Of a stretch of DNA of 64,000 nt, positions 1 to 64,000 are shown piece after piece. The position numbers were made by a program, and so were the translations under genes. Every line of letters begins with the position of its first letter. Positions within the stretch are counted from its first letter, which is position 1. The stretch comes from Acidobacteriota bacterium. Its GTDB lineage: Bacteria; Acidobacteriota; Blastocatellia; RBC074. The stretch covers positions 69,443-133,442 of the forward strand of contig JAFDVI010000001.1 of the NCBI GenBank assembly GCA_018269055.1. The letters are read 5' to 3'. The notes below the pieces were generated by a model. The model was given only the letters and a program-made list of their open reading frames with translations. It had not been told where the DNA came from and searched no databases.

Positions 1-1972
1 TCAGTGGCTCGCCGCCTTCAATCGGCAAAAGCGCAACGGTGCTTCGGACGTTTTTTTCATCCTGACAAAAACAGGCAATCCAACTTCCGTCCGGCGAAAT
101 CACCGGACGAGACATAGGCTTTTGACTGAGCGGAACGGGCTCTCCACCTTCAATTGAGACTTTCCACAAAGCAGTCTTGCCGGTGGTGGAAGAGCTGTAA
201 ACCACTGATTTCCCATCAGGCGTTACAGCCGGAAAAACATCCCCGATTCCGTTCGTAAGCTGTCTTGGATTGCCGCCGTCTATGTCCATTCGCCAAATGT
301 GGCTGCCGCCACCACGTTCCGAGGCAAAGACAATGTAACGATTATCAGGGGAAACGACGGGCATAATGTCTGTTTGCGGATCCCGCGTTAGTTGTTTTTG
401 CTGTTTTCCATCAATATCAGTGACCCAAACATCCAGATTGCCGCTGGCATGGGCCGTGAACACCAATTGCCCGTCCGGCGTCCAATCCAGTCCGAAGCGT
501 TCGCTGTAATTGTCTCCAAACCCGGATTTGATCTGCGAAGCTTTCCAGGCATCGAAACTGCCCGCTCCTTCGGGGACAATCCAGATGCTGGAAATTCGGT
601 CGGAGCGCCCGGTCACCAGTAAGCCAGAATCGGCGGTGATTCCAACCCCTTCGTAGCTGGTCATATCATTGGTCACACGGCGGGTTTCGCCTTTCGGGTA
701 GGTCAGCAAATAAAGCTGGTCACCGTATACCGCCGAAGTTCGCTGCCAGGCGCTGAAAACCACGCCACTGCCATCTCCCAGCCAAGCCACCTGGCCAATG
801 CTGGACCAGGTTTGACTGCCGATCGGTTTCGCTGAACCGTCTTCGACATTGACCGTCAACACCTGCATCACGGAATCGCTGGGCACCAAAGCTCCCGCCG
901 CACATGCAACCACGCGACCATCCGGTGACCAGGCCGGTCCGCGCGAAGACAAAATCTCAGGTCGTTTTTTGGTCAGCAATTTTCGATCTTCGGAACCATC
1001 GAGCTTTGCCACGATCAGCGAAGCTTCACGTTGTTGCGGGAAGTTACGCACAAACGCGAAATACTGGCCGTTTGGAGAAAATGTGATCGGGCTATCAACG
1101 TCATTCAATACTTCGCGCGCAATGCCGCCGAACAACGGAACCTGATAGAGCTTGCCAAGGGTCAAACCACCTTGCCTGTTGCGAGGATAGGTCACGTAAT
1201 AAATGAAGTTGTCGTCTGGCGAAAACGTGATTCCAACAAATTCAATTTCGGCCGGCACAACAATCTGAGTCGCACTTTCGGTCGCGACCTGCCTGACCCA
1301 AAGGCTCTGCAGATCACCATTTTCCGCCACATAAGCGACATATTTTCCGTCGCGCGAAATCGTCGGCTGCAACGCCTTGCCTGATGTCGTCAGTTTGACC
1401 GGGGCGATTTGCCGAAAAGCCGTTTTTCCGTGATTGTTCGTGCGCCGATACGCGATGTAAATCGCTAGTACCACAATCGCCAAGCTCACCGCCAGCAATC
1501 CAAACGTCGCCAGCAACCGTTTTCGGTTGAATGGTTCCGGCGCAACTTCAGCCATTGGCCCAGGCAAAGAAACCATTCCGTTCGTTTCTGCCACTTCCGG
1601 CACATGGCCGTTTGTCGCAAAACCCAACTCAGGTTCCGGCTCGCCAACCAATTGAACGTTGGCGGCGAACCTGTAACCGCGTTTCGGAATAGTTTCGATG
1701 AACTGACCGTCGCCGTTTCCATCACCCAACGCGCGACGAAGCTGGGAGATGTTTTGCGTCAAATTGCTCTCTTCGACAAAGGTCTCTGGCCAGAGCAACT
1801 GCATCAATTCTTCCTTGCCGATGATTCGCCCACGGTTTTCTACCAGGGCCAGCAAGGTGTCGAATACTTTGGGCGGCAAAGGAACTGTGCGCCCCTCGCG
1901 CATCAACAACTTTTCACCCGTATCCAAAAGAAACGGGCCAAATTCGTATAACTGCTTGATTTGCTTATTCAT
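1..1972 (-). CDS. Transcriptional regulator with an N-terminal OmpR/CadC-type winged helix, a TM helix, and a TolB-like beta-propeller. The C-terminus is cut by the window edge.
   Basis: A minus-strand ORF runs off position 1, so it is missing from the ORF track. The ATG is at 1970-1972 and translates MNKQIKQLYEFGPFLLD...GYRF, a Trans_reg_C motif. A hydrophobic segment (LLATFGLLAVSLAIVVLAIYIAY) follows, then repeated PD40/TolB-like blades (SPDG..VAY, SPDNRYIVFAS, TPDGKSVVYSS). Confidence 0.8.
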   Translation of the reverse strand, partial: MNKQIKQLYEFGPFLLDTGEKLLMREGRTVPLPPKVFDTLLALVENRGRIIGKEELMQLLWPETFVEESNLTQNISQLRRALGDGNGDGQFIETIPKRGYRFAANVQLVGEPEPELGFATNGHVPEVAETNGMVSLPGPMAEVAPEPFNRKRLLATFGLLAVSLAIVVLAIYIAYRRTNNHGKTAFRQIAPVKLTTSGKALQPTISRDGKYVAYVAENGDLQSLWVRQVATESATQIVVPAEIEFVGITFSPDDNFIYYVTYPRNRQGGLTLGKLYQVPLFGGIAREVLNDVDSPITFSPNGQYFAFVRNFPQQREASLIVAKLDGSEDRKLLTKKRPEILSSRGPAWSPDGRVVACAAGALVPSDSVMQVLTVNVEDGSAKPIGSQTWSSIGQVAWLGDGSGVVFSAWQRTSAVYGDQLYLLTYPKGETRRVTNDMTSYEGVGITADSGLLVTGRSDRISSIWIVPEGAGSFDAWKASQIKSGFGDNYSERFGLDWTPDGQLVFTAHASGNLDVWVTDIDGKQQKQLTRDPQTDIMPVVSPDNRYIVFASERGGGSHIWRMDIDGGNPRQLTNGIGDVFPAVTPDGKSVVYSSSTTGKTALWKVSIEGGEPVPLSQKPMSRPVISPDGSWIACFCQDEKNVRSTVALLPIEGGEPL

Positions 1973-2411
1973 AACCAATCCCGTAAACGCCTTCGGAACC
2001 CAGTTGCAAGTCGCTTGGAAACAACTCAGTCAATTTTGAGCCTTTCTTGAAGACTTACAACGTCTTGTTTCGATAAATGTCCAAACGCAGCGGAGATCAA
2101 CCGGGATCAAACTGACGGCACTCAGGATTGGTCGCGCAATTCGCCGCCAGTGGGTTCCCTTCACGGTCAAGGCTGCACGCATATTAGTCCTGCTCATCGG
2201 GACTCACAACCTTGTCCGAGGCACGGCCGCAAACAAAGGTGAATTCTGACGACTCAAAAAAACCTGCGTTTTCGACTGTGCCGCGGGCGGTTCTTCCAGG
2301 AGACCTTTGGATGGAAGGGAATTTCCGAGGTGGCCTCTTTGGCGTTCCCTTGCTCCAACAATTTCAGCAAAGACGTTTGGTCTTGGCTTTCACGCTGCAC
2401 GATGAAAACAA

Positions 2412-2457
2412 CGAAGACAAAAAACAGGCGAGCGGCAACCAATTCACCGCTCGCCTG
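2412..2457 (-). terminator. Rho-independent terminator read on the minus strand. Likely the distal terminator of the pyrE transcript.
   Basis: An 11-bp perfect stem (caggcgagcgg / ccgctcgcctg, 2425-2435 and 2447-2457) is followed on the minus strand by TTTTTTGTCTTCG. Confidence 0.6.
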
Positions 2458-2794
2458 TCATTTTCCCGCCTGACCTGTTTTTCTTCAGTAACTCCCTGAA
2501 GCCATCAACTCAAAATCACTGAAACAAAACAACTTCTTCGCCTGCAACCCCCAGTTTCACACGATTTTCGATTCGACCACCAGTCATTTTGCAGAAATTC
2601 CATATCTTGGGGCTAAATGAAAAACCGAGTACCATATTTTGCGCCTGGCGATTCCCACCCATGCACTTGACAGCGATTTCACTTAAGCCAGCACGGGCGA
2701 TTTCAGGCGCATATTAGTTTTCACGTGGAACGGCGCGGGTTTTACGCGCCGACCTGCTGAAAGCGCCTGCTGACAGGGGACAAATCCGTTCCTT

Positions 2795-3397
2795 TCATTG
2801 CTGGCCGCCGGGTCGGCTTCCGGGTTTGATCGCGGTCGAACCTTCCTTGCACATCGGACAATCTTCCGGTTTGTAGGTTGGCACTTCCAATACAGCCAAT
2901 GCATGCCGTGGAACGCCCAAATCCACTGCTCCGCCGCTTCGATCAATCAACGAACCTGCTCCGACCGTCACGCCGCCCAAAGCTGCGACGACATCCATCA
3001 CTTCGCGCGTGGAACCGCCAGTTGTCACGACATCTTCGACGACCAGACAGCGTTCGCCTGATTTGATGGAAAATCCTCGTCGCAAGGTCATCACCTTTTC
3101 CTGCCGTTCGGTGAACAGCGCGCGAACGCCCAATGCGCGAGCGACTTCGTGCGCAACGAATACGCCGCCGAGCGCCGGAGCAATGACCAAATCAATCTGG
3201 CCGATGCTCGGATCGGCTTTGGCCTTGGCGGCAAGCTCCGCACAAAGTTTTTCCGCCACAGGCGGATGCTGCAACACCAGCGCGCATTGCAAATACCGCG
3301 AGCTGTGCAGGCCAGAACTGAGCAAAAAGTGGCCTTTCAACAAGGCCTGGTTTTCTTCAAAAATTGTCAACACCTCTTCTGTCGTCATGATTGCCAT
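2795..3397 (-). CDS. pyrE: Orotate phosphoribosyltransferase
   Basis: 200 aa. PRTase-type motifs are present (VLVVEDVVTTGGS PRPP-binding loop), and the length fits PyrE. Confidence 0.85.
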   Translation of the reverse strand: MAIMTTEEVLTIFEENQALLKGHFLLSSGLHSSRYLQCALVLQHPPVAEKLCAELAAKAKADPSIGQIDLVIAPALGGVFVAHEVARALGVRALFTERQEKVMTLRRGFSIKSGERCLVVEDVVTTGGSTREVMDVVAALGGVTVGAGSLIDRSGGAVDLGVPRHALAVLEVPTYKPEDCPMCKEGSTAIKPGSRPGGQQ

Positions 3398-3501
3398 CCA
3401 GAAAATGAAGTTCCCGGTTCGCAGTTTACAGGTCGCGGCTTGTGGAGTTACTTTGTCGCCGCTGTCTCACAACTCTTCAAACCGGAAAGCGAAAAAAAAT
3501 T

Positions 3502-4242
3502 ATGTCCACAAAACTAAATCTGGAGGAGCACATCTCCTCCAAAGAGAAAAAGCAAGGCTACGTCACGCAGATGTTTGAAATCATCGCTCCGCGCTATGAT
3601 TTCTTCACGGTCTTTTTTTCTTATGGCATGGATCGCGGTTGGAAACGCAAGCTGATTGAAATGCTCAATCCGAAAGGCCACGAATGCGCGCTCGATTTGG
3701 CCTGCGGCACCGGCGACATCACCTTCGCGCTGGGAGAGAAGCTGCCGCGCGGTGAGGCCACCGGGTTAGACATTACAACGGGAATGATTGAAATCGCCGA
3801 ACGGAAGCGCAGGGAAAAAGGCGTCAACAATGTTCGCTTCCAACTCGGCGACATCATGAAAATGCCTTTCGCCGACAACTCCTTTGATTATGTCACCTGC
3901 GGGTATGCGCTCAGAAACGTGCCGGATGTCGAAAAGGCGCTCGTAGAAATCAACCGCGTTATGAAGCCCGGCGGACGAATCATTTCGCTGGATTTCGCTC
4001 AGCCAGACAATCGGATTTACCGCTGGCTATACTTGAATTACCTGATCGTCACCGGTTCGCTGGTCGGCATTTTAATGCACGGCGACGCAGACATTTACCG
4101 CTATATTCCCGAAAGCTTGAAACGCTATCCGGGCCAGCATGGCGTTCAAACCCTCATGAACCAAGTGGGTTTCACAGAAACAGGTTTCCGCGTCTTTGGC
4201 GGCGGCATCATGTCTCTCAATTTCGGAACCAAGCCGAACTAA
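3502..4242 (+). CDS. ubiE: Class I SAM-dependent methyltransferase of the UbiE/MenG type (demethylmenaquinone/ubiquinone C-methyltransferase family)
   Basis: SAM-binding motif I is LDLACGTGD. Motifs YDFFT..S.G and YALRNVPD are typical of UbiE/MenG. The ATG at 3502 is preferred over the ORF-track start at 3442. It converges with fabF, with stops overlapping at 4239-4242. Confidence 0.75.
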
Positions 4243-5507
4243 GCTTCAAACCTCCTCACTACCAGTGCGGAGTTTTTCGATCCGAATCCGATGCAATTGC
4301 ACACTGCAGTGCGGATGTCCGCCGGGCGAGCCGCGTTCGGCACGTAATCCAGATCGCATTCTGGATCGGCTTCGTCCAAATTGATGGTCGGCGGTAGAAA
4401 TCCTCCGTTGATGCCGCCAATGGTCGCCATCAACCCCGCCGCGCCAGAAGCTCCCTGCGGATGCCCGATCATGCTCTTGGTCGCGCTCATCGGAATTTTG
4501 TAAGCCAAATCGCCGAAGGCATTTTTGACCGCACGCGTTTCAATGCGGTCATTCAGTTTGGTCGAAGTTCCATGCAGATTGATATAATCCACTTCTTGCG
4601 GCGCGATTCCAGCATCGCGCATTGCCAGCGTCATCGCCCGTGCGGGTTCCACGCCACTTTCATCCAGTTGTACGCGGTGATGCGCGTCGCAGGTAGAACC
4701 GTAGCCGACAATTTCCGCATAAATCTTCGCGCCGCGTTTTTGCGCGTGCTCCAACTCTTCCAGCACGAACAGGTAACCACCTTCGCCGATAACGAACCCA
4801 TCACGATCACGGCTGAACGGGCGCGAACCGCGCGCCGGTTCGTGATTCCACGAAGGTGTCATCACCTTCAACATGCAAAACCCCAGCATGAAACTGTGCG
4901 CCAACGGAGCGTCCACGCCTCCGGTCAGCACACTGTTGACGCGACCAAGCGCGATATTTTGTGCTGCATAATTGATCGCATCGGTCGAAGACGTGCAGCC
5001 CGTGGAAACCAGATGACTGAAGCCTTTGATCCCAAACGGCATCGAAAGCTCGCTGGGCAAAGACCCAGGCGTCGCCGTCGGAATCGTGTAAATGCTGGCG
5101 CGTTTGGCTTCGTTGCCAAAATAATACCGATACTGTTTTTCAATGAATCCAAGCGAAGCGCCGCCGCTGCCCAGCACGATGCCGATGTCGCGTTTTTCAT
5201 CCAGCGACATTTCTCGTGGATTCAATCGCGCGTCAGCAAACGCCAGTTCCGCCGCAGCAACGGCAAACGCCACTGTCAGGGAAACGTGTTGCCGATCTTT
5301 GGCAGAGATGAATTGATCCGGATCGAAGTCTTTCACTTCGGCGGCAATCTGTACCGGCAAATCGTCCGGCTCAAATCGCGTGATGCGATTCACACCACTC
5401 CGACCGGTGCGGATGGATTGCCAATACTGCTCTTTGCCTAAGCCAATCGGAGTGACACAACCGATGCCCGTGACGACAACGCGTCGCAGCGTTTTAGGTA
5501 TTTGCAT
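4239..5507 (-). CDS. fabF: 3-oxoacyl-[acyl-carrier-protein] synthase II (KAS II)
   Basis: 422 aa. Contains the active-site Cys region ([12 protein letters not shown]), two His motifs ([16 protein letters not shown]) and a C-terminal GHPQGASGA. Confidence 0.9.
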
Positions 5508-5603
5508 ATTTTTGATCTCGCTTGAGTGAAGGATGTAAAGAGTGCGAGTGATAGCTTACCGCGAGTCGGCGGATTCGCCAAATTCGATCCATACGCGTTG
5601 AGG

Positions 5604-5999
5604 TCAAATCACCTGGATCGAAATACTGGTGTAATGGTTCAACCGATGATCGTTTGTCAAAAACACATCGCAGTTGGAAATGGCAGCGGCGGCTAAATGA
5701 AGTGAATCCGGAGTTTTGAAGTTGAATTGCGCTCGGATTTCGGTGGCCTTATCAATCACATCACGAGTCAGAGGCACGATCTCAGCAATTGTGTTTGCAA
5801 AATAATCGTCAAAGTCTTGCAATAAAATCAGATCAACCAATTGAATTGGTTTCACGCGACATTCCAATCGTGAAAGTTCACTGGTAATTGGAATAATCCC
5901 GGTCGAAGCTAACTGACTGCGGACTAAGGACGCGTACGGCTGACGTTGTTCAATCAGATAGATGATAGGAGCAGCATCAAGGTAATAACGCATCTTCAA
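5604..5999 (-). CDS. vapC: PIN-domain toxin, VapC family
   Basis: 131 aa. The N-terminus is MRYYLDAAPIIY. It shows the acidic PIN quartet pattern and overlaps the upstream antitoxin by 4 bp. Confidence 0.75.
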   Translation of the reverse strand: MKMRYYLDAAPIIYLIEQRQPYASLVRSQLASTGIIPITSELSRLECRVKPIQLVDLILLQDFDDYFANTIAEIVPLTRDVIDKATEIRAQFNFKTPDSLHLAAAAISNCDVFLTNDHRLNHYTSISIQVI

Positions 6000-6244
6000 T
6001 CATTCCAGCTATCGCGCTCGGCTTGTAAATCGGCGTCTATTTCCTCACGTGTGCGAGGTTGATGCCCGCGCGCTTGTTGTCGTGCCCAAATTTCAGCAAT
6101 AACTTCGTCATGTGGGCGCTTTTGGACAGGCTTAATCGGTTCGACCGACAGCCGCACTTTCATCGGCGTCAGCGGCAAGGCTTCATCCAATGTCACGGTG
6201 TTCTGATCAGTCAGTGTGCCCGTTACGATATATGCAGTTTCCAT
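5996..6244 (-). CDS. vapB: VapB-type antitoxin
   Basis: 82 aa (METAYIVTGTL...). A GAGGT RBS lies 7 nt upstream of the ATG at 6244. ATGA overlap with vapC. Confidence 0.65.
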   Translation of the reverse strand: METAYIVTGTLTDQNTVTLDEALPLTPMKVRLSVEPIKPVQKRPHDEVIAEIWARQQARGHQPRTREEIDADLQAERDSWND

Positions 6245-6302
6245 AGTTGTTACCTCGGCGGCGATTATAAGCTGAACCGGTTGGTGCGGAAATGCGAAAG
6301 CC

Positions 6303-7064
6303 TTAAACGTCATAATCAATCACCACTGGAGCGTGGTCGGAAAAGAACTGGTCGGTATGAATTTTCGGCGAATGTGCCACCTTGTTCAGCCCCGGCGTCG
6401 TGAAATGGTAATCCAGCCGCCACCCGACGTTGTTGGCGCGCGCGTTGCCGCGATTTGACCACCATGAATAATGCACCGCTTCAGGGCCAACCAGATGCCG
6501 GAATGTGTCGTGATAGCCGACCTCCAAAAACGTTGTCAGCCAGGCGCGCTCTTCGGGCAAAAAGCCGGAGTTCTTTTGATTGCTGCGCCAGTTTTTCAGA
6601 TCAATTTGTTGGTGCGCGATGTTGAAATCTCCGCAAAAGACTAACTCGCGTTTGCTTTTGCGCAGCCGCTGGCAATGCGCCAGAAATTCCTCCATGAACT
6701 TCAGCTTGATGGCCAGCCGTTCCGGACTGCTCGTCCCCGACGGGATGTAGGTCGAAACCACGGTGAAATCTTTGAAATCCGCTTGCAGCACGCGACCTTC
6801 GCAATCGTAAACGCAATTGATCCCGCGCGTGACTTTTTTCGGCTTGGTTTTCGAGAGCACGGCAACGCCGCTGTAACCGGACTTTTCCGCCGGATACCAT
6901 TCCGCGTGATAGCCGAGCGATTGCCATTCCGCAGGAATTTGCGCCGGCAGCGCCCGCACTTCCTGCAAACAAATGACATCGGCTCCGCTCATCGCGAGCC
7001 AGGAAACTACGCCTTTCGCTGTCGCCGAGCGAATACCATTCACATTGAGAGTAATAAGTCGCAT
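6303..7064 (-). CDS. xth: Exodeoxyribonuclease III (AP endonuclease, EEP family)
   Basis: Begins MRLITLNVNGIRS, the canonical Xth N-terminus, and carries the C-terminal SDHAPV motif. The start at 7064 gives 253 aa. The longer ORF to 7247 would overlap the next gene. Confidence 0.85.
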   Translation of the reverse strand: MRLITLNVNGIRSATAKGVVSWLAMSGADVICLQEVRALPAQIPAEWQSLGYHAEWYPAEKSGYSGVAVLSKTKPKKVTRGINCVYDCEGRVLQADFKDFTVVSTYIPSGTSSPERLAIKLKFMEEFLAHCQRLRKSKRELVFCGDFNIAHQQIDLKNWRSNQKNSGFLPEERAWLTTFLEVGYHDTFRHLVGPEAVHYSWWSNRGNARANNVGWRLDYHFTTPGLNKVAHSPKIHTDQFFSDHAPVVIDYDV

Positions 7065-7165
7065 GGAGTTAATAGATTGGGAACGCATGCAATGGCGCGT
7101 GCGTTCCCGGTTTACGATGTTACGGTTCAGCAAAGTTCGCGGACGTCCCCGTCCGCGCTCCCGGC

Positions 7166-10100
7166 TTAGTTCGTCACCAATGGCAGATTCGCATTGCGGA
7201 GTTGGTCGTTGAGCGCTTTCACCTCTTTGCTCTTCAACTCTTCCCATCGGCCGAGCAAATCGGCCAAAGTGCGTTGCGCGCTGGAGGTCGCGGCAACGGC
7301 TTGTGTGGTCGGGGGCATGTCAGTGTCATCCACCAGATTCATCAGCGAATACAGCTCGCCAGCAACGCCCGACAGGCTTGGGGCGCCACCTCCGCCGCCA
7401 CGGCCTCCACCACCGAAACGGCCTCCGCCGCCTGCGCCTTCAATCGCGGAAGCTTTTTGATCAAGCGCGGTGATGGCATCTGCAACGCCGCCCTGCCCGG
7501 CTTTGTCTTTCAAGGATCGCAACTGATCGCGCAGTTTGCGGATGTCAGCTTGCGCAGCGCGCGCCTTGGTAATGCCGTCGTAACAACGCATCGCCACGTC
7601 ATGGATTTGCGCCAAGCCTGCCTGCGGCGTAGTCACGCGCGGGTCCATTTTCACGGTCAGCGGTTGGGTGAAGCTTTTGCCGTCCACGGTCAGGCGGACT
7701 TGATAAGTGCCGGGGCTGACCAACGGGCCATCGGGTTGCGGCGGCGTGTCTTCGTAAATGGCCGTCATCGGATACGTTCGCGGAAAGCCTGCGGGAGGCG
7801 TGTAGCGCAAATCCCACGTCCATCGCTGCATTCCGGCTTTGCTGGGCAGCACACGCGGCGCACGGAACCAGTATTCCGGATAAGCCTGTGTTTTGGGATC
7901 AACCGCCTCGGGTTCGTCAGCACTGGAATAACGGCGGATGACGCGGCCCGATTGGCCCAGAATTTCCAGCGTGACGTCTTTGGCGTCTGTTTTCAGCCAG
8001 TAATTGATGATTGCGCCATCAGGCGGGTTTTGACCCATTGGCTCTTCGGGCGGGATGGGCGTGTCGGTATTATTGCTACGGCGAACGCGAATGGCGGCTT
8101 GCGGTTTGTACAAATGTGCATCGGCGCTGGCGACATTGCCATCAATCTGCCGCAGTGGCGTGATGTCGTCCAGAATCCAGAAACTGCGTCCGTGCGTGCC
8201 GACGACAATATCGTCGTCTTTGATGACCAAATCGCGGATCGAACTTGGTGGCAAATTCAGTCGCAATGATTGCCAGTTGTCACCATCATCAAATGAGACG
8301 TAAACCGTCTGCTCGGTTCCGGCAAAAAGCAATCCTTTGCGCTGCGGGTCTTCGCGGACGACATTGACGATGGTGCCGTTCGGGATTCCGTTGGTAATGT
8401 GTTTCCAGGTTTTGCCGCCGTCGTGCGTGCGGTAAATGTGCGGGCGCAGATCGTCAATGCGCAGCGTGTTGATTGCCGCGTACGCCGTGTCGTTGTCGAA
8501 ATGCCCTGCATCCATCAGCGACACTTTCATCCACGATTTCAAATCGGGCGGTGTGACGTTCGACCAGTTTTCGCCGCCGTCGCGCGTGATGTGAATCAAC
8601 CCGTCGTCGGTTCCCACCCAGATGGTATTGATGTCTTTTTGCGAAGGCGCGATGGTGTAAATGACGCCTCGGCGCGGCATGGTCGCCATCTCCGGCGTGC
8701 GATATTTCCCGATGACTTCGGGGATGTCGTATTTTTCGCGCGTCAAATCGGGGCTGATGACTTCCCAACTGTTTCCGCCATTTGTCGTTTTGAACAGCAC
8801 GTTGCCGGAATAGTAAAGCGTCTTGTTATCCACCGCCGAAAAGATGACTGGCTGCGTGCGCAGGAAACGATATTTGCCGCTGCGAACGGCTTCGGGCGCG
8901 ATGTTTTGCGTCTGGCCGGTTTTCCAATCGTATTTGGTGATTTTGCCGCCGTAAATGATGTCCGGGTTGAGCGGGTCAGGCGCGACATAACCGTACTCTT
9001 CGACGCCAACCGTGCGCCAATCGCGCCAGGTGATTGCGCCGTAATCTCCGCGCGAAGCGACAGCAACGGAACCGCTTTCCTGCTGTCCGCTGTACACCCA
9101 ATAGGGCCAGCGGTTATCCGTAATGACGTGATACATCTGCGCCGTCGGCTGGTTGTACCAACTGCTCCAGGTTTCTCCGCCGTTGACAGTGATGGTCGCG
9201 CCCTGGTCGGCGGCAAACAGCATAATGTCGGGCTGGTTCGGGTTGATCCAGATGCGATGATAATCATCGCCGCCCGGTGCGCCTTTGAACCCTGTCCAGG
9301 TTTTGCCGCCGTCGGTGGATTTATACGACGCTGTGTTGGCGACAAACACGATGTCAGAATTTTTCGGATTAAAGCGAATTTCGGCGAAATCCGATCCGCG
9401 CCCCCAGGTGCGCGCTTCGTTGCTGACCTTATGCCAGGTTTCGCCCGCGTCTTCGCTGCGATAAATGCCGCCGGTTTGCTGGTTCGCATCCACCGTCGCG
9501 ATCAAAATATTCGGATTGCTGCGCGATACGTCGAAGCCAATTCGTCCCAGCCCCTGTTCAATGGTTGGCAAGCCTTTGGTCAGTAGCCGCCAGGTCGTGC
9601 CGCCATCTGTGGATTTGTACAAACCGCTGCCCGGCCCTTGCCACTGGCCGTTTTCCCAAGGGCCGTGGCGGATTTCAAACAAAGCTGCATACACGATTTG
9701 CGGATTTGCGGGATCGAACTGCACCTGCATTGCGCCCGTGTTTTCGTCTTTGTACAACACCTTCTGCCAGGTTTCGCCGCCGTCCATCGAACGGAAAACG
9801 CCGCGTTCCTGGTTTGGCCCGAACGGGTGGCCGCAAACTGCCACAAAGACGCGATTCGGATTTTTCGGATCCACGATGACCGAACCAATTTGCTGGCTGT
9901 CTTTCAACCCCATGTTTCGCCAGGTTTTGCCGCCGTCCGTGGATTTGTACATGCCGTCGCCAACGGAAAGATCGGGCCTGAGCGGCAAGCCTTCGCCGCT
10001 GCCAACGTAAATGACATTTGGGTCGGATTCAGACACGGCTAAATCGCCAATCGAACCGGTCGGTTGATCATCAAAAATCGGTTTCCAGGTGCGTCCACCA

Positions 10101-10333
10101 TCAGTTGTTTTCCAGACGCCTCCGTTATTGACGCCGATAAAAAAGACGTTCGGTTGGTTTGGAATCCCCGCCGCGCCGACGGTTCTGCCAGCGCGAAACG
10201 GCCCAATACAACGCCAACGCATGCTTTGATACAACGATTGCCCGAACTGCTGCGCGTTTGCGCCTTGTTCAGCGAAAGGCAGACAAATCGCCAGCAAAAG
10301 ACAAACCAATAGACAACGGCGAAAAATAATCAC
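7166..10333 (-). CDS. Secreted BNR/Asp-box repeat protein (sortilin/VPS10- and GH74-like beta-propellers) with a C-terminal Gly-rich tail
   Basis: 1055 aa with a signal peptide. At least 11 Asp-box motifs S/T-x-D-x-G-x-T/S-W are present (TTDGGRTW, STDGGKTW, SMDGGETW and others). Ends in GGGGRFGGGGRGGGGG. Confidence 0.8.
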   Translation of the reverse strand: MIIFRRCLLVCLLLAICLPFAEQGANAQQFGQSLYQSMRWRCIGPFRAGRTVGAAGIPNQPNVFFIGVNNGGVWKTTDGGRTWKPIFDDQPTGSIGDLAVSESDPNVIYVGSGEGLPLRPDLSVGDGMYKSTDGGKTWRNMGLKDSQQIGSVIVDPKNPNRVFVAVCGHPFGPNQERGVFRSMDGGETWQKVLYKDENTGAMQVQFDPANPQIVYAALFEIRHGPWENGQWQGPGSGLYKSTDGGTTWRLLTKGLPTIEQGLGRIGFDVSRSNPNILIATVDANQQTGGIYRSEDAGETWHKVSNEARTWGRGSDFAEIRFNPKNSDIVFVANTASYKSTDGGKTWTGFKGAPGGDDYHRIWINPNQPDIMLFAADQGATITVNGGETWSSWYNQPTAQMYHVITDNRWPYWVYSGQQESGSVAVASRGDYGAITWRDWRTVGVEEYGYVAPDPLNPDIIYGGKITKYDWKTGQTQNIAPEAVRSGKYRFLRTQPVIFSAVDNKTLYYSGNVLFKTTNGGNSWEVISPDLTREKYDIPEVIGKYRTPEMATMPRRGVIYTIAPSQKDINTIWVGTDDGLIHITRDGGENWSNVTPPDLKSWMKVSLMDAGHFDNDTAYAAINTLRIDDLRPHIYRTHDGGKTWKHITNGIPNGTIVNVVREDPQRKGLLFAGTEQTVYVSFDDGDNWQSLRLNLPPSSIRDLVIKDDDIVVGTHGRSFWILDDITPLRQIDGNVASADAHLYKPQAAIRVRRSNNTDTPIPPEEPMGQNPPDGAIINYWLKTDAKDVTLEILGQSGRVIRRYSSADEPEAVDPKTQAYPEYWFRAPRVLPSKAGMQRWTWDLRYTPPAGFPRTYPMTAIYEDTPPQPDGPLVSPGTYQVRLTVDGKSFTQPLTVKMDPRVTTPQAGLAQIHDVAMRCYDGITKARAAQADIRKLRDQLRSLKDKAGQGGVADAITALDQKASAIEGAGGGGRFGGGGRGGGGGAPSLSGVAGELYSLMNLVDDTDMPPTTQAVAATSSAQRTLADLLGRWEELKSKEVKALNDQLRNANLPLVTN

Positions 10334-10444
10334 GGTTCACCTCCGAAAATGGGGTTGGGTTGTTACGAATTGAAGAGACTGCTTGTTAAGACGCCACGGA
10401 TTTTACACGCAAGCAAGCAAAGGCGGGAATTGCCTTCGTGATAG

Positions 10445-10506
10445 CAAAGAAAAAACCGCGAAACGGACAATCAAGCCGGGTCAGCTTTAATCGCCCATTT
10501 CGCGGT
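10445..10506 (-). terminator. Probable intrinsic terminator of the RRM-protein gene (minus strand)
   Basis: A 9-bp stem (accgcgaaa / tttcgcggt) with a structured loop, then TTTTTT on the minus strand, immediately downstream of the stop at 10535. Confidence 0.5.
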
Positions 10507-10534
10507 TTAATCCGATCAAATCGCAATCGTTTTT

Positions 10535-10963
10535 TTAGTAATCGCCGCCGCCGCGACGATCGTAACCACCACGATCTCCGCCGCGTCCGCCTCCACTACG
10601 ACCACCGCCGCGTCCGCCGCCAAATCCGCCGCCACGACCTCCGCCGCGTCCGCCACCGCCGCCAAAGCCGCCACCACGACCACCGCCACCACCAAAACCG
10701 CCGCCGCTGCGGGGTTCGCGCGGACGCGCTTCATTGACGGTCAAGGTGCGACCTTCCAATTCACGACCATTGAAATTCTGAACCGCTGCGTCGGCTGCCT
10801 CCTGTGTGTCCATCTGAACAAATGCAAAGCCGCGCGAACGACCGGTGTCACGATCCGTCACAATGCTGACGTTTTCGACCGTGCCTACCTGGGCAAAAAT
10901 TTCTTCCAAATCCTGCTCCGTCACGTTGAAAGGCAGGTTACCAACGTACAAACGCACTGACAT
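10535..10963 (-). CDS. Glycine-rich RNA-binding protein with a single RRM domain
   Basis: Contains the RNP2 motif LYVGNL and the RNP1 motif RGFAFVQM, then an RGG/GGF repeat tail. An AAGGA RBS precedes the ATG at 10963. The longer ORF to 11056 lacks an RBS. Confidence 0.9.
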   Translation of the reverse strand: MSVRLYVGNLPFNVTEQDLEEIFAQVGTVENVSIVTDRDTGRSRGFAFVQMDTQEAADAAVQNFNGRELEGRTLTVNEARPREPRSGGGFGGGGGRGGGFGGGGGRGGGRGGGFGGGRGGGRSGGGRGGDRGGYDRRGGGDY

Positions 10964-11367
10964 AAATTTTCCTTTGAAGTACTGGGGAAGCAGGCACTGG
11001 CGGACGGAAACGGTCTCCGGAATACGCAATCGTGACTGAGAGAGCAAAAGAACCAACAGACGACGAACTGAGCTGCTTCTAAAATTGCAAACGACCTTCT
11101 CTCTAACTACCGACTGCGCAAACCGAAACTGCTATGGAGACGCATTCACCGTTGATGCTAGCGAGCAGGCAAGGCTGGAAACTTGATCTCAAACCGAACC
11201 AACCGACACGCAACCGACTGCTTCCGTAAAAGCCCTCGATTTTGTGCTGTGAATTGAGATTGGGATATTTCCATCGCGCGCATCTTACCCGGCCAAATGA
11301 ATTTGGCAAATGCTTTTTTTGACCGAATAAAGATCGCACAAAGCTGCCAAATGGCTTTACCATAAGC

Positions 11368-12207
11368 TCAAAGAAGGTTGAACCCTTCCTGGCTGAATCC
11401 AACCCCGTCTGCTCCCATCCGTTTTCGCAATGCCTCAAGTAGCGGAATATGCGCGTTTTCTTCCAGCCAATGACCGTATCCAAGCGAACGTAAAAGTTCC
11501 GGCATCCCCAGCTCTGCGCTACGCCGCCCGCTGGCGCCATCGCCGTGAATCAGCGTGTCAACAACCGCGCGCGTCGCTCGCGGTGCAATCAGTTCGGCAA
11601 ACTCCGCTGCATCGCAAGGCAGCACGGGACTGATCGCCGCCTGCACTCTGATCCCGGCGCTTGTCATTCGCTCCAGCGTTTTCAATCGCCGCTCGATGCT
11701 CGGCGAAGCGGGCGTGATTTGCCGACGCACGTCTTCTCGATTCGTTTCCATCGTGAAACTCAGCCAAAGGCGATTGCCCAATTGAGCCAGCAAATCCACA
11801 TCCCGTTCAACCAACGGCGAACGCGTCTGCACCACCAGCAATCCGAAATCTCCTGCATTGGCAAAGATTTCCAGCAACCCGCGCGTCAATTTCAACCGGC
11901 TTTCCGCGCCTTGATACGGATCGGTCGCCGTGCTCATAAAAATCCGCAAGCTGCCGAATTCACCTTTGCGTTTGGTTTTCTCCAAATCCTGCTGCAACAC
12001 GTCCGCGGCGTTGATTTTGGCTTTAACCCAATCGCCCCACGCTTTGCCGGAAAATCGCTGCACGGGCATGGCGCGAACGTAACAATACGGACACGAGTTT
12101 TTGCCGTACGCACAGCCCTGATACGCATTGAGCGAATGTGTGTACGTGGACAGAAAGCCTCCCGTCGGATTGAGTATGGATTTGGCCTGAATCTCTTCGA
12201 TCATCAC
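11368..12207 (-). CDS. Radical SAM protein, SplB/COG1533-like (DNA repair photolyase / spore-photoproduct-lyase family)
   Basis: 279 aa. A Cys cluster GCAYGKNSCPYCYV sits near the N-terminus. Overall composition resembles COG1533 members. Confidence 0.55.
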   Translation of the reverse strand: MMIEEIQAKSILNPTGGFLSTYTHSLNAYQGCAYGKNSCPYCYVRAMPVQRFSGKAWGDWVKAKINAADVLQQDLEKTKRKGEFGSLRIFMSTATDPYQGAESRLKLTRGLLEIFANAGDFGLLVVQTRSPLVERDVDLLAQLGNRLWLSFTMETNREDVRRQITPASPSIERRLKTLERMTSAGIRVQAAISPVLPCDAAEFAELIAPRATRAVVDTLIHGDGASGRRSAELGMPELLRSLGYGHWLEENAHIPLLEALRKRMGADGVGFSQEGFNLL

Positions 12208-12310
12208 ATTTCGATTTCTTGCCCGGCTTCGCCAGCGGGAGTAGTATCGCCTCCGCTTTACCGCGACTTCAAACCTGAGCAGTCAAACTTTCCAGCAAAG
12301 GATCCTTCTC

Positions 12311-13702
12311 GTGTCACGACTCTCGCTCAAATCCTGGATGCGCAATGTTGCCAAGCTGTCGTTATTTTGCCTGTGCTGTATTGCTGTGAATTCAACACCG
12401 CCGAATACAGCCGCGCAGCACCAACCTAACATCATCTTCATTTATGCTGACGATCTGGGTTACGGCGATGTTGGATGCTTTGGCTCACTTGCGATCAAAA
12501 CGCCCAACCTGGATCGGATGGCGGCGGAAGGGTTGCGGCTGACGAACTTTTATTCCGTTGCGCCGGTGTGCACGCCTTCGCGAGCGGCGTTGATGACCGG
12601 CCGCTACGCCGCGCGCATGGGCATCCAGCAAATGCACCTGTCGAATGTGCTGACCTTTCAGGACAAAACCGGCATCCCGACCGATGAAACGCTGATTTCC
12701 GAAGCCCTGAAAGCGCGCGGTTATGCGACAGCGGCGATTGGCAAATGGCATTTGGGGACCGCGGCTCCGTACCGTCCGACGGATCGCGGATTCGATTATT
12801 ACTACGGCATTCCCTACAGCAACGACATGCAGCCTTCGATGTTGTGGCGCGGAACGGACATCATCGAACAACCCGTCAACCAGGACACGCTGACGCAACG
12901 CTATGCACAGGAAGCCGTCAGCTTCATTGAACGGTCAAAAGGCAAACCGTTCTTTTTGTATTTACCGCATAACATGCCGCACATTCCGCTGCACGCATCG
13001 GAAAAGTTCAAAGGCAAATCGGCGGCAGGCGCGTATGGCGACGCGGTTGAAGAAGTGGATTGGGCTGTCGGTGAGGTATTAGCCACGTTAAAACGATTGG
13101 GGTTGGATCGCGACACGCTGGTGATCTTTTCCAGCGACAACGGCCCCTGGTACGAAGGCAGTCCCGGCTCGCTTCGTGGCCGCAAAGGCTGGACATACGA
13201 CGGAGGCGTGCATGTTCCGTTCATCGCTCGCTGGCCGGGCAAAATCAAACCGCGCAGCGTTTCCGACGAACCGCTGGCGACGATTGATTTCTTTCAAACC
13301 GCGTTGGCCATCGCCGGAGAAAAGAACCCTGCCGCCGCGTCCAAACTTCCACTAGACGGCAACAACGCGCTGGCGTTCCTGCTTAACTTGGACAAAAAAG
13401 CTCCAGACAATGTGTATCTGTTTTTCGACGGACCGTATTTGCAAACCGCGCGCTGGGGACGTTGGAAGATTCACGTTGCGCGCTGGAACATTCCCCGCTA
13501 CACGGCGGCTTCCGGCCAACAGAAAAATAATAAGCTGGCAAAACCGGAACTGTACGATATGCCCCTTGACCCAGGAGAAAATTACAACGTCGCAGACCGC
13601 CATCAGGACATTGTCAAAGACCTGCAAACGCGCATTGCCGCTAAGCTGAAAACCTTTCCCGAAGAAATTAAACAAGCCAACGCCGACCTGATGAAGCCGT
13701 AA
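12311..13702 (+). CDS. Sulfatase (arylsulfatase family, formylglycine-dependent)
   Basis: Sulfatase signature [13 protein letters not shown] plus a second motif GKWHLG. Has a signal peptide. Confidence 0.9.
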
Positions 13703-13769
13703 TTTTGCGTTGCTTTTCCGCGCCAAGCTGGCTACTTTTAGCTTATGCCATTTCGGGAAAGGAGGCTGT

Positions 13770-14054
13770 ATGACAGAAATCACTTTTGAATCCGTATATG
13801 CCCAGGCTAGTCAGCTAACGCCAAACGAACGCGCGCGGTTAATTGAAGAGTTGGCCCAGGAGTTGATGCCATCGTCCTCTCCTGTACACGAAAAACTTTC
13901 CAACCAAGAACGCCGGGCGCGTATTAGAGCATTTCGAGGCAAGTATCGAGGCAGCGTTTCTAGCGTGGATGAGTTTTTGGCCAACAAACGCCAGGAAGTC
14001 GAACTTGAAGAAGCTCGCTATCTGGCGCGTCATCCCGGAGAGGCTCTGCAATGA
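13770..14054 (+). CDS. vapB: Antitoxin (VapB/Phd-like) of a second VapBC pair
   Basis: 94 aa. A GGAGG RBS lies at 13761-13765. Its stop overlaps the ATG of the PIN gene (ATGA at 14051-14054). Confidence 0.6.
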   Translation: MTEITFESVYAQASQLTPNERARLIEELAQELMPSSSPVHEKLSNQERRARIRAFRGKYRGSVSSVDEFLANKRQEVELEEARYLARHPGEALQ

Positions 14055-14455
14055 TTTACGTGCTGGATTCAAGCGCAATGATCGCCTTAGCCAATGACGA
14101 AACAGGTGCAGATGTTATTGAAAGCCTGCTCGCTGATCCGCAAAACAAATGCTACGCGCATGTGATCAACCTTTGCGAAGTCTTTTATGATGCGATTCGA
14201 CGTAGCAATGAAGCTCAGGCCGTAAATCTCATTAGTGAGCTTCGGAGTCTTGGGGTAATTGAAAACCGCGATTTGGTTACCGCGTTTTGGCAGCAAGCAG
14301 GCAGATTGAAGGCACTGCATCGGCGCGTTTCGCTGGCGGATTGCTTCGCGCTTGCGCTGACGTTGCGACTGGACAGCGAACTCGTCACCTCAGACCATCA
14401 CGAACTGGACGCGCTCGCCGCTGCAGGCGTTTGTCCAATCAAGTTCTTTCGTTAA
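14051..14455 (+). CDS. vapC: PIN-domain toxin, VapC family
   Basis: 134 aa. The N-terminus is MIYVLDSSAMIAL. Conserved acidic residues fit the PIN fold. Confidence 0.75.
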   Translation: MIYVLDSSAMIALANDETGADVIESLLADPQNKCYAHVINLCEVFYDAIRRSNEAQAVNLISELRSLGVIENRDLVTAFWQQAGRLKALHRRVSLADCFALALTLRLDSELVTSDHHELDALAAAGVCPIKFFR

Positions 14456-14492
14456 TCCCCTACGTTGTTGACCCTCATCGAAAAGAGGACAA

Positions 14493-15416
14493 ATGACAAA
14501 CTTCAGATTGAATTCGTTTTCCGCTCTGTGCCTGATGATTTCCATCTTCGGCGGAGCCGTTATCGCCAACGCCGCACCGCAAGAAGCGCAAACGCGCAAG
14601 CTCTGGGACAGCCAATTTTTCAAGGCCAAAAAACCAGCGACGGGCAAAGCGACAACGCCACGACGGCGATACCGCGTCGTCACGCCGCAAATTTCGCCGG
14701 ATCGCGTAAATGGCGACACGGTGCTCGGCATTACGTTGTGGCGATTACGCCCGGCTTCGGCCAAAGACGACAAAGAAGTTCGACTGTTCAAACATTCCAA
14801 AGACGACACCAAAGTCGTGCAGTGGACGCCGGAGCGAATTTCCGTGGACACGCCGCTGGCCATCGGACAGCGCGTGCGATTGAGCATCGAATCCGCTCGA
14901 ACGGGGTATCTGTACGTCATCAACCGCGAACTGTACGCCGATGGTTCGATGGGCGAGCCGTATTTGATCTTTCCGACGACGCGATTGCGTGGAGGCGAAA
15001 ACAAAGTCACGCTCGGACGCATCGTGGACATTCCGGCGCAGGAAGACAGCCCGAATTATTTCAACCTCGATCCTGACCGCGCCGATCTGGTGGGCGAATC
15101 GCTGAGCGTGCTGATCACTCCCGAACCATTGCCCGGGGTCAAAATCGGCGAAGATGCCATTCAACTTCCCCGCGCCGAGGTCGCCGAATGGGAAAAGAAA
15201 TGGGCTTCGCGCGTTGGACGATTGGAGATGGAAAATTCGGTCGGCAAAGCCTGGACGAAAGAGGAAAAAGAGGCCAGCGCTGCTGGCGGCAAACAACTCA
15301 AAGCCGGAAGCCCGGCGCCGCAAACCGTGTATTACCGCCCGGACGCCAAAGCGACTGACCCGATGATGATCAGCGTCAAATTGCATTACGGCAAAGCCAA
15401 AAGCGCCAGCAAATAA
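14493..15416 (+). CDS. Secreted hypothetical protein with a DUF4384-like core
   Basis: Has a signal peptide. The segment GYLYVINRE..DGS..PYLIFP resembles the DUF4384 signature. AAGAGGA RBS. Confidence 0.45.
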   Translation: MTNFRLNSFSALCLMISIFGGAVIANAAPQEAQTRKLWDSQFFKAKKPATGKATTPRRRYRVVTPQISPDRVNGDTVLGITLWRLRPASAKDDKEVRLFKHSKDDTKVVQWTPERISVDTPLAIGQRVRLSIESARTGYLYVINRELYADGSMGEPYLIFPTTRLRGGENKVTLGRIVDIPAQEDSPNYFNLDPDRADLVGESLSVLITPEPLPGVKIGEDAIQLPRAEVAEWEKKWASRVGRLEMENSVGKAWTKEEKEASAAGGKQLKAGSPAPQTVYYRPDAKATDPMMISVKLHYGKAKSASK

Positions 15417-15486
15417 GTGAACTCCGCCGGAAGCGGCTTCGTAGTCGCTTCCGGCAACCGTTCAACTTATTTTCCGTGGAGGTTTT

Positions 15487-16122
15487 ATGCACTGCCCTCA
15501 ATGCGGACAGCAACCGCCAACCGAACAAACTCGATTTTGCACGCACTGCGGATTTGCGCTCGGCGGGCTGAAAGAGTTTATGACGACGGGGTTGTTGCCC
15601 GGCTCACCCCGGCAACGAGACATCACGCTCGGCGGTGGGCTAATGCTGGTCGGCGCGCTGAAGGGATTCTTTCTGGCTGCCGGCATTATGGGTTGGCCCT
15701 GGGAAATCTTGATCCTTGCCCTCGGAGTATTCTACGGTTTACTCCAATTGTTCTTTCAATTATCGCCGCGTCAAAAAGGCTTGAGCCTGGGCGCGACGCT
15801 CATGTTCCTCGGCAGTGTGGTTGCGTTCCTGGCAGGAATGCATACCGAAGGTTTTGGAGCCATTCCGGTTGCGCTCGTCACCATCACGATGATTTTGTTC
15901 TGGAAGCGATTGTCAGCGGGGTTTCTGAAAATCTTCTTCGACAAAACCGATGCAGCACCTCCGCGCATGTCGCCGCAGCCGAAACCTGTTGCGGCGCTAC
16001 CGCCGGAGCAAACCCCGGCGGTAGATACAAATCGCGTCCGGCAAGACGTCTCGCCGGAACCCGGCAGCATCATCGAAGGCACCACCAAAACGCTGAATTT
16101 CAGCGGTATCAGCGAACAATGA
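15487..16122 (+). CDS. Zinc-ribbon membrane protein (hypothetical)
   Basis: N-terminal CPQC...CTHC zinc ribbon followed by 3-4 predicted TM helices. GGAGG RBS. Confidence 0.5.
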   Translation: MHCPQCGQQPPTEQTRFCTHCGFALGGLKEFMTTGLLPGSPRQRDITLGGGLMLVGALKGFFLAAGIMGWPWEILILALGVFYGLLQLFFQLSPRQKGLSLGATLMFLGSVVAFLAGMHTEGFGAIPVALVTITMILFWKRLSAGFLKIFFDKTDAAPPRMSPQPKPVAALPPEQTPAVDTNRVRQDVSPEPGSIIEGTTKTLNFSGISEQ

Positions 16123-16138
16123 CCGGCGCTATCGTAGA

Positions 16139-16745
16139 TTACCCTGAGCTACCGTTCTGTCCGTTGCCGTTTTTTCCGGGAAAACGCCGTTTCATCACGA
16201 TAGGTTTCGGCGGGCGGCGGATCGAATTGCCTGCCTCGTAAAGCTCGCTCAGCAAATGCACGCTCAGCGGGAGCGGGAAGTATTCGGATCCGGGGATGCC
16301 TCCCAAACTCATTCGTAAACGTCCTGGGCCAGCAACCCTCATTTCGATCAGTTCCCGCTGATAATCGTTGAAGTCTCTCATTAACTTCCCTATCCGCGTG
16401 ACTTTGTCATTCATCATTTCTTGAACCAGAAGCAGTTGCTCGGCAATGGCGCTTTCATTCGATATGGTTTGAACCAGTTTTGGCGAACAAACACGGAAGC
16501 CGCTATAAAACAGCATTGCCCGAATGCCTCTGGCTTCTTGAATCAGATTCTTGGCGCCGACCAGTAAATTCTCAATTTTATCAATTGTGTTCAACAGATA
16601 GTTCAGTCCCTCCAGGAAAATTGCCCTCTCCTCGGAGGCAAAGAATCTGGTTCGACCGGAATACCGAAGCGCTTCCATCAAGTCTTCGCACTCGCCTCTT
16701 GCGTCCTGCAGTTCCATTTCCAGTTGTGTAATCATTGTTGCACCT
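16139..16745 (-). CDS. Hypothetical protein. It is the last gene of the multi-REC operon and its 5' region carries direct repeats.
   Basis: An AAGGAGGTG RBS sits 6 nt upstream of the ATG at 16745 (MITQLEMELQ...). I recognise no known domain. The protein is predicted helical. Confidence 0.5.
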
Positions 16746-16820
16746 CCTTTTACCGATGAATCTTTCGTTCTCAATCAGGTGCATTTTCACGACGTTCGTA
16801 CACGGCAGGGCTTATCTTTC

Positions 16821-16888
16821 TCTGACAGGAGGCTGAAGTTTCTTGCGTTCGGACTTACGCTGGTCTGACGGGAGACTGAGCTTTCTTG
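16821..16888. promoter_or_regulatory. Tandem imperfect direct repeat (2 x 25 bp, 43-bp period), a candidate binding site for an OmpR-family regulator
   Basis: R1 is tctgacaggaggctgaagtttcttg (16821-16845) and R2 is tctgacgggagactgagctttcttg (16864-16888), 20 of 25 identical. A third partial cctgaca lies at 16907. The repeats sit between the wHTH-protein stop and the start of gene 16139-16745. Confidence 0.4.
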
Positions 16889-16958
16889 AAAGCGATCTTA
16901 CATAGGCCTGACAAACGGCTAACGTCACCGGTCAATTGCTTATGCCGGGAAATATTTG

Positions 16959-18905
16959 TTACTCCGATTCATCGGCCAGCCAGTAACCGCCGCCCGGTTC
17001 GTTGAGCAACAGGCGCGGATTCTCAGCATCGTCTTCGATCATTTTTCGCAATCGGCTGATAGCCACGTAAAGACGGTTGTTCTGATAGCTGTCATTTTCG
17101 CGGTACTCTTCCTTGAAGACTCGTTCGATGATTTCGCGCGGTGAATACAGTTGCCCGCGCCGTTCGGACAGCAAGCAAAGCAAATCATAGCTTTGCTTGC
17201 CTATGCGTAGGCGTTGACCACGCACCAACACAGCATGTTTTTCCTTATCAATTTCCAGCTTTCCACTGTGCGCTATTCGGTGAAGCGTTGCAGGTTGAGC
17301 GAGTTTGCCGCTGCTGACGGCGGCGGCAAGCAGTATATGAATCATGCGTACCAGTTCGCCTTTCACCAGTGATTCTGGATTGAGGCTCATAAACCGGCGC
17401 ATCGCTTCGAAGAGCATTCCCCAATGGTAGGTCGCCTGTCCCTGAACCAGCATGTTACTGGCCAATTTTCTGACGGTTTGGATGATGCGCGCTACGGGAC
17501 GTAGCGGCGGTTCCAACTCGCCGAAGTTGAAAATAGTGAAATCAGCGACCAAAGATTTTTCGAATTCGTGCAGCCAAATCAGCTTGTCGTTTTCGACCCA
17601 GTCGAATCGGATCATCGCTTCCAAAATTACGAAGTTCCAGAACAGCGGCATGGGGCCGGCACCGGCAAAATCCGTCAGCCAGGCCTTGCCAGTGCTATCG
17701 CTCAAAATACGCTCTCCGGAGGAAATGATTGGAGAATTGATCAGCGCCGGAAATCCGAAATCGCGGCGCATCATCTCCATCGGGTCGGGATATGTAATGG
17801 ACTCGCCGCCGAAGTAAAAGCGGATACTTCCCGGCGTAATTTCAAGTTTCATGTCCAGCAGAGTGGCTTTTTGCGCAAGAGCCTTTAGCCGCAATTCGTA
17901 TGCTTCAGGTGCCAAGCCGGAATAATCAAAGCCGAATCGCGATTGGCACAACGCGCCGAGAGATTCCCACTCATCTGAGAGATATTTTTCGCGAAAGCAA
18001 TAAGCAAGTGTCTCCTGGAAAAGCGTCTCAATTGTTTTGGCAACCGCCCTTTCATTGCCGCTGCGATACAATTCGATTAGCGAAGACACGCCGTCCAGAT
18101 CAGCCCCTATCAGCGTGTAAGCATTCAAGGCAAAATGGGTAACCGCTTGTGCGGATTTCAGTTGTGTTCGATTTAATCCGTCTGTTTTGGCAGAAACTTC
18201 GGAAGCTCGTTTGCTCTCTTCAGCGATCAACGATTCCCTTCCGCACACTACAAACAACGAAGTCTGTGGCTGATGGTCGGTAAAGGTGTGCACAAGCAAC
18301 GCAACTCGCCCGCCGCTCTGCCAATACAAGCGGGCAATTCGAATCAACCGTTCCTGCTGGAAAACCCGCCGAAACAGATATTCCAGTTCTTCTGCCTGGT
18401 TGGCCGCCTGCACGCGTTCCAGGCTGGGGCTGATTAGATCGGCCAAGTGCTGGAACGACGAAAGTCGCGACTGTTCATCGAACCGAATCTCCAGCTTTTC
18501 GTTACTCTGCGCATATTTTTTCAGGGCATTTTCAATTGCGCTGAGCAGCGCCTTCTTTCCTTCCTTCTTGCTGACGAAATCCACCGCAGGCGGCAATCCC
18601 TCCACCACCGGCCCCAGCGCTTTGCGAACCTGGTCGTAATCCGGCCAGCGGGTCATGATAATTTTAGGAATGCGGCGGTACTCCATTTTCTTGGCCAATG
18701 AAATACCGCTGGTGTCGCGACGGTTGTTGTCCTGTCGCAACCGTACATCAGTGATAAGTAGATTCACCCACGAATCAGCCATCACGCGCTCGGCCTCCTC
18801 GGAAGAAGCTGCGCACATCACTTCATAACCTGCTCGCTCCAAAATGTCAGCGCAGGTTTCCAGATAATCCGGATCGTTATCCACGACCAACAATCTCTTT
18901 TTCAT
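16959..18905 (-). CDS. Atypical response regulator: REC (with insertion) - protein-kinase-like/APH-like domain (probable pseudokinase) - OmpR/PhoB-type winged-helix DNA-binding domain
   Basis: The N-terminus is LLVVDNDPDYLE...LITDVRLRQDNNRRDTSGISL. The middle region resembles a kinase C-lobe: ...SSGERILSDSTGKAWLTDFAGAG is DFG-like, with a degenerate HGD catalytic loop. The C-terminal Trans_reg_C motif is YDLLCLLSERRGQLYSPREIIERVFKEEY...LYVAISRLRKMIEDD...GGGYWL. AGGAG RBS. Confidence 0.75.
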   Translation of the reverse strand: MKKRLLVVDNDPDYLETCADILERAGYEVMCAASSEEAERVMADSWVNLLITDVRLRQDNNRRDTSGISLAKKMEYRRIPKIIMTRWPDYDQVRKALGPVVEGLPPAVDFVSKKEGKKALLSAIENALKKYAQSNEKLEIRFDEQSRLSSFQHLADLISPSLERVQAANQAEELEYLFRRVFQQERLIRIARLYWQSGGRVALLVHTFTDHQPQTSLFVVCGRESLIAEESKRASEVSAKTDGLNRTQLKSAQAVTHFALNAYTLIGADLDGVSSLIELYRSGNERAVAKTIETLFQETLAYCFREKYLSDEWESLGALCQSRFGFDYSGLAPEAYELRLKALAQKATLLDMKLEITPGSIRFYFGGESITYPDPMEMMRRDFGFPALINSPIISSGERILSDSTGKAWLTDFAGAGPMPLFWNFVILEAMIRFDWVENDKLIWLHEFEKSLVADFTIFNFGELEPPLRPVARIIQTVRKLASNMLVQGQATYHWGMLFEAMRRFMSLNPESLVKGELVRMIHILLAAAVSSGKLAQPATLHRIAHSGKLEIDKEKHAVLVRGQRLRIGKQSYDLLCLLSERRGQLYSPREIIERVFKEEYRENDSYQNNRLYVAISRLRKMIEDDAENPRLLLNEPGGGYWLADESE

Positions 18906-19749
18906 GGTTTCGCTCCTGATTGGCTGATCGTTTGGCCGGCACAGACGGCTTTACTGGTTTCTGCCCCAACCACAAACCAGTAGCGGCATTGATGACGCGC
19001 TCTCTGCATTGCTCACGCATTCCGCCAACCGGCAGTTCCTCACTAGCGTCAAGCAGAATTTCCAATCCGCGGGTTTCCACCAATTCCTGGTGATACCGAT
19101 CCATGCGCTCGTTGGCGCTGTCGGTTCGCTTGAAGAAAAGCAGTGTTGCAGCTTCCGCCAGCACACCAGCCAAAGCGCTCAACACTGCCACATAAGTTTT
19201 ATCCTTGAGCGCCAGATATGTCCCGACAAAGATAAAAACCGCCCCCAAAACAGCGATGCCCAATCCTATCCGATAATTCCAGCGCGATTGCTGGCGAGCT
19301 TCTTCATAATCCTGATTGAGTTTGAGCACCAGCGTGTTGCTCGATTCACGATACCGGGATTCAAATTCCAAAGTGTTCCGCACTGCCGACAGTATCGCTG
19401 AAAATTCGTCTTTTTTGTCCACACAAGCTGCTGGACGCAGCTTCCCGTCCAATGACTCCTTGTTTGCTTTCCGCAGTGTTTCGTAATTCAGCCACCGAGT
19501 CAGAAGAATTTTGGGAACTTCCGGTGCTACCTTCAAAATGCGAATGCCGCTGATGTCCTGCTTGTTGCTATTGTTTTCCAATCGAACGTCCAGAATCGCC
19601 AGATCAATCCCGCCTTGCTCCAGAATTGCTTTGGCATCGTCTGGATTGGTTGCCGTCCTTACCTCAAAGTGCTTTCTGTCAAAATAATCCCGAAGCGATT
19701 CCAAATAATCGACATCATTGTCGGCCAGTAACAAGGTGTATTGAGCCAT
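18877..19749 (-). CDS. REC domain (with insertion) fused to a 2-TM membrane region and a short C-terminal tail
   Basis: Paralogous to the REC of the previous gene (LLLADNDVDYLE...LAILDVRLENNSNKQDISGIRIL...ILLTRW). Two hydrophobic helices follow (IGLGIAVLGAVFIFVGTYLAL; VAVLSALAGVLAEAATLLFF). AAAGGAG RBS. Its 3' end overlaps the next gene by 29 bp. Confidence 0.75.
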   Translation of the reverse strand: MAQYTLLLADNDVDYLESLRDYFDRKHFEVRTATNPDDAKAILEQGGIDLAILDVRLENNSNKQDISGIRILKVAPEVPKILLTRWLNYETLRKANKESLDGKLRPAACVDKKDEFSAILSAVRNTLEFESRYRESSNTLVLKLNQDYEEARQQSRWNYRIGLGIAVLGAVFIFVGTYLALKDKTYVAVLSALAGVLAEAATLLFFKRTDSANERMDRYHQELVETRGLEILLDASEELPVGGMREQCRERVINAATGLWLGQKPVKPSVPAKRSANQERNHEKEIVGRG

Positions 19750-19761
19750 CGAACGTCTCCT

Positions 19762-20133
19762 TTAAGCCGTAAGGTTTAATGCCTTGCAAACGGCCTCGCG
19801 CAATTCATCTTCGTCGTAAGATTTGCTGATGTAGTTTGTCGCGCCCGCTCTCATTGCGCTGCGCGCATGCTCCCAATGGGGCGCGGCTGAAGCGACAATA
19901 ATTGGCAAAGTTTCCTGTCGGCTTCGGATCAGCTCAATGAGAGCGGATGGCTCCGCCACCGCAGTCGCATCTATAAAAAGCAGTACGTATTCGCAGCCTT
20001 CAATTGACGCCAGGACATCTTTTTCTCCCACCGCATCTACTTCTCCCAGCCCAACCAGTGCCGACCTGAGCGTTCTGAGCCAATACTGGCTTTGCGATCC
20101 GTTGATGAGGAGGAATCGCATCTTAGAAACCAT
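19762..20133 (-). CDS. Stand-alone single-domain receiver (CheY-like) with a degenerate acidic pocket
   Basis: 123 aa. The putative phospho-Asp is in VLLFIDAT and the conserved Lys in YISKSYD. The N-terminal acidic pair is replaced (LLINGSQS). Confidence 0.65.
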   Translation of the reverse strand: MVSKMRFLLINGSQSQYWLRTLRSALVGLGEVDAVGEKDVLASIEGCEYVLLFIDATAVAEPSALIELIRSRQETLPIIVASAAPHWEHARSAMRAGATNYISKSYDEDELREAVCKALNLTA

Positions 20134-20148
20134 ACTTTTCTTCCGATC

Positions 20149-23100
20149 TCAATTTAATCGCGGGAGTTCAATTACTACCCGTGTACCAGTCTTTTCGCCT
20201 TTGGTGCTGGTCCAGGGAATCTGAATGCTACCGCCGTATTTTTTGATTATGGCCTGCGCCTTGAGCAAGCCGCCCCCTAACCCTTCACCGCCGTCTTCCT
20301 TGGAAATGATGCCCTTGAAAAGTTTGTCCAAAACCTTTTTAGGAATGCCCCTCCCCGTATCTTCAAAGGTGATTTCCACCTTTCCGTTCTCTTGGCTGGT
20401 GGTCACAGTGACCTCTTTCCGTTTGGAGTTCGCGACTGCCCGCACTGCATTGTCAATCACAATGTCACAGGCGAACTGAAACCAATCAGGACTGATTCTG
20501 ACTTCCAGCGGGTCGCTTGGTAGCAGGTTAAGTTTGTACTTCGTCCTTTGCTCAGGGTCATTTTCCCTGCGCGTTCTGATTTGCTCAGCCAACAGGTCGT
20601 TGACCGAAACATTTGTCACCCCCTCTTCGTTGGTGACCGGCGGAGTGATCTTGTAGTCCTGAATTTTTTGCGCGAGTTCCCTGATTTTCCTGAGCTTCTT
20701 GTCCTGTTCTCTAGTCAGCTTTTTCCCGTACGGATCGTCGAAGATTTCGCCGACTTCGGCGGCAATCGTAATCGCCTTTCCCTCGATCTCGTGCCTCCAC
20801 ACTCCGCTGACCATATCCATCCAGGAAAGCTCCGTGCTCGCCTGAATCTGCACATTGGCTTCAATCAGGCTTTTGTACTTTCGGGCATTTTGAATGGCGA
20901 TGGCTGCCTGTGTCGCCAGTGACTCCAAATCCCGTTTATCTTCTTCGTCAAAGGCGTTTGGTTCCGGATGTTCCAGGTTGATTACATAAACCACTTCGTC
21001 ATCAATGATGATTGGAACCGCGAGTTCCGCTTTGGTGGCGGGGTAATATGAAAGGTAGTCCGGGTCTTTGGATACGTCCCCGACCAAATACGATCGCTTA
21101 TCGCGAACAACCCGACCAGTAATTCCGATTCGCTTGCCCGGCTCAGGATTAAGCGGGATCGGAGGATTCTCGGGCGGCGAAGTCGGATAATAAGCCTCCG
21201 CTACGGCTTCATTCCCGACGATCCGCCTGATCGCCACAAAAGCTCCTTCTTCATTGGCGAGCTTCCACATCCAGGGAATGATTTTATTGATGACTTCGCG
21301 TTCAACGAGCGTCCTGGTAATTTCCTCGCCTGCTTCGTGCAAGGTCTGCAATGCTGTAACGCGTCTCCGCAATGCTTCATAAAGGCGCGTATTTCGGATG
21401 GCAACAGCGGCTTGGTCGGCAAAGAGTTCGATGTTCCGCTGCTCATTTGGCGTAAAGTTGTGCTGAGAACGGTTATTGACGAATAGGACGCCAACCGATT
21501 CCGTGCCGAGTCGCAGCGGAACAGCCAAACAGGATTTGATTTCTTCCTCTCGGGCAAATCGTTTGTCATGAAACATCGGGTCTGATGAAACGTCATCCGC
21601 TTTCACCGTCTTTCCCAGTTTCATAATTTCGTAAACCAGGGAATTCTCGGGAACTTCATCCCCACTAGCCAACTGCTCATCCCATACGCCAACCATGGTC
21701 CGCGGCTTCCTGAAGCTATTCTTCTCCTGATCGTAAACGAACAACACAATTGGCTCACAACCCGTAGTTTCTTTCGTGCCGTGGACAATTGTATTCAACG
21801 TTGTATCCAGGTCGCCGAGCGTGGTGACTTTCGCCACGACTTTTGCCGTGTCGCGCGTGGCCTTCAACTCTTTCATCTGACGTGCATTGTCGTACGTGCT
21901 CGCCGCTTGATTGACGTAGAGTTGCAAGGACCTGAGTTCCTGGCCGGTAAAATTGTGTGGCTCGGCGTAAGCAACCCAAAGCACTCCATGCCGCCGGCCT
22001 TGAGCAAAGAAGGGCAGGCAGATCGCTGCTCTAACCCCGTGTTCGAGAAGCAGTGGATTGGTTCGCCCCGGTTGGCGTTTCAAGTCAGGGATGGCAATCA
22101 GTTGGCCGCCGCGCATGACTTCGAGCGACACGCCATTTGCTCGAACGGAACGCGTTAAATCAAGCTGGCGTCCGATTTCATCAGGAATGATTCGCAGAGG
22201 GCGATAAGTTATCTCGTCAATCAAGATAATTCCTGCAAACAGAGCCTTCGTTGCTTTGCGCGTCAGTTCGCAGATAATTTGCAGCACCTGATCGGGGTCT
22301 TGCGGCGCGACCAGTTTGTCACTGGCGCGAGTGAGCGCTTCCTGCCTGATTCGCGCTTCCTGAGTTTGCTGAAACAGATTGTGATTCTCAACCGCTACGG
22401 CCGCCGCATTGACGAAAGTCATCAGGGATTTGAGGTCTTCTTCTGTAATGGGCAAGCGTGTGAAGTTATTGTCGGCAACGACCACGCCGAAAACGTGCCC
22501 TCGCACATTAAGCGGGGCCACCACCAGTTGCGGTCCGGGCAAAAATGCTTCCAGCAACCGATCTGGCAGTTTCAGCGCCTGATCACCTTCCAAGATGAGA
22601 CCCTTGCTATGCCTGCCATCAAGGACCTCATTGAATATATCGTCCGCTGAAGGCTTGCGTTCAAACCGCAATTCCTGCACCTTCGCGCCAACCGGCGTGA
22701 GTTCGATCTTTCCCTGCTCAAGCAGCTTTGTGTAATGAAAGAAATCGTCCAGCGTAGGCGCTTGCCAATCTCGCCAAACCGTATCCGCAGAAGCATGGTC
22801 AAATTGACCTATTCCGCATTTACCGACCAATTCCCCGCGTTCGTCCAGAAGAAAGAGGGCGGCGCGATTGAACCCCAATCCGTAACCCGCCGTGACGCCG
22901 GTCAAGGTGACGTGCAGCAAGCGTTCCAACCTCTGCGCAGCGGTCAATCCTTCATCGCCAAGCATTTTTTGAATGTAAAAGCTGACCTGATGGAGCAGGT
23001 TGAGCTGCTTGTTGACCTTTTCCTTTTGCGTCCCAAGCCGTGCGTTCTGCAATGTCAGCGAGGCGCGCCCTGCCAGCCGTTCCAACATCTCCTCATCGGT

Positions 23101-25350
23101 TTCGACAAACTGCCGGCTGTCGGTGCTTCCTACAACCAGCAGATATTCAATTTGTTCGCTGGGTTTGAGCGGCACAGCCACGACGGTCTTGAAGTGAAAT
23201 TGGTCGAAAGCGTGCTCGCGCTTGTGCCACTCATCATATTCAGCCTTGAACTGCGGTCTGCCCGTGCGGATGACTTCACCAAGCAATCCCTCCACAGACG
23301 AGGGATAGATAGAAGGCAGTGTGTTTTCGGGAAAAGTTCGGCAAAGCTCCAACTCCAACTGGCCGGGGCGGCAGGCAAAGAGAAAACTATTCGAATAATC
23401 CAGCACCTCTGCCGCGTACCGCGTGATTTCCTGTTCCAGTTCCGAGACCTTCAGTCCGCCTTGAATGTGCAAAAGGGCCTTGTTCAGCTTATCCAACAAA
23501 TGGTTGCGGTATTCGGTGAGGTCGAACTGCCAAAGACGGTCAATCAGACCAGTGATCTGGTGCGCAATGGCCGTAGCTGTCGGATAATCGGTTTCGTCGG
23601 TAGCGAAGGGAAATATCCCCGCCTTCTGCACTTCGCCGAGGGTGAGCAACCCAACGATCCTGTCGTCTTTCAGCAGGGGAACCAGCATCAACGTTTGAAT
23701 GTCTTCGCTAAGCCGCAAATATCCGGCAAATTGAATCAACTCCTGCCGCCACTCGGCGTCGCTGTGGAAAATTACTTTGCACTGGTTGGTATCGAAGATT
23801 TCCCGTAACAAGGCGCAGTCAGAGATTTTCATTGGAAATCCGGAGGCCGACCTATCATCCGGCCCCAGACCTGCATCCAGGGGAACATGTGAAACCTTGC
23901 TGACCAGGGTCTGGCTGTTTTCGTTGTATAGAAAAATGCTGCAGAAACTACTTTGTAACCGTTCAGCCAGCAGCCGCGCCAAAGCATTCAACCCCTCTTT
24001 AAGCGTGGCGGCTTCGGCCATGATCCTGCTGGCCTCCGAGAGGACCGCCAGTTGAGCATCCTTTTTTTGAATCTCTGTCAGATTTTCGAAATGGCCGATA
24101 CTGCCCAGATAAGCGCCGCTGGCGTCGTGGACGTAAGCCGCTGAAAGAAGAACAGGGACAGGGCGGCCATCTTTGGTCACCAACTCGGTTCTTTCCTGTC
24201 GCACCATGTGGTCTGAAGCGGTTTCCAGCATTTTGCCGATGCGTTGGGCTTCCGAAAATTTGAGATAGAGAATTTGAACGCCTTTCCCGATCAATTCCTC
24301 TTCCGTGTAGCCCAAAATCTGCAACGCCCGCTGGTTGACGAAATTGATCTTGCCTTCGGTATCAATGGCGATCTGGCCATTGGGCGAGCAGTGATCAAAA
24401 AGAGCCAGTTTTTGTTTTTCGGCGTCCAGTTGCTGCGCCAAATCTTTGGTCTGTTGAAAGAGCGCGGCATGTCGAATAGCTATAGCGGCCTGTGTGGCAA
24501 TGGTTTCAGCAAGTCTTTGGTGTTCTTCCTTGAAATAGCCAGTTTCGCGACAACTAAAGGTGAACACTCCTATGGCTTCATCGCCGTCTTTAAGCGGCAC
24601 GAGCAAAGCGGAGCCTCGCCGTAAGACGTCATCGGCCAAGATCAGCCAGCGTGGATCGGTGGTGAAATCGTCCAGACGCAGCGACTCAGAATTATTCATG
24701 ACCCATTTTGCACAGCCGTTGGCAAGGATCATCCGCGCCTTTTCATCCGACATGGCCAGTTCGTGGCCCCGCCAATTGTGCAGGCTGCCGTCTGCCTTGA
24801 CGAGCAGTAGACTTCCTTCGTGCGCGCCAATGCTGGTGGTTGCTCGCGTGATGGTTTCCTGCAGCAGGGTTTCCAGATCAAGATGCCTGAGATTCAATTG
24901 GTCAGAAATAACGCTGAGTAATTTCAGTGTGTCGAGTTCCTTAAACAGATGATGCTGCTGTGCGGCGTGGCGGATCAAGATGGCCAGTTCTTCCGGGTTA
25001 AAAGGCTTGGCTAAATACCGGAACGCTCCTGCCTGCAAGGCCTCCAAAGCCCGCTCCATTCCCCAGCCTGTGAAGATGATTGTTTCAGTGCGCGGCGAAT
25101 GCTTTTTGATATGGCTCATCAGGTCAACGCCGGAACGGATCGGACTTTTTCCGGCGCTGGGCGCCAGCACATCATCAATTAGCGCGACGTGATAAGGAAG
25201 TGTTGCACTTGTCACAAGTTCCCAAGCCTGCTCGGCGTCAGCGGCGGCATCCACGTGATAGTCATAGTCGGTTTGCAAAAATTCAGTCAACGGTTCGCGC
25301 AGGTTTATGTCATCGTCCACCAGCAAAACCCGCAAAGGCTCGTCGCTCAT
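20149..25350 (-). CDS. Giant multidomain signalling protein: REC (with insertion) - multiple GAF domains - PAS - further GAF domains - C-terminal histidine-kinase-like ATPase (HATPase_c)
   Basis: 1733 aa. The N-terminus is VLLVDDDINLRE...ALIDDVLAPSAGKSPIRSGVDL. At least five GAF-like modules are present. The C-terminus carries the N-box IDNAVRAV and the G-boxes DTGRGIP and GGEGLGGGL. A possible H-region is VWRHEIEGK. A strong GAAGGAGGG RBS precedes it. Its ATG overlaps the stop of the upstream kinase gene (ATGA). Confidence 0.8.
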   Translation of the reverse strand: MSDEPLRVLLVDDDINLREPLTEFLQTDYDYHVDAAADAEQAWELVTSATLPYHVALIDDVLAPSAGKSPIRSGVDLMSHIKKHSPRTETIIFTGWGMERALEALQAGAFRYLAKPFNPEELAILIRHAAQQHHLFKELDTLKLLSVISDQLNLRHLDLETLLQETITRATTSIGAHEGSLLLVKADGSLHNWRGHELAMSDEKARMILANGCAKWVMNNSESLRLDDFTTDPRWLILADDVLRRGSALLVPLKDGDEAIGVFTFSCRETGYFKEEHQRLAETIATQAAIAIRHAALFQQTKDLAQQLDAEKQKLALFDHCSPNGQIAIDTEGKINFVNQRALQILGYTEEELIGKGVQILYLKFSEAQRIGKMLETASDHMVRQERTELVTKDGRPVPVLLSAAYVHDASGAYLGSIGHFENLTEIQKKDAQLAVLSEASRIMAEAATLKEGLNALARLLAERLQSSFCSIFLYNENSQTLVSKVSHVPLDAGLGPDDRSASGFPMKISDCALLREIFDTNQCKVIFHSDAEWRQELIQFAGYLRLSEDIQTLMLVPLLKDDRIVGLLTLGEVQKAGIFPFATDETDYPTATAIAHQITGLIDRLWQFDLTEYRNHLLDKLNKALLHIQGGLKVSELEQEITRYAAEVLDYSNSFLFACRPGQLELELCRTFPENTLPSIYPSSVEGLLGEVIRTGRPQFKAEYDEWHKREHAFDQFHFKTVVAVPLKPSEQIEYLLVVGSTDSRQFVETDEEMLERLAGRASLTLQNARLGTQKEKVNKQLNLLHQVSFYIQKMLGDEGLTAAQRLERLLHVTLTGVTAGYGLGFNRAALFLLDERGELVGKCGIGQFDHASADTVWRDWQAPTLDDFFHYTKLLEQGKIELTPVGAKVQELRFERKPSADDIFNEVLDGRHSKGLILEGDQALKLPDRLLEAFLPGPQLVVAPLNVRGHVFGVVVADNNFTRLPITEEDLKSLMTFVNAAAVAVENHNLFQQTQEARIRQEALTRASDKLVAPQDPDQVLQIICELTRKATKALFAGIILIDEITYRPLRIIPDEIGRQLDLTRSVRANGVSLEVMRGGQLIAIPDLKRQPGRTNPLLLEHGVRAAICLPFFAQGRRHGVLWVAYAEPHNFTGQELRSLQLYVNQAASTYDNARQMKELKATRDTAKVVAKVTTLGDLDTTLNTIVHGTKETTGCEPIVLFVYDQEKNSFRKPRTMVGVWDEQLASGDEVPENSLVYEIMKLGKTVKADDVSSDPMFHDKRFAREEEIKSCLAVPLRLGTESVGVLFVNNRSQHNFTPNEQRNIELFADQAAVAIRNTRLYEALRRRVTALQTLHEAGEEITRTLVEREVINKIIPWMWKLANEEGAFVAIRRIVGNEAVAEAYYPTSPPENPPIPLNPEPGKRIGITGRVVRDKRSYLVGDVSKDPDYLSYYPATKAELAVPIIIDDEVVYVINLEHPEPNAFDEEDKRDLESLATQAAIAIQNARKYKSLIEANVQIQASTELSWMDMVSGVWRHEIEGKAITIAAEVGEIFDDPYGKKLTREQDKKLRKIRELAQKIQDYKITPPVTNEEGVTNVSVNDLLAEQIRTRRENDPEQRTKYKLNLLPSDPLEVRISPDWFQFACDIVIDNAVRAVANSKRKEVTVTTSQENGKVEITFEDTGRGIPKKVLDKLFKGIISKEDGGEGLGGGLLKAQAIIKKYGGSIQIPWTSTKGEKTGTRVVIELPRLN

Positions 25351-27566
25351 TTCGCCCCTCCTTCATCGGCAGCGGGCAATTCGACCAGAATTGTTGTCCC
25401 CAATGGAACGAAGCTTTCTTCAACGCTCACCCTGCCGCCCATCGAATTGACGAAGCTGCGCGCAATGAACAGTCCCAAACCGCTGCCGCCGCGTGTCGAA
25501 AATCCGGGTGAAAAAATCTTTTCCCATAACTGGCGGTGAATGCCTGGGCCGCTGTCCCAGAATCTGACCTGAACGGGCAACTCCCCTTCTCCCAAACTAC
25601 TGCTAATTGACAGCGAACGATGGTCGCCTCCCTTTATGGCCATTTGCTGTACGGCGTTGAGCATCAGATTCAGAAAGATTTGCTGCAAGGTGATGACGCT
25701 GCCTGCGACTTTAGGAAGCCCATCGGCCAGACGGCGGTTTATTTTCACGCCCTCTCGTCGCGCGACGGGTAGCAACAATGTTTCCGCGCGCAGCAACACC
25801 TGATTGAGGTCGCAGCCGCTGTCGCTGTGCTGAAGGTTGGTGCGGGACAATTGCTGAAAAGCCTCTACCGTATTCTTCATATCAACCACCATGTCGAGCA
25901 CGCGCTTGGAATCGAGCTTTAAGCGATCCTGTCCCTCGCATTTGCGCAGCAGGTTGAGAACCTGGATTTCGAGGCCGGAAACCTTGTTGGCGACTTCATG
26001 GCCGAAGCCTGCGCCCAGTTCTCCGCTCAACAGCATGGGGTGCATGGCCTGCAATCGTCTGTTGATGACGTCTTCGGTCAGAAGGGCTGAGAAAAGCGCC
26101 GCGCCCACGTATGCGTCCCGCAGCAGGCTGTCTCGTTGAAACCGATCCGGATCGCGGTGAAAAAAGAAGGCGGCGTGCCGGACTTCGCCGTGCACCTTGA
26201 TCGGGACGCCGAGGCAGGATTCGAAGCTCACATAATCGAGCAGCCGCGCAAAGCGAGCGCGCCCGCGGTCGCTGGCCTGGTTTTCGATTACCGACCTGCT
26301 TTCGCAAATCACATCTTTGACTGGACTTTCACGTAACGCATAGAAGGCCTCCTGATTTACAGCCACGCCCTCGGTCTGCGCCAGCAAGCTGATGGCCTGA
26401 GATACCGGATCAAGACAGAAGATCATCCCCGCCTGCGCGCGCATGTTTTTCGTGATCCAGGAAAGCGCCGCTTTCAGGCGATGAAACGGCGCGTCTTCCA
26501 AATCTTCAAACAGTTCCAGTTCGGGAAAGATTAGGGTTTGATCCCGTTCCGGAATGTGTTTGGCGTGCCAGGGCTTGATCGCTTCGCCCCCCGCCAGACG
26601 CAGAAAAAAGTGCTCTAACTCAGCCAGATCCAATGGTTTGGGAAAGACTTCCGACACCTCAAGTTCTTCGATTTCCGATGCACGGCCCGCCAATGTATCC
26701 GGTGTGCTCATCACGCAAATATGCGCTTGACTGCCCAGCTTTTTGGCGTGGCGAACAAGCTCCAATCCATCGCAATCGAACAAGGTCAAATCAGCAAGGA
26801 TCAACCCCCAATCTTTTTGTCCCAATTGGAATAGGCCCTCATTCAGGGTCGCGACCGGCTCAACCTCACAGCCGTGTTGTTTCAGCCAAGTCGTCAGTGA
26901 ATCACGCATCGCCGGATGATCCTCCACCAGCAGAATCGGCCCGATCAAAAGACACACCTCCGGAGTAATCATCTCGCCGGTAAAGGCCGCTGCCATAGAT
27001 GCGGTCACATCCGTTTCATCTATCCCGGTTTCCACTTGATCAAACATCGCCAACGCCCGTTTACGTTGTTGCAACCGCGCTTTAATGCTCAACAGAACTT
27101 TCTTTCTGCTCGGATCAATCCGTGTAACCACTGCTTCAACGCGGTCTTCCAGCCAAAACAATTCCTCTGGACGCGCAATCCGGCGTTCGCTCAACTCGTC
27201 GAGCGACACAAAACCTCTGATGCCTGGACAAAGGCGGACAGAAACACCGTTGGAGTGCAAAGCGCTGATGGCTCCTTCAATCACACTGCCTTCGCGGTGA
27301 AGGCGCAGAAAATCGTCCCAACCGTCTTCCAGCAAATCGCGGCGACTCAGTTCCAAGCACTTGTCTGTTTTTTCCAGGCCGATGACGATGCCCTGTACCA
27401 GTTCGCCAACCTGCGTCACTTTCGCCGGTTCTAGATCAGGTTCCAGACTTAATTCGCGGCGGCGAATGTATGCTCTTGTTTTGTCGCGGAGTTGCAGAAA
27501 GACACCAAAGGGCAGAATTGATTCAACAATTCCTTCCACTTTTTGTCCGATTTGATAGCCGCTCAT
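25347..27566 (-). CDS. Hybrid sensor histidine kinase with two N-terminal S1 RNA-binding domains: S1-S1-REC-GAF-HisKA-HATPase_c
   Basis: The S1 motifs are GQKVEGIVESILPFGVFLQL and GSVIEGAISALHSNGVSVRL. The REC is ILLVEDHPAMRD...LILADLTL. The H-box is GFGHEVANKV. HATPase motifs are LNLMLNAVQ, DSGPGI and GGSGLGLFIARS. An AGGAG RBS lies 8 nt upstream of the ATG at 27566. The longer ORF to 27872 lacks an RBS and overlaps the promoter region. Confidence 0.8.
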   Translation of the reverse strand: MSGYQIGQKVEGIVESILPFGVFLQLRDKTRAYIRRRELSLEPDLEPAKVTQVGELVQGIVIGLEKTDKCLELSRRDLLEDGWDDFLRLHREGSVIEGAISALHSNGVSVRLCPGIRGFVSLDELSERRIARPEELFWLEDRVEAVVTRIDPSRKKVLLSIKARLQQRKRALAMFDQVETGIDETDVTASMAAAFTGEMITPEVCLLIGPILLVEDHPAMRDSLTTWLKQHGCEVEPVATLNEGLFQLGQKDWGLILADLTLFDCDGLELVRHAKKLGSQAHICVMSTPDTLAGRASEIEELEVSEVFPKPLDLAELEHFFLRLAGGEAIKPWHAKHIPERDQTLIFPELELFEDLEDAPFHRLKAALSWITKNMRAQAGMIFCLDPVSQAISLLAQTEGVAVNQEAFYALRESPVKDVICESRSVIENQASDRGRARFARLLDYVSFESCLGVPIKVHGEVRHAAFFFHRDPDRFQRDSLLRDAYVGAALFSALLTEDVINRRLQAMHPMLLSGELGAGFGHEVANKVSGLEIQVLNLLRKCEGQDRLKLDSKRVLDMVVDMKNTVEAFQQLSRTNLQHSDSGCDLNQVLLRAETLLLPVARREGVKINRRLADGLPKVAGSVITLQQIFLNLMLNAVQQMAIKGGDHRSLSISSSLGEGELPVQVRFWDSGPGIHRQLWEKIFSPGFSTRGGSGLGLFIARSFVNSMGGRVSVEESFVPLGTTILVELPAADEGGAK

Positions 27567-27738
27567 GCTGAAACTCCTGAATGTATCATTCCCGGAATTA
27601 GGGTAATGCGAGAACTGGCGAAGGGTACTTACATTCTCCTTACAAATTTCGACAGCGGCAGAAGTTACGGCTCCGGCCAGGGGCGTAGAATGTTTGAGGG
27701 ACAAGCTGGCGGCTTGTTCCTCATCTTCGGTGGGTTTT

Positions 27739-29610
27739 TCAGTGAACAATGACCGGCACGCTGACATGCGAAGGAAACTGTTTCGACCGATGAATGCTGT
27801 GTGTTGCTTTGATGTAATCGGCGTCCGTCGCTTTGAAAATGTTCGGCACGAATTTTTGCGGGTTGCGGTCAATGATCGGGAACCACGAGCTTTGCACCTG
27901 CACCATCATCTTGTGCCCCTTCAAAAACCGATGATTGCAATACCGCATGTTGACGGCGAATTCGTTGATCGCGTTGGGCGCTAACGCTTCCGGTTTTTCA
28001 AAGCTCTTGTGGAACCGCCCGCGAAAGACTTCGTTGGCGACCATCAATTGGTACCCGCCCATTTTTACATCCTGCGGATAATTTTCGGGATACACATCAA
28101 TCAACTTGACGATCCAATCGGCGTCCGAACCGGTTGTTGACGCGAACAAATGGCCTACGACGTTGCCGCTGATGGTCAGGTCTTCCGTCAACGAATCAGT
28201 TTCCCAGCTCAGCACATCCGGTCTCCCTTGCGCAAAACGTTGATCGCCAACCAGCCACGCGCCCCAACCGGAACCGCGCGGATCGTAAGTGGCTTCGACC
28301 GGGCGCGGACGATACGGAACAGGGTTCGCCGGATCGGAAACGTAACTGTCCGCAGCCTGGCGGCTGACATCCGTTGGCGCGTCAAACGATAATTTGCCGT
28401 TGGCTTGAAAATGCAGCTTGCGCATTTCGGTTTTGTAACTTGGCGGCCATTGGTCGTAACTACGCCATTCGTTCGATCCGGTTTCAAACACATTCGCTTC
28501 TTTCCACGTTGGTGTGCCTTTGTCCTTCAGGTAATAGGCAAAAAAAGGAGCTTCGATTTGCTGGCGGTATTGCAGCGAGATGTTTCCGCCGAATTGAATC
28601 TTGCCCAAACTGCTGCCGTCCGCGCGCGCCCAACCGCCGTGATTCCACGGGCCGCCGACAAAGAAGTTCTGCTTCTGCGGATCGTTCTTTTCAAACTCTT
28701 CGTAAATTTTGACCGGGCCGTAAAAATCTTCCTGATCCCACCAACCGGCCACGTTCAACGTCGGCACCCGCGCCTGTTTCAAATATCCGGCGGCAGCCTG
28801 TTCCTGCCAGAACCGGTCGTAATTCGGATGCTCTACAAAATCGTTCCACGTAAGGATTTTGCCGTGCAGGTATTTTTCGTTGACGTTCGACAGCGCGCCC
28901 AGCCGCAAATACCACTCGTAAGTGTCGTACTTGTCGAATTCAAACCGAGCCTGTTCCTTGTTGGTTTCCATCATCGTCGCGTATTCAAACCCATAGCTGA
29001 GCCGGAACGCGCCGTTGTGATGAAAATCGTCGCCCATCCACATATCCGCCGGAGACGCTTGCGGCGAAGCCGCGCGCAAGGCCGGGTGCGGCGCAATCGT
29101 CGCCATCATCGCCGTCCAGCCCGGGTAGGAAATGCCCGTGATGCCTACGCGACCATTGTTGTTCGGGACGTTTTTGGTCAGCCATTCAATTGTGTCGTAA
29201 GCGTCCGTGACCTCATCAATCCGCTTCGGATCGTTTTTCAGCACAGACACCGGAGCGCGCTGCATAACAAACTGCCCTTCGGATTTGAAGCGCCCCCGAA
29301 TGTCCTGGAAAACAAAGATGTACCCTTCCGCAACCAATTCCTTGAACCGACCAGCTTGCGCCCACCCTTGCCCTGCCTGTGCCTGATACGGCGTGCGCTC
29401 CAAAATGATCGGCAACGGCCCGGATTGGTTTTTCGGCGTGAAGATGTGCGTGTTCAGCTTCACGCCGTCGCGCATTGGAACCATGACGGATTGGAAGTTG
29501 AAGGATGGCGAGGGTTGTTGTCTCGCACCCGCAGGAAAATTTTGTGGAATGGAAAAAATTGCCGCTGCAATAAGCAGGCACACAAAGAATCTAGGTACTT
29601 GACGATTCAT
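27739..29610 (-). CDS. CocE/NonD-family (S15, X-Pro dipeptidyl-peptidase-like) alpha/beta hydrolase, secreted
   Basis: 623 aa. Has a signal peptide, the catalytic GISYPGW (GxSYxG) motif and a large C-terminal beta-sandwich. Confidence 0.8.
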   Translation of the reverse strand: MNRQVPRFFVCLLIAAAIFSIPQNFPAGARQQPSPSFNFQSVMVPMRDGVKLNTHIFTPKNQSGPLPIILERTPYQAQAGQGWAQAGRFKELVAEGYIFVFQDIRGRFKSEGQFVMQRAPVSVLKNDPKRIDEVTDAYDTIEWLTKNVPNNNGRVGITGISYPGWTAMMATIAPHPALRAASPQASPADMWMGDDFHHNGAFRLSYGFEYATMMETNKEQARFEFDKYDTYEWYLRLGALSNVNEKYLHGKILTWNDFVEHPNYDRFWQEQAAAGYLKQARVPTLNVAGWWDQEDFYGPVKIYEEFEKNDPQKQNFFVGGPWNHGGWARADGSSLGKIQFGGNISLQYRQQIEAPFFAYYLKDKGTPTWKEANVFETGSNEWRSYDQWPPSYKTEMRKLHFQANGKLSFDAPTDVSRQAADSYVSDPANPVPYRPRPVEATYDPRGSGWGAWLVGDQRFAQGRPDVLSWETDSLTEDLTISGNVVGHLFASTTGSDADWIVKLIDVYPENYPQDVKMGGYQLMVANEVFRGRFHKSFEKPEALAPNAINEFAVNMRYCNHRFLKGHKMMVQVQSSWFPIIDRNPQKFVPNIFKATDADYIKATHSIHRSKQFPSHVSVPVIVH

Positions 29611-29817
29611 CTCGATCTCCTTTAGTTTGCCGCACGCACAGATGTCATGTCTGGCGCTCTACACACAATGGGAATTGATTAGCCAAAAAATCGAAGCGCA
29701 GGTTAATCGCCTCCGCTTGCAACAACAATCCAAAAGTTAAGTTGAGTCTCTGCTCTTAGCAACTCTAGCCTGATGTTTTCCCCTTACTACGTCTTTTACT
29801 GAAATTTCGGAGGTACT

Positions 29818-32439
29818 ATGTTCGTTCGCAAGTTTCGCGTGGGGCGATGGTTTGTCGCCGCGCTGGCCCTGATGTTGTTTTATGCGTCGCTGATTGTGCT
29901 CTCGTCGGCGCAATCGGCCAAGCCACCTGCGGCAAAATTCAAACCGGCGAATTTTTCCGCCGCCGCGTTTCACGACGACGGCGAGGGGAAGAAAAAAGGC
30001 CCCAGCCGCGAAGATCGCATCCGCGAAGCCTGGGTCTGGCACCAGGCCAATCGGCAACGGTTGATCGAAACCGAAGGCCTGGCCAGTTTGGAAGCGGAGG
30101 TGCCCGCTGAAGACATCAATGACATTTCAGTCATTCAAGCCGACAGCCGCATCGCTACGCCGTCGAATTTCTTTGACCTGACCGGTCGTCAGGTGCAATT
30201 CACACCTTCTGGTTCGGGGTACACGATTTCCTCGACGACCGGAGGGTTTGACGCCAACTTCGGAACGAAGCTCAACCTGACCACATCGCCCGCCGTCAAT
30301 CCCAAAGCAGGAACGGACCCCGGCGATGACGCTTATATCAATCAGGATTTGGGATTCAGCTTCAGTTTTTACGGTTCGTCGTTTACCACGGTGGCGATTT
30401 CCAGCAACGGATTTCTGGCCTTTCGACCGGCGGGGGTAACGCAAACGGATTTTGATTTGGGCGCTTCGGAATCGGGCGAAAGCCTGGCCAAGTTGCAAAC
30501 GGGCATTCCGCGCATTGCGCCGTACTGGCACGACCTGGACGCGGAAGCGAGTGTCACGCAAGGAGCCAACGGCATTTACATTCGCAAAGACAGCGATCGT
30601 GTGGTCATCACCTGGAACAACATACGCGATTTTCCAAACGATCCAACCGTAGACAACGGCATTCACCGATTCCAGGCAACGCTGTTCAGCAACGGGCGAA
30701 TTGTGTTTGCTTACGATCAAGCACAGTTGACCAGTTTGGCGCTGACGGGGATTTCCGGCGGAGGGGTGGCGGCTCCCGTGCCGACGTTGGTGAATTTTGC
30801 CAGCCCGTCGGCGTCGGTGATTACAACGCCAATTGCCGAATTCTTTTCCACCAGCTCCAAACTGGATGTGGTCGCGGCGGCGCAGGCGTTTTACACCGCG
30901 CACCCAAACAACGATGTTTATGATTTCGTGTATGTGCTGACCGATTTTCAGTTCGATCTGGGCGATGCGTTCGCGTTTTATTTGCCGCTGCGCAATGACG
31001 CCGCAGGCATCGGGTTGGAAGTCGGGGTGTCATCTGACGCGCTGACCATTAATAGCCAAAAGATTCAGGGCATTCTGAATCTGAGCAACATTTCGCAGGC
31101 ATATCCGGCTTCGCCCGTGACGCGATTTCTGGGCGCCAACCACGCGCTTTCGATCATGGGGCAGGAACAGGGGCATCGCTGGTTGGCGTTTCCGGGCTAT
31201 CCAGGGGCTGATCCAGCGCTGTTGCTGGGACGCGATAATGCGCACTGGAACTTTTTCCTGAACATCGAATCCAACGTCAGCAGCCCGGCAGCGCCGCGCT
31301 CATCCAGCGCCGAAGGCAGCGTTTGGCGCGATAACGGCAACGGTTCTTTTACAACCATCAACCTGATTGATGGGTATTCACGATTGGATCAATACCTGAT
31401 GGGATTGCGTCCGTCCACGGATGTTCTTGACACGTTTCTGGTCGCCAATCCGTCGGGAACCGTGCGCACGCGCGAATCCAATCCTTTCCCGAACGTGACC
31501 GTTTCCGGCACCCGGCAAACCATCACAATGAGCCAGATTTTGCAGGCCAACGGAAATCGCAACCCGAGTTCGGCAACCGCGCCCAAAACCTTTCGCGCGG
31601 CGGTTGTGTTGTTGACGCAGCAAGGCGCACAGGCTTCGCAGGCGACGCTGGACAAAGTCACGCTCTACCGGCTGGCTTGGGAAAGTTACTTCCGCCAATC
31701 CACCGATGGGCTGGCCAGCATCAATACGGGCCTGGCGGACGCGGCGACGGCGCGAACGATCGTGGCGCTGTCCGCCGCCAGCTTCAAACAGACTTTGGCC
31801 GCCGGAGAAATCTCTGCGCTGTTTGGCGCGGGTTTGAGCGGCAGCACTGCCGTGGCAAATTCGACACCGTTGCCGACGACGCTGGCCGGAACGCAGGTAC
31901 GAATCAACGGAACGCCTGCGGGTTTGTTTTTCGTTTCGTCCGGACAGATCAATTTTCAGGTTCCATTGACGACGACAACGGTGACAGGAACCGCGGTCAA
32001 CTCTTCTACCGCATTGATTGAAATTTACAGCAACGGGCAGTTGATTCGCGCCGGGACGTTCCAAATTGCCCCGGTCGTTCCGGGCATCTTCACCACCAAC
32101 CAGAGCGGCACCGGCGCAGCGGCGGCGCTGGACGCGTTCACCTTCACGCCCGGCCCATTCAATGCCAAACAATCCAATGGCCAGCCCAACATCATCGCGG
32201 TGTTTGGAACAGGCCTTGGAGCCGACGTAACCGATACCAATGGCGATGCGGCTGGTTCGACGGCGGCGACATTGGATGGTGCGAATGTTTCGGTGGGGTA
32301 CGCTGGCCGAGCGCCCGGTTTCATCGGATTGAATCAATTCAACATCACCTTCCCGGCAAATATCACGTCGGGCAATCACACTTTGTTGATTTCGCGTAAC
32401 GGCATCGCCGCCCGCGAAGTGACGATTGCCGTCAAATAA
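29818..32439 (+). CDS. Secreted hypothetical protein with a C-terminal Acidobacteria-type (TIGR03437-like) domain
   Basis: 873 aa with a signal peptide. The C-terminal ~250 aa (QINFQVP...IIAVFGTGLG...GRAPGFIGLNQFNITFP) are paralogous to the C-termini of the genes at 34224 and 53612. Confidence 0.7.
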   Translation: MFVRKFRVGRWFVAALALMLFYASLIVLSSAQSAKPPAAKFKPANFSAAAFHDDGEGKKKGPSREDRIREAWVWHQANRQRLIETEGLASLEAEVPAEDINDISVIQADSRIATPSNFFDLTGRQVQFTPSGSGYTISSTTGGFDANFGTKLNLTTSPAVNPKAGTDPGDDAYINQDLGFSFSFYGSSFTTVAISSNGFLAFRPAGVTQTDFDLGASESGESLAKLQTGIPRIAPYWHDLDAEASVTQGANGIYIRKDSDRVVITWNNIRDFPNDPTVDNGIHRFQATLFSNGRIVFAYDQAQLTSLALTGISGGGVAAPVPTLVNFASPSASVITTPIAEFFSTSSKLDVVAAAQAFYTAHPNNDVYDFVYVLTDFQFDLGDAFAFYLPLRNDAAGIGLEVGVSSDALTINSQKIQGILNLSNISQAYPASPVTRFLGANHALSIMGQEQGHRWLAFPGYPGADPALLLGRDNAHWNFFLNIESNVSSPAAPRSSSAEGSVWRDNGNGSFTTINLIDGYSRLDQYLMGLRPSTDVLDTFLVANPSGTVRTRESNPFPNVTVSGTRQTITMSQILQANGNRNPSSATAPKTFRAAVVLLTQQGAQASQATLDKVTLYRLAWESYFRQSTDGLASINTGLADAATARTIVALSAASFKQTLAAGEISALFGAGLSGSTAVANSTPLPTTLAGTQVRINGTPAGLFFVSSGQINFQVPLTTTTVTGTAVNSSTALIEIYSNGQLIRAGTFQIAPVVPGIFTTNQSGTGAAAALDAFTFTPGPFNAKQSNGQPNIIAVFGTGLGADVTDTNGDAAGSTAATLDGANVSVGYAGRAPGFIGLNQFNITFPANITSGNHTLLISRNGIAAREVTIAVK

Positions 32440-32599
32440 CCGGCCAATTGAAAATGGACGGAAGCTTTCGCCCTACGAAGCTTCCGTCCATCTTCTTTCG
32501 GAGCCTACGCCAGCATCAGCCAAGATTTGGCAAACTTCGCTACTGCCCAGCCCGTATGCTAAGCTCAGCGCACAGTGCCGAATCATTTTGAGGATTGTT

Positions 32600-33307
32600 A
32601 TGAATCAACGCTCTGAACCCGTTTCTTTGTTTGCCAAACACCGACAACAATTTTTCGTCTTGGCCTCGCTGTCCTTTTCTACGGCATTATGCTTGGGATT
32701 GTTGATGCTGCGCGCGTGGCATTACCACGGTTCGATTCAGAAATGGCTGGTCTGGAATTTGTTTCTGGCGTGGTTGCCGGTGCTGGGAGCCTTCGCAGCG
32801 TATAACCTGCATCACTGGCCGACGCGATTGCGTTGGTTGCCGATTTTCGGGTTTGCGTTTCTGTGGCTGTTGTTTTTGCCCAACGCTCCCTACCTGATCA
32901 CGGACATCATTCATTTGAAACAGAGCAGCAATGTTCCGCTGTGGTATGACCTGATCACATTGGTCGCGTTTGCCTGGACGGGTTCGTTTTTAGGTTTGGT
33001 ATCGTTGTTTCTGATGCAGGAATTGGTGCGCCGCACCGTGGGTCGCACAGCCAGTTGGCTGTTCGTCGTTAGCGTGCTGCTGCTGAATGGATTTGGCGTG
33101 TACTTCGGACGCTTTCTGCGCTGGAACAGTTGGGACGCGCTGTTCCGCCCCACAAGCCTGATGAACGATCTGCTGGACGGGCTTCAGCATCCATTTGAAC
33201 ACATGCAGACGCTGGCGTTCGCAGGACTATTCACACTGCTGTTCAGCGCCGTGTACCTGATGATGCTGTCGTTTACTCATCTGCACCTGGAACACGAACG
33301 GCGTTAA
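32600..33307 (+). CDS. DUF1361-family polytopic membrane protein
   Basis: About 6 TM helices. A GAGGA RBS precedes the ATG at 32600. The ORF-track start at 32426 is an unsupported extension. Confidence 0.55.
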   Translation: MNQRSEPVSLFAKHRQQFFVLASLSFSTALCLGLLMLRAWHYHGSIQKWLVWNLFLAWLPVLGAFAAYNLHHWPTRLRWLPIFGFAFLWLLFLPNAPYLITDIIHLKQSSNVPLWYDLITLVAFAWTGSFLGLVSLFLMQELVRRTVGRTASWLFVVSVLLLNGFGVYFGRFLRWNSWDALFRPTSLMNDLLDGLQHPFEHMQTLAFAGLFTLLFSAVYLMMLSFTHLHLEHERR

Positions 33308-33615
33308 TCAGGCATCTCCTCAAACATCGCCACTCCTTACAGTGATTGACGGTTTCGCCTTGATCCGGTAGTTTCTCGCGCAGCCTGAAGCACTGAGCAA
33401 ATTGCTCAACATTAGCGATTCCCTGTTCCCCTGAATCGTCAGCCAAGTTTCAGGCGTACGCTTGTCGTTACGAAAAACTACGGATCTTCTGAATTACCCC
33501 TGCATCCTCGTTCTGCTCACCCGGCGAGATCCTCCGCGCTTCGGCAAAGTCGCTGTCGCGATGTTGTCAAATCACTTTCTTTCTAACTTTGTTTTTGAAA
33601 GGAGCAAAACTTTCT

Positions 33616-34185
33616 ATGCATTCACGGCATTCTTTCCAAAAACCTATTGCGCTGCTGATGCTCTTTGCGCTCGCAACAGTCTTTTTTTCTGCTTTTTCTG
33701 CCAAAGCGACAATTATGCAGCGCCTGGAAATTGAGGAATTGGCGCGCAGTTCCACGGATGTATTTCACGGACAGATTCTTTCCACCCAAACCTCTTGGAA
33801 TCCGAACCACACACGCATTTACACCGGGGTAGATGTTCGCATCCAGGAAAGCTTCAAAGGCGCCGCACGACAGGGCGACACCGTTCGAATCGTGCAATTA
33901 GGCGGCGAAAAAGATGGCTTCAAAACCGATTACGCGGGACGCCCGGAATTCTCAGCGGGCGAATCCGTAGTGCTGTTTACCACGCGCACGCGCAATCACG
34001 AACTGACCGTTGTCGGGTTGAAGCAAGGCAAGATGAGAGTCAATGGCCAATCTGTAATCCGCGACTTTTCAGGGATCACGCTGATTGAACGCTCAAAATC
34101 TGGGAAAGAACCGCAATCGCCGAAACCGATATTCGCGCAGTTAACCTTGAGCGAACTTCGCCAGCGAATCAGCAGCGCGAAGTGA
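33616..34185 (+). CDS. Secreted hypothetical protein
   Basis: AAAGGAG RBS. Has a signal peptide (ALLMLFALATVFFSAFSAKA). Lies immediately upstream of the metalloprotease gene. Confidence 0.5.
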   Translation: MHSRHSFQKPIALLMLFALATVFFSAFSAKATIMQRLEIEELARSSTDVFHGQILSTQTSWNPNHTRIYTGVDVRIQESFKGAARQGDTVRIVQLGGEKDGFKTDYAGRPEFSAGESVVLFTTRTRNHELTVVGLKQGKMRVNGQSVIRDFSGITLIERSKSGKEPQSPKPIFAQLTLSELRQRISSAK

Positions 34186-34223
34186 AATCATCTATTCCAG
34201 CCATCTCAACTCGGAGGAAAGAT

Positions 34224-36266
34224 ATGAAGTACCTGATCTCTTTGCTGGCGTTCTGCGCAATCTTTTTTCTTACGACTATATCCACAAAATCTTTTGTTCG
34301 CGTGCCTATCAGCGAAACGAACGGCGCTCCGTTGGCGTGGAATTTGACGAATCCCGCCACAAGCATTGTCCAGGGTGGCCGAATCACATACCGGCTGAAT
34401 TCCGCCGGAAGCGACAACGTTCCGTTTGCGCAAGTCGAACAAGCCATCGCCGCTTCCTTTCAAACTTGGGAAGACATTCCCACCAGCACAATTGCCTTTA
34501 TGCGTGGCTCGAATACTTCTTCGACGGCGACCGCTGGCGATGGTCAATTGGAACTGTTCTGGCAGGAAAATTCCGAAACCACGGCGGATGGATTAAACCT
34601 GACAGGCGCTGTGGCGCTGACGCGGCGTCAGTTCAATACGGCCACAGGCGAAATCACGGACGCTTCCGTGGTGTTCAATGGGTTTCGATATACCTGGGCG
34701 GCTGATGGCAGAGGCGATGCGGTAGACATTCGCGATGTCGCCACGCACGAAATTGGCCATATCATTGGGCTGAGCCATAGCCCAATCGGTGGCGCAACCA
34801 TGTATCCGCGAACAATGGCCGGGCGGACGCAAAATCGGGTTCTGTCGTTGGATGACATCATTGGCGCATCGGTCATTTACCCGGAGCCTGGATTTTTGAA
34901 TTCGCGCGGCACGATTCGCGGACGGGTCAGCGAACCGGACAACACAAGCATTTTCGGCGCGCACGTGGTGGCAGTGGATGCAAACGGCAATGCCGTGTCC
35001 AGCGCGCTTTCTCAACCCGACGGAAATTATTCGATTCCGGGATTGCCGCCCGCCAATTACACGGTGTTTGCCGAACCACTTGATCCGGTCGGAGCCTCGT
35101 TTTTCAGCCGCGGCGATCTGGACGGGTTTTATGCCAATACGACCTCTACGTATTCGACCAGCAATGATGTTCAGGTCAGCGTCGGGGCTGGCGGAACGAC
35201 AACACAAAACTTCACGCTTGTCCGTGGCACACCGGCTTTGGGTGCGTATCAAGTGCGCGGGCCGGAAAGCACGGATTTTTTGAATATCAGCGGACAAGCG
35301 CCACAAGGCGCGACGAACATTATCATTGGCGTTACCGGTCCCGGCTTGCCGCAATCCGGCACGCCGTTGCAGGTCGGCGGCCCAGGCATCACCGTCAACC
35401 GCACCTTTTTCAGCACCACCAGCATCGGATTTCCGGCGGTATCAGTGGAAATTTCCATCAGTCCGACCGCTCCGCCCGGTTCGCGCAATCTGATCATTTC
35501 CTCCGGAGGACAGCGAACCGTTGTGACCGGCGGGCTGGAAATCCTCCCGACGGCAACGGCGGTCGTTTCTTCTGCGAGCTTCGCCGGAAATGTTGCCCAA
35601 GAATCCCTGGTTTCGATGTTCGGTCAAAATCTGGCGGCAACCACTCTGGCAGCTAATTCAACTCCATTGCCAACTTCGTTGAGTGGCACATCCGTCCGGC
35701 TGCGGGATTCTTCAGGCGTGGAACTGCTGGCGCCGCTCTTTTTTGTGTCGCCGGGACAGATCAACTTTCAAATAACGCCAGGATTGCTGACCGGCCCGAT
35801 TCTGGTCAACATCGGAAACATCAACGGGACGACTTCAACAGGCTCTCTCAATGCAGAAAGCGTCGCCCCCGGATTGTTCAGTGCCAACGGCAACGGGCAA
35901 GGGCTGGCAGCAGCGGTCGCCTTGCGAATTCGGAATGGCGTGCAAACCTTTGAACCTGTCACCCGCTTCGATTCGTCTGCCAATCAAATTGTTGCTGTGC
36001 CAATTGACCTTGGGCCTGCGACGGATCAGGTGATTTTGCTTCTGTTTGCGACCGGCGTTCGATTTCGCAACCAGCTTGCCGCGGTCAGTTGTGACATCGG
36101 CGGGCAGGCAATTTCGCCGATGTATGCGGGATCGCAGAATGAATTTGTCGGCCTGGATCAAATCAACGTGCCGGTATCGCGCAATTTGATCGGACGCGGA
36201 TTGGTCAATGTGAGATTGACAGTGGACGGCAAGCTCTCAAACACAGTCGCCGTCAACATCAAGTAA
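34224..36266 (+). CDS. Secreted matrixin-like zinc metalloprotease with a CarboxypepD_reg-like domain and a C-terminal TIGR03437-like domain
   Basis: Zincin motif HEIGHIIGLSHS (HExxHxxGxxH) with a Met-turn-like MYP. Has a signal peptide. The C-terminus is QINFQITP...YAGSQNEFVGLDQINVPV. A GGAGG RBS precedes the ATG at 34224. Confidence 0.8.
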   Translation: MKYLISLLAFCAIFFLTTISTKSFVRVPISETNGAPLAWNLTNPATSIVQGGRITYRLNSAGSDNVPFAQVEQAIAASFQTWEDIPTSTIAFMRGSNTSSTATAGDGQLELFWQENSETTADGLNLTGAVALTRRQFNTATGEITDASVVFNGFRYTWAADGRGDAVDIRDVATHEIGHIIGLSHSPIGGATMYPRTMAGRTQNRVLSLDDIIGASVIYPEPGFLNSRGTIRGRVSEPDNTSIFGAHVVAVDANGNAVSSALSQPDGNYSIPGLPPANYTVFAEPLDPVGASFFSRGDLDGFYANTTSTYSTSNDVQVSVGAGGTTTQNFTLVRGTPALGAYQVRGPESTDFLNISGQAPQGATNIIIGVTGPGLPQSGTPLQVGGPGITVNRTFFSTTSIGFPAVSVEISISPTAPPGSRNLIISSGGQRTVVTGGLEILPTATAVVSSASFAGNVAQESLVSMFGQNLAATTLAANSTPLPTSLSGTSVRLRDSSGVELLAPLFFVSPGQINFQITPGLLTGPILVNIGNINGTTSTGSLNAESVAPGLFSANGNGQGLAAAVALRIRNGVQTFEPVTRFDSSANQIVAVPIDLGPATDQVILLLFATGVRFRNQLAAVSCDIGGQAISPMYAGSQNEFVGLDQINVPVSRNLIGRGLVNVRLTVDGKLSNTVAVNIK

Positions 36267-36308
36267 TCTTCGGTTGATCTGAAACTCACGGTGCAGGGTA
36301 AATCGTCA

Positions 36309-36345
36309 CCGGCAGGTAATGTCGTCTTGCCTGCTGGCTTTTTCC
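36309..36345 (+). terminator. Intrinsic terminator downstream of the metalloprotease gene
   Basis: Stem ccggcagg / cctgctgg (7 of 8 bp) followed by CTTTTTCC. Confidence 0.5.
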
Positions 36346-36474
36346 TCGGAATTTCGCAACGCAATGAATCAGCTTCATCTTTTGATGGGGTGGGTTGCCC
36401 GCTACCCAGAACGTGAAGCGTTCCGTATAATCCGCGCCGGTTATTTCCAACCAAACTTCAACAGGAGACAAAAG

Positions 36475-36945
36475 ATGAACTCGAAACGCAGGCAAATTCT
36501 GAAAGCTGCCGCAGCAGCAGTCCCCGCGGCCGCAGCAATTTCCACGGAAGCCACTGCTCAATCAAAAGCCACCAAAAAAGTTCACTACCCCGGCGGCAAA
36601 AAACCGGAACGCAAACCGGGACAACAGCCGCCGCTGTTTAACGGCGCGGTGTCGTACGGCAATTTGCTGTTCATCGCGGGCAAAGGCGCGCATTTCAAAG
36701 GTGACATCAAAGAACACACCAAACACGTGCTGGATGAAGTTGAAAAGGAATTGGTCAACGCCGGGTCTTCGATGGACAAGGTCCTGAAATGCAACGTGTA
36801 TCTGGCCGACGGCAAAGATTACGCAGCGATGAACGAAGTCTTTCGCGGACGGTTTGGCGAAGAGCCTCCGGTGCGAACCACGATTGCTGCCGCGTGGGTT
36901 CCCGGCGATTCGCTGGTCGAAATTGACGTGATCGCTTACATCTAA
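36475..36945 (+). CDS. RidA/YjgF/endoribonuclease L-PSP family protein with a Tat-type signal
   Basis: Begins MNSKRRQILKAAAAAVPAAAA, a twin-arginine-like motif. The C-terminal YjgF signature is PVRTTIAAAWVPGDSLVEIDVIA. An AGGAGA RBS precedes the ATG at 36475. Confidence 0.75.
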   Translation: MNSKRRQILKAAAAAVPAAAAISTEATAQSKATKKVHYPGGKKPERKPGQQPPLFNGAVSYGNLLFIAGKGAHFKGDIKEHTKHVLDEVEKELVNAGSSMDKVLKCNVYLADGKDYAAMNEVFRGRFGEEPPVRTTIAAAWVPGDSLVEIDVIAYI

Positions 36946-36992
36946 ACGAGTTGCGCGAACTGTCAGTTTGCGCCGCTTTCTGTACTTGAGCC

Positions 36993-38525
36993 TTGCTGGT
37001 CGAAACGCTAACTGACTGTTCGCGAAACATGAAAATCGGGGAAACCGTGCTCAACATATTTCGCTCAAACCCTGACAAGTTCATTCGCACAATTTGCCTG
37101 CTGGCGCTCGGCAGCATGGTACTTGTGATAATGCCAATCCGCCCCATTGAGGCGCAGGCCGAGTTCGACATCGTGCTGGCCAATGGTCGTGTGATGGATC
37201 CGGAATCCGGCCTGGATGCCGTTCGCAACGTCGGCATTCGCGGCGGAAAGATCGCTGCCATTTCCGCCAGTCCGTTGAAAGGTAAAACGGTCGTTGATGC
37301 GAAAGGAATGGTCGTCACCGCCGGGTTCATTGATCTGCATTCGCACGGGCAGGACGACGAAAATTACCGCTACAAAGCGCGCGACGGCGTGACGACGGCT
37401 TTGGAACTGGAAGTCGGCGCTTCGCCTGTTGCCGCCTGGTATGCCGAACGCGAAGGCAAATCGCTGATCAATTTCGGCGCAACCGTAGGCCACGTTCCCG
37501 TCAAAATGGCTGTGATGAAAGACACGGGAACGTTTTTGCCGCGCGACAATGCTGTTACGAAAAAGTCTTCGCCGGAAGAAGTGCGCCAGATTGCCGAGTT
37601 GATCAAGCGCGGCCTGGACGAAGGCGCATTGGGAATCGGTTTCGGCATCAATTACGTGCCGACCAGCACGCGGACAGAAATTCTGGATTTGTTTCAACTT
37701 GCGGCCGAACGCAAAGTCGCGGGCTACGTTCATATGCGATATGCCGGAGGAGTTGAACCTGGCGGCGCCATCGAAGCGTTGCAGGAAGTATTGTCCGATG
37801 CGGTTTCAACCGGCGCGGCGCTGCACGTCGTTCACCTGACCAGCACCTGTTTACGCCAGACGGCAATCTGTTTGAGAATGATTGAAGGCGCGCAAACACG
37901 CGGCCTGGACGTAACAACCGAAGCCTATCCGTACACCGCAACGCAAACGCGCATCGAATCGGCGATTTATGACGAAGGTTGGCAGGAACGATTGGGGATG
38001 AACTTCAAGGATTTGCAGTGGGTGGCGACCGGCGAACGACTGACGGCGGAAACCTTCGCCAAATATCGCAAAGAAGGCGGTGTTGTCATTGGCCATTCCA
38101 TCCCCGAAGAAATTTCCCGTATGGCCGTCGCCAACAAACAGGTGATCGTCGCCAGCGATGGGTTCATCAACAACAAACAAGGCCACCCGCGCGGCGCTGG
38201 CAGTTATGCGCGTGTGCTGGGCCTGTATGTTCGGCAGCAAAAAGCTGTTTCGCTGATGGACGCGCTTCGCAAAATGTCCCTGCTTCCGGCGAAACGGTTG
38301 GAGGTTTCGGTCCCCATGATGCGCTCGAAGGGCCGCGTCAAAATCGGAGCCGATGCCGATCTGGTGGTTTTTGATCCGGCGACGGTAATTGACCGCGCGA
38401 CGTTTGAAAACGCAGCGCAATACTCAACCGGCATTCCCTATGTGTTGGTCAACGGCACGTTCGTTGTACGCAATGATCAGATTGTCGAGGGCGTAAAGCC
38501 CGGCACTGGCATTCGCCGCAAATAA
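36993..38525 (+). CDS. N-acyl-D-amino-acid deacylase (D-aminoacylase), amidohydrolase superfamily
   Basis: Metal-binding motif GFIDLHSHG and the overall D-aminoacylase architecture. The N-terminal hydrophobic segment suggests export. The start could be the internal Met at 37029. Confidence 0.75.
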   Translation: MLVETLTDCSRNMKIGETVLNIFRSNPDKFIRTICLLALGSMVLVIMPIRPIEAQAEFDIVLANGRVMDPESGLDAVRNVGIRGGKIAAISASPLKGKTVVDAKGMVVTAGFIDLHSHGQDDENYRYKARDGVTTALELEVGASPVAAWYAEREGKSLINFGATVGHVPVKMAVMKDTGTFLPRDNAVTKKSSPEEVRQIAELIKRGLDEGALGIGFGINYVPTSTRTEILDLFQLAAERKVAGYVHMRYAGGVEPGGAIEALQEVLSDAVSTGAALHVVHLTSTCLRQTAICLRMIEGAQTRGLDVTTEAYPYTATQTRIESAIYDEGWQERLGMNFKDLQWVATGERLTAETFAKYRKEGGVVIGHSIPEEISRMAVANKQVIVASDGFINNKQGHPRGAGSYARVLGLYVRQQKAVSLMDALRKMSLLPAKRLEVSVPMMRSKGRVKIGADADLVVFDPATVIDRATFENAAQYSTGIPYVLVNGTFVVRNDQIVEGVKPGTGIRRK

Positions 38526-38545
38526 CAACTCTTCTCCTACGAATG

Positions 38546-38600
38546 CACACGAAGTTTCACGAAGAAGCGAATCAAACTTCGCGTTTCTTCGTGCGGCTTC
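38546..38600 (+). promoter_or_regulatory. Long imperfect hairpin with three 'cacgaag' repeats in the intergenic region
   Basis: Arms cacgaagaagcgaa and ttcgcgtttcttcgtg pair over a 6-nt loop, flanked by further cacgaag / cttcgtg copies. No clear U-tract follows. Confidence 0.35.
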
Positions 38601-38625
38601 GTGGGAGGAAATTTGGGAGATCAAA

Positions 38626-39780
38626 ATGGATCGTAGAGATTTCGTCAGGTTGTTGGCCGCGACTCCGTTGTCATCGGCGTTTCCGACGGCCAAACCCGGC
38701 GACAGAATCATTCCCAATTACAAAACGGTGACGCCGTACAAGCCTGCGGCTTCGCCGGGAATGCCCGGCCCTTATCCCGGCAGAGTCATTTCCGTGAAAT
38801 CGTCCAACTGTTTGGACGCGAGTGGTGACCACATCAACGCGGAAGTCGTTCACCAGATGATGACGCGCGGAATGACCGAACTGACCGGGGACAAGGACGC
38901 GCGCGATTCGTGGCGGCGATTCATTTCGCCGGATGACATCATCGGCATCAAGGTGAATGTCGGCGGGTATCCATGGGTTATGTCTTCGCCTGCCGTTGTC
39001 GCCGAATGCATTCGCAACCTGATGGCCATCGGCGTGAAACCGGAACAGATTTACATCTACGAACGGTTTCAAAATCAGATGGACGAAGCCAACTATAAAC
39101 CTCATATTCCCGAAGGCGTGCAAATTCACGCCGCCGAAGGCCGCAACGAACGGTCGGACAACAATCGCTACGATCCATTTGTATATGCCGAAGCCTGTTT
39201 TTTTGGAGAAGAAGACACGCGGTCGAACATGATGCGCCTGATATCGCAGCGCGTGACCAAGATCATCAACATTCCCAACATGAAAGATCACGGCGCAACA
39301 GGTGTGACCGGCTGTTTGAAGAATGTCGCCTATGGCGGATTTTCCAACGTCGCGCGCTCACATCAACATGGAGTGACGCACACATATTCATTCGTACCGA
39401 CACTGACGGCAATGGAGCCGCTGCGGTCAAAAGTCGTGCTGAACATTATGGATGGCATTCGTGCGTGTTGGCACGGCGGGCCGTTCGCCCGAACCAAACG
39501 ATACGTCTTTTATCCGAAGCAAATCTGGTTCGGCACGGATCCGGTGGCGCTGGATCGGTTGCTGGTGGATTTGATTGACAACGAACGCAAATCCCGCAAG
39601 GCCATTTCGATCTGGGATCGCGACCGAAAATCCCTGGATTTCATCAACGGCGGCAATCGCGACCGTGACCCGAACGTCAACATCTTGATCCGCGAACCCG
39701 GCCACGTGGATTACGCAGCGAAACTGGGACTGGGAATTTCCGACCTGAAGCAAATCAAACAGAAGGAAGTTGAAATATGA
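38626..39780 (+). CDS. DUF362-family protein with a Tat signal peptide
   Basis: Twin-arginine motif MDRRDFVRLLAA. The core IIGIKVNVGG...KDHGATGVTGCLKN is DUF362-like. Confidence 0.55.
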   Translation: MDRRDFVRLLAATPLSSAFPTAKPGDRIIPNYKTVTPYKPAASPGMPGPYPGRVISVKSSNCLDASGDHINAEVVHQMMTRGMTELTGDKDARDSWRRFISPDDIIGIKVNVGGYPWVMSSPAVVAECIRNLMAIGVKPEQIYIYERFQNQMDEANYKPHIPEGVQIHAAEGRNERSDNNRYDPFVYAEACFFGEEDTRSNMMRLISQRVTKIINIPNMKDHGATGVTGCLKNVAYGGFSNVARSHQHGVTHTYSFVPTLTAMEPLRSKVVLNIMDGIRACWHGGPFARTKRYVFYPKQIWFGTDPVALDRLLVDLIDNERKSRKAISIWDRDRKSLDFINGGNRDRDPNVNILIREPGHVDYAAKLGLGISDLKQIKQKEVEI

Positions 39781-40712
39781 AGCTGCTGGCAATCATATTG
39801 CCGCTGATCTTTTGGCAGGGCGGCATTGAAACGGTTCCGGCGTTAAAACAGGCGGGAATCGAACGCCTTGCGGTCGCGTCGGAAAAAGCCGATGCCTGGC
39901 GCAAAGCCGGGTTCGATGTTGTGCCGATGACCGAAACCGAATTGAAATCCCGCGAAAAGCTGTTAACGCCCGGCGCTGCCGGACGCCCTGGTTTGGCGGC
40001 GGCAACAGGTCGTCCGTGGGTGGACGCCAACGGTTGGCAATTTACACGCAATCCTGCGGGCAAGTTTTATTACGAACTGCCCAAGGGGCGCGCGGCGCTG
40101 GCGGTTGCCGAAAGCTTCGCTTACAACGCCGACACGGTTCTGAAAATTGACCCCGCCGATTTGGCCGAAGTCGGTCGCATGTTGGCGTTTTTGAAATCAG
40201 TTCCCGCAAACGAAGATTTGCCGCTCATTGCCGACATTGGCGTCATTGACGACGGTTCAAAACTGGTCGGCGAAGTGATGAACCTGCTTTCGCGCCGCAA
40301 CCTGCTGTTCAAACCTGTCAAAGCGGCTTCGCCTCGGCTCAAGTTGACCATTCAACTCGGAACCAAAGCTTATCCCAGAGCCGCAGCCGCCGACCCGAAC
40401 GAATTCGCCCAATCCATTCGCAAACGGCTGACCGACGAAGCCAGAACCTTGCGGATTTATGGCAGCGAAGTCGTTGTCGCTCGATTGACCGGTGACGACA
40501 AACACATCCGATTGCATTTGTTGAATTACGGACGGCGCGATTTTGATGGAACGCGAATCCGGCTTTTGGGCATTTTCGGCAAAGGCAACGTCTTTGTTTC
40601 CGGACAGGGAAAATCCGAACTAATGGATTTCGTAGTGATCGGGCAAACCACTGAATTTTCTATTCCGCGAATGAGCACTTACGCGGTGATTGATTTATCA
40701 TTGGCTAAATAA
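39777..40712 (+). CDS. Hypothetical protein, translationally coupled to the DUF362 gene
   Basis: ATGA overlap at 39777-39780. 311 aa. I recognise no domain. Confidence 0.45.
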   Translation: MKLLAIILPLIFWQGGIETVPALKQAGIERLAVASEKADAWRKAGFDVVPMTETELKSREKLLTPGAAGRPGLAAATGRPWVDANGWQFTRNPAGKFYYELPKGRAALAVAESFAYNADTVLKIDPADLAEVGRMLAFLKSVPANEDLPLIADIGVIDDGSKLVGEVMNLLSRRNLLFKPVKAASPRLKLTIQLGTKAYPRAAAADPNEFAQSIRKRLTDEARTLRIYGSEVVVARLTGDDKHIRLHLLNYGRRDFDGTRIRLLGIFGKGNVFVSGQGKSELMDFVVIGQTTEFSIPRMSTYAVIDLSLAK

Positions 40713-40930
40713 CCAGTTTACGAACAACGCTGGCTTGGGAATTGCCTCACTGTGGGCGAGATTTGATATTTGAACGTTCGGTTGAGTAAAAACGCTCGAA
40801 CAAGCCCGCAGAGGGAGGTCCCGTGAGTAAATTTACGCAATCCATCGAACGTCATTGTTAATAATACGTAGTAATTCTGATTCCAATAAAAACTTCTTCC
40901 GAAACTTTTCGGATGGATAAGGAGTAGCTT

Positions 40931-41998
40931 ATGCGAACTCTGAAAATCTTTTTTGTCGCTGCTTTTTTAATCGCGCCGCTATCACCGGTGGTTTCATCGA
41001 AGATGACGGCGTTGATGACAAGGTTTTCAGCCAATTCTTCAACCGTTGAGGCTGCGGCGGTTTCCGATCCGAAGCAGTCCAAACCCATTGACGCTGGGCA
41101 GTATGTCGGCAGCGAATCTTGCGCCGAATGCCACGGCGGCGAAGCCACCCATTATGCGTTGACGGCGCACGCTAAAACCAAGGTATTAAATTCTCCAGTT
41201 GATAAAACCGGATGCGAAGCCTGTCACGGCCCAGCACGCGGGCACCTGGACTTTTACCTGGCCATTCAGAAACTCAACCAAGCCGGGAAGGAAGACGAAG
41301 CCACGGCGTTGATGAATGACACGGCCAAAGCCGCCGCCGCCAAATTGAACTCCTTCAAGGAAATGTCCGCCGCCCAATCCACGGCTATTTGCCTGAAGTG
41401 CCACGAAGGTTCTCAAGGGAAAAGCGAAGAGCGATTCAACTATCGTCGCAGCGAGCATTCCCGGCACGGCGTGTCCTGCAATGATTGCCATTCATCGCAT
41501 GAACCCAAGCGGACGGAATTTCTGTTGAAAGGCACGGAACCCAATCTGTGTTATCAATGCCACGCCGAACAAAAGGCGTCTTTCTCCAAACCGTTCCACC
41601 ACAAAGTTCCCGAAGGCGGAATGAAATGCTCCGATTGCCACAATCAACATGGCGGTTTTATGGGCAAATCGCTTCGCAATTCGGTTACCGGCGATGCAGC
41701 CTGCATCAAATGCCACGCCGACAAAGCGGGACCATTTGTGTTTGAACACGCACCGGTCAAAGTCGAAGGTTGCCAGGCTTGCCACACGCCACACGGTTCA
41801 ACCAATCCGAAATTGCTAACCCGAAACACAATCCGATTCCTGTGCATTGAATGCCATTCCAACACAGCCGGACTGGAGGTTGACGGAACCGGAATTGGCG
41901 GCGCGGCGACACATGACCAGTCGCAATTGCGTTATCAAAACTGCACGGCCTGTCACATTGAAATTCACGGTTCGAATAAAAACCGAGCCTTCCGCTAA
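40931..41998 (+). CDS. Decaheme c-type cytochrome (MtrA/DmsE/PioA-like periplasmic multiheme cytochrome)
   Basis: Ten CxxCH motifs in 355 aa (CAECH, CEACH, CLKCH, CNDCH, CYQCH, CSDCH, CIKCH, CQACH, CIECH, CTACH). Has a signal peptide and an AAGGAG RBS. Confidence 0.85.
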
Positions 41999-42012
41999 GA
42001 AAAGGAGACAAG

Positions 42013-44160
42013 ATGAAAACATATCGTCATCCAATTCGTTTATGGCTCTCCCGGACTTGCGTGGGGGCAATCACGGTGATGTTGATCGCATTTGGCGCGC
42101 TCACCTACGCCCAAAGCGTAGAAAAAGCAGAAACCAGTCAGCAGGCCAGAGAGGCCGAAAGCGAACTGGAACGCGCCAAAGCCATCGTCACCAAACCACA
42201 AGACAACAAACCCAGCAAACCAGAAACAGGGCGCACATGGGGGATTTATTCCACGACCAGTTCGCTTGAATTAGGGTATCGGTTCGTTGACACCAGCGGC
42301 AGCATTTCCCGCTATCTGTCGGACGTCAACGTTCGCGATGGATTCCGCGTCCTGGAATCTTCGTTGGATATGCGCGCCCAACCCGGCACAGGAATTCTGT
42401 TTGATTACCTGCACGCCGACGTAAACAACGCGGGCGGTGATCAAGCCCAGACATTCTCCTTGCGAATGGACAAAACGAAATGGTACCGCTTCGATGGTAA
42501 CGTTCGGCGATTCAATTACTACCGTTCGCTTGGCCCGAATTTCGCGCTCGGTTTGCGGGATTACGACCTGCGCCAACAGGTTTCGGATTTCAATCTGAAA
42601 TTGTTGCCGCAACGCGCCGTTCGTTTCAATCTGGGATACGGTCGCAGCATGGCCAAAGGCCGCTATACCCCGACGTACTATTCTCAAAGCGATATTTTCC
42701 AGCTTTTGGGCGACACCCGCTGGGAATCCAATGATTATCGGTTGGGAATGGATGCAAGCTACCGTAGGTGGAACTTCAACGTGGAACAACTATATCGCGA
42801 GTTCCGCAATAACCCTGAGCTGACGACCAAAACCGGCGGCGATCTGGGATTCAACGCCACGGACAACGGCAAACTCGCCACGCTGACCCGTGTTACGCCC
42901 CTGCGTTCTCACGCTCTGGTATCCAGAGCCAGCATCAACGGAAGCATCACGGATGATTTGCATCTGGTCTTTCGTGCGTTACACGATGAAGAGCGGATGA
43001 CGGGGCAATACGCCGAAGTCCTGACCGGAACCAGCAGCACTAACCTGCCGGTTCTGTCTGCGACCATCAACTTTCCCAATGCCGGCGCTACGATAAAACG
43101 GCCCAGCGACAAAGTTGATGCGGGAATCAGCTATGACCTGGGCAAACATTTCACCATCAGTGATACGTTTAGCTATACGGCCTTCAAAATTCTTGGCTAC
43201 GGTGAAGTCCTGACAACCACAATGACGCGAGCTGCGTCCGGCAACACGACCACGTCGTTTTCCGATGTGATCAACAAAGATTACCTGACAGATCTGACCT
43301 CTTACTGGAATACCCTGGAATTGGGCATGACCTGGAGCCGAAAATTCAGCGCGAATCTGGGATGGCGCGCTCAGCAGCGCGACGTAACCCTGTTAGGCAC
43401 CCGCCTGACAGTGACCAGCCCGCTTTCAGCGTCGAATCCGGCCCTCAAGAACGAAGAGGAATCCATCGGCACGCACGCGTTCATCGGCGGAATGCGGGTT
43501 CGCCCGACGAAACAGACGAGCTTTATGTTCGATGTGGAAAAGGGTGAAAATAACAACGCTTTCGTCCGAATCAACCCGCTCGACTACACACGCTTCCGTG
43601 TGAGAGCGCAGGTACAGGTCAGTGACAAACTGCAATTTTCGGGCGTCTTCACCTCACTGGATAAGACCAACCCGACGCCGCAGGTTAACAACGATTCGAA
43701 TTCGCGCAGTTATACGATTGCCGTCAATTATGAACCCAAACAACGGGTGATGATTGACTTGGGATACGATTACCATCATCTGGATGCCCAGGGAGGCATC
43801 GTGTACAGAATTCCGATCAATGGTGTCACCACACAGGTCACCGGGACATCGTATTACTATGCGCGGATCAATTCCTTTTATGCCAACACGCGGTTTGGGT
43901 TGACCAACCGGCTCGATCTTTTGATGGCCTATTACTACATCATGGATCGTGGCGCACCGACGGTTTCTTTGGGGCCAAACGATTTCGTGAATTCGTACCC
44001 ACTGAGACGGCATAACCCGGAAGCCCGATTGGCCTATCGGTTCACGAACAACGTGACCGGCAACTTGAGTTACCGGCACTACAGCTACAACGAACGCGAT
44101 TACTCGGTGCAGGATTACCGCTCGAACATCCTGACAACCAGTTTGCGATTCACTTTCTAA
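42013..44160 (+). CDS. Large outer-membrane beta-barrel protein (MtrB/PioB-like porin partner of the upstream cytochrome)
   Basis: 715 aa. Has a signal peptide and alternating amphipathic beta-strand periodicity rich in Y/G/T/N. The C-terminal OMP beta-signal ends in ...LRFTF. An AAGGAG RBS lies 14 bp after the cytochrome stop. Confidence 0.7.
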   Translation: MKTYRHPIRLWLSRTCVGAITVMLIAFGALTYAQSVEKAETSQQAREAESELERAKAIVTKPQDNKPSKPETGRTWGIYSTTSSLELGYRFVDTSGSISRYLSDVNVRDGFRVLESSLDMRAQPGTGILFDYLHADVNNAGGDQAQTFSLRMDKTKWYRFDGNVRRFNYYRSLGPNFALGLRDYDLRQQVSDFNLKLLPQRAVRFNLGYGRSMAKGRYTPTYYSQSDIFQLLGDTRWESNDYRLGMDASYRRWNFNVEQLYREFRNNPELTTKTGGDLGFNATDNGKLATLTRVTPLRSHALVSRASINGSITDDLHLVFRALHDEERMTGQYAEVLTGTSSTNLPVLSATINFPNAGATIKRPSDKVDAGISYDLGKHFTISDTFSYTAFKILGYGEVLTTTMTRAASGNTTTSFSDVINKDYLTDLTSYWNTLELGMTWSRKFSANLGWRAQQRDVTLLGTRLTVTSPLSASNPALKNEEESIGTHAFIGGMRVRPTKQTSFMFDVEKGENNNAFVRINPLDYTRFRVRAQVQVSDKLQFSGVFTSLDKTNPTPQVNNDSNSRSYTIAVNYEPKQRVMIDLGYDYHHLDAQGGIVYRIPINGVTTQVTGTSYYYARINSFYANTRFGLTNRLDLLMAYYYIMDRGAPTVSLGPNDFVNSYPLRRHNPEARLAYRFTNNVTGNLSYRHYSYNERDYSVQDYRSNILTTSLRFTF

Positions 44161-44183
44161 CTTCGACTAACACCGGCTGAAGC

Positions 44184-44221
44184 AAAAGGCGCAGGCATTA
44201 AACCTGCGCCTTTTGTTTTTG
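44184..44221. terminator. Bidirectional intrinsic terminator
   Basis: aaaaGGCGCAGGcattaaaCCTGCGCCttttgttttt: a perfect 8-bp GC stem with an A-tract upstream and a T-tract downstream. It serves the + strand beta-barrel gene and the convergent - strand gene. Confidence 0.8.
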
Positions 44222-44272
44222 TTCAATCGTCCGTTCTCTTCAGATTCTTTTCTCTACCTTCAGCCAACCTTT

Positions 44273-45157
44273 TCACATAGGCAGCGCGAAGCGCGGTTGA
44301 TAAAGACCATCGGTTAGCACAGCGGTCTCTTGAAAAAGTTGCACTACGCTTTTGACGGCGTCGTCGAGTTCCGCCGCCGAACTCCCCAGATGCGCCAACG
44401 TTTGTTGAACACGCGGGGCGAACGCGCGCGGTGACAATGCGAATTCAGCGACCTCAGCCAGCGCCGTCTTGTCATTGAGCAGGTACTGACGATTTAAGGC
44501 GAACAACACCAGGATCAGTTGATTTACCGCGCGCGTCAGGCAAGCGGCAGTCCCGTAAGCATCCTCACGAGCCGCAAATTTGCGCGCAAACGCCGCCAGG
44601 TTGAATTCCACCTGCCAGAGATAATCCTGCACCACCGCCCGGCGCAGCTCTTCTGGGTAATTCGCTACGCGTTGCTTCAGCACATCAAGCCGGGCATCAG
44701 GATCGAACAAGGGGATACAAATCGAGGTTTCGCCGAGGTAGGTTCCGCTGAAAAACCCGAAAGGCGGTTGCTGGGCATAATCAAGCGCGTAACGCCCGGC
44801 TTCCGCCTCGGCAATGACCCGCTCCACATGTTCCAGACTGCGGTAAATGAAATCCACGCGCTGCCCGCCAATGGTTAGCCACGCCCCGCCGTTGACCCAA
44901 GGGCCCCAGCCGTAAAAGTCCGTCACCACAGGATTGGCGGTATCATTGATGGATTCAGCCAGTTCGCGAATGTGTCGAATCGAAAAAGGAGAAGCCTCGG
45001 AATAGAACAAGCCAAGATCAATATCCGACCCGGTTTTAGCGCGTCCACGCGCATGTGAACCGCCCAGGACAACGGCCATGATTCCACTGACCACACGAAG
45101 CTGCTCTGTAAGAGAAGACAATAATTCGCGTTGTTCCGTTGAGAGTTGCTTCATCAT
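44273..45157 (-). CDS. Nucleotidyltransferase-domain protein (Pol-beta superfamily; ANT/KNTase-like)
   Basis: NTase motif GSHARGRAKTGSDIDL (GS-x9-DxD) with a C-terminal helical substrate-binding domain. Confidence 0.6.
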   Translation of the reverse strand: MMKQLSTEQRELLSSLTEQLRVVSGIMAVVLGGSHARGRAKTGSDIDLGLFYSEASPFSIRHIRELAESINDTANPVVTDFYGWGPWVNGGAWLTIGGQRVDFIYRSLEHVERVIAEAEAGRYALDYAQQPPFGFFSGTYLGETSICIPLFDPDARLDVLKQRVANYPEELRRAVVQDYLWQVEFNLAAFARKFAAREDAYGTAACLTRAVNQLILVLFALNRQYLLNDKTALAEVAEFALSPRAFAPRVQQTLAHLGSSAAELDDAVKSVVQLFQETAVLTDGLYQPRFALPM

Positions 45158-45278
45158 GAAGGCTCCTGCCTGAATGCCGCGCTAAAAGTCGCGACGTGAT
45201 TCAGGGAATTACCACTCAGGTTTTTGATTTTGTCCAGCGAACTCTCGACGAATCACACAATCACTTTCTGGTTGCCGA

Positions 45279-46916
45279 TCAATAATTCATGCCAATGATC
45301 TCACCGCGATCGTCCACATCCAGCTTGGCGGCTTGCGGAACTTTTGGCAGCCCCGGCATCAACATCATCGAACCGGCAACCACAACGACAAAGCCTGCTC
45401 CAGCGGACAGGTGGGCATCGGTCGCCGTCATCGTCCACCCCTTGGGGGCACCCAGGACTTTCGGATTGTCCGATAGTGACGAAGGCGTTTTGGCAATGCA
45501 CACCGGCAATTGACTAAAACCAAGCGCCGCGAATTTCTTCAGCTTCTTGCGGGCTTCGGAATCAAAATACACCGACCCTGCGCCATAGATTTCTTTGGCT
45601 ACGCGTTCGACTTTTTCTTCCAACCCCAATTCCGCCGGGTAAAGAGAAGTCACGGTTTCCGCATCGCTGGTGTCGGCAACGGCCATGACTTTCGCGGCCA
45701 ATTCCATCGCGCCCTCACCGCCTTTGGTGTAAACCTCGACGATGGCGCTCTCGACTTTGGCTTCGCGGCAAAATTCCTTTATCGCGGCAACTTCTTCGTC
45801 CGTATCGGTGGTAAAGCGATTGATGGCGACCACGACCGGAACTTTGTACTTGCGCAGGTTTTCCAGGTGTTTTGCCAAATTTGCCAACCCGCGCCGCAAA
45901 TTGTTCAAGCTCGTGTCATCAGGAAAATCCGCCGAACCGCCGTGCGCGGCCAAGGCTCTGGCTGTGGCAATCAACACGGCGGCAGAAGGTTTCAAGCCGG
46001 ATTTCGGCATGACCAGGTCGAAGTATTTTTCCGCGCCGAGGTCGGCTCCAAAACCGGACTCATTGATCACGTAATCCGCCAGTTTCATCGCCATCTTTTG
46101 TGAAATGACACTGCTGGTTCCGTGCGCAATGTTGGCGAATGGGCCTGTGTGAACAAACGCAGGCGTGCCTTCGGTCGTTTGCGCCAGATTCGGCATGATC
46201 GCTTCGTTGAGCAACACCATCAGCGCGCCGGTCACATGCAAATCCTTTGCGCGAATCATCTGTCCGTCCAGGTTGTACCCCAAAACGATCTCATCCAGTC
46301 GGCGACGCAAATCTTCGCGCGATTTGGCCAGCCCCATAATCGCCATGACTTCGGAAGCTGCCGTGATCACAAACCCGGTTTCGCGCGGAACCCCATTCAT
46401 TTTGCCGCCTAATCCGACGATGATATGCCGCAATGCGCGGTCGTTCATATCCATCGTGCGCGGCCAGAAGATGTTGTCCACATCAAAACGCAACTCATTG
46501 CCGTGATGCAGATGCGAATCAATTGCCGCTGCCAGCAAATTGTGCGCAGTCGTCATAGCGTGAAAGTCTCCGGTGAAATGCAGGTTGATGCGCTCTGCGG
46601 GCAACACTTGCGATTTTCCGCCGCCTGTTGCCCCGCCCTTCAATCCGAACACTGGCCCCAACGACGGTTCGCGCAACGTTACAATCGGACGTTTGCCGTG
46701 GCGCTCGATCGCCTGCGCCAGCCCGATGGAAACGACGGTTTTGCCTTCGCCGTGGCTGGTCGGTGTCATCGCGGTCACCATAATAAATTTGGCCTGTTTC
46801 GGCGATTTCCATTCGGTCAACAATTCCATTTTCAGCTTGGCCATGTGCTGGCCGTAATACACCAGATAATCATTTGGGATATTCAGTTTTTCAGCGATTC
46901 GTTTAATTGGGAGCAT
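45279..46916 (-). CDS. fhs: Formate--tetrahydrofolate ligase
   Basis: 545 aa. FTHFS motifs are PTSHGEGKTVVSIGL and GLKGGATGGG. Identity is clear over the full length. Confidence 0.9.
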   Translation of the reverse strand: MLPIKRIAEKLNIPNDYLVYYGQHMAKLKMELLTEWKSPKQAKFIMVTAMTPTSHGEGKTVVSIGLAQAIERHGKRPIVTLREPSLGPVFGLKGGATGGGKSQVLPAERINLHFTGDFHAMTTAHNLLAAAIDSHLHHGNELRFDVDNIFWPRTMDMNDRALRHIIVGLGGKMNGVPRETGFVITAASEVMAIMGLAKSREDLRRRLDEIVLGYNLDGQMIRAKDLHVTGALMVLLNEAIMPNLAQTTEGTPAFVHTGPFANIAHGTSSVISQKMAMKLADYVINESGFGADLGAEKYFDLVMPKSGLKPSAAVLIATARALAAHGGSADFPDDTSLNNLRRGLANLAKHLENLRKYKVPVVVAINRFTTDTDEEVAAIKEFCREAKVESAIVEVYTKGGEGAMELAAKVMAVADTSDAETVTSLYPAELGLEEKVERVAKEIYGAGSVYFDSEARKKLKKFAALGFSQLPVCIAKTPSSLSDNPKVLGAPKGWTMTATDAHLSAGAGFVVVVAGSMMLMPGLPKVPQAAKLDVDDRGEIIGMNY

Positions 46917-46960
46917 GTGAAACCTCCATTTGGATGATTGCAGTTTTTGACATCAAATGT

Positions 46961-48355
46961 TTACGATTCTTCCAGCACAAAAAAACCGGTTTCTCCGCCG
47001 CCGGAAGTCACATTCACAATCGGAGAATCCGACAATCGCACCATCGCGCCATGAACCTGGCCGCGAAACAGAAACGGGTTTGTATCCACGAACATCGGTT
47101 GCAGCGTCCAACTGCTTTCGTTGAAGACGGGAAACTCCTCGGTTTGCAGTTCCAGTCTTTCCTGGGCGATGTAATCGCCGCCCAGCGCTTGTTGCAGCGC
47201 TTGTTCCCATTCGCTCTGGCTTAATTGGTCGCCAAAGAAAATGCCGTGGCCGCCGTAATCATCGTTCGGTTTCAAAATGAATTCGGTTCGATGCCGTCGA
47301 AGATGTTCCAGCCAATCCACGTTTTGATGGCGATAGGTTGTTTTTCGATCCAGGACGCGCCGCGTCCACGGCACACAACTTTGGATCACTTTCTGTTCTT
47401 TGCTTGTGAACCAGTGCTGATTGGCATCATCGGTCAGCAATTCAAAACAGGCTTTTTTGTGCAGGAGCTTGCAGCGAAGCGGGTTGACCAGGCACACGGC
47501 GCGATCGGCATAAGCGCGAATCAACGGGTGCTCATCATCATACCGATTCAGAAATTCGTGAATGACGATCCGTTTGTAAACCAGATCAATCCGAAAATTG
47601 CCGCGCCGCAATCGTCCCTGGCTGTATTCGATTTCATCCGGCGTGCAAATGATCGTCGGAATGCCACGACCAACCAGATAATTTCGCAACAAGATAAATT
47701 CGTGATGCGTCGGCAGGTCAGCCCAATCCAGAATGGCGATATTTGGCTTCCCTGTTCCGCCCCATTCTTTGAATGTGGTCAACAGCGAATCCACCAATCT
47801 GGAAACAGGCGAAAACTGCTGCAAGCGGTATCGTTCCGCCAGCAATTGCAAGGCGCGAACTTCAAATAAGACCTGATTCAACCCTGCCTGATCTGTCAGG
47901 CTGGACGGATTTTCAGCGTTGTATTCGACGAACTTGATCTGGTCGCCTTGAACAAAGGCATCCAATCGCGTGTTGATGGCCGGCATGGAATACCCAGGAT
48001 GTATCCCGGCCAGAAACCGTTCCCTGTCGCTGACTCCGATTCGGTTCATCAGCAATGGTTCCGCGATCATCGCTGCCGCCAATTTATCGAAGGCTCCGAC
48101 CAATATCTGGGATTGATCACGAAGCAATTCATATTGCTGCCGGGTTAGAAAATGCGGTCGCAGAGAAATTCCCAGTTCCCGATTGCCATACAGCAATCGG
48201 TTCGCGCTCATTCCCTGTTTCAGTCGCGCGAACAACTCCGTGGTCAACGATTCATCGCCAGCCAACAGTTCGTGATATTCGGCAATCGCTTTTTCGCGCA
48301 TGCCTTCTGAATACCAATCCGCGTGCCACACCAAGGCGAATCCACTCAACAGCAA
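46961..48355 (-). CDS. Circularly permuted ATP-grasp (type 2)-like protein
   Basis: 464 aa. Composition and motifs resemble the COG2308 / DUF404-DUF407 family. I assign this by overall pattern only. Confidence 0.45.
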
Positions 48356-48683
48356 TATGTTGAATGCATTCGCAGAACAAACGCCGCGTTACAGTTGAAC
48401 TGATTGGTTTTTAGACGACAAGAAAATTCGGCGGTCGGTTTCGCGTTGGCTCAGCAATTGCCTCGTGAAGTACGTAAGTTGATATTTGCAGGGATTGGCA
48501 GAGCAGAATTCCTCAATGCGGCTCAAAATTGCGCAAACAAACGCAAGTTTTCGCAACCATTGCCGCGATCTGCTAACAAATGCTGAATGCGCGCAATCCC
48601 GACTTACAACAATTTTCAGGCGGGAAAATGCCGATTTTCTTTTCTCGCCTGGTTTCCCAGTGTTTCAAGAAAGGAAGCAGGAT

Positions 48684-49493
48684 ATGTATAAGAAACTTTC
48701 CGTGGTTTTCTTGTTCGCATTCTTTGCTGTCGTTGTGCTTTTTGGCTCTGGGGTAAAAGCCATTTCATCTCAGGACCTGCAGGCGGAATTCAAGGACAAC
48801 AATTGCGTGTTATGCCATGCCAGATTGTCCTCGCCCTATCGTCTGACCAGTCGTTATGCGGAATGGCAACTCTCGACTCATAAGGAGAAATCTGTCGGCT
48901 GCGAGAAATGCCACGGAGGTGACCCAGGAAGCAAAGATGAAAAACGGGCGCACGTCGGAATTCTTTCCCCACAGGATACTCAAAGCAAATTGCACCAGAA
49001 GAATTTGCCTGAAACCTGTAACACGTGCCATCAATCCGTCGTCAGTTCATTTACCGAAAGCAAGCATTACCAAAAATTGAAAGAGGCGGGAGTCGGACCG
49101 AGTTGTTCCACTTGCCACGTTCACATGGCCTCGCAAGTCCTTTATACTCCCGAAGAGACGGCAGCAATGTGTTCGACTTGCCATAACTCGCCGAACAAAT
49201 TGATGCCGCTCCGACCGGAAATTCCTGAAAAAGCCAACGAGGTAATGCAAGCGATTCGCCGCGCAAGTACTGTTGTGCTGTGGGCGGATCGGCTCATCGA
49301 ACAGGCTGAAGCCAAAAAGATGGATGTTCGCGACGAAAAGAAAGAACAAAAAATTGCTCGGGCGGTAATGGCTGAGGCCAAATCCAGTTGGCATGCATTC
49401 AATCTCGATGCCGTCCGCAAAAAGGCGGACGATGCCTTTGCAATGAGCACAAAAGTAAAAGACTCAGTGCGGGCAAAGCTTTTTCCCCAATAA
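48684..49493 (+). CDS. Pentaheme c-type cytochrome
   Basis: Five CxxCH motifs (CVLCH, CEKCH, CNTCH, CSTCHV, CSTCHN). Has a signal peptide. An AAGGAAG RBS precedes the ATG at 48684. The ORF-track start at 48486 is an unsupported extension. Confidence 0.8.
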   Translation: MYKKLSVVFLFAFFAVVVLFGSGVKAISSQDLQAEFKDNNCVLCHARLSSPYRLTSRYAEWQLSTHKEKSVGCEKCHGGDPGSKDEKRAHVGILSPQDTQSKLHQKNLPETCNTCHQSVVSSFTESKHYQKLKEAGVGPSCSTCHVHMASQVLYTPEETAAMCSTCHNSPNKLMPLRPEIPEKANEVMQAIRRASTVVLWADRLIEQAEAKKMDVRDEKKEQKIARAVMAEAKSSWHAFNLDAVRKKADDAFAMSTKVKDSVRAKLFPQ

Positions 49494-49538
49494 CAAACCC
49501 CGATCAGACCGCAATTTTTTGCGGAAGGAGACAATTAA

Positions 49539-49895
49539 ATGACCAGATTCACGAGAAAAAGTATCTTTATTGTATTTGTGGCAGTGGCGTTGATCCTTAT
49601 GGCAACCACCATGACTCGCTCAACGGATGCTGCCTATTTCCAAAGCGCCAAATCGCTCTTTGCCCAAAAGTGCGCCGTCTGCCATGGCAATGATGGAGCC
49701 GGCAACACCGCCAAAGGCAAAGAAGTCAAAGCCAGAAATTGGAAAACTGACGCGGAAGTCAAAAAGATGACGGATGCCAAGATGTTGGAAATCGTCTCGA
49801 AGGGCAAAGGGAAGATGGAAGCGTACGAAAAATCACTCGGTAAAGATAAGGTGCAAATGCTCGTCACTTACAGCAAGGAATTGATGGGCAAATAA
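49539..49895 (+). CDS. Monoheme class I cytochrome c (c6/c553-like)
   Basis: A single CAVCH with a distal Met ligand region and a signal peptide. GGAAGGAG RBS. Confidence 0.8.
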   Translation: MTRFTRKSIFIVFVAVALILMATTMTRSTDAAYFQSAKSLFAQKCAVCHGNDGAGNTAKGKEVKARNWKTDAEVKKMTDAKMLEIVSKGKGKMEAYEKSLGKDKVQMLVTYSKELMGK

Positions 49896-49974
49896 TTCCT
49901 CACATCTCAAACTTCAGCCGCAGATCAACGCGCGTCTGCGTTCATCTGCGGCTTCATTTATACGGAGGCTTCAC

Positions 49975-50604
49975 ATGACGGGAACAACGACCATAGTTGT
50001 GGCTGTTATTCTGTTCAGCGTGTTGCTGATTGCCTGGTTGACCATCCGCCCCTCCATCACCACCACCCGTGGCGGCAAGATGTTGGCTTTTGTGGCGCTG
50101 TTGGTCTTTCCGGTTTTGGCCGGAGGCATGGGCGTCAATGAACACATTCAACATTCCAAAACCACCAATTTCTGTTTGTCTTGCCACGTGATGGAAGATT
50201 ACGGGAAAAGTCTGCACGTAGACGATCGCAGCTATATCCCGGCAATTCACTATCAGAACCATTTGGTTCCGCACGATAACGCCTGTTTTACCTGCCATAC
50301 GGATTACACGATGTTTGGCGATTACAAAGCCAAACTGCGAGGTTTGAAGCATGTATATGCGTATTACATCGGCAAACCGATGCAGCCGTTGAAATTGTAC
50401 ACGCCTTACAATAACCGCGAATGCCTGCATTGCCATTTGGGTGCACGTGGATTTGAAGAATCGGAAGCCCACACCAAGGAAGCCGATATGATGGCAAGGA
50501 TCAAGAACAACCAACTCGGTTGCACAACCAGCGGTTGCCACAGTATTGTCCACAACATCAGCAGCTTGAAAGAGGCGACGTTCTGGAAGGAGGAAGGCAA
50601 ATGA
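49975..50604 (+). CDS. NapC/NirT/NrfH-family membrane-anchored multiheme cytochrome (quinol dehydrogenase-like)
   Basis: N-terminal TM helix. Heme motifs CLSCH, CFTCH, CLHCH and a CTTSGCH variant. ACGGAGG RBS. Confidence 0.7.
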   Translation: MTGTTTIVVAVILFSVLLIAWLTIRPSITTTRGGKMLAFVALLVFPVLAGGMGVNEHIQHSKTTNFCLSCHVMEDYGKSLHVDDRSYIPAIHYQNHLVPHDNACFTCHTDYTMFGDYKAKLRGLKHVYAYYIGKPMQPLKLYTPYNNRECLHCHLGARGFEESEAHTKEADMMARIKNNQLGCTTSGCHSIVHNISSLKEATFWKEEGK

Positions 50605-50798
50605 ATACCAAACTGAACAAGATCGAAAAACGTATTCGTCTTTCAGGTATGTTGTTGATCGCCGGATTGCTGGTCGAGCTTACGACGCTGAACTGGTCAC
50701 ATCCGACTTCATTTCTTTTCTTCCTGGGGGTTGGCGGATTGCTGATGGCCCTCGGAATTCTGGTATTTCTGATCTCCCTGGTTTCTGCCGAAGGATGA
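50601..50798 (+). CDS. Small 2-TM membrane protein coupled to the NapC/NrfH-like gene
   Basis: 65 aa. Its ATG overlaps the upstream stop (ATGA). A GGAGGAAGG RBS lies just before it. Two hydrophobic helices. Confidence 0.5.
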   Translation: MNTKLNKIEKRIRLSGMLLIAGLLVELTTLNWSHPTSFLFFLGVGGLLMALGILVFLISLVSAEG

Positions 50799-50823
50799 AA
50801 GCTGGGAAATTCGATGTATAAAA

Positions 50824-50862
50824 ACAGCCCCTGTCGTTTTTCAAGCGGCAGGGGCTGTTTTG
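50824..50862 (+). terminator. Intrinsic terminator of the cytochrome operon
   Basis: cagcccctg-(15 nt)-caggggctg, a 9-bp perfect stem, then TTTTGG. Confidence 0.7.
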
Positions 50863-51198
50863 GTGATCAACGCTCGGAGAAGGAGGGACCGACGATTACC
50901 GAGTGTGACCATTCTCCATTGCTTCTCATTTACGACATTCGATCACCAATGATGACAGCAAGAAATATGCCTTCCGCCTACTGCCAGGATTGCTGACTTT
51001 AAGACGCCGCTGCAAAACCATGCTGGTGGGAATTCCTCAGTTCTGGGGCAAATCGCTCGGCGCTTGCTGCCAAATCCGCACAAAGCCATTTTAGCAATCC
51101 TGTGGCGGAATCTTGCTTCCCAACATGCTCGTGCTAAACTCCGGCTTCGTTTTCCCGTAATCCATCGATTCAACTCCACCGTCACCAGGAGAGAGCAA

Positions 51199-53526
51199 AT
51201 GAAAAGATTCAGTCTCGTCCGCGTCTCGCTATTTGTGCTTTTTGTTTTTGCGGCCGAAGGGCAATTTCTTCCCAATTCCCAAGCCAAAGACACTGCAAAA
51301 ACTTCGCTGGAAAAAATCGCCCACTCCATCACCATTTACCGCGACAAATGGGGCGTGCCGCACGTTTACGGCCCGACGGATTACAGCGTGATGTTCGGCT
51401 TTATGTATGCCCAGGCCGAGGACAATTTCTGGCAAATCGAAGACAGCTACATTCAGGCGATTGGCCGCGCCGCCGAAGCTTATGGCGAAAACGCCGTGCT
51501 TTCGGCCAACGCCGGACGACCGCTGGAATCCGACCTGATCAACCGGCAGTTGGAAATTAACCGGTTGGCACAAGAGGATTACGCCAAGCTGAGCAAACAG
51601 GCCAAAGACATTTGTGATGCGACGGCGGATGGATTGAATTACTTTCTGGAAAAGAACCCGCAGGTCAAACCCATTCTGATCACCAAATTCGAGCCGTGGC
51701 ATTTGCTGGCGTTCAATCGCTTTGCGCAATACCAGCTTTTCATTTTTCGCCGGTTGGGATTGCGCCCGAATGAATTGCGCGCTTCGGTGCAGGAAGTTGG
51801 CGCGAAAACTTCCGTGGTGGCGGAACCCGAACTGGAAAAGACGGACTTTATCGCCGCCACGCCGATGGAGATGTTTTTCAATGATCCGAATGCCGCAGCG
51901 CAAATCGGTTCTAACACCTGGGCCATTGCGCCGAAGAAATCCGCCACCGGCAAAGCCATGTTGTTGGTCAATCCGCACCAGCCCTTCTTTGGTCCCGGCC
52001 AGTGGATCGAAGGCCACGTTCACAGCGACAGCGGCTGGAACATGTCCGGCGCTTCGTTTCCAGGCTCGCCCTTCCCTACGCTCGGTCACAACGACAATCT
52101 GGGTTGGAGCCATACGGTCAATGCGCCGGACGTGATTGATGCATGGGAAGAAAAATTCGACGACACAAGCCATCCACTGAATTACAAATACGGCAACGGT
52201 TACAAGTCTGCGACCGAATGGAGCGAAACCATTAAGGTAAAAACCGATACTGGAATCGTCGAGCGAACATTCAAAATGCGCAAAACGCATCATGGCCCAG
52301 TGATGGCTGTGCGCGATGGCAAACCGCTGGCGGTCAGAATGGCGGCGTGGGAAAACGCTGGAGGCGCTCTGGAACAACGCTACCTGATGTCCAAAGCGAA
52401 AAACCTGAAGGAATTCAAAGCGGCAATGTCGCACCTGGCTGTGCCGATGTTCAACACGATGTACGCTGACCGTGAAGGCAACATCTTTTACATCTACTAC
52501 GGCGCAGTGCCGAAACGCGATCCCAAATACGATTGGTCGAAATTCGTGGAGGGAAGCGATCCGGGCACGGAATGGCAGGGGTATCACTCGTTGGAGGAGT
52601 TGCCACAAATCCTGAATCCGGCTTCCGGCTTTGCCCAGAACTGTAACGCCACGCCGCTGCTGGCTTCAGGCGAAGAATTCGGCAAAGACGGCAATCCTGA
52701 CGGCGCGAAGTTCCCTGCGTATATGGTCACGGAAAAGGACAATCCGCGCTCAAGAATTTCACGCCGCGTGTTGAGCGAACGCCCCAAATTTACTTACGAA
52801 GATTGGACGAAAGCCGCCTACGACACACGTGTCATTGAAGCCGAACGATTGATTCCGCAACTCACCACCGAATTTGACAAGTTCAAAGCCGCCGATCCCG
52901 CCAAAGCCGAAAAGCTGGCGGAAGTCATTGCGATGTTGAAGGGCTGGAACGGCGTCAGCACCATTGATTCCGTGCCGATGACTGTGTTCACGCTCTACGC
53001 TTACACGCGCATTCAGCCGCAAGCGCAACAACTGACCAAAGGGCGCCCGTATCCGGAAGTGGATGTTTTGGATTATGTCGTCAACGATCTGACCAAGAAA
53101 TTAGGCACGTGGAAGGTGAAATGGGGCGACCTGATGCGCATTCAGCGCGTCCAGACCAGCGGCGTGCTGGAACCGTTTAGCGATGCCAAACCCAGCTTGC
53201 CGGTGGCGGGCGGCCCAGGCGATCCGGTTGGAATTGTGTTTAACTTTTACGCGCCGGAAGCGCGCGGGCAAAAACACCGTTACGGCATTGCGGGACATTC
53301 GTTTTTCAGCGTCATCGAATTCGGCGCAAAACCGCAGGCGCGCTCCGTGTTGCAATTCGGACAGAGCGCCGACCCGAAATCGAAACACTATTTCGACCAG
53401 GCCGAGTTGTATTCCAAGATGCAGTTCAAACCAGCATGGTTCGCGCTGGAAGAGATCAAAGCCAATCTGGAAACGTCGTACCATCCTGGCGAAAAAGCCG
53501 CGGCGGCCAGCGCTTCGGCAAAATAA
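51199..53526 (+). CDS. Penicillin amidase / acylase family protein (S45, Ntn hydrolase; possible AHL or beta-lactam acylase)
   Basis: Has a signal peptide. The family-typical N-terminal block is [13 protein letters not shown]...[16 protein letters not shown]. 775 aa. An AGGAGAGAG RBS precedes the ATG at 51199. Confidence 0.8.
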
Positions 53527-53540
53527 CTCAATGAAGTAAA

Positions 53541-53576
53541 GATGACCGGACAGCAATTGCCCGGTCATCTTTTTTC
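53541..53576 (+). terminator. Intrinsic terminator
   Basis: gatgaccgg-(11 nt)-ccggtcatc, a 9-bp perfect stem, then TTTTTTC. Confidence 0.75.
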
Positions 53577-53611
53577 ATTGTCTGCTTCGATTTAGGGTTA
53601 AGGCGTTAATC

Positions 53612-55771
53612 TTATTTGATCGCGATTTTGAGCGTATTTGCCTGCTTGCCGTTGACCAGGACTGCAACATCAACCTCTCCACGCCCGACCAGATTGCGTG
53701 AGAGCAGAACATTAAGCTGATCCAGCCCGGCAAATGTTCCCTGCGGCCCGGCATAAAGGGCATCCGCGCTAAGTCCGCCAATCTTCATCACCACATTACT
53801 GAGAGAACTACGATTTCGCACTCCGGTAGCAAACAGAATCAGGTAGACTCGATCCGTAGCCGACCCCAAATCAATCGGCGCGGCAATGAATTGTTTCGTC
53901 TTTGCGTCATAGTTCGTGATTGGTTCGTAGCTCTGTGAACCATCCGCTCTGATTCGTAACGCCAATCCCATCAACAGGCCCTGCCCACTCGAATCCGCCG
54001 AAAAAAGTCCAGGCGCGACAGATTCGATTTGAGCCTCACCCGTCGCAACCGTTTCATTTCCGCGGAGCACCGTGATTGCGGCCTTGCCGATTGCGACGCC
54101 CGACGGAAGCTGGAAGTTGATCTGATTGGGCGAGGCGAAAAAGAGCGGCGCAAAGGATTCCGCACCTTGGTTGTCGCGGACACGGACGCGGGTCCCCGCG
54201 AGGGTCGTCGGTAAAGGTTGCGTTGCCGCAATTTCAATTGACTCTGACAATCCACCCCCGAACGCAGCCACGATGGATTCGCTGGCCAGCGCAGTTCCTG
54301 CAAAACTGGCAGCCGAGACAGGGGTAATTAAACTTGGTTTGTTGGCGCGAAAAATATACGCCGAACCTTGATCTGCATTCTCTCCAATGTCGTCGCGCTG
54401 GGTCCCCACCGCCAAAGTGTCGCCGCTCATCGCGACGGTGACGCCAAAATTATCTTCAGCATCGCCATCATTGGCGGTAAGTTTCTGTTGCTGCGTCCAG
54501 ACCGCACCGCTGCGGGCATAGACAAAGACATCGCCCTGTTCCGCATTTTTACCAACGGTGTCGTAAAAAGCGCCCACCGCTATTGCTTCGCCGCTGATTG
54601 CGACCGATGTACTGAAGTAATTATGGAACGCTCCGTCATTGGCGATCAGTTTCTGTTGCTGCGTCCACATTCCGTTATTACGGATGAACACGTATGCCGA
54701 ACCTTCACTGCCCGGGGTGTAGGAATTGTCATCCAGTACCCCTACGACAATAGTCTGACCGCTCAGCGCAACTGAAAATCCAAACCCTTGCGCCGCCGCG
54801 GGATCAATCGGGTTGAGTCTCTGTTGCTGAACCCAGCCTCCGCCGCTGCGAGCGAAAACGTAAGCCGAGCCGACAATGCCAGGCACGCCGATCCTGTCAT
54901 ACTCCGCCCCAACCACAATCGTCTCGTCGCTCATCGCGACCGAGGAACCAAAATGATCGTTGGCGACACCGTCACTGGCGGTCAGCTTCTGCTTTTGCGT
55001 CCAATTATTGCCGCTGCGAGTGAAAACGTAAGCCGAGCCTTGGACAGAGTTCATACCGATATTGTCGAACTCCGCTCCAACCACAACCGTATCTCGGTTG
55101 ATCGCAACCGCAGTGCCAAAGTATTCACTGGCTCCGCCATCATTGGCAGTGAGTTTCTGTTGCTGCGTCCAGACTCCGCCGCTGCGAACGAAGACATAGA
55201 CGGAACCCTGGTTTGCGTTCGCGACGATATCGTCAAGAAACGCGCAGACCACCACAGTATCTCCGCTAATTGCGACAGAGTTGCCGAAATAATCATCGGC
55301 CGCGCCGTCATTGGCAATCAATCTTTGTTGTTGCGTCCAAACTCCGCCACTGCGAGTGAAGACATAGGCCGAGCCTTGATTTGCCACCTGTCCAATGTCG
55401 TCGCTAGGCGCGCCGACTATTGCTGTATCTCCATCCAAAGCAATTGACCATCCCAGCGCATCTTTGGCCGCGCCGTCGCTGGCGGTCACCTTCTGCTGTT
55501 GGATGTAATTGTTCGCGCTTATGCTCTGATCCCGCGCCACTGCCACAGCCGCCGACAGCGAATCATAACCGCCGTCTGCCTTGAGCTGCCGCACAGCCGC
55601 CCTGCCGCGCAATGTGGCAGTTTGTTCCGCTTGCGCCCGGCTTGGATGGAACCATGCCGCATATAGCGTCGCCGTCGCCAGTATGGCGCAAGCCGCAATC
55701 CACCGCCGGTTGCGTGCTGTTGCGCCTGTCGCGAAAAGCCATAAGTGACTATTCTGTGTGATCAATTTCAT
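53612..55771 (-). CDS. Secreted FG-GAP/integrin-alpha-like beta-propeller repeat protein with a C-terminal TIGR03437-like domain
   Basis: About nine repeats of ...DGAA.D.FG.SVAISGDT.VVGA..DDIG..NQGSAYVF.RSGG.WTQQQKL. The C-terminus is QINFQLP...YAGPQGTFAGLDQLNVLLS. Confidence 0.75.
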   Translation of the reverse strand: MKLITQNSHLWLFATGATARNRRWIAACAILATATLYAAWFHPSRAQAEQTATLRGRAAVRQLKADGGYDSLSAAVAVARDQSISANNYIQQQKVTASDGAAKDALGWSIALDGDTAIVGAPSDDIGQVANQGSAYVFTRSGGVWTQQQRLIANDGAADDYFGNSVAISGDTVVVCAFLDDIVANANQGSVYVFVRSGGVWTQQQKLTANDGGASEYFGTAVAINRDTVVVGAEFDNIGMNSVQGSAYVFTRSGNNWTQKQKLTASDGVANDHFGSSVAMSDETIVVGAEYDRIGVPGIVGSAYVFARSGGGWVQQQRLNPIDPAAAQGFGFSVALSGQTIVVGVLDDNSYTPGSEGSAYVFIRNNGMWTQQQKLIANDGAFHNYFSTSVAISGEAIAVGAFYDTVGKNAEQGDVFVYARSGAVWTQQQKLTANDGDAEDNFGVTVAMSGDTLAVGTQRDDIGENADQGSAYIFRANKPSLITPVSAASFAGTALASESIVAAFGGGLSESIEIAATQPLPTTLAGTRVRVRDNQGAESFAPLFFASPNQINFQLPSGVAIGKAAITVLRGNETVATGEAQIESVAPGLFSADSSGQGLLMGLALRIRADGSQSYEPITNYDAKTKQFIAAPIDLGSATDRVYLILFATGVRNRSSLSNVVMKIGGLSADALYAGPQGTFAGLDQLNVLLSRNLVGRGEVDVAVLVNGKQANTLKIAIK

Positions 55772-55927
55772 TCCTTCCCCCTCTCGAACGTTGAGCGGCC
55801 AACCTATGGTCGGTCGCCGATATTTTTGTGCTTGAGTGATGCAACGCTCCCACTCAACTACACATGCGAAAACTCGAGTTCGAATTGCTGGCGAAAGGAA
55901 GTTTTTATTTGCTTGTCGTAAACAGAA

Positions 55928-57235
55928 TCACTCTGCGCTCAAATACACGTACCGTAGCACAAACAGCACAGCCAGCACGTAGACCAGCGGACTGGCTTCG
56001 CGCCAACGTCCGGTCAATACCTTCAACAGCGGGTAAAAAATAAAGCCCAGCGCCAGGCCGTTGGCGATGGAAAAGGTCAGTGGCATGGCCAAAATGGTCA
56101 GAAACGCGGGAATGGCTTCGGTGATGTCGTCCCAGTCAATGGCTTTGACGGCGCTGATCATCAGCGCGCCGACGATGATCAACGCCGGAGCCGTCGCAAT
56201 CGCCGGAATGGCTCCGGCAATCGGCGAAAAGAATGCCGCCAGCAAAAACAACACGGCAACAACACTTGCGGTCAATCCGGTGCGTCCGCCTTCGCTGACG
56301 CCGGTGGCGCTTTCGATGTATGTCACCACCGTCGAGGTTCCAAACAGCGAACCGACAATTGTCGCAATCGCATCGGCAAACAGCGCGCGATTGACGCGCG
56401 GCATTTTACCGTCAGCGGACAAATATCCGGCTTGGCGTCCCAAGCCCATCAGCGAGCCAATCGTGTCGAACAAATCCACGAATAGAAACACGAACACAAC
56501 ATCGAACAAGCCGAGCTTCAAGGCGCCGCGAATATCCAGTTGCAGAAACGTCGAGCGCCAATCCGGCAGTTGAACAATTCCCTTCGGAAGCGGAGCCAAC
56601 TTGAACGCAATGGCCGCCACCGTCACGGCCAGAATCCCGATGATGATCGCCGATTTGAATCCGCGCGCCAGCAACACGCCTGTCACCAGTAACCCTCCCA
56701 ACGACAGCAACACCGGTTTGGAAATGATGTGGCCAAGTGTGACGTATGTGTTCGGTGAGGCGACGATAATTCCGGCGTTCTTCAACCCGATAAAAGCAAT
56801 GAACAACCCAATGCCAGCGGCGACGGCGGTTTTCATCGTCATCGGAATGGCGTCCACAATCATCGCTCGAATGCGTGCCATCGTCAGAATCAGAAAGACC
56901 ACGCCGGAAATGAACACCGCGCCGAGCGCCACGCGCCAGTCGTACCCCATCACCTTGACAACCGAATACGTGAAATACGCATTCAGCCCCATTCCCGGCG
57001 CGAGCGCGAACGGATAATTGGCGATCAATCCCATCATCAGCGAACCAACTGCCGCCGCGATGCACGTGGCAAACAGCGCGCCTGAAAACGGCACGCCCGC
57101 TTCGCTGAGAATCTTTGGATTGACGAAGATGATGTAGGCCATCGTCAGAAACGTCGTGACTCCGGCGGCGATTTCCGTGCGAATGGTCGTGTTGTTTTCG
57201 CTGAGCTCGAAAACTCGTTCGAGAACATTGGTCAT
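55928..57235 (-). CDS. NCS2-family nucleobase permease (AzgA/PbuG-like purine permease)
   Basis: 435 aa, about 13 TM helices. The N-terminus VFELSENNTTIRTEIAAGVTTFLTMAYIIFVNP is typical of adenine/guanine/hypoxanthine permeases. Its ATG overlaps the stop of the upstream gene. Confidence 0.85.
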   Translation of the reverse strand: MTNVLERVFELSENNTTIRTEIAAGVTTFLTMAYIIFVNPKILSEAGVPFSGALFATCIAAAVGSLMMGLIANYPFALAPGMGLNAYFTYSVVKVMGYDWRVALGAVFISGVVFLILTMARIRAMIVDAIPMTMKTAVAAGIGLFIAFIGLKNAGIIVASPNTYVTLGHIISKPVLLSLGGLLVTGVLLARGFKSAIIIGILAVTVAAIAFKLAPLPKGIVQLPDWRSTFLQLDIRGALKLGLFDVVFVFLFVDLFDTIGSLMGLGRQAGYLSADGKMPRVNRALFADAIATIVGSLFGTSTVVTYIESATGVSEGGRTGLTASVVAVLFLLAAFFSPIAGAIPAIATAPALIIVGALMISAVKAIDWDDITEAIPAFLTILAMPLTFSIANGLALGFIFYPLLKVLTGRWREASPLVYVLAVLFVLRYVYLSAE

Positions 57236-57996
57236 TGCTTGCTCGTTTGGTTTTGGTTGGGAGTGAAGTTTTCCAGCACTGGCACGTCGTTGCGTTCCAA
57301 CAAGCGCAATGCGGCGGCGATGACTTGATGTTGTAATTCGGCGTTATTCGGTTCACCCAACGGAAAGCCCATCGGAAACGGAACCCACAACGCGCGCGGC
57401 GGTTTCAGTTGCGCTGTCACTTCGCGCAACAACGAAATCGAAACCGTCGTAATGCCTTCCCGTTCAATCGCCGCCTGTACCAGACAAACTGTCTGGCTGC
57501 ACATCGGTCAAACGGGAGTCAGAAAGGCGACATTAACGCCGTCTTCCCGCAGCATTCGCGCGACTTGCGGAGCGGTTTGTTCGATCAATTTGCCGGGGCC
57601 GACAATCGAACCCATAAAACTGAAATGCCTGTGGTTGAGTTGGCCGATGATGCCGCGCGCTTCCAGTTCGCGAAACCGGTCGAGCGGAAACACCAGGTTT
57701 GTATCGGCGGCCAAGCCCAAGTGGTCAAACGCGTAGCTGCGATGCGATTCAATCAACGTTTGCGCTTCAATCGCAGTAGGAATTTCGCGGAATGTCGAAT
57801 CGCCCCTTTTGCTGGAATGGTCAAAACCACTTTGCTCCGGCGTTCGCAATCCGGCAGTTGTCACCAACGCCACGCGAGTTTCGTTGAGCGGTTTGCCTAA
57901 CTTCGCGCACAATCCCGGCTCAATTGCGTAGCGCGAAAACGGATAACCCTTCATAAACAGCCTGACGTGAAGGCTCAGATCGTTGTAAGTTGCCAT
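57232..57996 (-). CDS. Candidate selenoprotein with an in-frame TGA (Sec) at 57508-57510; tentatively a GrdB/PrdB-like reductase B family member
   Basis: Two adjacent same-frame ORFs (57508-58089 and 57232-57504) are separated only by TGA-CCG. Read through, they give ...VAFLTPV-U-PMCSQTVC..., a UxxC redox motif. A SECIS-like hairpin begins 11 nt downstream. The 5' end is uncertain: ATG at 57996 or GTG at 58089. Confidence 0.55.
57480..57496 (-). promoter_or_regulatory. SECIS-like stem-loop in the mRNA, 11 nt 3' of the in-frame UGA
   Basis: mRNA reads UGA-CCGAUGUGCAG-CCAGACA-GUU-UGUCUGG. A 6-7 bp perfect stem with G/U in the apical loop. The spacing matches bacterial SECIS elements such as fdhF. 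Confidence 0.5.
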
Positions 57997-58138
57997 GTTG
58001 ATTCTGATGAGTGTGGCGGAACCTTGTCGGCGGAATTGTACGCGATGCCGTTGCAAGTCCAAATGCTTGCTTGGCCAAATGGTGTACACTTAAGCGGAGC
58101 TTGGGTGCCCTACTTTTCTTTTGTCTTTTTTTGTTTTT

Positions 58139-60415
58139 ATGAGCAAAACTCTTCTGGCAGCAATTCTGATTTCAGCCATCGCATTTTGGCAACCGCCACC
58201 GGCTCACTCACAAGAAGCCGCAACGCAACAACCTGTTCCCATTGAGCGAATTTTGATTGATGCGTATGACGCCGCGCACGTCAACGGGCTGGTGTTCATC
58301 ACGGGGCAACAAAACGTGGTTGAGCAAAATTGTTTCGGCCTCCGTTTTCTGGTTTCCAACCCAAACGGCGTGGAAGTCAGTCCCAGCAAATTCGATCTAG
58401 GCCAGCATGCGCCAGACGGCAAGTTTGCGCGCGTCAGTTGGCAACCTCAATTCGATCCGCAAACGACAGTCACCTTGCGCTGGCATCGCGAAGGCAAACG
58501 ACTGGTTGTCGGGCAGGTGTCGGCTTCGGCAAACATCCGATTGACGATTGAAGCCTATCGCCCCTGGAGCAATGCGCACGACGAACAAAGCTGGGCGGTG
58601 TATTCCACGCCAAAAGACAATCGCACGATTCTGGGCGAACAAGTCCATAACCGGAAAATTCAGGTTCCGCTCAATCGCTTTCTGCTGAAAACCGACCGCG
58701 CCGCCATCGGCAAACCCGACCAGGGCGAAAATGCGAATGTTCCGCTTCCTTCTCCTAATGCTTTGCTGGTTTTTGACCTGACTCCGAATTCGCCCGTGGG
58801 ATTTGTCGCCGCCGTCGGCGAAGAGTTCCCGGCGATTGAAAGCGAAACTGAAAAACTGTCCTCTCATTCCGCCGCCGAACTTTTGGACAAAGCTGAAAAA
58901 GAATATGCGGCAATTGGTTCGGCTTCAGGTGGCGCGCTGGGCGACGGCGTTGAAGCTATCACGCGAATAACGATGTGGAATCGTTATTACTCGCCAGGCC
59001 AGAGATTTGAATACGTGACGCCACATCGGTTTTCCGGATCGGGAATGCGCGGTGACGTGCTGGGCGAAGATTCTTTGCTGATGTCCCTGTTGACCGGATT
59101 GACCAACGGCGAAAGCGCCTCCGCCAGTTTGAAAATTCTGTTGGCAGGACAAACTGCGGATGGGCGCATTCCGCTTCGCAGGTATCAGCAATCGGAAGCG
59201 GCGGGCGAACCGCCGGTGCTGGCTGGACGCTCCCTGCCACCGTTGGGAGCGCTGGCCGTGTTCAAAGTGTATTTGGAAACACAGGACGTGGCATTTCTGG
59301 CCTGGGCGTATCCGCATTTGCAACAATGGAATAATTGGTGGCACGCCAACCGCGGCGACAATCAACAATGGCGCGACGGCAATCGCGACGGATTGTTGGA
59401 AAACGGATTCGATGCCGAACTCGAATACGGCGCGATGGGCGCTCAATCATTGAGCAACCTAAAAAAACTGCAAATGGCTTTGGCGGAAGCGGAACTTTCA
59501 ACCAGCGAGGCAAAATTCAACGACGAAACGCACACGTTGACGATGTCGCCCGTGGCGCTGAATTCCCTGTATGCGCTGGACACGGAGTTGATGGCGTTGA
59601 TTTCGCGTGAAATCGGATTGACAACTGAAGCCGACCGCTGGCAGGCGCGTTACGATGAAATCAAACGGCTGATTAACGACTACCTGTGGAGCGAAGACGA
59701 CAAGCTGTATCTTGACCGGCATTGGGACGGGAAGTTTTCCAGCCGCAGAGCGCCGGATTTACTGCTGCCTCTGATTGCCGGGATTCCGGATCAACCGCGC
59801 GCAAAACTGCTGATCGAAACGATGTCCGGCTCCAAAGAACTGTCCGCATTGAGCGATGCAGAACATGCCGCCATCGGCTATCTGGTTTATCTGGGAATGA
59901 AGCGGTATGGATTTGAAAAACAAGCTTCACAACTGGCACAACAAAATTTGAAGGCGGCTGGCGCCACCAACCCTGGCGCAATGAATCCGTTGCGCGCGGC
60001 GTTTTGGCCTTTGCTGTATTTGCCCGCCACCGAAGAATTGCTTTCCGCAGATCCCTGGTTCGGGTTGACCTTCGGGAATTTGAATGCGACCGAAGAAGCG
60101 CACATTGATCGGTTGAAAATCGCTGGAGCAAGTTTTGATGTCACAATTGGCCCGAAACGCACCGTCATACGCCGCGACGGCAAGGTAGAAGTGGAATTTG
60201 AAGGGGCGGTCAAATTGCGCGGGTATCGAAGCAATGACCGCGTATTGTCTTGTTTGGTAGAAACCAAAACGGAAGTTCGCACGACAATTCCCGGCGAAGA
60301 AGGCAAGAAAATCACGGCCTCAGTGGACGAAAAGGTTTTGGGAAGCGCTTCGGTCGGCTCAGGAGCAAGTTTCAAGATCAGAGAAGGCAGCCACAAACTG
60401 CTGGTCGTCAAATAA
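58139..60415 (+). CDS. Secreted six-hairpin (alpha/alpha)6 glycoside-hydrolase-like protein (GH63/GH37/MGH1-like)
   Basis: Has a signal peptide. Trp/acidic-rich segments such as WNNWWHANRGDNQQWRDGNRDGLLENGFD are typical of GH63-like barrels. The ATG at 58139 is preferred over the TTG at 58121. Confidence 0.5.
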   Translation: MSKTLLAAILISAIAFWQPPPAHSQEAATQQPVPIERILIDAYDAAHVNGLVFITGQQNVVEQNCFGLRFLVSNPNGVEVSPSKFDLGQHAPDGKFARVSWQPQFDPQTTVTLRWHREGKRLVVGQVSASANIRLTIEAYRPWSNAHDEQSWAVYSTPKDNRTILGEQVHNRKIQVPLNRFLLKTDRAAIGKPDQGENANVPLPSPNALLVFDLTPNSPVGFVAAVGEEFPAIESETEKLSSHSAAELLDKAEKEYAAIGSASGGALGDGVEAITRITMWNRYYSPGQRFEYVTPHRFSGSGMRGDVLGEDSLLMSLLTGLTNGESASASLKILLAGQTADGRIPLRRYQQSEAAGEPPVLAGRSLPPLGALAVFKVYLETQDVAFLAWAYPHLQQWNNWWHANRGDNQQWRDGNRDGLLENGFDAELEYGAMGAQSLSNLKKLQMALAEAELSTSEAKFNDETHTLTMSPVALNSLYALDTELMALISREIGLTTEADRWQARYDEIKRLINDYLWSEDDKLYLDRHWDGKFSSRRAPDLLLPLIAGIPDQPRAKLLIETMSGSKELSALSDAEHAAIGYLVYLGMKRYGFEKQASQLAQQNLKAAGATNPGAMNPLRAAFWPLLYLPATEELLSADPWFGLTFGNLNATEEAHIDRLKIAGASFDVTIGPKRTVIRRDGKVEVEFEGAVKLRGYRSNDRVLSCLVETKTEVRTTIPGEEGKKITASVDEKVLGSASVGSGASFKIREGSHKLLVVK

Positions 60416-60423
60416 GCCTGTCT

Positions 60424-62832
60424 TCAGCAATGAGGCGGAAAGACAGGCATTTTGTAAGCCGCAAGCGGAGCGAACGTCGCTTTGTGTAAATTTCGCCCGC
60501 CGCTAAATGCGTTCGGTAACGTTGGATTTCCCGTATTCAGCACAATCATTGAGCCAAGAATTGCCGCATTGTCGCCAGCGACGAACTTCATCCATCCCGT
60601 GTGGCCGCTCGGCACAAACTGCGAAAAGCGCGGCGCTGTGCGTGGAAATGTCGGCGAAACCGTTTGACGAAACTGACAGCCGCCGCTGGCCACAAAGCTC
60701 AAAGCCCGTTCCTGATCATCAAACAACCATCCGCTGAAATCGCCGATTCCGTCTACTTGTTCAAACAAATTCCCGCCGACCCGGTTGAGAATCACCAAAG
60801 TGAAATTGTTGTCGGCGAAACTGGGCAGATTGCCGGCAATCATTGCGCGCGGCGCCTGGTTATACTTTTCGCCATCGAACGTCAGATTGATTGACAATGC
60901 GTTTTCGTCGCAGGCACAGGGTTCTTTGTTGACGGCGGCAAATGCTTCCGCGCCTAAATTGGCCGAATGCCCGCTCAGCAACGCAACATATTCATCTCCG
61001 ATCAGATAGTTGAAATTGATCGGACACCCAGTCAGGTCATCCACTGCCACCACGATCAAATACCCTGTCACATCCGGATCAATATCCGAAATCATAAAGC
61101 TGGTGGTTTGGCTGCCGGTCATACACAGAAAATTGTCGCTGATGGTGCAACTGTCTCCGGACACGAAAAACTGATGCAGGGTGACTTCTTTCTCAGCCGT
61201 GTTGGTGATGTTGATGCGCGTGTTTTCCTTGTCCGGTGAGGTGGCTTTGGAAGCATACAAATTGAAAAACAATATGGAGCCTGCTTTTTGGGAACTGACC
61301 GGCGTTGATGGGGGTATGGCCGGCTCCGTGGGCGGATACGTGTCACAAACGGAATTGTAGGCATCGCAGGCGCTGACCGTTGTCACAGCATCATTACGAC
61401 CATCGTTGTTGGAGTCAAAAGAAAGATTTTCTTCGACGCAAAATTCTGTTACCTCCTTTTTCGTACTTTCGACCTGGATGAAATACGTGATGGTCACTTC
61501 CTCGCCGACTTCGACATCGCCGTCCCATTGAACCGTACTCTCTCCCGAAAGCCCGCTGGTGCGACAACGTCCTTTTGTGGCAGAACACGACCCGACAGGC
61601 GCAATAATTCCTGGCGATAGTTTGGCCAGAAATTCCGCTCCGGTGTTGTCCTGTTGTGCGGTCACGCCGGAGTTTTTGATGACAGTTTCTACCGTGTAGC
61701 TATTGCTGCATTGACCAGTGCTGGTAAGGGTCAAAAGCGTGTCCTGCTGTTCAAAGAAAGCTCCCGCGACAACGCGAATCCCCTTCACGGATGTGTTGCT
61801 TGCCGGGTTCGGATCGAAGCTATCGGAATTCGCCACGGCTCGATTGAAGTATTTTCCGGCAACCTCCGGCGCTCGCGCAGTGATCGCGAAACTCACGTTT
61901 TCACCCGCCGCCAGCGCGGGAATCGTCGGGAATTCGATGCTGTTGCCAATGACCGGCCCGCCGCCGATTTCCGTGAAGCCCGCAGGCACGGCATCAGTGA
62001 CGACCACATTTCTCGCCTCCGAAGGTCCGGCATTCATCACCGTAATCAGGAACGAAACGACGCCCCGTGGTGGAACCGCAGCGCCGGACGTTTGCGTGGT
62101 CACAACCAAGTCCGCGCTGGGTGAAGTTATTCCGTTGCAAGTATGAAGTGGCGTTGCGCTATTGCGCGGTGCTGGCGGCGCGGTGATGAAATCGGCGCTG
62201 TTGTTACGTATATTCCGGCAACCATCGTCTCGCCGGATCACCGCCGAAGCATTTCCCGTCGAAGGTGCTGGCCCACTGCCTTGATAACAGGTTGCACTGC
62301 CGTAGGCGACAAAATCCACGATGGAGGCTTCTGATTCAACCGATGGGCAAATGCTGTTGGGAGCGTTCGTGAGGTAAAGATTGTTGTTGAGCAAAGCGAC
62401 TCTGCCCGCCGTCGCATCAATTCCGATTGAACCGAAAGCATCTGGCGCGGGCACATTTTTCGCCCCCGTTGCGCCCGGAGAAAGTTGGATCAGGTAATAC
62501 TGCCCCGGTGCAATCGAACCGGACAGATCAACTTTTTGCCAGGCTCCGCTGTTAGCGCTGGCGTATTGCAACGACCAGCCGACCAGACTCGTGGTCATAG
62601 CTCCACGATTGAATAATTCAACAAAATCATTTTTGTAGGTCGTATTGCTACTCCCGCCTCCGCCATAAATCTGGTTGATGACGATTTCAGGGGCGCCGCC
62701 GGCAGCGTGGGACATTTTGGCCAAGCGAATCAATCCAGGAATTAAAACGATCAAGACGCACGCCGTTGCGCCGACACGCAACCAAACAGCGCGGCAATAT
62801 CGAAAACGAATCGTGAGGGGCAGCGTCTTCAT
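60424..62832 (-). CDS. Secreted protein with an N-terminal lamin-tail domain (LTD) and DUF11 repeats
   Basis: The LTD pattern is VINQIYGGGGS...DFVELFN...WSLQY. The DUF11-like block is VVVTDAVPAGFTEIGGGP. Has a signal peptide/anchor. Confidence 0.6.
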   Translation of the reverse strand: MKTLPLTIRFRYCRAVWLRVGATACVLIVLIPGLIRLAKMSHAAGGAPEIVINQIYGGGGSSNTTYKNDFVELFNRGAMTTSLVGWSLQYASANSGAWQKVDLSGSIAPGQYYLIQLSPGATGAKNVPAPDAFGSIGIDATAGRVALLNNNLYLTNAPNSICPSVESEASIVDFVAYGSATCYQGSGPAPSTGNASAVIRRDDGCRNIRNNSADFITAPPAPRNSATPLHTCNGITSPSADLVVTTQTSGAAVPPRGVVSFLITVMNAGPSEARNVVVTDAVPAGFTEIGGGPVIGNSIEFPTIPALAAGENVSFAITARAPEVAGKYFNRAVANSDSFDPNPASNTSVKGIRVVAGAFFEQQDTLLTLTSTGQCSNSYTVETVIKNSGVTAQQDNTGAEFLAKLSPGIIAPVGSCSATKGRCRTSGLSGESTVQWDGDVEVGEEVTITYFIQVESTKKEVTEFCVEENLSFDSNNDGRNDAVTTVSACDAYNSVCDTYPPTEPAIPPSTPVSSQKAGSILFFNLYASKATSPDKENTRINITNTAEKEVTLHQFFVSGDSCTISDNFLCMTGSQTTSFMISDIDPDVTGYLIVVAVDDLTGCPINFNYLIGDEYVALLSGHSANLGAEAFAAVNKEPCACDENALSINLTFDGEKYNQAPRAMIAGNLPSFADNNFTLVILNRVGGNLFEQVDGIGDFSGWLFDDQERALSFVASGGCQFRQTVSPTFPRTAPRFSQFVPSGHTGWMKFVAGDNAAILGSMIVLNTGNPTLPNAFSGGRNLHKATFAPLAAYKMPVFPPHC

Positions 62833-62877
62833 CTATGCGTGAGAAACAACTTGCGAGCAATCGTCTACCGCGACACT

Positions 62878-63576
62878 CTAAACCGGATTTTCTGATTTTT
62901 CCCCAAATAATTTTTCAGGGTCGCAGTTTACCAAACTGGAAACAATCCAATCGGCCTTTGCCAACTCATCGGCCTTGTAACTGTTCGTTACTGCCAAACA
63001 CCACATTCCTGCCCGTTTCGCCGCTTCAACGCCTGCAACGGAATCTTCGATCACCAAACATTCGTTTGGATGAATCTGGTCAACGCCAAGCGCATTCAAC
63101 GCGGCCAACGCCTTGTTGTACCCTTCCGGATCCGGCTTGCAGATCGTCACATCTTCGGAAGCGATGATTTCCTTGAAGCATTCGCGAATGCCTCCGCGTT
63201 GCAGCACGACTTCGATTTCTCCGCGCAATGCGCCGGAAGCAATCGCCAGTGGGTAGTTTGCCGCCAGCGTTTTGACCAGATCAGCGGCTCCAGGGAATAG
63301 TAGGAATCGGCCTTCAATAGCTTCGTAGTAATAATTGGCTTTGCGTTTGATTAGTTCGGCGACAAACATCACATCAGAAGCAAGCTCTGCCCGTCCCGCG
63401 TCATTTAGTGCAGCGGTAAAGCAGCCCCGGTCGTCGTAACCGAGATATTTTGCGTGATAATCCTCGTCGGTTAGCGCGATGCTTTCTTCGCCCAGCACGC
63501 GGCGAAACAATTCCAGATGCAGTGGTTCGTCATCAACGATGATTCCGTTGAAATCGAAAATTACGGCTTTCAGCAT
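62878..63576 (-). CDS. HAD-superfamily hydrolase, subfamily IA (beta-phosphoglucomutase/phosphatase-like)
   Basis: Motif I is VIFDFNGIIVDDE. Motif III/IV is VIEDSVAGVEAAKRAGM. 232 aa. Confidence 0.8.
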   Translation of the reverse strand: MLKAVIFDFNGIIVDDEPLHLELFRRVLGEESIALTDEDYHAKYLGYDDRGCFTAALNDAGRAELASDVMFVAELIKRKANYYYEAIEGRFLLFPGAADLVKTLAANYPLAIASGALRGEIEVVLQRGGIRECFKEIIASEDVTICKPDPEGYNKALAALNALGVDQIHPNECLVIEDSVAGVEAAKRAGMWCLAVTNSYKADELAKADWIVSSLVNCDPEKLFGEKSENPV

Positions 63577-63691
63577 TTTGATGAGTCAGTTTCCTTTTGA
63601 TAAATGAGGGTTGATCGTCCAGAATTGGTGCGCAATTGGTGAGGCTGCTAGCCAATCCGGATTCCGCATTCTGCAATCTGAAATCGAATTT

Positions 63692-63985
63692 ATGCAACTG
63701 GCTCGGGTCAAAGGAACCGTCGTTTCAACCATAAAAAATTCAACGCTGACGGCGCGAAAACTGATGGTGATTCAACCATTGGATGGAAATCTGAAAGCTT
63801 CGGGAAAACCGATGGTCGCAGTGGATTCCGTGGGCGCGGGCGCGGGGGAATTGGTGTTTTGGTGTCGCGGTAAAGAAGCCAGCTTTCCGTTTGAAGGCAG
63901 TGAAGTCCCGACCGATTGCACCATCGTCGGCATTGTGGATTCCGAAGCGCACGTAAAGGCCATCGCAACAGGAGGCAAGGCGTGA
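63692..63985 (+). CDS. Bacterial microcompartment vertex protein (EutN/CcmL/PduN family)
   Basis: 97 aa (MQLARVKGTVVSTIK...KLMVIQPLD...MVAVDSVGAGAGELVF), the EutN/CcmL fold signature. The Met at 63692 is preferred over the ORF-track start at 63611. No obvious RBS. Confidence 0.65.
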   Translation: MQLARVKGTVVSTIKNSTLTARKLMVIQPLDGNLKASGKPMVAVDSVGAGAGELVFWCRGKEASFPFEGSEVPTDCTIVGIVDSEAHVKAIATGGKA

Positions 63986-64000
63986 TTCTGGCCAGAGTGT

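Follow-up and report, generated by a model that had tools for sequence, protein, structure and literature searches.

We describe a response regulator of the OmpR family in which a complete, catalytically degenerate kinase-like domain of the APH/TCAD9 type lies between the receiver (REC) and the winged helix-turn-helix, encoded within a 64,000-nt stretch of an Acidobacteriota genome (the whole of the analysed DNA, here called the window). We consider it probable, at roughly 60%, that this protein, activated by phosphorylation, provides the transcriptional output of an effector system under kinase control, in which the pseudokinase serves as a gate for a ligand or a protein partner.

OmpR-type response regulators are viewed as compact two-domain switches, and a preliminary description of the locus had set the REC-kinase-winged-helix arrangement apart from canonical response regulators. 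That distinction stands, but the protein is not a one-off, as an exhaustive profile search placed it in a widespread family of more than 1200 clusters at 50% identity. Its sources are Acidobacteriota, Chloroflexota and Proteobacteria metagenome-assembled genomes (MAGs), mainly those of uncultured Acidobacteriota and Chloroflexota, and the members that carry a source name are annotated generically, as ‘response regulator’ only. A first, word-indexed search had returned a family of 22 proteins, a figure that the exhaustive profile search exposed as an artefact of sensitivity. In the searchable literature we found no relevant description of REC-kinase-winged-helix regulators, nor of two-component cassettes that combine receivers with TIR or SLATT domains.

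Domain architecture of the regulator

The open reading frame was recovered with exactly the ends given in the preliminary description (Table 1), and its three-part layout was borne out by Pfam matches at both ends together with a confident structural model of the middle. In the full-length AlphaFold2 model (pLDDT 82.9, pTM 0.72) only two segments fall below a pLDDT of 50, residues 99–106 and the tether that leads into the winged helix, and the junction between the receiver and the kinase-like domain is well ordered (pLDDT 87–93).

At the N-terminus, the Pfam Response_reg match spans residues 6–124. The phospho-acceptor D53 was present in 147/147 sequences of the family alignment, in which position 85 is T or S and K113 is invariant; among 171 relatives D53, T85 and K113 are essentially invariant. 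The receiver Asp, Thr and Lys of OmpR/PhoB proteins are intact in the regulator, as in the members of its family. Unlike OmpR/PhoB receivers, this one has extended β3-α3 and α4-β5 loops, the former a family-specific feature with the motif D64-x-S66-G67, and a D-N pair replaces D-D. The receiver is 40% identical to that of the neighbouring REC-2TM protein (E 4e-28), against 28% identity to the kinase's own receiver.

The C-terminus proved to be the DNA-binding domain that had been proposed. Trans_reg_C (PF00486) matches residues 563–642 well over the Pfam threshold (E 3.1e-12; 46.8 bits against a cutoff of 26.2) and over model positions 1–76 of 77, and the two stretches singled out earlier, LYVAISRLRKMIEDD and GGGYWL, both lie in this domain. 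Residues R618, R620, G640 and Y641 do not vary among close family members, and the recognition-helix Arg residues and C-terminal GYxL hairpin of OmpR/PhoB proteins are kept. The regulator gene also resembles OmpR/PhoB genes in sitting beside histidine kinases. In size the protein stands apart: OmpR/PhoB members are ~220–240 residues long with a short linker, whereas the regulator accommodates a folded domain of ~407 residues between its two ends. Every NCBIfam equivalog scored far under its cutoff, as for RpaB (68.9 bits against 330).

Table 1. Features of the regulator gene and its neighbours, in window coordinates.
Feature	Residues	Position (nt)	Strand	Basis or detail
Response regulator gene, REC – TCAD9-type probable pseudokinase – OmpR winged helix	648 aa	16959..18905	-	ORF list, Pfam, AlphaFold2
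REC domain	1-131	18513..18905	-	Pfam Response_reg, E 5e-11
Phospho-acceptor Asp53 of REC	53	18747-18749	-	
Protein-kinase-like (APH/TCAD9-type) domain, bilobal, predicted non-catalytic	132-538	17292..18512	-	AlphaFold2, Foldseek, Pfam TCAD9 in relatives
β3 strand VVCG	219-222	18240..18251	-	model secondary structure
Shortened degenerate catalytic loop SSGERIL	395-401	17703..17723	-	translation
DFG-like motif WLTDFAGAG	409-417	17655..17681	-	translation; followed by APH-like P..FWNF
Invariant Glu429, after P..FWNF	429	17619-17621	-	
Flexible tether, kinase-like domain to winged helix	539-548	17262..17291	-	pLDDT <50
OmpR/PhoB-type winged helix-turn-helix	549-648 and stop	16959..17261	-	Pfam Trans_reg_C
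Three 18-nt direct repeats, 43-nt spacing		16822..16925	.	repeat search; candidate cis-regulatory site
Partner response regulator, paralogous REC with SLATT-like 2-TM hairpin (CyanoTRADDas_TM)		18877..19749	-	Pfam PF20712, E 3.9e-15; Response_reg
Small atypical receiver	123 aa	19762..20133	-	partial Pfam Response_reg
Giant cytoplasmic sensor histidine kinase: REC, seven GAF, PAS, HATPase	1733 aa	20149..25350	-	Pfam
Second kinase: S1 RNA-binding domain, REC, GAF, HATPase	841 aa	25347..27872	-	Pfam

A degenerate kinase-like domain related to APH and TCAD9

The middle region had been likened to the C-lobe of an APH or protein kinase. An AlphaFold2 model built on residues 132–560 (pLDDT 82.7, pTM 0.83) has an APH/protein-kinase-like fold and nothing unrelated to it, so the likeness to kinases holds, but the comparison with a C-lobe alone does not, since the domain is fully bilobal. 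All of the best 50 PDB matches returned by Foldseek are aminoglycoside phosphotransferases (best E 2.7e-6, probability 1.00), and the closest, APH(3')-Ia/IIa/IIIa, APH(9) and APH(2''), were found at E 2.7e-6 to 8e-4 with alignments of ~300–380 columns that cover both lobes. The TM-scores for these matches are low (0.26–0.35 when normalised to the query, 0.38–0.54 when normalised to the target), and the domain differs from APH in having additional N-terminal helices and a three-stranded insert. The middle region of the window protein has no match of its own in Pfam, NCBIfam or PDB sequences, and searches of PDB chains with the single sequence or a profile (phmmer, hmmsearch) gave nothing relevant. 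When the family profile was compared with APH(3')-IIa (1ND4) using hhalign, the probability was 0.6%, with no meaningful alignment; motif equivalences with APH are therefore based on the order of secondary-structure elements in the model and on manual reading.

A connection to a named family emerged from more distant relatives. Pfam TCAD9 was matched by 27 of 75 diverse relatives (36%), with a best E of 1.1e-25, and the APH family PF01636 by two of the 75. The segment matched by TCAD9 corresponds to model positions ~275–414 of 429 and takes in the catalytic loop and the DFG region. The window protein itself had no match to TCAD9 (PF19974) at E ≤ 1, and within the close 22-sequence set the top TCAD9 score was 38.5 bits, under the 40-bit gathering threshold. 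Because distant members of the family reach E 1.1e-25, the window protein would be homologous to TCAD9 by transitivity, and these sequence relationships support placing its middle domain, as a divergent member, in the Pfam TCAD9 continuum.

TCAD9, which is counted among the kinase-like families in KINtaro, is an APH-like kinase domain known from conflict systems of the vWA-MoxR-VMAP ‘ternary’ kind (Kaur et al. 2020, PMC7159879). The paper that introduced it calls it an ‘active kinase domain of the APH superfamily’, for which low-molecular-weight substrates are possible (PMC7159879). The middle domain of the regulator is of the same fold class. Whereas the ternary systems carry vWA, MoxR and VMAP, the regulator sits in a two-component cassette, and these three domains were absent from the cassette, from the scanned neighbours at ~2.8–38.5 kb of the window and from L028–L031, the related loci with Pfam-annotated gene calls. 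The two also differ in that TCAD9 is described as an active kinase, while the regulator branch lacks the β3 Lys and has a drifting catalytic loop.

At the site of the ATP-anchoring Lys the regulator has Cys221-Gly222, an assignment made by strand order in the model rather than by residue-level superposition; at this position Cys is found in 138/161 family members and Lys in 0/161. The catalytic His is replaced by Ser/Thr in a loop that is ~4 residues shorter, with the family consensus S-G-[DE]-N-[IV]-L (n = 171: at position 398, D in 62, E in 59 and others in 50; at position 399, N in 89, T in 42, S in 18 and R in 13). Both motifs quoted in the preliminary description, SSGERIL and WLTDFAGAG, are present in the translation. 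In the window protein the loop thus contains neither an HxD motif nor the Mg-binding Asn, which is replaced by Arg, and in P0005, which is closely related, Tyr takes the place of the catalytic acid. The Mg-binding Asp of the DFG-type motif is retained as D412, and the residues that follow, when read manually, resemble APH (D-F-x-x-A-G-x-x-P-x-x-W-[ND]), although the catalytic Lys, His and Asn of APH are not kept. Across the family, the acid, Asn and Asp are found together in only 48/161 members (30%), and the strict D-N-D triad in only 21/161; the state seen in the window protein, Cys/Glu/Arg/Asp, is a degenerate minority form (9/161).

Other positions are held firmly. D412 is present in 152/171 sequences, P420 in 165/171 and E429 in 170/170, and E449, R479, Y493 and H523 are likewise near-invariant, as is Arg200 in the Gly-loop region. 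Conserved polar residues are grouped in the C-lobe and about what was once the active site, and persist although family sequences are only ~25–40% identical. Judged from sequence, the middle domain is most likely a pseudokinase, and the earlier suggestion of a pseudokinase or an unusual phosphotransferase is supported by the missing β3 Lys and the scarcity of the triad. The further suggestion that it senses a nucleotide or other ligand is plausible. The retained DFG-like Asp, together with the presence of the triad in 30% of members, may reflect catalysis in some clades. Glu429 and the conserved arginines might serve structure alone, as the salt bridge between the APE Glu and an Arg does in protein kinases, and not line a ligand pocket.

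The regulator closes a conserved cassette

The genes upstream of the regulator follow a fixed order, multi-GAF kinase, small REC, REC-effector, regulator, in ~20 of 27 loci from at least three phyla. The same order was seen in loci with independent gene calls, and some MAGs hold several paralogous cassettes. Because successive genes are separated by overlaps or gaps of 4–29 nt, with the REC-2TM gene overlapping the start of the regulator by 29 nt and the S1-domain kinase gene overlapping that of the giant kinase by 4 nt, we assign them to a single operon. This organisation indicates that the regulator gene stands last in a conserved operon and is translationally coupled. Downstream genes were considered as members of the system and rejected, as they are heterogeneous and not conserved across loci, where they encode saccharopine dehydrogenase, enoyl-CoA hydratase, glucanotransferase, DnaJ and coiled-coil proteins.

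The partner response regulator of the window carries two hydrophobic helices after its receiver, and in orthologous cassettes its place is taken by a REC-TIR protein with a TIR domain of the CAP12/Pycsar or TIR_2 type. Against the PADLOC ‘4TM effector’ model the REC-2TM protein gave a weak match (E 0.0038). In a scan that covered the regulator, the small receiver and the S1-domain kinase, none of the three matched a PADLOC-DB v2 model, and a scan of viral contigs found no relatives.

The giant kinase, kept upstream of the regulator in ~20 loci, has a candidate H-box (VWRHEIEG) at residue 1517, and no transmembrane segments were found in it. The S1-domain kinase is also upstream in L001, L017, L019, L020 and L029/L030. 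In an alignment of 20 orthologs, the small receiver keeps the Asp, Ser/Thr and Lys and has no Mg-binding acidic pair; it is fused to the C-terminus of the kinase in L003 and L014, and to REC-TIR in L028. Since no Hpt domain was found, although the small protein resembles a receiver split off from a hybrid kinase, the proposed route of phosphotransfer is tentative.

Between the stop codon of the regulator and the downstream ORF lie three direct repeats (Table 1), which have the sense-strand core YTGTCAG and a spacing of exactly 43 nt; cores and spacing are kept at the orthologous locus L001. They constitute a candidate cis-regulatory site; regulators of the OmpR/PhoB family dimerise when phosphorylated and bind DNA at direct repeats. 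Within the window the motif is confined to this spacer; the region upstream of the operon lacks it and so offers no recognisable site for autoregulation. A tandem array was considered and rejected, as TRF reported none and the repetition is limited to the 18-nt cores. Neither a sigma-70 promoter consensus nor that of an intrinsic terminator was detected near the 3' end of the regulator gene.

Discussion

We infer a phosphotransfer route, a non-catalytic ligand-gating role and DNA targets for the regulator as follows. The kinase would phosphorylate the regulator at Asp53 and the paralogous REC-effector at the matching Asp. The effector arm, 2-TM or TIR, would act directly, on the membrane or on NAD+, and the regulator would provide the transcriptional arm, its winged helix contacting DNA at the end of a tether. 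The pseudokinase, which has a rigid connection to REC helix α5, would be a non-catalytic module that binds a protein partner, a nucleotide or some other anionic small molecule, and would gate or shape dimerisation and the release of the winged helix; as such a gate, it would allow the regulator to integrate phosphorylation with a second input.

It is conceivable instead that the middle domain is catalytically active, as an atypical kinase for small molecules or as a nucleotidyltransferase. The protein would then be both transcription factor and enzyme, and once its receiver is phosphorylated it would modify a partner protein, a metabolite or a compound resembling an antibiotic. The published description of TCAD9 as an active kinase with possible low-molecular-weight substrates points this way, as do the DFG-like Asp in 152/171 sequences and the acidic residue at the catalytic position in 121/171. 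In WNK kinases the β3 Lys is replaced by a residue from the Gly-loop region, and the near-invariant Arg200 could substitute in a similar manner here. Even so, we regard an active enzyme as unlikely, given the complete absence of the β3 Lys, the loss of the catalytic His from a shortened loop, the rarity of the D-N-D triad, and, in Arg at the Mg-binding Asn of the window protein and Tyr at the catalytic acid of P0005, the kind of drift typical of pseudokinases. Drift at the catalytic positions would equally suit a ligand-free structural spacer or oligomerisation scaffold that sets the geometry of two winged helices, for example for repeats spaced by 43 nt; the rigid REC-kinase junction and flexibly tethered winged helix of the model fit such a role, and repeats with this spacing adjoin the gene and are kept in L001. 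A link between the repeats and the regulator would, however, be conjectural, and the strong conservation of D412, E429, E449, R433, R479, Y493 and H523 is unexpected of a pure spacer, so that we think this quite improbable. Our preference remains for a pseudokinase that gates the regulator by binding.

As to what the cassette does, one possibility, which we hold to be doubtful, is that it represents an undescribed class of abortive-infection or programmed-dormancy system driven by a histidine kinase, which passes a danger signal through two receivers to a TIR NADase or 2-TM pore and to a TCAD9-type ligand-sensing regulator. The multi-GAF kinase, sometimes together with the S1 RNA-binding kinase, would detect the signal inside the cell; one phosphorylated receiver would free the NADase or pore, and the pseudokinase of the regulator would sense a nucleotide or second messenger, leading to a reprogramming of transcription. 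To an ordinary physiological or developmental two-component pathway with housekeeping targets, concerned with stress, dormancy or a multicellular habit and not with immunity or conflict, we would give a little under an even chance. GAF/PAS kinases usually respond to metabolic cues; among the proteins scanned, the regulator and the S1-domain kinase match no PADLOC model, the viral contigs scanned hold no relatives, and the flanking genes are of housekeeping types and not conserved. What speaks against a purely physiological pathway is the exchange of TIR domains, including the CAP12/Pycsar type, for a SLATT-like 2-TM hairpin on a constant scaffold, which is characteristic of abortive-infection and conflict systems (PMC7159879), along with the known association of TCAD9 with conflict systems and the presence of several paralogous cassettes in some MAGs.

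In swapping CAP12/Pycsar-type TIR, TIR_2 and SLATT-like 2-TM effectors on a constant scaffold, the cassette resembles CBASS, Pycsar and Thoeris. Unlike in those systems, its effectors are fused to receivers and encoded beside histidine kinases, not beside cyclases or nucleotide sensors, it includes a dedicated transcription factor, and the components scanned (the regulator, small receiver and S1-domain kinase) had no PADLOC match. With REC-TIR or REC-2TM proteins paired in a conserved manner with the regulator beneath a giant cytoplasmic kinase, the cassette suggests that immunity-type effectors can come under the direct control of classical phosphorelay signalling. To our knowledge, work on TIR/SLATT effectors and work on two-component systems have not joined these two areas.

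Response regulators are among the best-catalogued signalling proteins of bacteria, and this family departs from their two-domain pattern in placing a whole pseudokinase between the switch and the DNA-binding output, next to a partner output protein whose membrane-hairpin or TIR domain is of the “cell-killing” type. If the pseudokinase binds a ligand, phosphorylation and ligand would form an AND-gate within a single regulator. And if the cassette does serve abortive infection or dormancy, a pseudokinase would here gate a bacterial response regulator from within, through allosteric binding of a ligand.

Results

A kinase-like domain between a receiver and a winged helix

The regulator gene is the last of a tightly packed minus-strand operon, and the ORF was recovered with exactly the boundaries given in the preliminary description, beginning at an ATG and encoding 648 aa. 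The N-terminal receiver and C-terminal OmpR-type winged helix proposed there were both found by Pfam, as REC at residues 6-124 (E 5.1e-11) and Trans_reg_C at residues 563-642 (E 3.1e-12, model positions 1-76 of 77), and all the peptides quoted are present in the translation: SSGERIL spans residues 395-401 and WLTDFAGAG 409-417, while the C-terminal domain contains both the recognition helix and the GGGYWL hairpin. NCBIfam returned partial OmpR/PhoB-type equivalog matches, each split over two separate stretches and scoring far under the cutoffs (for example RpaB, 68.9 bits versus 330), and the ~430 middle residues had no match of their own in Pfam, NCBIfam, PADLOC or PDB sequence searches. In a family profile alignment the phospho-acceptor Asp53 is present in 147 of 147 sequences, Thr85 and Lys113 are also conserved, and the first acidic pair is D-N, not D-D; the receiver of the window protein has extended loops particular to the family, with D64-x-S66-G67 invariant. 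Judged by sequence, both the receiver and the OmpR-type winged helix are intact and functional-looking. In a full-length AlphaFold2 model (pLDDT 82.9, pTM 0.72), the passage from REC helix alpha5 into the kinase-like domain is well ordered (pLDDT 87-93), and the winged helix is tethered via residues 539-548, which, together with 99-106, are the only segments modelled at pLDDT below 50.

A first homologue search with the middle region yielded 22 proteins of ~650 aa, each containing both REC and Trans_reg_C, and 17 of these were used to build an AlphaFold2 model of residues 132-560 (mean pLDDT 82.7, pTM 0.83). When the model was compared with the PDB using Foldseek, the best 50 matches were without exception aminoglycoside phosphotransferases, namely APH(3')-Ia, -IIa, -IIb and -IIIa, APH(9)-Ia and APH(2'')-Ia (E 2.7e-6 to 8e-4, probability 1.00). 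The region had been likened to an APH/ePK C-lobe; the kinase-like fold is borne out, but not the confinement to a C-lobe. The alignments span ~300-380 columns and so cover both lobes, and the domain is bilobal (residues ~132-538). TM-scores were modest (0.38-0.54, target-normalised), which fits a distant relationship with insertions. Because direct sequence comparison with APH (PDB sequence and profile searches, hhalign) detected no relationship, this kinship is visible only by fold and transitivity. The link runs through Pfam TCAD9 (PF19974), which 6 of the 22 close relatives match just below threshold (best E 1e-9, 38.5 bits versus a cutoff of 40) over a segment containing both the catalytic loop and the DFG-like motif; among 75 diverse family representatives, 27 match TCAD9 (best E 1.1e-25) and two match APH PF01636. 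KINtaro counts TCAD9 among protein-kinase-like families, and it is presumably the 'active kinase domain of the APH superfamily' of vWA-MoxR-VMAP ternary conflict systems (PMC7159879; PMC10910872).

Catalytic positions have drifted

We aligned 171 family sequences to the family profile and tabulated joint catalytic-position states over 161, taking APH residue equivalences from strand and helix order in the model and from motifs read by eye rather than from a computed superposition. In strand beta3 (L-F-V-V-C-G), the expected site of the ATP-anchoring Lys, Cys occurs in 138 of 161 sequences and Lys in none. The loop equivalent to 'HxD' is about four residues shorter, with the family consensus S-G-[DE]-N-[IV]-L. 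Across the 171-sequence alignment its catalytic acid position (398) is D in 62, E in 59 and another residue in the remainder, and its Mg-binding Asn position (399) is N in 89, T in 42, S in 18 and R in 13; in the close relative P0005 a Tyr stands in place of the acid. The DFG-like Asp412 is kept in 152/171 and Glu429 in 170/170, and Pro420, Glu449, Arg479, Tyr493 and His523 are nearly invariant even at only ~25-40% identity between sequences. Conserved basic residues of the N-lobe are limited to Arg192 and Arg200. These features agree with the early reading of the domain as a pseudokinase or unusual phosphotransferase.

A widespread family in a conserved cassette

When 1.84 billion cluster representatives were searched exhaustively by profile, 1218 proteins were recovered at E <= 1e-3 (809 at <= 1e-10 and 383 at <= 1e-30); the best 150 are mostly 630-680 aa long, with the kinase-like domain at ~131-565. 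Nearly all of the 50 proteins from a second, indexed search carry REC and/or Trans_reg_C, none carries another domain, and those that are named are labelled just 'DNA-binding response OmpR family regulator' or similar. GTDB species representatives with the family are MAGs of Acidobacteriota (Blastocatellia), Chloroflexota (Anaerolineae, Caldilineae), Proteobacteria and Entotheonella; the closest locus, L001, is from an Acidobacteria MAG (76% protein identity), and a search of IMG/VR viral contigs found no relatives. The family is also paralogously expanded, with tandem copies in an Anaerolineales MAG (L027) and two or three separate cassettes in single MAGs (L003, L016 and L024 in SXND01; L017 and L019 in CAZVCJ01).

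The order giant GAF kinase, small receiver, REC-effector and target-type regulator is kept in ~20 of 27 genome loci across phyla, as well as in three metagenomic loci whose genes were called independently and annotated with Pfam. In the giant kinase Pfam found HATPase_c and not HisKA. Because no TM segments are predicted in either this kinase or the S1-domain kinase upstream, both are cytoplasmic sensors. The latter is an unusual sensor combination, also found upstream of the cassette in L001, L017, L019, L020 and L029/L030, and its N-terminal S1 domain could feed RNA sensing into the pathway. The small receiver keeps its Asp, Ser/Thr and Lys and is conserved in ~20 loci. In L003 and L014 it is joined to the C-terminal end of the kinase, and in L028 it forms one protein with REC-TIR. 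No Hpt domain was found.

The REC-effector gene is the variable slot of the cassette: in ~15 loci it encodes a 2-TM hairpin, with two or more kinds represented, in five a CAP12/Pycsar-type TIR or TIR_2 (E 1e-26 to 8e-34) and in one REC alone, while ~5 loci lack it. The target REC is 40% identical to that of its partner (E 4e-28), with unusual loops common to both, versus 28% to the giant kinase's own REC, a closer relationship that points to a shared phosphodonor for the two response regulators.

Features of the window and of related loci
Feature	Positions	Strand	Basis
RRM_1 protein	10535-11056	-	E 1.3e-26
Small ORF overlapping the PIN gene	13710-14054	+	
VapC-type PIN-domain gene	14051-14455	+	E 7e-11
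ORF downstream of repeats, 198 aa	16139-16735	-	
18-nt direct repeats	16822-16839; 16865-16882; 16908-16925		
Target regulator	16959-18905	-	ORF list
Partner, REC + CyanoTRADDas_TM, SLATT-like two-TM hairpin (E 3.9e-15)	18877-19749	-	Pfam
Small receiver, 123 aa, without Mg-binding acidic pair	19762-20133	-	Pfam, ortholog alignment
Giant kinase, REC + seven GAF + PAS + HATPase, 1733 aa	20149-25350	-	Pfam
Candidate H-box VWRHEIEG, giant-kinase residue 1517	20779-20802	-	
S1 RNA-binding + REC + GAF + HATPase kinase	25347-27872	-	Pfam
ORF, 873 aa	29818-32439	+	
REC-effector slot entries elsewhere, 2-TM (SLATT-like or other) or TIR	L003 6762-7592; L008 6745-7605; L010 4918-5808; L013 6709-7539; L028 8759-9997		
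Tandem family copies	L027 6825-8576; 8635-10596		

Direct repeats and flanking genes

The spacer that separates the target stop codon from the following ORF contains three direct repeats with an exact spacing of 43 nt and the core TGTCAG (gene-sense strand); cores and spacing are conserved in L001, and the motif has no other occurrence in the 64-kb window. By TRF they are not a tandem array. The ORF that follows is helical or coiled-coil-like with a strong RBS, ATG 16735, preceded by AAAGGAGG, being its likely true start; it has no Pfam or NCBIfam match and a homologue solely in L001, and an unrelated coiled-coil ORF takes its position in L010 and L011. The repeats, compared in two closely related sequences, are a plausible operator candidate for the gene that follows, and proteins of the OmpR type would be suited to direct-repeat sites; they serve as a lead.

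Genes downstream of the target are heterogeneous across loci and not conserved. The PIN gene and the small ORF before it are likely a toxin-antitoxin pair, ~2.5 kb from the cassette. The 873-aa ORF, which has no Pfam match at E <= 1e-3, is divergent from a peptidase S15 gene heading the minus-strand gene block, and the RRM_1 protein is a bacterial protein with a clear eukaryote-type RNA recognition motif.

Discussion

The receiver and winged helix are intact, the domain between them has a kinase fold in which the catalytic positions are degenerate and the cleft is conserved, and the conserved operon also encodes histidine kinases and a paralogous REC-effector. On this basis we propose a model in which the cytoplasmic GAF/PAS kinase would phosphorylate both paralogous receivers. 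The effector arm would then act directly, through the SLATT-like membrane hairpin here and TIR elsewhere, and the target would be the transcriptional arm. By binding either a protein partner or an anionic ligand, such as one resembling a nucleotide, its pseudokinase domain would gate how the tethered winged helix dimerises or is released.

The middle domain might instead be an active atypical kinase, and a complete acid, Asn and Asp triad does occur in 48 of 161 sequences (21 as D-N-D); the Cys/Glu/Arg/Asp state of the window protein is shared by 9 of 161. Alternatively, it might be a pure scaffold. Pseudokinases with a retained binding function have lost canonical catalytic residues and have a drifting loop, with the cleft and C-lobe strongly conserved. 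From this general knowledge we infer that the residue pattern of the family is typical of binding-competent pseudokinases. For the cassette as a whole, the rival reading is a physiological, non-conflict role; its neighbourhood in the window is otherwise housekeeping apart from the VapC-type PIN gene, and no vWA or MoxR was found where it was scanned.

The target would work like OmpR-family response regulators, but does not have their two-domain architecture. Its middle domain shares the fold of APH and is homologous to TCAD9, although the window protein itself falls under the Pfam threshold and lacks both the ternary-system context and the catalytic Lys. In line with the initial impression that no REC-kinase-wHTH architecture was known among canonical response regulators, the incomplete literature searched contained no paper on such a protein, nor any describing kinase-linked REC-TIR or REC-2TM cassettes or TIR or 2-TM effectors that are fused to receivers and controlled by histidine kinases; REC-TCAD9-Trans_reg_C is probably already in Pfam/InterPro architecture tables. 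The family is real, widespread and uncharacterised, and its cassette context makes the target more interesting than its sequence alone could show.

Follow-up and report, generated by a model that had tools for sequence, protein, structure and literature searches.

The gene at 20149..25350 on the minus strand of the window (the whole 64-kb stretch of DNA that was analyzed) probably encodes a cytoplasmic hybrid-type class I sensor histidine kinase with a divergent H-box, as judged from sequence comparison and structure modeling. The open reading frame claimed in the preliminary description was confirmed in position and length, and its 1733-aa product was identical to MBS1786147.1 (P0004), annotated as a "GAF domain-containing protein" from an Acidobacteriota metagenome-assembled genome (MAG). 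The domain order was REC, GAF, PAS, six more GAFs, a helical hairpin, and HATPase_c, with the following positions.

20149..25350, minus strand: whole gene, REC-GAF-PAS-GAFx6-DHp-HATPase_c kinase, 1733 aa (MBS1786147.1)
24976..25329, minus strand: N-terminal receiver, aa 8-125 (Pfam Response_reg, E 2.8e-17; alignment with CheY and the operon receivers)
24475..24882, minus strand: GAF1, aa 157-292 (best stretch of Pfam GAF_2; local GAF HMM, E 7e-23)
24073..24387, minus strand: PAS, aa 322-426 (Pfam PAS_9, E 5.6e-15; NCBIfam sensory_box, E 5.7e-16)
23539..24009, minus strand: GAF2, aa 448-604 (isolated fragment: GAF_2, 29.3 bits; GAF, 28.4 bits)
23044..23448, minus strand: GAF3, aa 635-769 (GAF_2, 40.0 bits)
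22384..22881, minus strand: GAF4 with an internal insertion, aa 824-989 (GAF, 29.8 bits; local HMM, E 4e-12)
21898..22302, minus strand: GAF5, aa 1017-1151 (GAF_2, 61.4 bits)
21397..21813, minus strand: GAF6, aa 1180-1318 (GAF, 64.1 bits)
20890..21300, minus strand: GAF7, aa 1351-1487 (GAF_2, 47.0 bits)
20644..20859, minus strand: divergent DHp-like helical hairpin, aa 1498-1569 (AF2 helices, Foldseek, conservation)
20791..20793, minus strand: codon of H1520, the predicted phospho-acceptor His (invariance, profile alignments, codon checked)
20158..20478, minus strand: HATPase_c catalytic domain, aa 1625-1731 (Pfam, E 2.4e-16)

The C-terminal GHKL ATPase recognized earlier, together with its quoted N box and G boxes, was recovered as HATPase_c, and its key residues were located at N1634 (N box), D1664, G1666, and G1668 (G1 box), and G1690, G1692, and G1694 (G2 box). 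N1634, D1664, G1666, G1668, and G1692 were invariant in 192 of 192 strict family members, and G1694 was kept in 191; residue counts here and below refer to these 192 sequences, 17 of the 209 aligned sequences having been left out, nine of them canonical-HisKA proteins. The linker in front of this domain is most likely a DHp-like hairpin with a divergent H-box, according to conservation and the predicted structure. The lack of a canonical HisKA box had been pointed out before and was borne out, as no Pfam HisKA-type match was found in the 1733-aa protein or in 34 relatives: the isolated linker (aa 1460-1625) matched none of HisKA, HisKA_2, HisKA_3, HWE_HK, H-kinase_dim, His_kinase, or any other Pfam DHp model at E ≤ 10, and 0 of 34 family members matched such models at E ≤ 0.1. 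The remark that the region is not a textbook H-box therefore holds with respect to the HisKA models, but the domain itself is not absent, since a two-helix hairpin with an invariant His was predicted. H1520, within "WRHEI", was conserved in 192/192 strict members (relatives 30-87% identical), so that a suggested check for a phospho-acceptor His yielded a conserved His without a clear HisKA hit. W1518 was kept in 188 and R1519 in 163 members, and the motif of the family, here termed WRH, was TALAWMGMxSSxWRHxIxxxAxTI ... PITPPLS. Where the HisKA signature has H-E/D-x-x-T/N-P, the 1733-aa protein reads H-E-I-E-G-K, with the acid at His+1 (E1521) alone present. Across the family, His+1, where HisKA-type kinases carry an acid that takes part in catalysis, was acidic in 14/192 sequences and not in the other 178 (93%), His+4 was G, K, or N, no Pro occurred at His+5, and the E/DxxT/N phosphatase/kinase motif was unconserved.

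In alignments of the full-module profile, the family His coincided with the phospho-acceptor His of ZraS (AHEIRNPL) and FixL/YF1 (AHELNQPL), and solved kinases matched the profile with E values of 1e-19 to 1e-23 in alignments covering DHp and CA. When a DHp-only profile was compared with a canonical HisKA alignment by hhalign, His fell on His (P 5.6e-4). Against the PDB, the DHp-only profile gave no significant kinase match (best LvrB, E 1.5); we therefore claim no sequence-level HisKA membership, and the case for homology of the hairpin is built from weak similarity between profiles, the context of the alignments, and predicted structure. The AF2 model of the C-terminal fragment (pLDDT 78.5) comprised a long helix, a hairpin, and an alpha/beta domain, with helices at aa 1471-1538 and 1547-1565, the first half of helix 1 being of low confidence (pLDDT 55-62). 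The final helix of GAF7 continued into DHp helix 1 as an unbroken predicted helix (fragment residues 2-69). Nearly all of the best 50 Foldseek matches in the PDB (E 7.5e-15 to 2.5e-12; 226-284 aligned columns) were class-I kinase DHp+CA or near HK-like chains, including DHp+CA of ZraS, HK853, LvrB, CpxA, and YF1-type kinases as well as the tyrosine-type DivL; gyrase, MutL, and Hsp90 did not occur among these 50. Both AF2 and Foldseek thus predict a two-helix DHp hairpin directly ahead of the ATPase domain.

The N-terminal receiver with its family insertion, proposed in the preliminary description, was also verified. By alignment it carries the residue set of a phosphorylatable receiver, namely D12/D13, the phospho-acceptor D59, T94, and K115 (CheY positions 12/13, 57, 87, and 109), and a 7-residue insertion directly behind D59 that recurs in two downstream REC proteins. 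Among N-terminal receivers of the family, the Asp57 equivalent was kept in 21/23 and the Thr in 23/23. The genes that adjoin the kinase are given below.

25347..27566, minus strand: S1-S1-REC-GAF-DHp-HATPase kinase, 739 aa from ATG 27566, upstream and translationally coupled
19762..20133, minus strand: 123-aa atypical receiver, downstream; Asp57 equivalent kept, acidic pair absent
18877..19749, minus strand: REC plus CyanoTRADDas_TM two-TM protein (Pfam, E 3.9e-15)
16959..18905, minus strand: 648-aa regulator, REC/TCAD9-like (protein-kinase-like)/OmpR-type wHTH (Pfam REC, Trans_reg_C)

The previously noted ATGA overlap with the S1 kinase gene is present (25347-25350; ribosome-binding site GAAGGAGG) and supports translational coupling, but the stoichiometric co-expression proposed with it exceeds what a 4-nt overlap shows. 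An S1 kinase gene lay upstream of the WRH kinase gene in 14/20 loci; the S1 kinase of the window looks canonical, with a GHEVANK H-box and an AtoS-like alignment across it. The 123-aa atypical receiver followed directly in 29/34 loci and the REC/TCAD9/wHTH regulator lay downstream in 31/34; the two-TM protein had a full-length homologue in 7/34. Regulator receivers retained the Asp57, Thr87, and Lys109 equivalents in 34-35 of 35 sequences. The TCAD9 model did not match the 648-aa regulator of the window; because this protein is 30% identical end to end (E 2e-78) to TCAD9-positive homologues, we describe it as TCAD9-like. No S1 kinase adjoined the module in loci L004, L023, L041, and L044; L004 and L023 keep the receiver genes, and in the sequence examined there the WRH kinase is the sole kinase beside them. 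A scan of the operon for sigma70 promoters and terminators returned fewer sites than in shuffled sequence and is uninformative.

The best PDB sequence match of the family profile was NifL (9QQ6; E 1.8e-23), which is kinase-like but is not known to autophosphorylate. A pseudo-kinase of this kind would undergo a nucleotide-driven conformational change and control the neighboring regulators by direct contact, or serve solely as a phosphatase or scaffold, leaving the S1 kinase to supply all phosphoryl groups. The scarcity of an acidic His+1, the unconserved E/DxxT/N motif, and the coupling to a second, canonical-looking kinase fit such a role. However, a His that stays invariant among sequences as little as 30% identical would be difficult to account for if it had no chemical role, the ATP-binding residues are invariant as well, and the true kinases ZraS and FixL score almost equal to NifL. 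HisKA_2/HWE kinases are active although they have no acidic His+1. Moreover, several loci without an adjoining S1 kinase (the four above, two of them with receiver genes) would lack the proposed phosphoryl source beside the module, and we consider a NifL-like pseudo-kinase unlikely. The suggestion that the HATPase might serve as a non-kinase ATPase, that is, a chaperone-like GHKL enzyme whose ATP hydrolysis cycles the conformation of the GAF array without phosphotransfer, agrees with the missing HisKA-type Pfam match and with the failure of the DHp-only profile to find a PDB kinase. It is very improbable and was not supported, because H1520 is invariant and occupies the place of the phospho-His in alignments with ZraS and FixL-derived kinases, the predicted core is of the class-I DHp+CA type (no gyrase, MutL, or Hsp90 among the best 50 fold matches), and receiver genes with intact phospho-acceptor sites follow the gene in nearly all loci; in addition, the protein terminates 2 residues past HATPase_c, which leaves no room for a transducer-like domain behind the GHKL domain. 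A Ser/Thr- or Tyr-directed GHKL kinase comparable to SpoIIAB/RsbW or DivL, acting on a partner protein instead of its own His, is the least credible alternative: DivL was among the structural and sequence matches and weak HATPase_c_2 matches occurred in 22/34 members (best E 8.3e-5), but HATPase_c scores far higher, the conserved position is His versus Tyr in DivL, and the conserved neighborhood holds no STAS/anti-sigma-antagonist or sigma factor gene.

For the preferred reading, a histidine kinase, we infer autophosphorylation, partners, ligands, and the direction of phosphotransfer as follows. The seven divergent GAFs and the PAS would form a long sensory array, joined by the conserved helix that ends each GAF and passing at its end, by a continuous helix, into the two-helix DHp hairpin. 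HATPase_c would bind ATP and phosphorylate H1520 on DHp helix 1, and the phosphoryl group would move to receivers of neighboring genes, most probably with the 648-aa REC/kinase-like/wHTH transcription regulator as the main target; the REC/two-TM protein may also accept it, and the 123-aa atypical receiver may be a modulator or adaptor. D59 of the kinase's own receiver probably obtains its phosphoryl group from the coupled S1-domain kinase or through self-phosphorylation, which would gate activity, and in that case the two kinases may constitute a cascade or branched relay.

NtrB/ZraS/AtoS/FixL-type class-I kinases were the best sequence and structure matches of the WRH module and share with it the predicted DHp hairpin and CA fold, the aligned His, and intact N, G1, and G2 boxes. 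They differ in the H-box, which is (A/S)HE(I/L)(R/N)xPL in these kinases and WRHxIxxxAxTI in the WRH family, where the Pro at His+5 is missing, an acidic His+1 is usually missing, and the Pfam DHp models do not respond. In relation to NifL of A. vinelandii, the kinase-like DH and GHKL core is shared. NifL has PAS-flavin sensors and the AAA+ activator NifA as its partner, with no known phosphotransfer, whereas the WRH neighbors are receiver proteins and the WRH His is invariant; a sigma54 activator was nearby in L001 only, so a NifA-like GAF-AAA+ sigma54 activator is not a conserved partner. The Leptospira LvrA/LvrB pair likewise consists of two adjacent genes that each combine REC and kinase modules, and LvrB (PDB 8VC9), a structural and sequence match, has an N-terminal REC before DHp-CA, although its HisKA is canonical and neither a GAF array nor S1 domains are present. 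LvrA phosphorylates LvrB, and the likeness of the two pairs suggests, by analogy, a relay from kinase to kinase via the N-terminal receiver. REC-(PAS/GAF)n-HisKA-HATPase proteins ("REC-HisK"), none of which was experimentally characterized according to an archaeal census (Galperin et al. 2018, PMC5847659), resemble the 1733-aa protein in their N-terminal receiver, cytoplasmic PAS/GAF sensors, and kinase core. In contrast to the proteins of that census, the WRH family is bacterial; its GAF arrays are much longer (1-15 domains, median 7), its DHp is of a distinct type, and its partner genes form a constant set.

The WRH family, large and uncharacterized, occurs together with its constant partner genes in bacteria of soil and sediment; it was found in Chloroflexota and Acidobacteriota, and our literature search returned no description of the kinase family or its operon. 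A word-index search gave 3 matches, which reflected its sensitivity limit and not rarity of the family, as an exhaustive search (clusters at 50% identity) recovered at least 287 cluster representatives of the C-terminal 264-aa module at E ≤ 1e-30; the top 150 listed of the 287 were matched over nearly the full module length. All full-module loci found in GTDB by scanning one peptide pattern came from MAGs (41/41), and the 1733-aa gene is the only one with a WRH-type module in the window. These clusters, annotated merely as "GAF domain-containing protein", very probably represent histidine kinases, and because none of the Pfam DHp models detects their phospho-acceptor domain, kinases of Chloroflexota and Acidobacteriota are under-counted in two-component censuses. 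Since most members have no acidic residue after the His, the family is a natural experiment on H-box chemistry. The conserved receiver/kinase-like/wHTH regulator and the S1-domain kinase are concrete candidate partners of the WRH kinase, and the 1733-aa protein itself is a large yet conventional kind of signaling enzyme.

A more speculative proposal is that WRH kinases are more than HisKA kinases that the models describe poorly and form the core of a distinct self-contained module of filamentous or soil Chloroflexota and Acidobacteriota. In it, a kinase with peculiar DHp chemistry (lacking both the phosphatase motif and an acidic His+1) would pair specifically with insertion-bearing receivers; a further receiver that has an invariant Asp but no acidic pair, an S1 kinase that binds RNA, and a REC-TCAD9-wHTH output would complete the module, which would serve defense or cell fate rather than ordinary metabolic regulation. 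TCAD9 and the CyanoTRADDas two-TM domain were first defined in NTP-dependent conflict systems, so multi-ligand or RNA sensing could feed a defense or cell-fate response. PADLOC defense models gave nothing significant against six operon proteins (best "4TM effector", E 0.0038, for the REC/two-TM protein), and histidine kinase domains were not found among vWA-associated effectors of conflict systems (Kaur et al. 2020). We regard this wider role as conceivable but doubtful.

The sensory region of the 1733-aa protein had been described as an array of at least five GAF-like modules followed by PAS and HATPase. The array is real, but it contains seven GAFs, each of which passes a Pfam GAF gathering threshold when searched by itself, and the order was wrong because the PAS, which does exist, sits between GAF1 and GAF2 and does not adjoin the ATPase. 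The GAFs are mutually just 20-40% identical over local alignments, and recent tandem duplication was rejected. No LOV motif was seen by eye in the PAS, neither NK[FY]DE nor NKFD (the NKFDE motif of cNMP-binding GAFs) occurs anywhere in the protein, and Pfam showed no PHY domain of a phytochrome-type PAS-GAF-PHY module. Seven divergent GAFs and a PAS, in an operon that encodes two kinases and, besides the receiver of the 1733-aa protein, four more REC domains, are consistent with a multi-input signaling hub, and the family, with arrays of up to 15 domains, bears on signal transmission through very long GAF arrays.

The minus-strand ORF at 20149..25350 encodes a 1733-aa product (the giant kinase) identical to MBS1786147.1, listed in public databases as "GAF domain-containing protein [Acidobacteriota bacterium]" on a 223-kb MAG contig. 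Pfam analysis located the following domains:

aa 8-125, receiver
about aa 157-292, 448-604, 635-769, 824-989, 1017-1151, 1180-1318, and 1351-1487, seven GAF domains
aa 322-426, single PAS domain
aa 1625-1731, HATPase_c

Most of the preliminary description of this protein was right, but it needed corrections. The gene overlaps its upstream neighbour at ATGA and has the ribosome-binding site (GAAGGAGG), as reported; also present was an N-terminal receiver (D12/D13, D59, T94, K115) with an insertion, which comprises 7 residues directly C-terminal to D59 and recurs in two downstream receiver proteins. The proposed GAF array was confirmed, with a count of seven rather than "at least five", and all seven reached the GAF-family gathering score as isolated fragments; the PAS domain, which had been placed before the ATPase, lies between GAF1 and GAF2. 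Local alignments gave only 20-40% identity among the GAFs, and the NKFDE cyclic-nucleotide motif was found in none of the seven. The GAF terminal helix "A.QAAIAI.NA.." has five further copies along the protein, a pattern consistent with helical linkers through the array. An antisense 357-aa ATG ORF within the gene (22735..23808, plus strand) is probably a by-product of composition.

DHp-type Pfam models gave no match to aa 1460-1625 at E ≤ 10 and none to 34 relatives at E ≤ 0.1, a scan that matched HATPase_c in all 34 relatives; the earlier observation that HisKA is not recognizable was therefore correct. An exhaustive homologue search with aa 1470-1733 (E ≤ 1e-30) yielded 287 cluster representatives, the best 150 of which cover nearly all 264 residues, pre-ATPase segment included. 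Conservation was counted in 192 strictly defined members of this family (30-87% identity to the giant kinase), termed WRH kinases from the H-box "WRHEI" around H1520. H1520 is invariant, as are the ATP-binding residues N1634, D1664, G1666, G1668, and G1692, and its surroundings are strongly conserved (W1510 and W1518, 188/192 each; R1519, 163/192; A1526, 179/192). Beyond the family motif TALAWMGMxSSxWRHxIxxxAxTI lie another conserved helix and the linker PITPPLS. The hairpin has neither the phosphatase motif of HisKA nor its Pro, and an acidic residue follows the His in only 14 of the 192 members; the giant kinase has one (E1521). The 108 apparently full-length WRH kinases carry between 1 and 15 GAF domains (median 7) and are 545 to 2978 aa long; the GAF array grows and shrinks freely, and the C-terminal module is fixed.

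The whole-module family profile matched solved kinases with E values of 1e-19 to 1e-23 in alignments that pass through the hairpin and align the family His with the phospho-acceptor His in ZraS (AHEIRNPL) and in FixL-derived YF1-type kinases (AHELNQPL). An AlphaFold2 model (pLDDT 78.5, 34-sequence alignment) displayed a long helix joined by a short turn to a second one, and then an alpha/beta ATPase domain. The best 50 Foldseek PDB matches (E 7.5e-15 to 2.5e-12, 226-284 aligned columns) were, with few exceptions, DHp+CA chains of class-I kinases or HK-like chains closely related to them, including ZraS, YF1-like, LvrB, HK853, CpxA, WalK, CckA, and DivL. We conclude that the predicted hairpin works like a DHp. 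It is not filed under Pfam HisKA because a hairpin-only profile matched no PDB sequence significantly (best kinase LvrB, E 1.5), comparing profiles with an alignment of canonical HisKA proteins from the analysed set gave a weak result (only P 5.6e-4, 30% probability, in His-on-His register), pLDDT is low (55-62) immediately before H1520, the Pro and phosphatase motif are absent and the acid is mostly so, and the single best PDB sequence match of the family profile was NifL (9QQ6).

The giant kinase lies in a co-directional cassette with these genes:

25347..27566, minus strand, S1-S1-REC-GAF-DHp-HATPase kinase (S1 kinase), directly upstream of the giant kinase
19762..20133, minus strand, 123-aa receiver-like gene, 15-nt gap after the giant kinase
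18877..19749, minus strand, REC/CyanoTRADDas_TM two-TM gene (Pfam E 3.9e-15)
16959..18905, minus strand, 648-aa regulator (REC, about 400 aa, OmpR-type wHTH)

The true start of the S1 kinase is ATG 27566, which has an AGGAG site and gives 739 aa, matching homologues; the longest ORF (TTG 27872, 841 aa) was rejected as over-extended. This protein joins an RNA-binding S1 pair to a histidine kinase, and its H-box, GFGHEVANK, aligns to AtoS yet is missed by Pfam HisKA. Homologues of the 123-aa protein keep the Asp57 equivalent (37/37) and Thr/Ser87; because all but one (1/37) lack the acidic pair that binds Mg (CheY D12/D13) though the Asp is invariant, it is a putative atypical or pseudo-receiver. 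The REC/2-TM protein shows weak similarity to SLATT and the PADLOC "4TM effector", and its gene overlaps the next by 29 nt. A PADLOC search of the cassette proteins gave no defence assignment. Regulator homologues whose full length aligns with the copy in the window (30% identity, E 2e-78) match Pfam TCAD9 in their middle part (E 1e-19 to 1e-22). This protein-kinase-like family was originally named in the context of vWA-MoxR conflict systems; the TCAD9 model did not match the window's own regulator, in which "WLTDFAGAG" resembles a DFG motif. The regulator receiver retains Asp, Thr, and Lys in 34-35 of 35 sequences, always with a 5-6-residue insertion.

The same cassette surrounds two orthologues (P0006 and P0007) and distant relatives from metagenomes. 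Scanning GTDB species genomes turned up 41 full-module loci, every one in a MAG, from Chloroflexota (Anaerolineae, Ardenticatenaceae, Chloroflexia, Thermoflexales), Acidobacteriota (Blastocatellia/Pyrinomonadaceae), and one MAG labelled Proteobacteria. Among loci with enough flanking sequence, the 123-aa receiver was the next gene in 29/34, the regulator lay downstream in 31/34, a full-length REC/2-TM gene separated the two in only 7/34, and the S1 kinase was immediately upstream in 14/20. Since loci L004 and L023 have no S1 kinase beside the module and keep both receiver genes, the WRH kinase can be the sole kinase seen adjoining these receivers.

The best-supported model, which we consider likely, is that the giant kinase truly autophosphorylates. 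The array of GAF and PAS domains would control the DHp-CA core via a continuous helix, H1520 would take a phosphoryl group from ATP, and this group would pass mainly to the REC/TCAD9/wHTH regulator. D59 of the N-terminal receiver, probably phosphorylated by the coupled S1 kinase, may gate this activity, much as in the LvrA-to-LvrB relationship between adjacent kinases of Leptospira. NifL resembles a kinase yet signals without phosphorylating itself, and its rank as best sequence match raises the alternative of a similar regulator acting without phosphorylation; this is rather unlikely, because the His is invariant, receiver genes are obligate neighbours, and the fold matches are kinase-like. 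The same three observations oppose a plain ATPase, suggested earlier alongside the missing HisKA and now improbable, and a Ser/Thr/Tyr-directed GHKL kinase, which is more improbable still.

The NtrB/ZraS/FixL/NifL group is nearest to the giant-kinase core. The REC-(PAS/GAF)n-DHp-HATPase architecture was already known and called uncharacterised in an archaeal census (PMC5847659); our literature search found no paper on the WRH kinase family. New at the family level are a DHp type outside Pfam coverage, an H-box in which the acid at the catalytic position is usually missing, GAF arrays that vary in size and can be very long, and constant partners, namely receivers that bear the insertion, a regulator containing a kinase-like domain, and frequently a kinase with S1 domains. 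On the closest relative's contig (L001, 1..5300), genes of a contractile injection system (sheath, gp19-like tube, baseplate) and a sigma54 activator are found close to the cassette, a neighbourhood conserved neither in the other loci nor in the window. Downstream of the window's cassette, a 211-aa ORF (16139..16774, minus strand) without a Pfam match has counterparts (59-69% identity) only in L001 and L002, both closely related Acidobacteriota, and the remainder of the window carries ordinary chromosomal genes.

Follow-up and report, generated by a model that had tools for sequence, protein, structure and literature searches.

The S1-kinase gene and its cassette

The window analysed here is a stretch of 64,000 nucleotides from an Acidobacteriota bacterium (GenBank assembly GCA_018269055.1, contig JAFDVI010000001.1), and the source of its S1-domain histidine kinase, HK1, is a metagenome-assembled genome (MAG). 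HK1 heads an undescribed two-kinase signalling cassette of four to five genes, all on the minus strand of the window:

25347..27566 (-), HK1, S1-S1-linker-REC-GAF-DHp-HATPase kinase of 739 aa (ORF and start, Pfam, NCBIfam, AF2 model, homologues)
20149..25350 (-), HK2, REC-(GAF x6-7)-PAS-DHp-HATPase kinase of 1733 aa (domain search; ATGA overlap with HK1)
19762..20133 (-), small stand-alone atypical receiver of 123 aa (Pfam Response_reg, E 1.2e-7)
18877..19749 (-), REC-2TM effector of 290 aa, REC plus CyanoTRADDas_TM (domain search)
16959..18905 (-), RECX, 648 aa, REC followed by an APH/protein-kinase-like domain (TCAD9) and an OmpR-type winged helix (domain search, AF2, Foldseek)

HK1 lies within a longer open reading frame (25347..27872, minus strand), and its likely start is the ATG at 27566, with AGGAG just upstream. 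Read from this ATG, the protein has 739 aa and is 100% identical, and equal in length, to a database protein (P0001). The first-pass annotation had described HK1 as a cytoplasmic kinase of the order S1-S1-REC-GAF-HisKA-HATPase, first in its operon, with a stop that overlaps the start of the gene for a 1733-aa protein. The domain order, with the DHp in the place of HisKA, was borne out by Pfam, NCBIfam, AF2 and Foldseek, and every 19-residue hydropathy window of the protein stays below 1.6, in agreement with a cytoplasmic location. The overlap is present as ATGA (ATG 25350-25348, TGA 25349-25347), and HK2 is translationally coupled to HK1 through it. The place at the head of the operon holds by comparison only, the upstream genes varying among loci and the downstream cassette being constant; a scan for promoters and terminators at the operon limits gave fewer matches than shuffled controls and was uninformative.

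HK2 directly follows HK1 in 55 of the 61 loci, and its length across loci runs from 878 to 2761 aa. The small receiver, which occupies an apparent 400-bp gap in the window cassette, has the conserved Asp, Thr/Ser and Lys, without the acidic pair, and is found in about 14 loci. Two transmembrane helices (at about aa 157-207) mark the REC-2TM effector, and the same position is taken elsewhere by REC-TIR_2, by REC-CAP12-TIR (CAP12/Pycsar-type) and by REC-EAD7 or EAD7-REC-CHAT proteins; around half of the loci have no REC-toxin gene of their own, REC-TCAD9-wHTH being all that they carry. A REC-TCAD9 protein is present in 40 loci, and at L069 its C-terminus is TIR_2 in place of the winged helix. 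The AF2 model of RECX (pLDDT 86.5, pTM 0.85) matched APH(3')-Ia, CheY-like receivers and the winged-helix domains of YycF and RstA in Foldseek. A 211-aa ORF after RECX (16139..16774) was considered as an extra component and set aside, since L004, the closest relative, is the only other locus to conserve it.

Two S1 domains at the N-terminus of HK1

27339..27554 (-), S1 domain 1 (S1-1), aa 5-76, with the near-invariant motif A-Y-I-R-R-R-E-L (Pfam, bS1 alignment, AF2, Foldseek, conservation)
27078..27299 (-), S1 domain 2 (S1-2), aa 90-163 (Pfam, bS1 alignment, AF2, residue conservation)

Pfam S1 (PF00575) matches HK1 in two stretches with 70.6 bits, well over the cut-off of 22 (E 1.5e-19), and the pair aligns as one unit with residues 274-434 of E. 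coli bS1 (E 2.5e-33), its counterpart being D4-D5, over about 160 residues that include the inter-domain 'DPW' linker. The S1/OB fold claimed for this region also came through the modelling check, in which AF2 gave two five-stranded barrels at pLDDT >90 and Foldseek matched them to the bS1 structures 7a05 (E 8.9e-16) and 9guv_B, the latter being bS1 in the 30S mRNA delivery complex (rmsd 2.9 A over 159 columns). As modelled, the S1 domains of HK1 are bona fide bS1-type OB folds. They match the ATPase domain in degree of conservation, and homologues down to 24% identity keep the tandem.

In the family alignment, the conserved residues of S1-1 are F/Y20, F23, R35-R37, E/D66, K/R69 and E72, position 35 being, by alignment-only mapping, an Arg where canonical S1 has His; those of S1-2 are F109, D151 and K/R155-156, the canonical His being kept in more distant members. 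The RNA-binding face of the PNPase S1 domain comprises F19, F22, H34, D64 and R68, of which the conserved HK1 residues are, by alignment, the candidate counterparts. From sequence, we infer that the HK1 pair would bind single-stranded RNA. Position 109 of S1-2 is Phe in 73 of 79 homologues and Ser (codon TCT) in the window copy alone, which also has S121.

HK1 resembles bS1 (RpsA, domains D3-D5) in its tandem S1 repeats and in the characteristic inter-repeat linker, and differs from it in being without the ribosome-anchoring D1-D2, in having two repeats rather than four to six, in its fusion to a kinase and in its beta-3 motif, YIRRREL as against the bS1 consensus GLVHISE. The NCBIfam rpsA model gives HK1 92.2 bits for a cut-off of 577, with two S1 repeats only. 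One explanation of this likeness would be that the pair is a decoy of bS1, so that phage factors which hijack or modify bS1 trip the kinase. Q-beta replicase recruits S1, T4 RegB needs it and T4 ModB ADP-ribosylates it. The alignment of tandem and 'DPW' linker as a unit with D4-D5 and with bS1 structures would suit a decoy, and the high conservation of the S1 domains is what one would expect if they imitate a host protein that is itself conserved. Nevertheless, the departure of YIRRREL from the consensus speaks against it, as does the fact that phage contacts on S1 are known mainly for D1-D2, not D4-D5, and we regard a decoy as very improbable.

Linker, receiver, GAF domain and kinase core

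26943..27077 (-), helix and then a hypervariable, disordered linker, aa 164-208 (conservation, AF2)
26601..26942 (-), receiver domain, aa 209-322 (Pfam, conservation)
26127..26486 (-), GAF domain, aa 361-480 (Pfam, conservation, AF2)
25362..26132 (-), kinase core, DHp hairpin at aa 479-576 (His523) and HATPase_c at aa 587-735 (Pfam, NCBIfam, AF2, Foldseek, conservation)

The AF2 model of HK1 has an overall pLDDT of 82.8. Its linker of about 45 residues has a mean top-residue frequency of 0.29, and residues 181-197 fall below a pLDDT of 50; because the linker is both disordered and hypervariable, direct allosteric coupling between the S1 pair and the kinase is argued against. The receiver (Pfam Response_reg, residues 211-318) has a complete pocket, with E215/D216, the phospho-acceptor D259, S287 and K310, of which D259 and K310 are invariant. 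Pfam GAF_2 covers residues 364-477 at 26.9 bits, slightly short of the 28.6 cut-off; the domain is folded in the AF2 model, and 25 of its 120 columns are >=90% conserved. Two earlier descriptions need revision at this point. HK1 had been called a hybrid kinase, but its REC (209-322) precedes GAF-DHp-CA, whereas a classical hybrid carries it C-terminal of the core. The S1 pair had also been taken to replace the usual sensor, but candidate inputs also include the strongly conserved GAF domain, the REC at the N-terminal side and the multi-GAF/PAS kinase next door, HK2.

In the kinase core, Pfam HATPase_c covers residues 625-733 (E 2.3e-17). The Pfam HisKA model has no match on HK1; the DHp is supported by the NCBIfam AtoS alignment over 486-735 and by a helical hairpin at 479-576 in the AF2 model, and Foldseek matches the core to the DHp and CA domains of ZraS and HK853. 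H523 and N527 are invariant among 79 homologues, and in the N, G1 and G2 boxes N633, N637, D671, G673, G675 and G698 are invariant. With all catalytic residues present, the kinase is predicted to be catalytically intact. LvrB of Leptospira (PDB 8vc9), among the best structural matches of HK1 in Foldseek with about 540 columns aligned, shares the placement of REC N-terminal to DHp-CA, which in REC-HK 'hybrid response regulators' such as LvrB lets an upstream kinase control a downstream kinase. Unlike HK1, LvrB is without S1 or GAF, and it is a virulence regulator outside any effector-swapping cassette.

Homologues and genomic context

Other S1-kinase architectures were sought, and the same full-length order as in HK1 recurs, down to 24% identity: clustering at 90% identity gives about 95 such groups, and clustering at 50% about 85. 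Filamentous Chloroflexota make up most of the hosts, along with a few Acidobacteria (60+ species genomes), and the cassette is patchy among species. The literature searched contains no description of the S1-S1 kinase architecture or of its cassette. A source that is metagenome-assembled could suggest that the fusion is an assembly or gene-calling artefact, or a chance match, but this idea is refuted by the full-length order, which many samples and 60+ species genomes share in about 95 independent clusters; the Pfam S1 match (E 1.5e-19) and the confident AF2 model also speak against it. The S1-S1 kinase architecture is real and conserved.

HK1 is the slowest-evolving part of the cassette (83% identity to L004, as against 59% for HK2). 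At L083 it is split into an S1-S1 gene of 170 aa and a REC-GAF-HK gene that follows. Kinase-less S1-S1-REC proteins were considered as RNA-binding response regulators and discarded, the examples lying at contig ends or being short fragments, probably truncated.

Such observations bear on a different role for the S1 pair, as an output or localisation module. The GAF/PAS array of HK2, or the GAF domain of HK1, would then be the sensor, and phosphorylation of the HK1 receiver would alter the action of the S1 domains, whether by sequestration of mRNA, by a block of translation or by parking on ribosomes or the degradosome. The pair does adjoin the receiver, it forms a gene of its own at L083, and S1-like OB domains take the effector position in other conflict systems; moreover, HK2 varies (878-2761 aa) and evolves fastest, as a true sensor would, and HK1 is the most conserved. 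Yet receiver outputs normally lie C-terminal to REC, and here the pair is N-terminal with a disordered linker between. The kinase also appears fully intact, it comes first in the cassette and is translationally coupled to HK2, and the S1-S1-REC-only proteins at contig ends are the probable truncations described above. We consider an output role unlikely.

As for the surroundings of the cassette, one MAG contains two of them (L014 and L016), whose effector genes differ, an integrase adjoins the cassette in L001/L002, and DruA and PIN genes lie near it in L082. A defence island around the window cassette was rejected, the flanks being ordinary metabolic or secreted-enzyme genes (peptidases, a sulfatase, a BNR protein and an amidohydrolase). 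With PADLOC v2.0.0 at E <= 0.01, in a release that may not include Detocs profiles, HK1, the small receiver and RECX were unmatched; the TIR and CHAT effector versions match PADLOC effector models. Among IMG/VR viral contigs there was no HK1-family member, only generic kinase-core matches. A cassette-linked non-coding RNA as ligand was also rejected, since Rfam at gathering thresholds returned no non-coding RNA in the 64-kb window and the folding of the 182-nt HK1 leader is no stronger than that of shuffled sequences (z = -1.14). The similarity of this leader to that of L004 merely reflects close relatedness. The window has no tRNA or tmRNA genes.

One could ask whether the cassette is a housekeeping phosphorelay for stress, development or filament differentiation, in which S1 couples to translation or RNA turnover and REC-TCAD9-wHTH gives the main output, transcription, with death effectors added only now and then. 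In its favour, REC-TCAD9-wHTH is the general output (40 loci), many loci are without a toxin gene, HK1 is strongly conserved, the window flanks are ordinary, the core genes are blank in PADLOC and no HK1-family member lies on an IMG/VR viral contig. However, TIR, CHAT, EAD7, TCAD9 and nSTAND typify conflict or apoptosis-like systems, and REC-TCAD9 itself has a swapping C-terminus, either wHTH or TIR_2 (L069); the patchy species spread, the two paralogous cassettes in one MAG and the adjacent integrase count against it as well. We judge a housekeeping role to be rather improbable.

Discussion

We tentatively favour, at somewhat under even confidence, the reading that HK1 is the RNA-tethered lead kinase of a cytoplasmic multi-step phosphorelay, which would serve as a Detocs-like defence or programmed-death switch. 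The S1 pair would bind single-stranded RNA, either phage transcripts or host RNA exposed by disturbed translation or RNA turnover. Because the tether is disordered, the RNA would probably act by clustering or by release of inhibition: it could concentrate or cluster HK1 dimers, or it could relieve the kinase of inhibition by drawing the S1 module away from it, PKR-style. His523 would autophosphorylate and pass the phosphoryl group to the REC of HK2, which would add further signals via its GAF/PAS array and phosphorylate the effector receivers. The 2TM protein would damage the membrane, RECX would act on DNA or transcription, and the small receiver may buffer leaky signal, like DtcB in Detocs. 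In a bolder version, HK1 would be an innate-immune RNA sensor with PKR-like clustering on RNA, signalling by His-Asp phosphotransfer via the second, signal-integrating kinase to suicide effectors (pore, TIR or caspase-like) within individual cells of filamentous bacteria, and thus the first RNA-input two-component kinase; we think this possible but doubtful.

The defence side of the favoured reading draws on effector swapping at one position (TIR, CHAT, EAD7, CyanoTRADDas_TM) and on the filamentous-Chloroflexota hosts, which match the 'multicellular prokaryote' bias reported for conflict systems, as well as on the Detocs precedent, the MAG with two cassettes, the integrase in L001/L002 and the DruA and PIN genes of L082. 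The architecture with its intact catalytic residues, the bS1 likeness and conservation of the S1 tandem and the synteny of the cassette likewise speak for this reading. The earlier suggestion of phage- or stress-derived signals gained support in that the response regulators of the cassette carry swapping death effectors (2TM, TIR, CHAT, EAD7). On the other side, invader sensors are usually the fastest-evolving parts, whereas HK1 evolves slowest and it is the variable GAF array of HK2 that has more the look of a sensor under diversification. The RNA-tethered switch also has against it the linker, with its disorder and hypervariability, as well as GAF and REC as alternative inputs inside HK1 and, in the window copy, Ser109 at a near-invariant aromatic site of S1-2. 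So do the ordinary flanks, the PADLOC blank for HK1, small receiver and RECX and the lack of a viral-contig member, and the loci with only REC-TCAD9-wHTH could be purely regulatory.

The inputs known for two-component kinases are small molecules, light, redox and membrane state, and proteins; we know of no such kinase with RNA as its input, in the literature searched or elsewhere. If the S1 pair gates HK1, RNA would be a new input class for the commonest bacterial signalling system, and another nucleic-acid-reading route to immunity would stand beside CRISPR type III and RNA-activated CBASS. RNA aside, the cassette extends the Detocs idea with two serial kinases, an APH-like/wHTH output and TIR/CHAT/2TM/EAD7 effectors in poorly studied filamentous Chloroflexota, and it connects the 'apoptosis-like' domain vocabulary, reported to be without histidine kinases, with His-Asp phosphorelays. 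With its response regulators fused to cell-killing modules, the cassette may serve bacteria as an RNA-reading switch for immunity or suicide, and this hypothesis is directly testable in so compact a system (4-5 genes) with soluble proteins.

Comparison with known systems

In eukaryotic PKR, tandem dsRNA-binding domains are joined by a flexible linker to a Ser/Thr kinase with an antiviral or shut-down response. By analogy, the two RNA-binding-type domains of HK1, on a disordered linker to a kinase, would suggest RNA-templated clustering; there is no homology, PKR having dsRBDs and a Ser/Thr kinase where HK1 has S1/OB domains and a His kinase.

The Aravind-type conflict systems of multicellular prokaryotes, NTP-dependent or EAD-coupled (Kaur et al., 2020, PMC7159879; Kaur et al., 2021, PMC8195603), have in common with the HK1 cassette EAD7, TCAD9, CHAT, TIR, the TRADD-N-associated 2TM, nSTAND, S1-like OB domains and stray receivers, along with effector swapping and a bias to filamentous phyla, including Chloroflexi. 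Of their domains, only peripheral ones (EAD7, TCAD9, 2TM, TIR, CHAT) are shared, the core of the HK1 cassette being a His-Asp phosphorelay. In the window cassette, the domain search found no MoxR-vWA, STAND or GTPase core and no VMAP-type third component.

Detocs (DtcA/DtcB/DtcC) combines a cytoplasmic histidine kinase, which has a TPR sensor region, with a stand-alone buffer receiver and a REC-effector whose swapping effectors include transmembrane ones, a PNP ATP-nucleosidase being the effector in 80% of systems (Rousset et al., 2023, bioRxiv 10.1101/2023.01.24.525353). The window cassette likewise has a kinase, a stand-alone receiver and a swappable REC-effector, and by analogy the two would share a logic that leads from kinase to Asp phosphorylation to effector activation. 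The HK1 cassette differs in its sensor region (S1-S1-REC-GAF as against the TPR of DtcA), in having two kinases in series, both with an N-terminal REC, and in adding, as a general component, the REC-APH-like-wHTH protein RECX. Its effectors are 2TM, TIR, CHAT and EAD7, with no PNP seen in the loci examined, and its hosts are Chloroflexota and Acidobacteria.

HK1 is a cytoplasmic S1-S1-REC-GAF histidine kinase

HK1, the S1-bearing kinase under study, is encoded in a cassette of which the following window genes are needed here:
25347..27872, minus strand: HK1 open reading frame, likeliest start ATG 27566
20149..25350, minus strand: HK2, 1733 aa, with intact D, H, N and G boxes
19762..20133, minus strand: small, atypical stand-alone receiver, 123 aa, occupying the apparent 400-bp gap behind HK2
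16959..18905, minus strand: RECX, a receiver followed by an APH/protein-kinase-like (TCAD9) domain and an OmpR-type winged helix

Translation of HK1 most plausibly begins at ATG 27566, eight bases behind an AGGAG motif. The 739-aa product is identical to a database protein from an Acidobacteria MAG (P0001), named in NCBI merely 'S1 RNA-binding domain-containing protein'. Pfam detects two S1 domains at 70.6 bits (cut-off 22; E 1.5e-19), as well as a receiver (residues 211-318), a GAF_2 match slightly below its cut-off (364-477) and HATPase_c (625-733). The Pfam HisKA model gave no match in HK1; despite this silence a DHp is present, because the NCBIfam AtoS model aligns to residues 486-735, the AlphaFold model has a DHp helical hairpin at 479-576, and Foldseek superposed the C-terminal half on the DHp-CA cores of ZraS and HK853. 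These results confirm the S1-S1-REC-GAF-kinase order read from the sequence by the first-pass annotation. Its view of HK1 as cytoplasmic holds as well, since a hydropathy scan found no window of 19 residues at transmembrane level, and the proposed overlap of the HK1 stop with the start of the 1733-aa gene is exact (ATG 25350-25348, TGA 25349-25347); a GGAGG box lies within the 3' end of HK1.

In the HK1 leader (27600..27660, minus strand), the block GTCGAAATTTGTAAG-AGA-TGTAAGTACCCT is near-identical between the window and its closest relative, L004, within a more variable intergenic region. This block may be a promoter or operator, with the caveat that the two loci are close relatives.

The N-terminal module is an S1 tandem on a disordered tether

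The N-terminal 177 residues of HK1 form a two-domain unit that aligns with residues 274-434 (domains 4-5) of Escherichia coli ribosomal protein bS1 (E 2.5e-33), including the 'DPW' linker between the repeats. The S1/OB fold suggested for this region was borne out by modelling: both domains are five-stranded barrels with pLDDT >90, and Foldseek matched the pair to the NMR structure of bS1 D3-D4 (7a05, E 8.9e-16) and to bS1 in the 30S mRNA delivery complex (9guv_B, rmsd 2.9 A over 159 columns). That the pair is an 'integrated decoy of bS1' is possible but unsupported. Among 79 full-length HK1 homologues, the S1 domains are conserved about as well as the ATPase domain, and the S1 tandem and all REC and kinase catalytic residues are kept down to 24% overall identity. 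The 45 residues that tether the pair to the receiver are hypervariable in the same alignment and disordered in the model.

Positions of the canonical RNA face, placed by alignment, show the following conservation. S1-1 keeps F/Y20, F23, E/D66 and K/R69, and its strand A-Y-I-R-R-R-E-L is almost invariant, with Arg in place of the typical S1 His. S1-2 keeps F109, D151 and K/R155-156, and in the distant branch it has the canonical G-L-L-H motif. The window copy alone carries Ser109 (TCT, 27240..27242) at the canonical beta-2 aromatic of S1-2, which is Phe in 73 of the 79 homologues; it also has Ser121 (27204..27206), a position occupied by Pro in 67. These two residues may reflect either a genuine weakening of S1-2 in this copy or a MAG consensus error.

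HK1 leads a conserved cassette with exchangeable effectors

Cassettes were mapped with ORF calls and phmmer/jackhmmer at 78 loci from GTDB species genomes, together with several metagenome contigs with precomputed Pfam matches. In the loci surveyed HK1 is invariably first in a co-directional cassette and the genes upstream vary, in line with the proposal that it leads an operon. HK2, a very large REC-GAFn-PAS-DHp-HATPase kinase, follows directly in 55 of 61 loci, mostly with overlapping stop and start. With the number of its GAF repeats, its length varies between 878 and 2761 aa across the window and loci L003-L069. A small receiver (~130 aa) is third in about 14 loci. It keeps the phospho-acceptor Asp, the Thr/Ser (Ser in the window) and the Lys, and the window copy has Asn-Gly instead of the N-terminal acidic pair.

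In many loci the next gene encodes a receiver joined to a variable C-terminal domain. This is a TRADD-N-associated 2TM domain in the window (REC-2TM) and 10 other loci, a CAP12/Pycsar-type TIR in three, TIR_2 in one and EAD7 in two, with an EAD7-REC-CHAT protein in one more. The last gene, in 40 loci, encodes a REC-TCAD9 protein, which carries an OmpR-type winged helix in the main clade and TIR_2 instead in L069; the distant clade has an independent AAA_16/nSTAND(-wHTH) gene behind it. The AF2 model of RECX is compact (pLDDT 86.5, pTM 0.85), and the domain at its centre matches aminoglycoside phosphotransferase, whose fold is protein-kinase-like. Since the catalytic-loop Asn is absent beside an invariant DFG-like Asp412, RECX may be a pseudokinase.

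Further genes accompany some cassettes. In the distant clade (L050 7713..9987; L052, L057, L058, L062, L063, L074), two conserved genes of ~365-400 aa precede HK1, the first of which in L050 gives a weak SPFH/Band_7 match, and a Band_7 gene follows the cassette in L003 (10209..11021). These may be additional clade-specific components. Elsewhere in the window, ORFs of 873 aa (29818..32439, plus strand) and 198 aa (33589..34185, plus strand), without Pfam matches, sit between S15 peptidase and matrixin-like metallopeptidase genes.

Distribution and divergence of the components

The HK1 family is modest in size: clustering at 90% identity gives about 95 groups and, among 1.84 billion representatives, clustering at 50% gives about 85. 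It occurs overwhelmingly in filamentous Chloroflexota (Anaerolineae, Caldilineae, Chloroflexia, Herpetosiphon, Ardenticatenaceae), with a few Acidobacteria. One Anaerolineae MAG (CAZVCJ01) holds two paralogous cassettes that differ in the third gene: contig L014 has REC-2TM there, and L016 a REC protein of 211 aa together with an unannotated ORF of 230 aa. On contigs L001 and L002, HK1 is identical and is immediately preceded by a tyrosine-recombinase (phage integrase) gene (8886..9722); these contigs share the same cassette yet diverge further upstream, which suggests that the cassette is mobile.

Identity to the nearest locus is 83% for HK1, 59% for HK2, 76% for RECX and 85% for REC-2TM, and identity to Chloroflexota is 38-46% for HK1 versus 23-37% for HK2. 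Judged from these values, HK1 is the slowest-evolving component of the cassette and HK2 the fastest; together with its variable length, this rapid divergence would fit HK2 as a diversifying sensor. Alternatively, HK2 could be the true invader sensor and the S1 pair of HK1 an output or localisation device, a reading favoured by the contrast in conservation between the two kinases. L083 (5045..7361) also bears on it: here a 170-aa S1-S1 gene and a 576-aa REC-GAF-HK gene are separated by 73 nt, which shows that the module can be lost or can function in trans. Their reading frames differ, however, and the split stems either from fission of the gene or from a frameshift in the variable linker. If the S1 pair of HK1 is instead the sensor, its conservation implies that the ligand too is conserved, for example host RNA, the ribosome or some general property of RNA.

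A possible defensive or regulatory role

The swapping of REC-fused TIR, caspase-like CHAT, pore-type TM and Death-like adaptor (EAD) modules at a single operon position is a signature of conflict or abortive-infection systems, and the TIR and CHAT versions match the PADLOC effector models PDC-S35, PycTIR, Aga_TIR and SAVED_CHAT. The paired cassettes of MAG CAZVCJ01 and the integrase beside HK1 in L001 and L002 also fit such a system. Systems using EAD, TCAD, TIR and CHAT are biased towards 'multicellular prokaryotes' (Kaur et al., 2020, PMC7159879; 2021, PMC8195603), a bias shared by the hosts of this cassette; in those studies receivers were sporadic effectors and histidine kinases were stated not to be found. 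The sole clear defence-island-like neighbourhood among the loci viewed is L082, where DruA (Druantia), AAA_22 and PIN genes (1957..2571 and 6772..7218) lie <6 kb from an HK1 fragment at the contig end. The cassette may otherwise have a purely regulatory role in stress or development: a wHTH-type output stands alone in about half of the loci, and a defence role is weakened by the ordinary genes that flank the window cassette and by the finding of no family member on viral contigs. On balance we lean towards a role in defence or death, as a form of defensive or apoptosis-like two-component signalling.

A possible signalling route

The S1 pair of HK1 probably binds RNA, and the ligand would be single-stranded. 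Because the disordered, hypervariable linker cannot pass on a conformational signal, RNA would most likely act by concentrating or clustering HK1 dimers, or by competing for S1 domains that would otherwise dock on the kinase and inhibit it. PKR, in which tandem RNA-binding domains control a kinase by clustering or relief of autoinhibition, offers an analogy. Phosphorylated HK1 would then pass its phosphoryl group to the N-terminal REC of HK2, whose GAF/PAS array would integrate other inputs; HK2 would phosphorylate the effector receivers, and the small receiver would serve as a sink. The whole chain from RNA to effector is proposed only tentatively.

Comparison with known systems

The combination of S1 and kinase domains is already present in automated annotations (NCBI, JGI), so the fusion itself is not new to databases; a literature search of incomplete coverage found no description of the HK1 architecture or the cassette. 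That a kinase with RNA-binding domains should head a TIR/CHAT/pore phosphorelay would surprise specialists, and the idea can be tested directly. For a REC placed N-terminal to the kinase core, Foldseek points to a structural precedent in LvrB, a REC-DHp-CA 'hybrid response regulator'. The closest validated analogue of the cassette is Detocs, in which a cytoplasmic kinase bearing a TPR sensor is accompanied by a separate 'buffer' receiver and by a receiver fused to interchangeable effectors; defence by Detocs needs the His and Asp residues (Rousset et al., 2023, bioRxiv 10.1101/2023.01.24.525353). The cassette shares this logic of kinase, receiver and swappable receiver-effector, but it differs in its S1-bearing rather than TPR sensor module, in having two REC-headed kinases in series, in its REC-APH-like-wHTH component, in its effector set and in having no sequence relationship detectable at the PADLOC level. 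We therefore describe it as working like Detocs and do not class it as a member.

Follow-up and report, generated by a model that had tools for sequence, protein, structure and literature searches.

Porin-cytochrome conduits allow electrons to pass between Gram-negative bacteria and minerals, electrodes or other cells, and the presence of such conduits in a genome is used to infer iron cycling. One such conduit, the Pcc complex of Geobacter (OmbB-OmaB-OmcB), has been described as unrelated in sequence to Mtr. Its reported cytochromes are an 8-heme periplasmic and a 12-heme outer-membrane protein (PMC4245776). Closest to the locus considered here are the Mto pathways, in which MtoAB acts with MtoD or PmcA and with either CymA (ImoA) or MtoC in neutrophilic Fe(II) oxidation and electron uptake in Sideroxydans lithotrophicus ES-1, Gallionella and Dechloromonas (PMC10654088; PMC6295460; PMC13390432). 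The PioAB(C) system of Rhodopseudomonas palustris TIE-1 is reported to serve electron uptake (PMC6831781).

Here we describe a related pair of genes in a window of 64,000 nucleotides, the whole stretch of DNA that was analysed, from an uncultured soil acidobacterium of the class Blastocatellia. We propose, with a probability of roughly 0.8, that the two genes form an operon with its own terminator and encode a divergent porin-cytochrome electron conduit of the MtrAB/MtoAB/PioAB type that is part of a five-protein pathway. An earlier note on this DNA had read the pair as an MtrAB/PioAB-like module, and that reading is supported by the TIGR03508 score of the cytochrome, by profile-profile homology of the barrel and by a fold match to MtrB, each detailed below.

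The first gene (40931..41998, + strand) encodes a decaheme c-type cytochrome of the MtrA/MtoA/PioA/DmsE family that is predicted to be periplasmic. The protein is 355 aa long and carries ten CxxCH motifs (at residues 64, 95, 154, 183, 207, 233, 258, 281, 305 and 338), just as the earlier note had counted, and its 23-residue N-terminus resembles a Sec signal when judged by eye. It matches TIGR03508 (the DmsE/MtrA family) at 244.1 bits (E = 1.6e-72, profile positions 1–257 of 258), above the curated cutoff of 192.2 bits, and residues 39–350 align to the MtrA chain of the solved complex (6R2Q_A, E = 1.1e-35) with all ten heme motifs collinear; the MtrA/DmsE model search that the note had suggested thus gave a clear positive, extended by a full-length alignment to MtrA. 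Pfam finds three Paired_CXXCH_1 domains, and the score against the Geobacter GSU2203 model NF041028 is 205.6 bits, under its 325-bit cutoff. Judged by these matches, the protein is a bona fide DmsE/MtrA-family decaheme. It differs from MtrA in an insertion of ∼30 residues between hemes 2 and 3 and, being of MtrA size, it lacks the extended N-terminal region seen in Pio.

The second gene (42013..44160, + strand) encodes a predicted outer-membrane β-barrel sheath of 715 aa that ends in the C-terminal beta-signal LRFTF. The protein has a signal peptide ending in TYA (the mature chain starting with QS), a conserved N-terminal segment (∼45 residues) whose model is partly helical and of low confidence, and a barrel that spans residues ∼79–715; the mature protein contains no Cys. 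It has 193 word-indexed homologues, and its family comprises at least 1301 cluster representatives (50% identity clusters) at E ≤ 1e-3, with a C-terminal F in 181 of the ∼218 full-length members. Public sources label the protein ‘hypothetical’, and the family likewise wherever a name exists.

Curated models do not recognise this barrel. It matches none of the Pfam and NCBIfam models, including PF11854 and TIGR03509, even at E ≤ 10, in a search in which Photobacterium MtrB, the positive control, scored 551 bits; the MtrB/PioB half of the model search suggested in the earlier note therefore came back empty. Two sequence-based PDB profile searches with the barrel likewise did not recover MtrB. 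Comparison of alignments by hhalign pairs the barrel family (A2) with a 30-member PF11854 MtrB/PioB alignment (A3) at a probability of 99.7% (E = 2.3e-25, 579 columns), with residues 79–715 of the query set against residues 46–656 of MtrB, i.e., the whole barrel, at 16% identities over the aligned columns. Reversed-profile controls gave 5.4% (column-reversed, E = 0.007) and 0.5%, and an alignment restricted to Blastocatellia barrels (A1) gave 96.2% (E = 2e-9) against the same MtrB/PioB set.

Structure prediction points the same way. The AlphaFold (AF2) model of the single chain is an all-beta barrel (pLDDT 88.5, pTM 0.80), in keeping with the outer-membrane barrel that the note had proposed, and DSSP divides it into about 26–29 strand segments, which do not fix the exact strand number. 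Its top Foldseek match in the PDB is the 26-strand barrel MtrB (6R2Q_B, TM 0.63/0.69), as against TM 0.33–0.44 to 22-strand TonB receptors. Among 61 barrel relatives, 26 weakly match NF041027, the model of the Geobacter GSU2204 family (17–21 bits among those inspected individually, for a cutoff of 350 bits), and four weakly match TIGR03509. In a review table, the GSU2204 family is entered among the outer-membrane barrels of the MtrB/PioB family (PMC13188914). The window barrel itself does not match NF041027 and contains neither CxxCH nor selenocysteine; one distant relative (P0149) has an N-terminal CxxCH as in the GSU2204 family. On its profiles and predicted fold, the 715-aa protein is a remote MtrB/PioB homologue, and since PF11854 and TIGR03509 do not match, we place it in a divergent sister family rather than among the members that curated models recognise.

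The two genes are closely spaced. The decaheme gene stops with TAA at 41996–41998 and the barrel gene starts with ATG at 42013, which leaves a spacer of exactly 14 bases (41999..42012, + strand, read directly from the sequence), the length given in the earlier note. AAGGAG ribosome-binding sites lie 6–7 bases 5′ of both start codons, that of the barrel gene within the spacer. A 14-base spacer with a ribosome-binding site implies co-transcription. Downstream of the barrel gene, a strong intrinsic terminator (44180..44225, + strand; inverted repeat I6) closes the operon and consists of a GC-rich hairpin (GGCGCAGG/CCTGCGCC) followed by TTTTGTTTTTG. Its predicted folding energy is −29.3 kcal/mol (z = −6.1), and none of 200 shuffles was as stable; a simple terminator scan did not return this hairpin.

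Two genes lie immediately upstream of the pair. One encodes a DUF362 protein (38626–39780; PF04015, 69 bits) whose N-terminus, MDRRDFVRLL, is Tat-signal-like when judged by eye, and the other is a 311-aa ORF (39777–40712) whose start overlaps the DUF362 stop codon by four bases. Both genes are present as the earlier note had described them, but they occur in only 4–5 of 60 related loci and are not part of the module.

The pairing of decaheme and barrel is strongly conserved. Immediately 5′ of the barrel gene, 49 of 50 informative Blastocatellia loci have a decaheme gene (with exactly ten CxxCH in 48 of these), and such a gene adjoins the barrel gene upstream in four of five distant family members, whose barrels are ∼23–29% identical. 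All 60 related loci come from Acidobacteriota or Blastocatellia metagenome-assembled genomes, and a 100% identical protein is recorded from ‘MAG: Acidobacteria bacterium’, which agrees with the Acidobacteria-like origin read earlier from the sequence. Many of these loci carry a contiguous series of genes for a 5-heme cytochrome, the 10-heme cytochrome, the barrel, a monoheme cytochrome c and a NapC/NirT-type tetraheme. This linkage places the pair in a conserved, putative five-gene pathway that standard annotation recognises by half.

The window contains all three partner genes, which the earlier note had not counted in the module, displaced to 48684–50604, 4.3–6.4 kb downstream of the pair. 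Three unrelated minus-strand genes separate the two clusters, so any co-regulation here would be putative. The first partner is a pentaheme c-type cytochrome (48684..49493, + strand) of 269 aa if translation begins with ATG at 48684 (the mechanical ORF starts at 48486). It contains five CxxCH motifs, Pfam Cytochrome_C7 and Cytochrom_NNT domains, a hydrophobic N-terminal signal or anchor and an Ala/Lys/Glu-rich C-terminal tail. Its gene is present in 32 of the 60 related loci and lies directly 5′ of the decaheme gene in 19 of 46.

The second partner is a class I monoheme cytochrome c (49539..49895, + strand; 118 aa; PF13442, 44 bits). Among solved structures it comes closest to the CcoP heme domain (E = 9e-12), and MtoD is not among its PDB matches at E ≤ 0.01, so it has no specific similarity to MtoD at that threshold. 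All 49 sequences compared share C45, C48, H49 and M93. The gene lies directly 3′ of the barrel gene in 36 of 50 related loci, and in one relative (P0212) a monoheme domain of this family is fused to the barrel C-terminus. By analogy, we equate it with MtoD and PmcA, which are small monoheme carriers of the periplasm.

The third partner is a membrane-anchored NapC/NirT-family tetraheme cytochrome (49975..50604, + strand) of 209 aa, with three CxxCH motifs and one CX4CH. It scores 37.3 bits against PF03264 (cutoff 24.1), and it matches the NapC, NrfH and TorC models weakly, far under the NapC and NrfH equivalog cutoffs. A tetraheme gene of this type lies at most 1.3 kb downstream of the barrel gene in 22 of 46 related loci. 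By comparison with CymA/ImoA, the protein is a candidate quinol/quinone oxidoreductase. A second cluster variant (L037 and others) replaces the NapC-type gene with one for an 11-heme protein that has a C-terminal multi-transmembrane domain, putatively b-type and similar to that of CbcL/MtoC. The two variants parallel two published types of Mto cluster (PMC6295460; PMC10654088; PMC13390432).

Set beside the described systems, the locus most resembles Mto. The two have in common an MtrA-family decaheme gene followed by a large barrel gene, the absence of MtrC, a clustered small class I monoheme cytochrome c, and an inner-membrane part of the NapC/NirT tetraheme type, for which sister loci can have a multiheme protein like MtoC/CbcL. 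Unlike in Mto, divergence puts the window barrel beyond the reach of PF11854 and TIGR03509, the monoheme cytochrome is not detectably MtoD-like, a conserved pentaheme cytochrome is added, and the cluster in the window is split in two. The host also differs, being a Blastocatellia acidobacterium rather than a betaproteobacterial lithoautotroph.

Shewanella MtrCAB (6R2Q) shares the gene order (A then B, with a short spacer), a heme-for-heme alignment of the cytochrome and the barrel match, but the window lacks an MtrC/OmcA gene and its barrel lacks the N-terminal CxxC. No window cytochrome matches the family of MtrC/OmcA extracellular decahemes, and a heme-motif census of the window and the 60 related loci found none beside the barrel. 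PioAB(C) is likewise a two-gene conduit of decaheme and barrel without a surface cytochrome; the window differs in having no gene for a HiPIP (PioC), and its carriers are c-type cytochromes. Geobacter GSU2203/GSU2204 (NF041028/NF041027) offers a further instance of a decaheme beside an MtrB/PioB-like barrel. The Pcc conduit resembles the window system in spanning the outer membrane with a porin-like protein and a periplasmic multiheme cytochrome, and differs from it in that the window system has ten hemes, homology to MtrA and MtrB and no outer-membrane cytochrome.

If the solved MtrAB structure is a guide, the 715-aa protein would fold into a wide outer-membrane barrel that sheathes the decaheme. 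The sheathed cytochrome would then provide a chain of hemes across the outer membrane, along which electrons could move from the periplasm to the cell exterior or back. The NapC/NirT-type tetraheme would connect the pathway to the quinone pool, the monoheme cytochrome c would act as a periplasmic carrier, and the pentaheme cytochrome would be a further member of the pathway.

The direction of electron flow is not readable from sequence (PMC8805035). At even odds or slightly better, we consider inward flow the most likely, with electrons taken up from Fe(II), minerals or reduced humics. This reading draws on three points: no extracellular cytochrome of the MtrC/OmcA type is encoded, the list of parts matches the Mto pathway of Sideroxydans, and in the conserved carrier His and Met are invariant, as in class I His/Met cytochromes, which usually serve a terminal oxidase. 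Class I His/Met monoheme cytochromes normally deliver electrons to terminal oxidases, not to low-potential outward chains. In the inward scheme, electrons would leave the monoheme cytochrome for an oxidase and reach quinone through the NapC-type protein. The window contains no genes for an oxidase, a bc1 complex or carbon fixation.

The same conduit may instead run outward, which we regard as a possible but less probable direction. The NapC-type protein would then oxidise quinol, the pentaheme cytochrome would shuttle electrons and the barrel-held decaheme would deliver them outside the cell, in a minimal MtrAB-type pathway. Fe(III) in soluble or chelated form, Mn(IV), humic substances or flavins might serve as acceptors. 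Such a pathway would allow a mainly aerobic heterotroph to respire in hypoxia, and the gene content of the window is indeed heterotrophic (peptidases, glycosidases and a sulfatase). MtrA-family cytochromes are also reversible, and MtrCAB has been run both ways (PMC8805035). The partners can be read in this direction too: proteins of the NapC/NirT/CymA type are classically quinol dehydrogenases, and reductive chains employ low-potential carriers of the NrfB/c7 type, to which the pentaheme is similar. Against outward flow stands the missing MtrC/OmcA-type extracellular decaheme lipoprotein, both in the window and beside the barrel in the 60 loci, and the carrier with the tightest linkage to the barrel is a CcoP-related class I monoheme cytochrome with invariant His and Met. 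The barrel also lacks the N-terminal CxxC of Shewanella-type MtrB, a motif found in 0 of 27 close barrel relatives and in 23 of the 30 sequences of the MtrB/PioB set, which are mostly gammaproteobacterial. This CxxC, reported as a requirement for Fe(III) reduction by Shewanella MtrB, marks the MtrB proteins of metal-reducing Gammaproteobacteria and not the family as a whole.

We think it improbable that the pair is instead a DmsEF-like conduit that feeds a dedicated extracellular terminal reductase (e.g., a DMSO or iodate molybdoenzyme) rather than metals. The best family model of the cytochrome is named for DmsE, and DmsEF is described as an MtrAB paralogue without MtrC (PMC8805035; PMC9732548), but no gene for a molybdopterin oxidoreductase or an Fe-S subunit lies beside the pair, either in this window or in the cluster conserved among relatives, where the neighbours are all c-type cytochromes. 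Least credible is the alternative, raised in part in the earlier note itself, in which the 715-aa protein belongs to an unrelated outer-membrane family (a TonB-dependent receptor, usher, LptD-like protein or generic porin) beside a self-sufficient periplasmic decaheme: the barrel has no direct match to MtrB/PioB models and Foldseek E-values of TonB receptors are in the range of MtrB's, but a beta-barrel with MtrB as its best fold match is predicted, Pfam finds no plug, TonB-box, usher, LptD or other outer-membrane protein domain at E ≤ 10, TM-scores to TonB receptors and LptD are 0.33–0.45 versus 0.63/0.69 to MtrB, the hhalign probability for MtrB/PioB is 99.7% and the reversed control is clean, and decaheme adjacency is near-universal across barrels only ∼23–29% identical.

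Blastocatellia are abundant aerobic acidobacteria of soil and wastewater that are regarded as plain organoheterotrophs. An Mto-like gene set in this common lineage of soil and activated sludge suggests, from gene content, a candidate capacity for extracellular electron exchange. Because the curated MtrB/PioB models do not detect this large MtrA-partnered barrel family, one half of the module goes without a label in current annotation, and surveys that demand both MtrA-type and MtrB-type matches could overlook these conduits. The analysis also yields a defined set of five candidate genes for heterologous testing. Tentatively, we conjecture that the barrel family marks a widespread, uncounted MtoAB-like branch, and that uncultured Blastocatellia may gain supplementary energy through a complete Mto-like pathway that draws electrons from Fe(II), minerals or reduced humics. 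If this is true, HMM-based surveys of iron cycling would systematically miss Blastocatellia with such conduits.

Two adjacent plus-strand genes at 40931–44160 probably encode a porin-cytochrome electron conduit, a reading to which we give a probability of about 0.8. The earlier note had described the two open reading frames (ORFs) accurately: a 355-amino acid (aa) cytochrome (40931–41998) with ten CxxCH motifs, at residues 64, 95, 154, 183, 207, 233, 258, 281, 305, and 338, and, after a spacer of 14 bases, a 715-aa barrel protein (42013–44160) with the C-terminal sequence LRFTF. Each gene is preceded by an AAGGAG ribosome-binding site 6–7 bases 5′ of the start codon, a non-coding stretch of 218 bases lies 5′ of the cytochrome gene, and a hairpin with a T-tract (44180–44225; dG −29.3 kcal/mol, z −6.1) lies 3′ of the barrel gene. 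A simple terminator scan missed this hairpin; it was confirmed by folding, in which none of 200 shuffles folded as well. Given the spacer, the ribosome-binding sites, the upstream gap and the 3′ hairpin, the two genes appear to make up a bicistronic operon of their own in this window. The proposed acidobacterial host is also borne out: ‘MAG: Acidobacteria bacterium’ is the source given for a deposited protein identical to the window barrel, and all 60 related loci, taken from species-representative genomes, belong to Acidobacteriota or Blastocatellia MAGs, with no isolate among them. Firmicutes names, ‘uncultured Heliomicrobium sp.’ or ‘Heliobacteriaceae’, stand in the titles of many of the related MAGs, although the loci of these MAGs are 60–88% identical to those of Blastocatellia MAGs; the deposited names look artefactual.

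The decaheme cytochrome scores 244.1 bits against TIGR03508, the DmsE-family decaheme model (cutoff 192.2), in keeping with the MtrA-like identity first proposed for it, and carries three Pfam Paired_CXXCH_1 domains. Residues 39–350 align with MtrA in the Mtr complex structure (6R2Q_A; E = 1.1e-35) with all ten heme motifs in register, the window cytochrome differing by a ∼30-residue insertion between hemes 2 and 3. Its score on the GSU2203-family model is 205.6 bits, under the 325-bit cutoff. Membership of the MtrA/MtoA/PioA/DmsE family is established.

The barrel is less easily placed with curated models. It has no match in NCBIfam or, even at E ≤ 10, in Pfam, and therefore none to the MtrB/PioB models PF11854 and TIGR03509; as a positive control, MtrB of a Photobacterium mtrCAB locus scored 551 bits on TIGR03509. 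PF11854 likewise failed to match any of ten distant barrel relatives tested. Public copies of the protein are unnamed or called ‘hypothetical protein’, all of them lacking a precomputed Pfam domain. The family has many members: searching with a profile of 27 sequences from Blastocatellia retrieved 1301 cluster representatives (50% identity) at E ≤ 1e-3, of which 681 reach E ≤ 1e-10. Among 61 barrel relatives, weak matches were seen to the GSU2204-family model (26 of 61) and to TIGR03509 (4 of 61); the GSU2204 family is tabulated in a review as an MtrB/PioB-family outer-membrane barrel (PMC13188914).

Profile-profile comparison and structure prediction both connect the barrel to MtrB. Sequence-profile searches of the PDB with the Blastocatellia-only alignment and with the 61-member family alignment gave chance matches only and did not recover MtrB. 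When the 61-member alignment was instead compared profile to profile with an alignment of 30 PF11854 proteins, the match had a probability of 99.7% (E = 2.3e-25) over 579 aligned columns and was collinear between the first strand (residue 79 of the query, residue 46 of MtrB) and the C-terminal Phe; a column-reversed control reached 5.4% (E = 0.007). The Blastocatellia-only alignment gave 96.2% (E = 2e-9), against 0.5% for its reversed control. The reversed profiles served in place of a negative-control barrel, as no TonB-dependent receptor was found elsewhere in the window. An AlphaFold model built on the 61-member alignment (pLDDT 88.5, pTM 0.80) is all-beta from residue 74 to the C-terminus, with 26–29 strand segments by DSSP, a count of segments and not an exact strand number. 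Its best PDB match by Foldseek is MtrB (6R2Q_B; TMq 0.63, TMt 0.69, rmsd 7.0), whereas TonB-dependent receptors reach TM-scores of 0.33–0.44. The model replaces a mediocre AF2 model from a shallow alignment (pLDDT 71), with which the TM-score ranking was the same and LptD scored 0.34–0.45.

Together these profiles and models argue for placing the barrel in a divergent sister family of MtrB/PioB, homologous and with the same predicted fold but outside the curated models, and the MtrB-like barrel of the earlier note survives in this form. A TonB receptor or usher is rejected by the absence of any Pfam match at E ≤ 10 and by TM-scores far below that of MtrB, and an unrelated outer-membrane protein is effectively excluded. 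One difference from MtrB/PioB is the N-terminal CxxC, present in 23 of the 30 reference proteins and absent from the window barrel, whose mature form has no cysteine. Following the signal peptide, residues ∼34–75 (42013–42240) form a highly conserved, charged stretch, for which the model is of low confidence and partly helical. Among its invariant residues are A33, Q34, E37, K38, T41, A55, K61, K66, and G73. The stretch lies N-terminal to the barrel, and nothing in the aligned part of MtrB corresponds to it. We conjecture that it may be a periplasmic docking segment.

Comparison of the window genes with the 60 related loci by tblastn indicates that the pairing is near-obligate. A decaheme gene lies directly 5′ of the barrel gene in 49 of the 50 loci with room for one, with exactly ten CxxCH motifs in 48 of these 49; the sole exception is a broken barrel match. 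The common cluster order is contiguous: pentaheme, decaheme, barrel, monoheme c, and NapC/NirT-type tetraheme. The monoheme c gene is directly 3′ of the barrel in 36 of 50 loci, a NapC-type gene lies within 1.3 kb of the barrel gene in 22 of 46, and a pentaheme gene directly precedes the pair in 19 of 46. The conduit pair has a conserved association with a membrane cytochrome of the NapC/NirT type (or CbcL-like) and small periplasmic cytochromes.

The window and its closest relatives have the pair ∼4.3 kb 5′ of the other three cytochrome genes. In the window these, all on the plus strand, encode a pentaheme cytochrome (48684–49493), a class I monoheme c (49539–49895), and a NapC/NirT-type tetraheme protein with three CxxCH and one CX4CH (49975–50604). 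Three unrelated minus-strand genes intervene (44273–48355), for a nucleotidyltransferase, a formate-tetrahydrofolate ligase, and an ATP-grasp protein. Because these genes separate partners that are contiguous in most relatives, they indicate a local rearrangement that shifted the pair as a unit, as it evidently moves. A repeat search around the displaced pair returned heme-motif repeats only and no insertion scars. Between the monoheme c and NapC-type genes is a 16-bp inverted repeat (49916–49953; 94% complementary, 6-base loop), which may act in internal attenuation or as a hairpin that stabilises the mRNA.

The earlier note had also drawn in the two genes upstream of the pair. The Tat-like DUF362 gene (38626–39780; PF04015, N-terminus MDRRDFVRLL) does overlap the next ORF (39777–40712) by four bases. 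As module members, these genes fall away: they occur in only 4 and 5 of the 60 related loci, all close relatives, and we regard them as neighbours. The second gene of this translationally coupled pair (together 38626–40712) encodes a 311-aa protein with no Pfam or NCBIfam match. Farther upstream, the minus strand encodes a 1733-aa hybrid sensor kinase with receiver, PAS, and five GAF domains (20149–25350) and a second sensor (25347–27872) of unusual architecture, combining S1 RNA-binding domains with receiver, GAF, and kinase ATPase domains. An 873-aa plus-strand ORF (29818–32439) has no Pfam match at E ≤ 1e-4.

Several relatives carry altered clusters. In a second variant (loci L037, at 12690–16511, L045, L046, and L053), the NapC-type gene is replaced by one for an 11-heme protein of ∼707 aa, with a C-terminal multi-transmembrane domain and a resemblance to CbcL/MtoC, accompanied by a 6-heme protein of ∼520–550 aa with a NapC/NirT N-domain; L019 and L029 hold subsets of these genes. 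Both inner-membrane variants known from Mto clusters, NapC-type and CbcL/MtoC-like, recur among the related loci. Five distant family members, with barrels 23–29% identical to that of the window, were also inspected, and in four a ten-CxxCH cytochrome gene is immediately 5′ of the barrel gene. One of these four, L068, adds a NapC-type gene, a monoheme c, and a 9-heme cytochrome; near another distant pair (L063) are an 8-heme cytochrome and a 9-heme/cytochrome-b fusion. In L065 (1–1360, 2761–5723), the pair is flanked by ResB/CcsA cytochrome-c maturation genes, with a monoheme c, a Rieske protein, and cytochrome b (bc1 complex) on the other strand, a context reminiscent of iron-oxidiser electron-transport chains. 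The fifth member, protein P0149 (L066, 7001–9217), lacks a decaheme gene and has its own CxxCH at residue 42, recalling the ‘CXXCH-containing’ GSU2204 family; the protein 5′ of it (267 aa) has no heme motif, and a copper-ATPase with a cupredoxin domain is encoded nearby. Finally, one of 269 family sequences, P0212 (L062, 2096–4780; 894 aa), is a barrel with a fused C-terminal monoheme c domain, which aligns with the window’s 118-aa cytochrome and shares its CxxCH and GKG..M motifs. P0212 could be a Rosetta-stone fusion or may be an assembly or gene-calling artefact.

Cytochrome family, barrel homology and fold, and gene pairing all favour the conduit proposed in the earlier note, while the expected MtrB/PioB HMM match and a role for the DUF362 pair drop out of it. 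By analogy with the structure solved for MtrAB and with published work on Mto and Pio, the decaheme cytochrome would be sheathed by the barrel, giving a wire of hemes through the outer membrane. The pentaheme, monoheme c, and NapC-type proteins would connect this wire with the quinone pool and probably with a terminal oxidase, so that the three downstream genes (48684–50604) would complete the pathway.

For the direction of electron flow we lean, at barely better than even odds, towards inward. This lean reflects four points: neither the window nor the genes beside the barrel in relatives were found to encode an MtrC/OmcA-type surface cytochrome; the set of components agrees with that of the Mto pathway, including both of its inner-membrane variants; of the carriers, the one with the tightest linkage to the barrel is the class I monoheme c, in which Cys-x-x-Cys-His and Met are invariant and which has the CcoP heme domain of cbb3 oxidases as its best solved relative; and Blastocatellia are, as far as is known, aerobes. 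MtoD has been proposed to feed a terminal oxidase (2026 Mto study, PMC13390432). Set against these points, export of electrons to soluble Fe(III), Mn, or humics is a serious, if less probable, competing reading. According to Baker et al. (PMC8805035), direction is not readable from sequence. A DmsEF-like role for the conduit is unlikely because no reductase gene adjoins the pair.

MtrAB, MtoAB, and PioAB conduits are well known, and the mechanism itself is not new. PioA/PioB homologues have been reported ‘widely’ in Acidobacteria (PMC10654088) and MtrCAB in a few Bryobacterales (PMC8805035), and a 2018 survey found no CymA homologues outside Proteobacteria (PMC6295460). Our searches of the literature on Blastocatellia with Mto, Mtr, or porin-cytochrome found no prior description of the Blastocatellia cluster or the barrel family. 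The barrel family is a real annotation blind spot, and the conduit would represent a plausible, putative physiological capacity in a common soil lineage.
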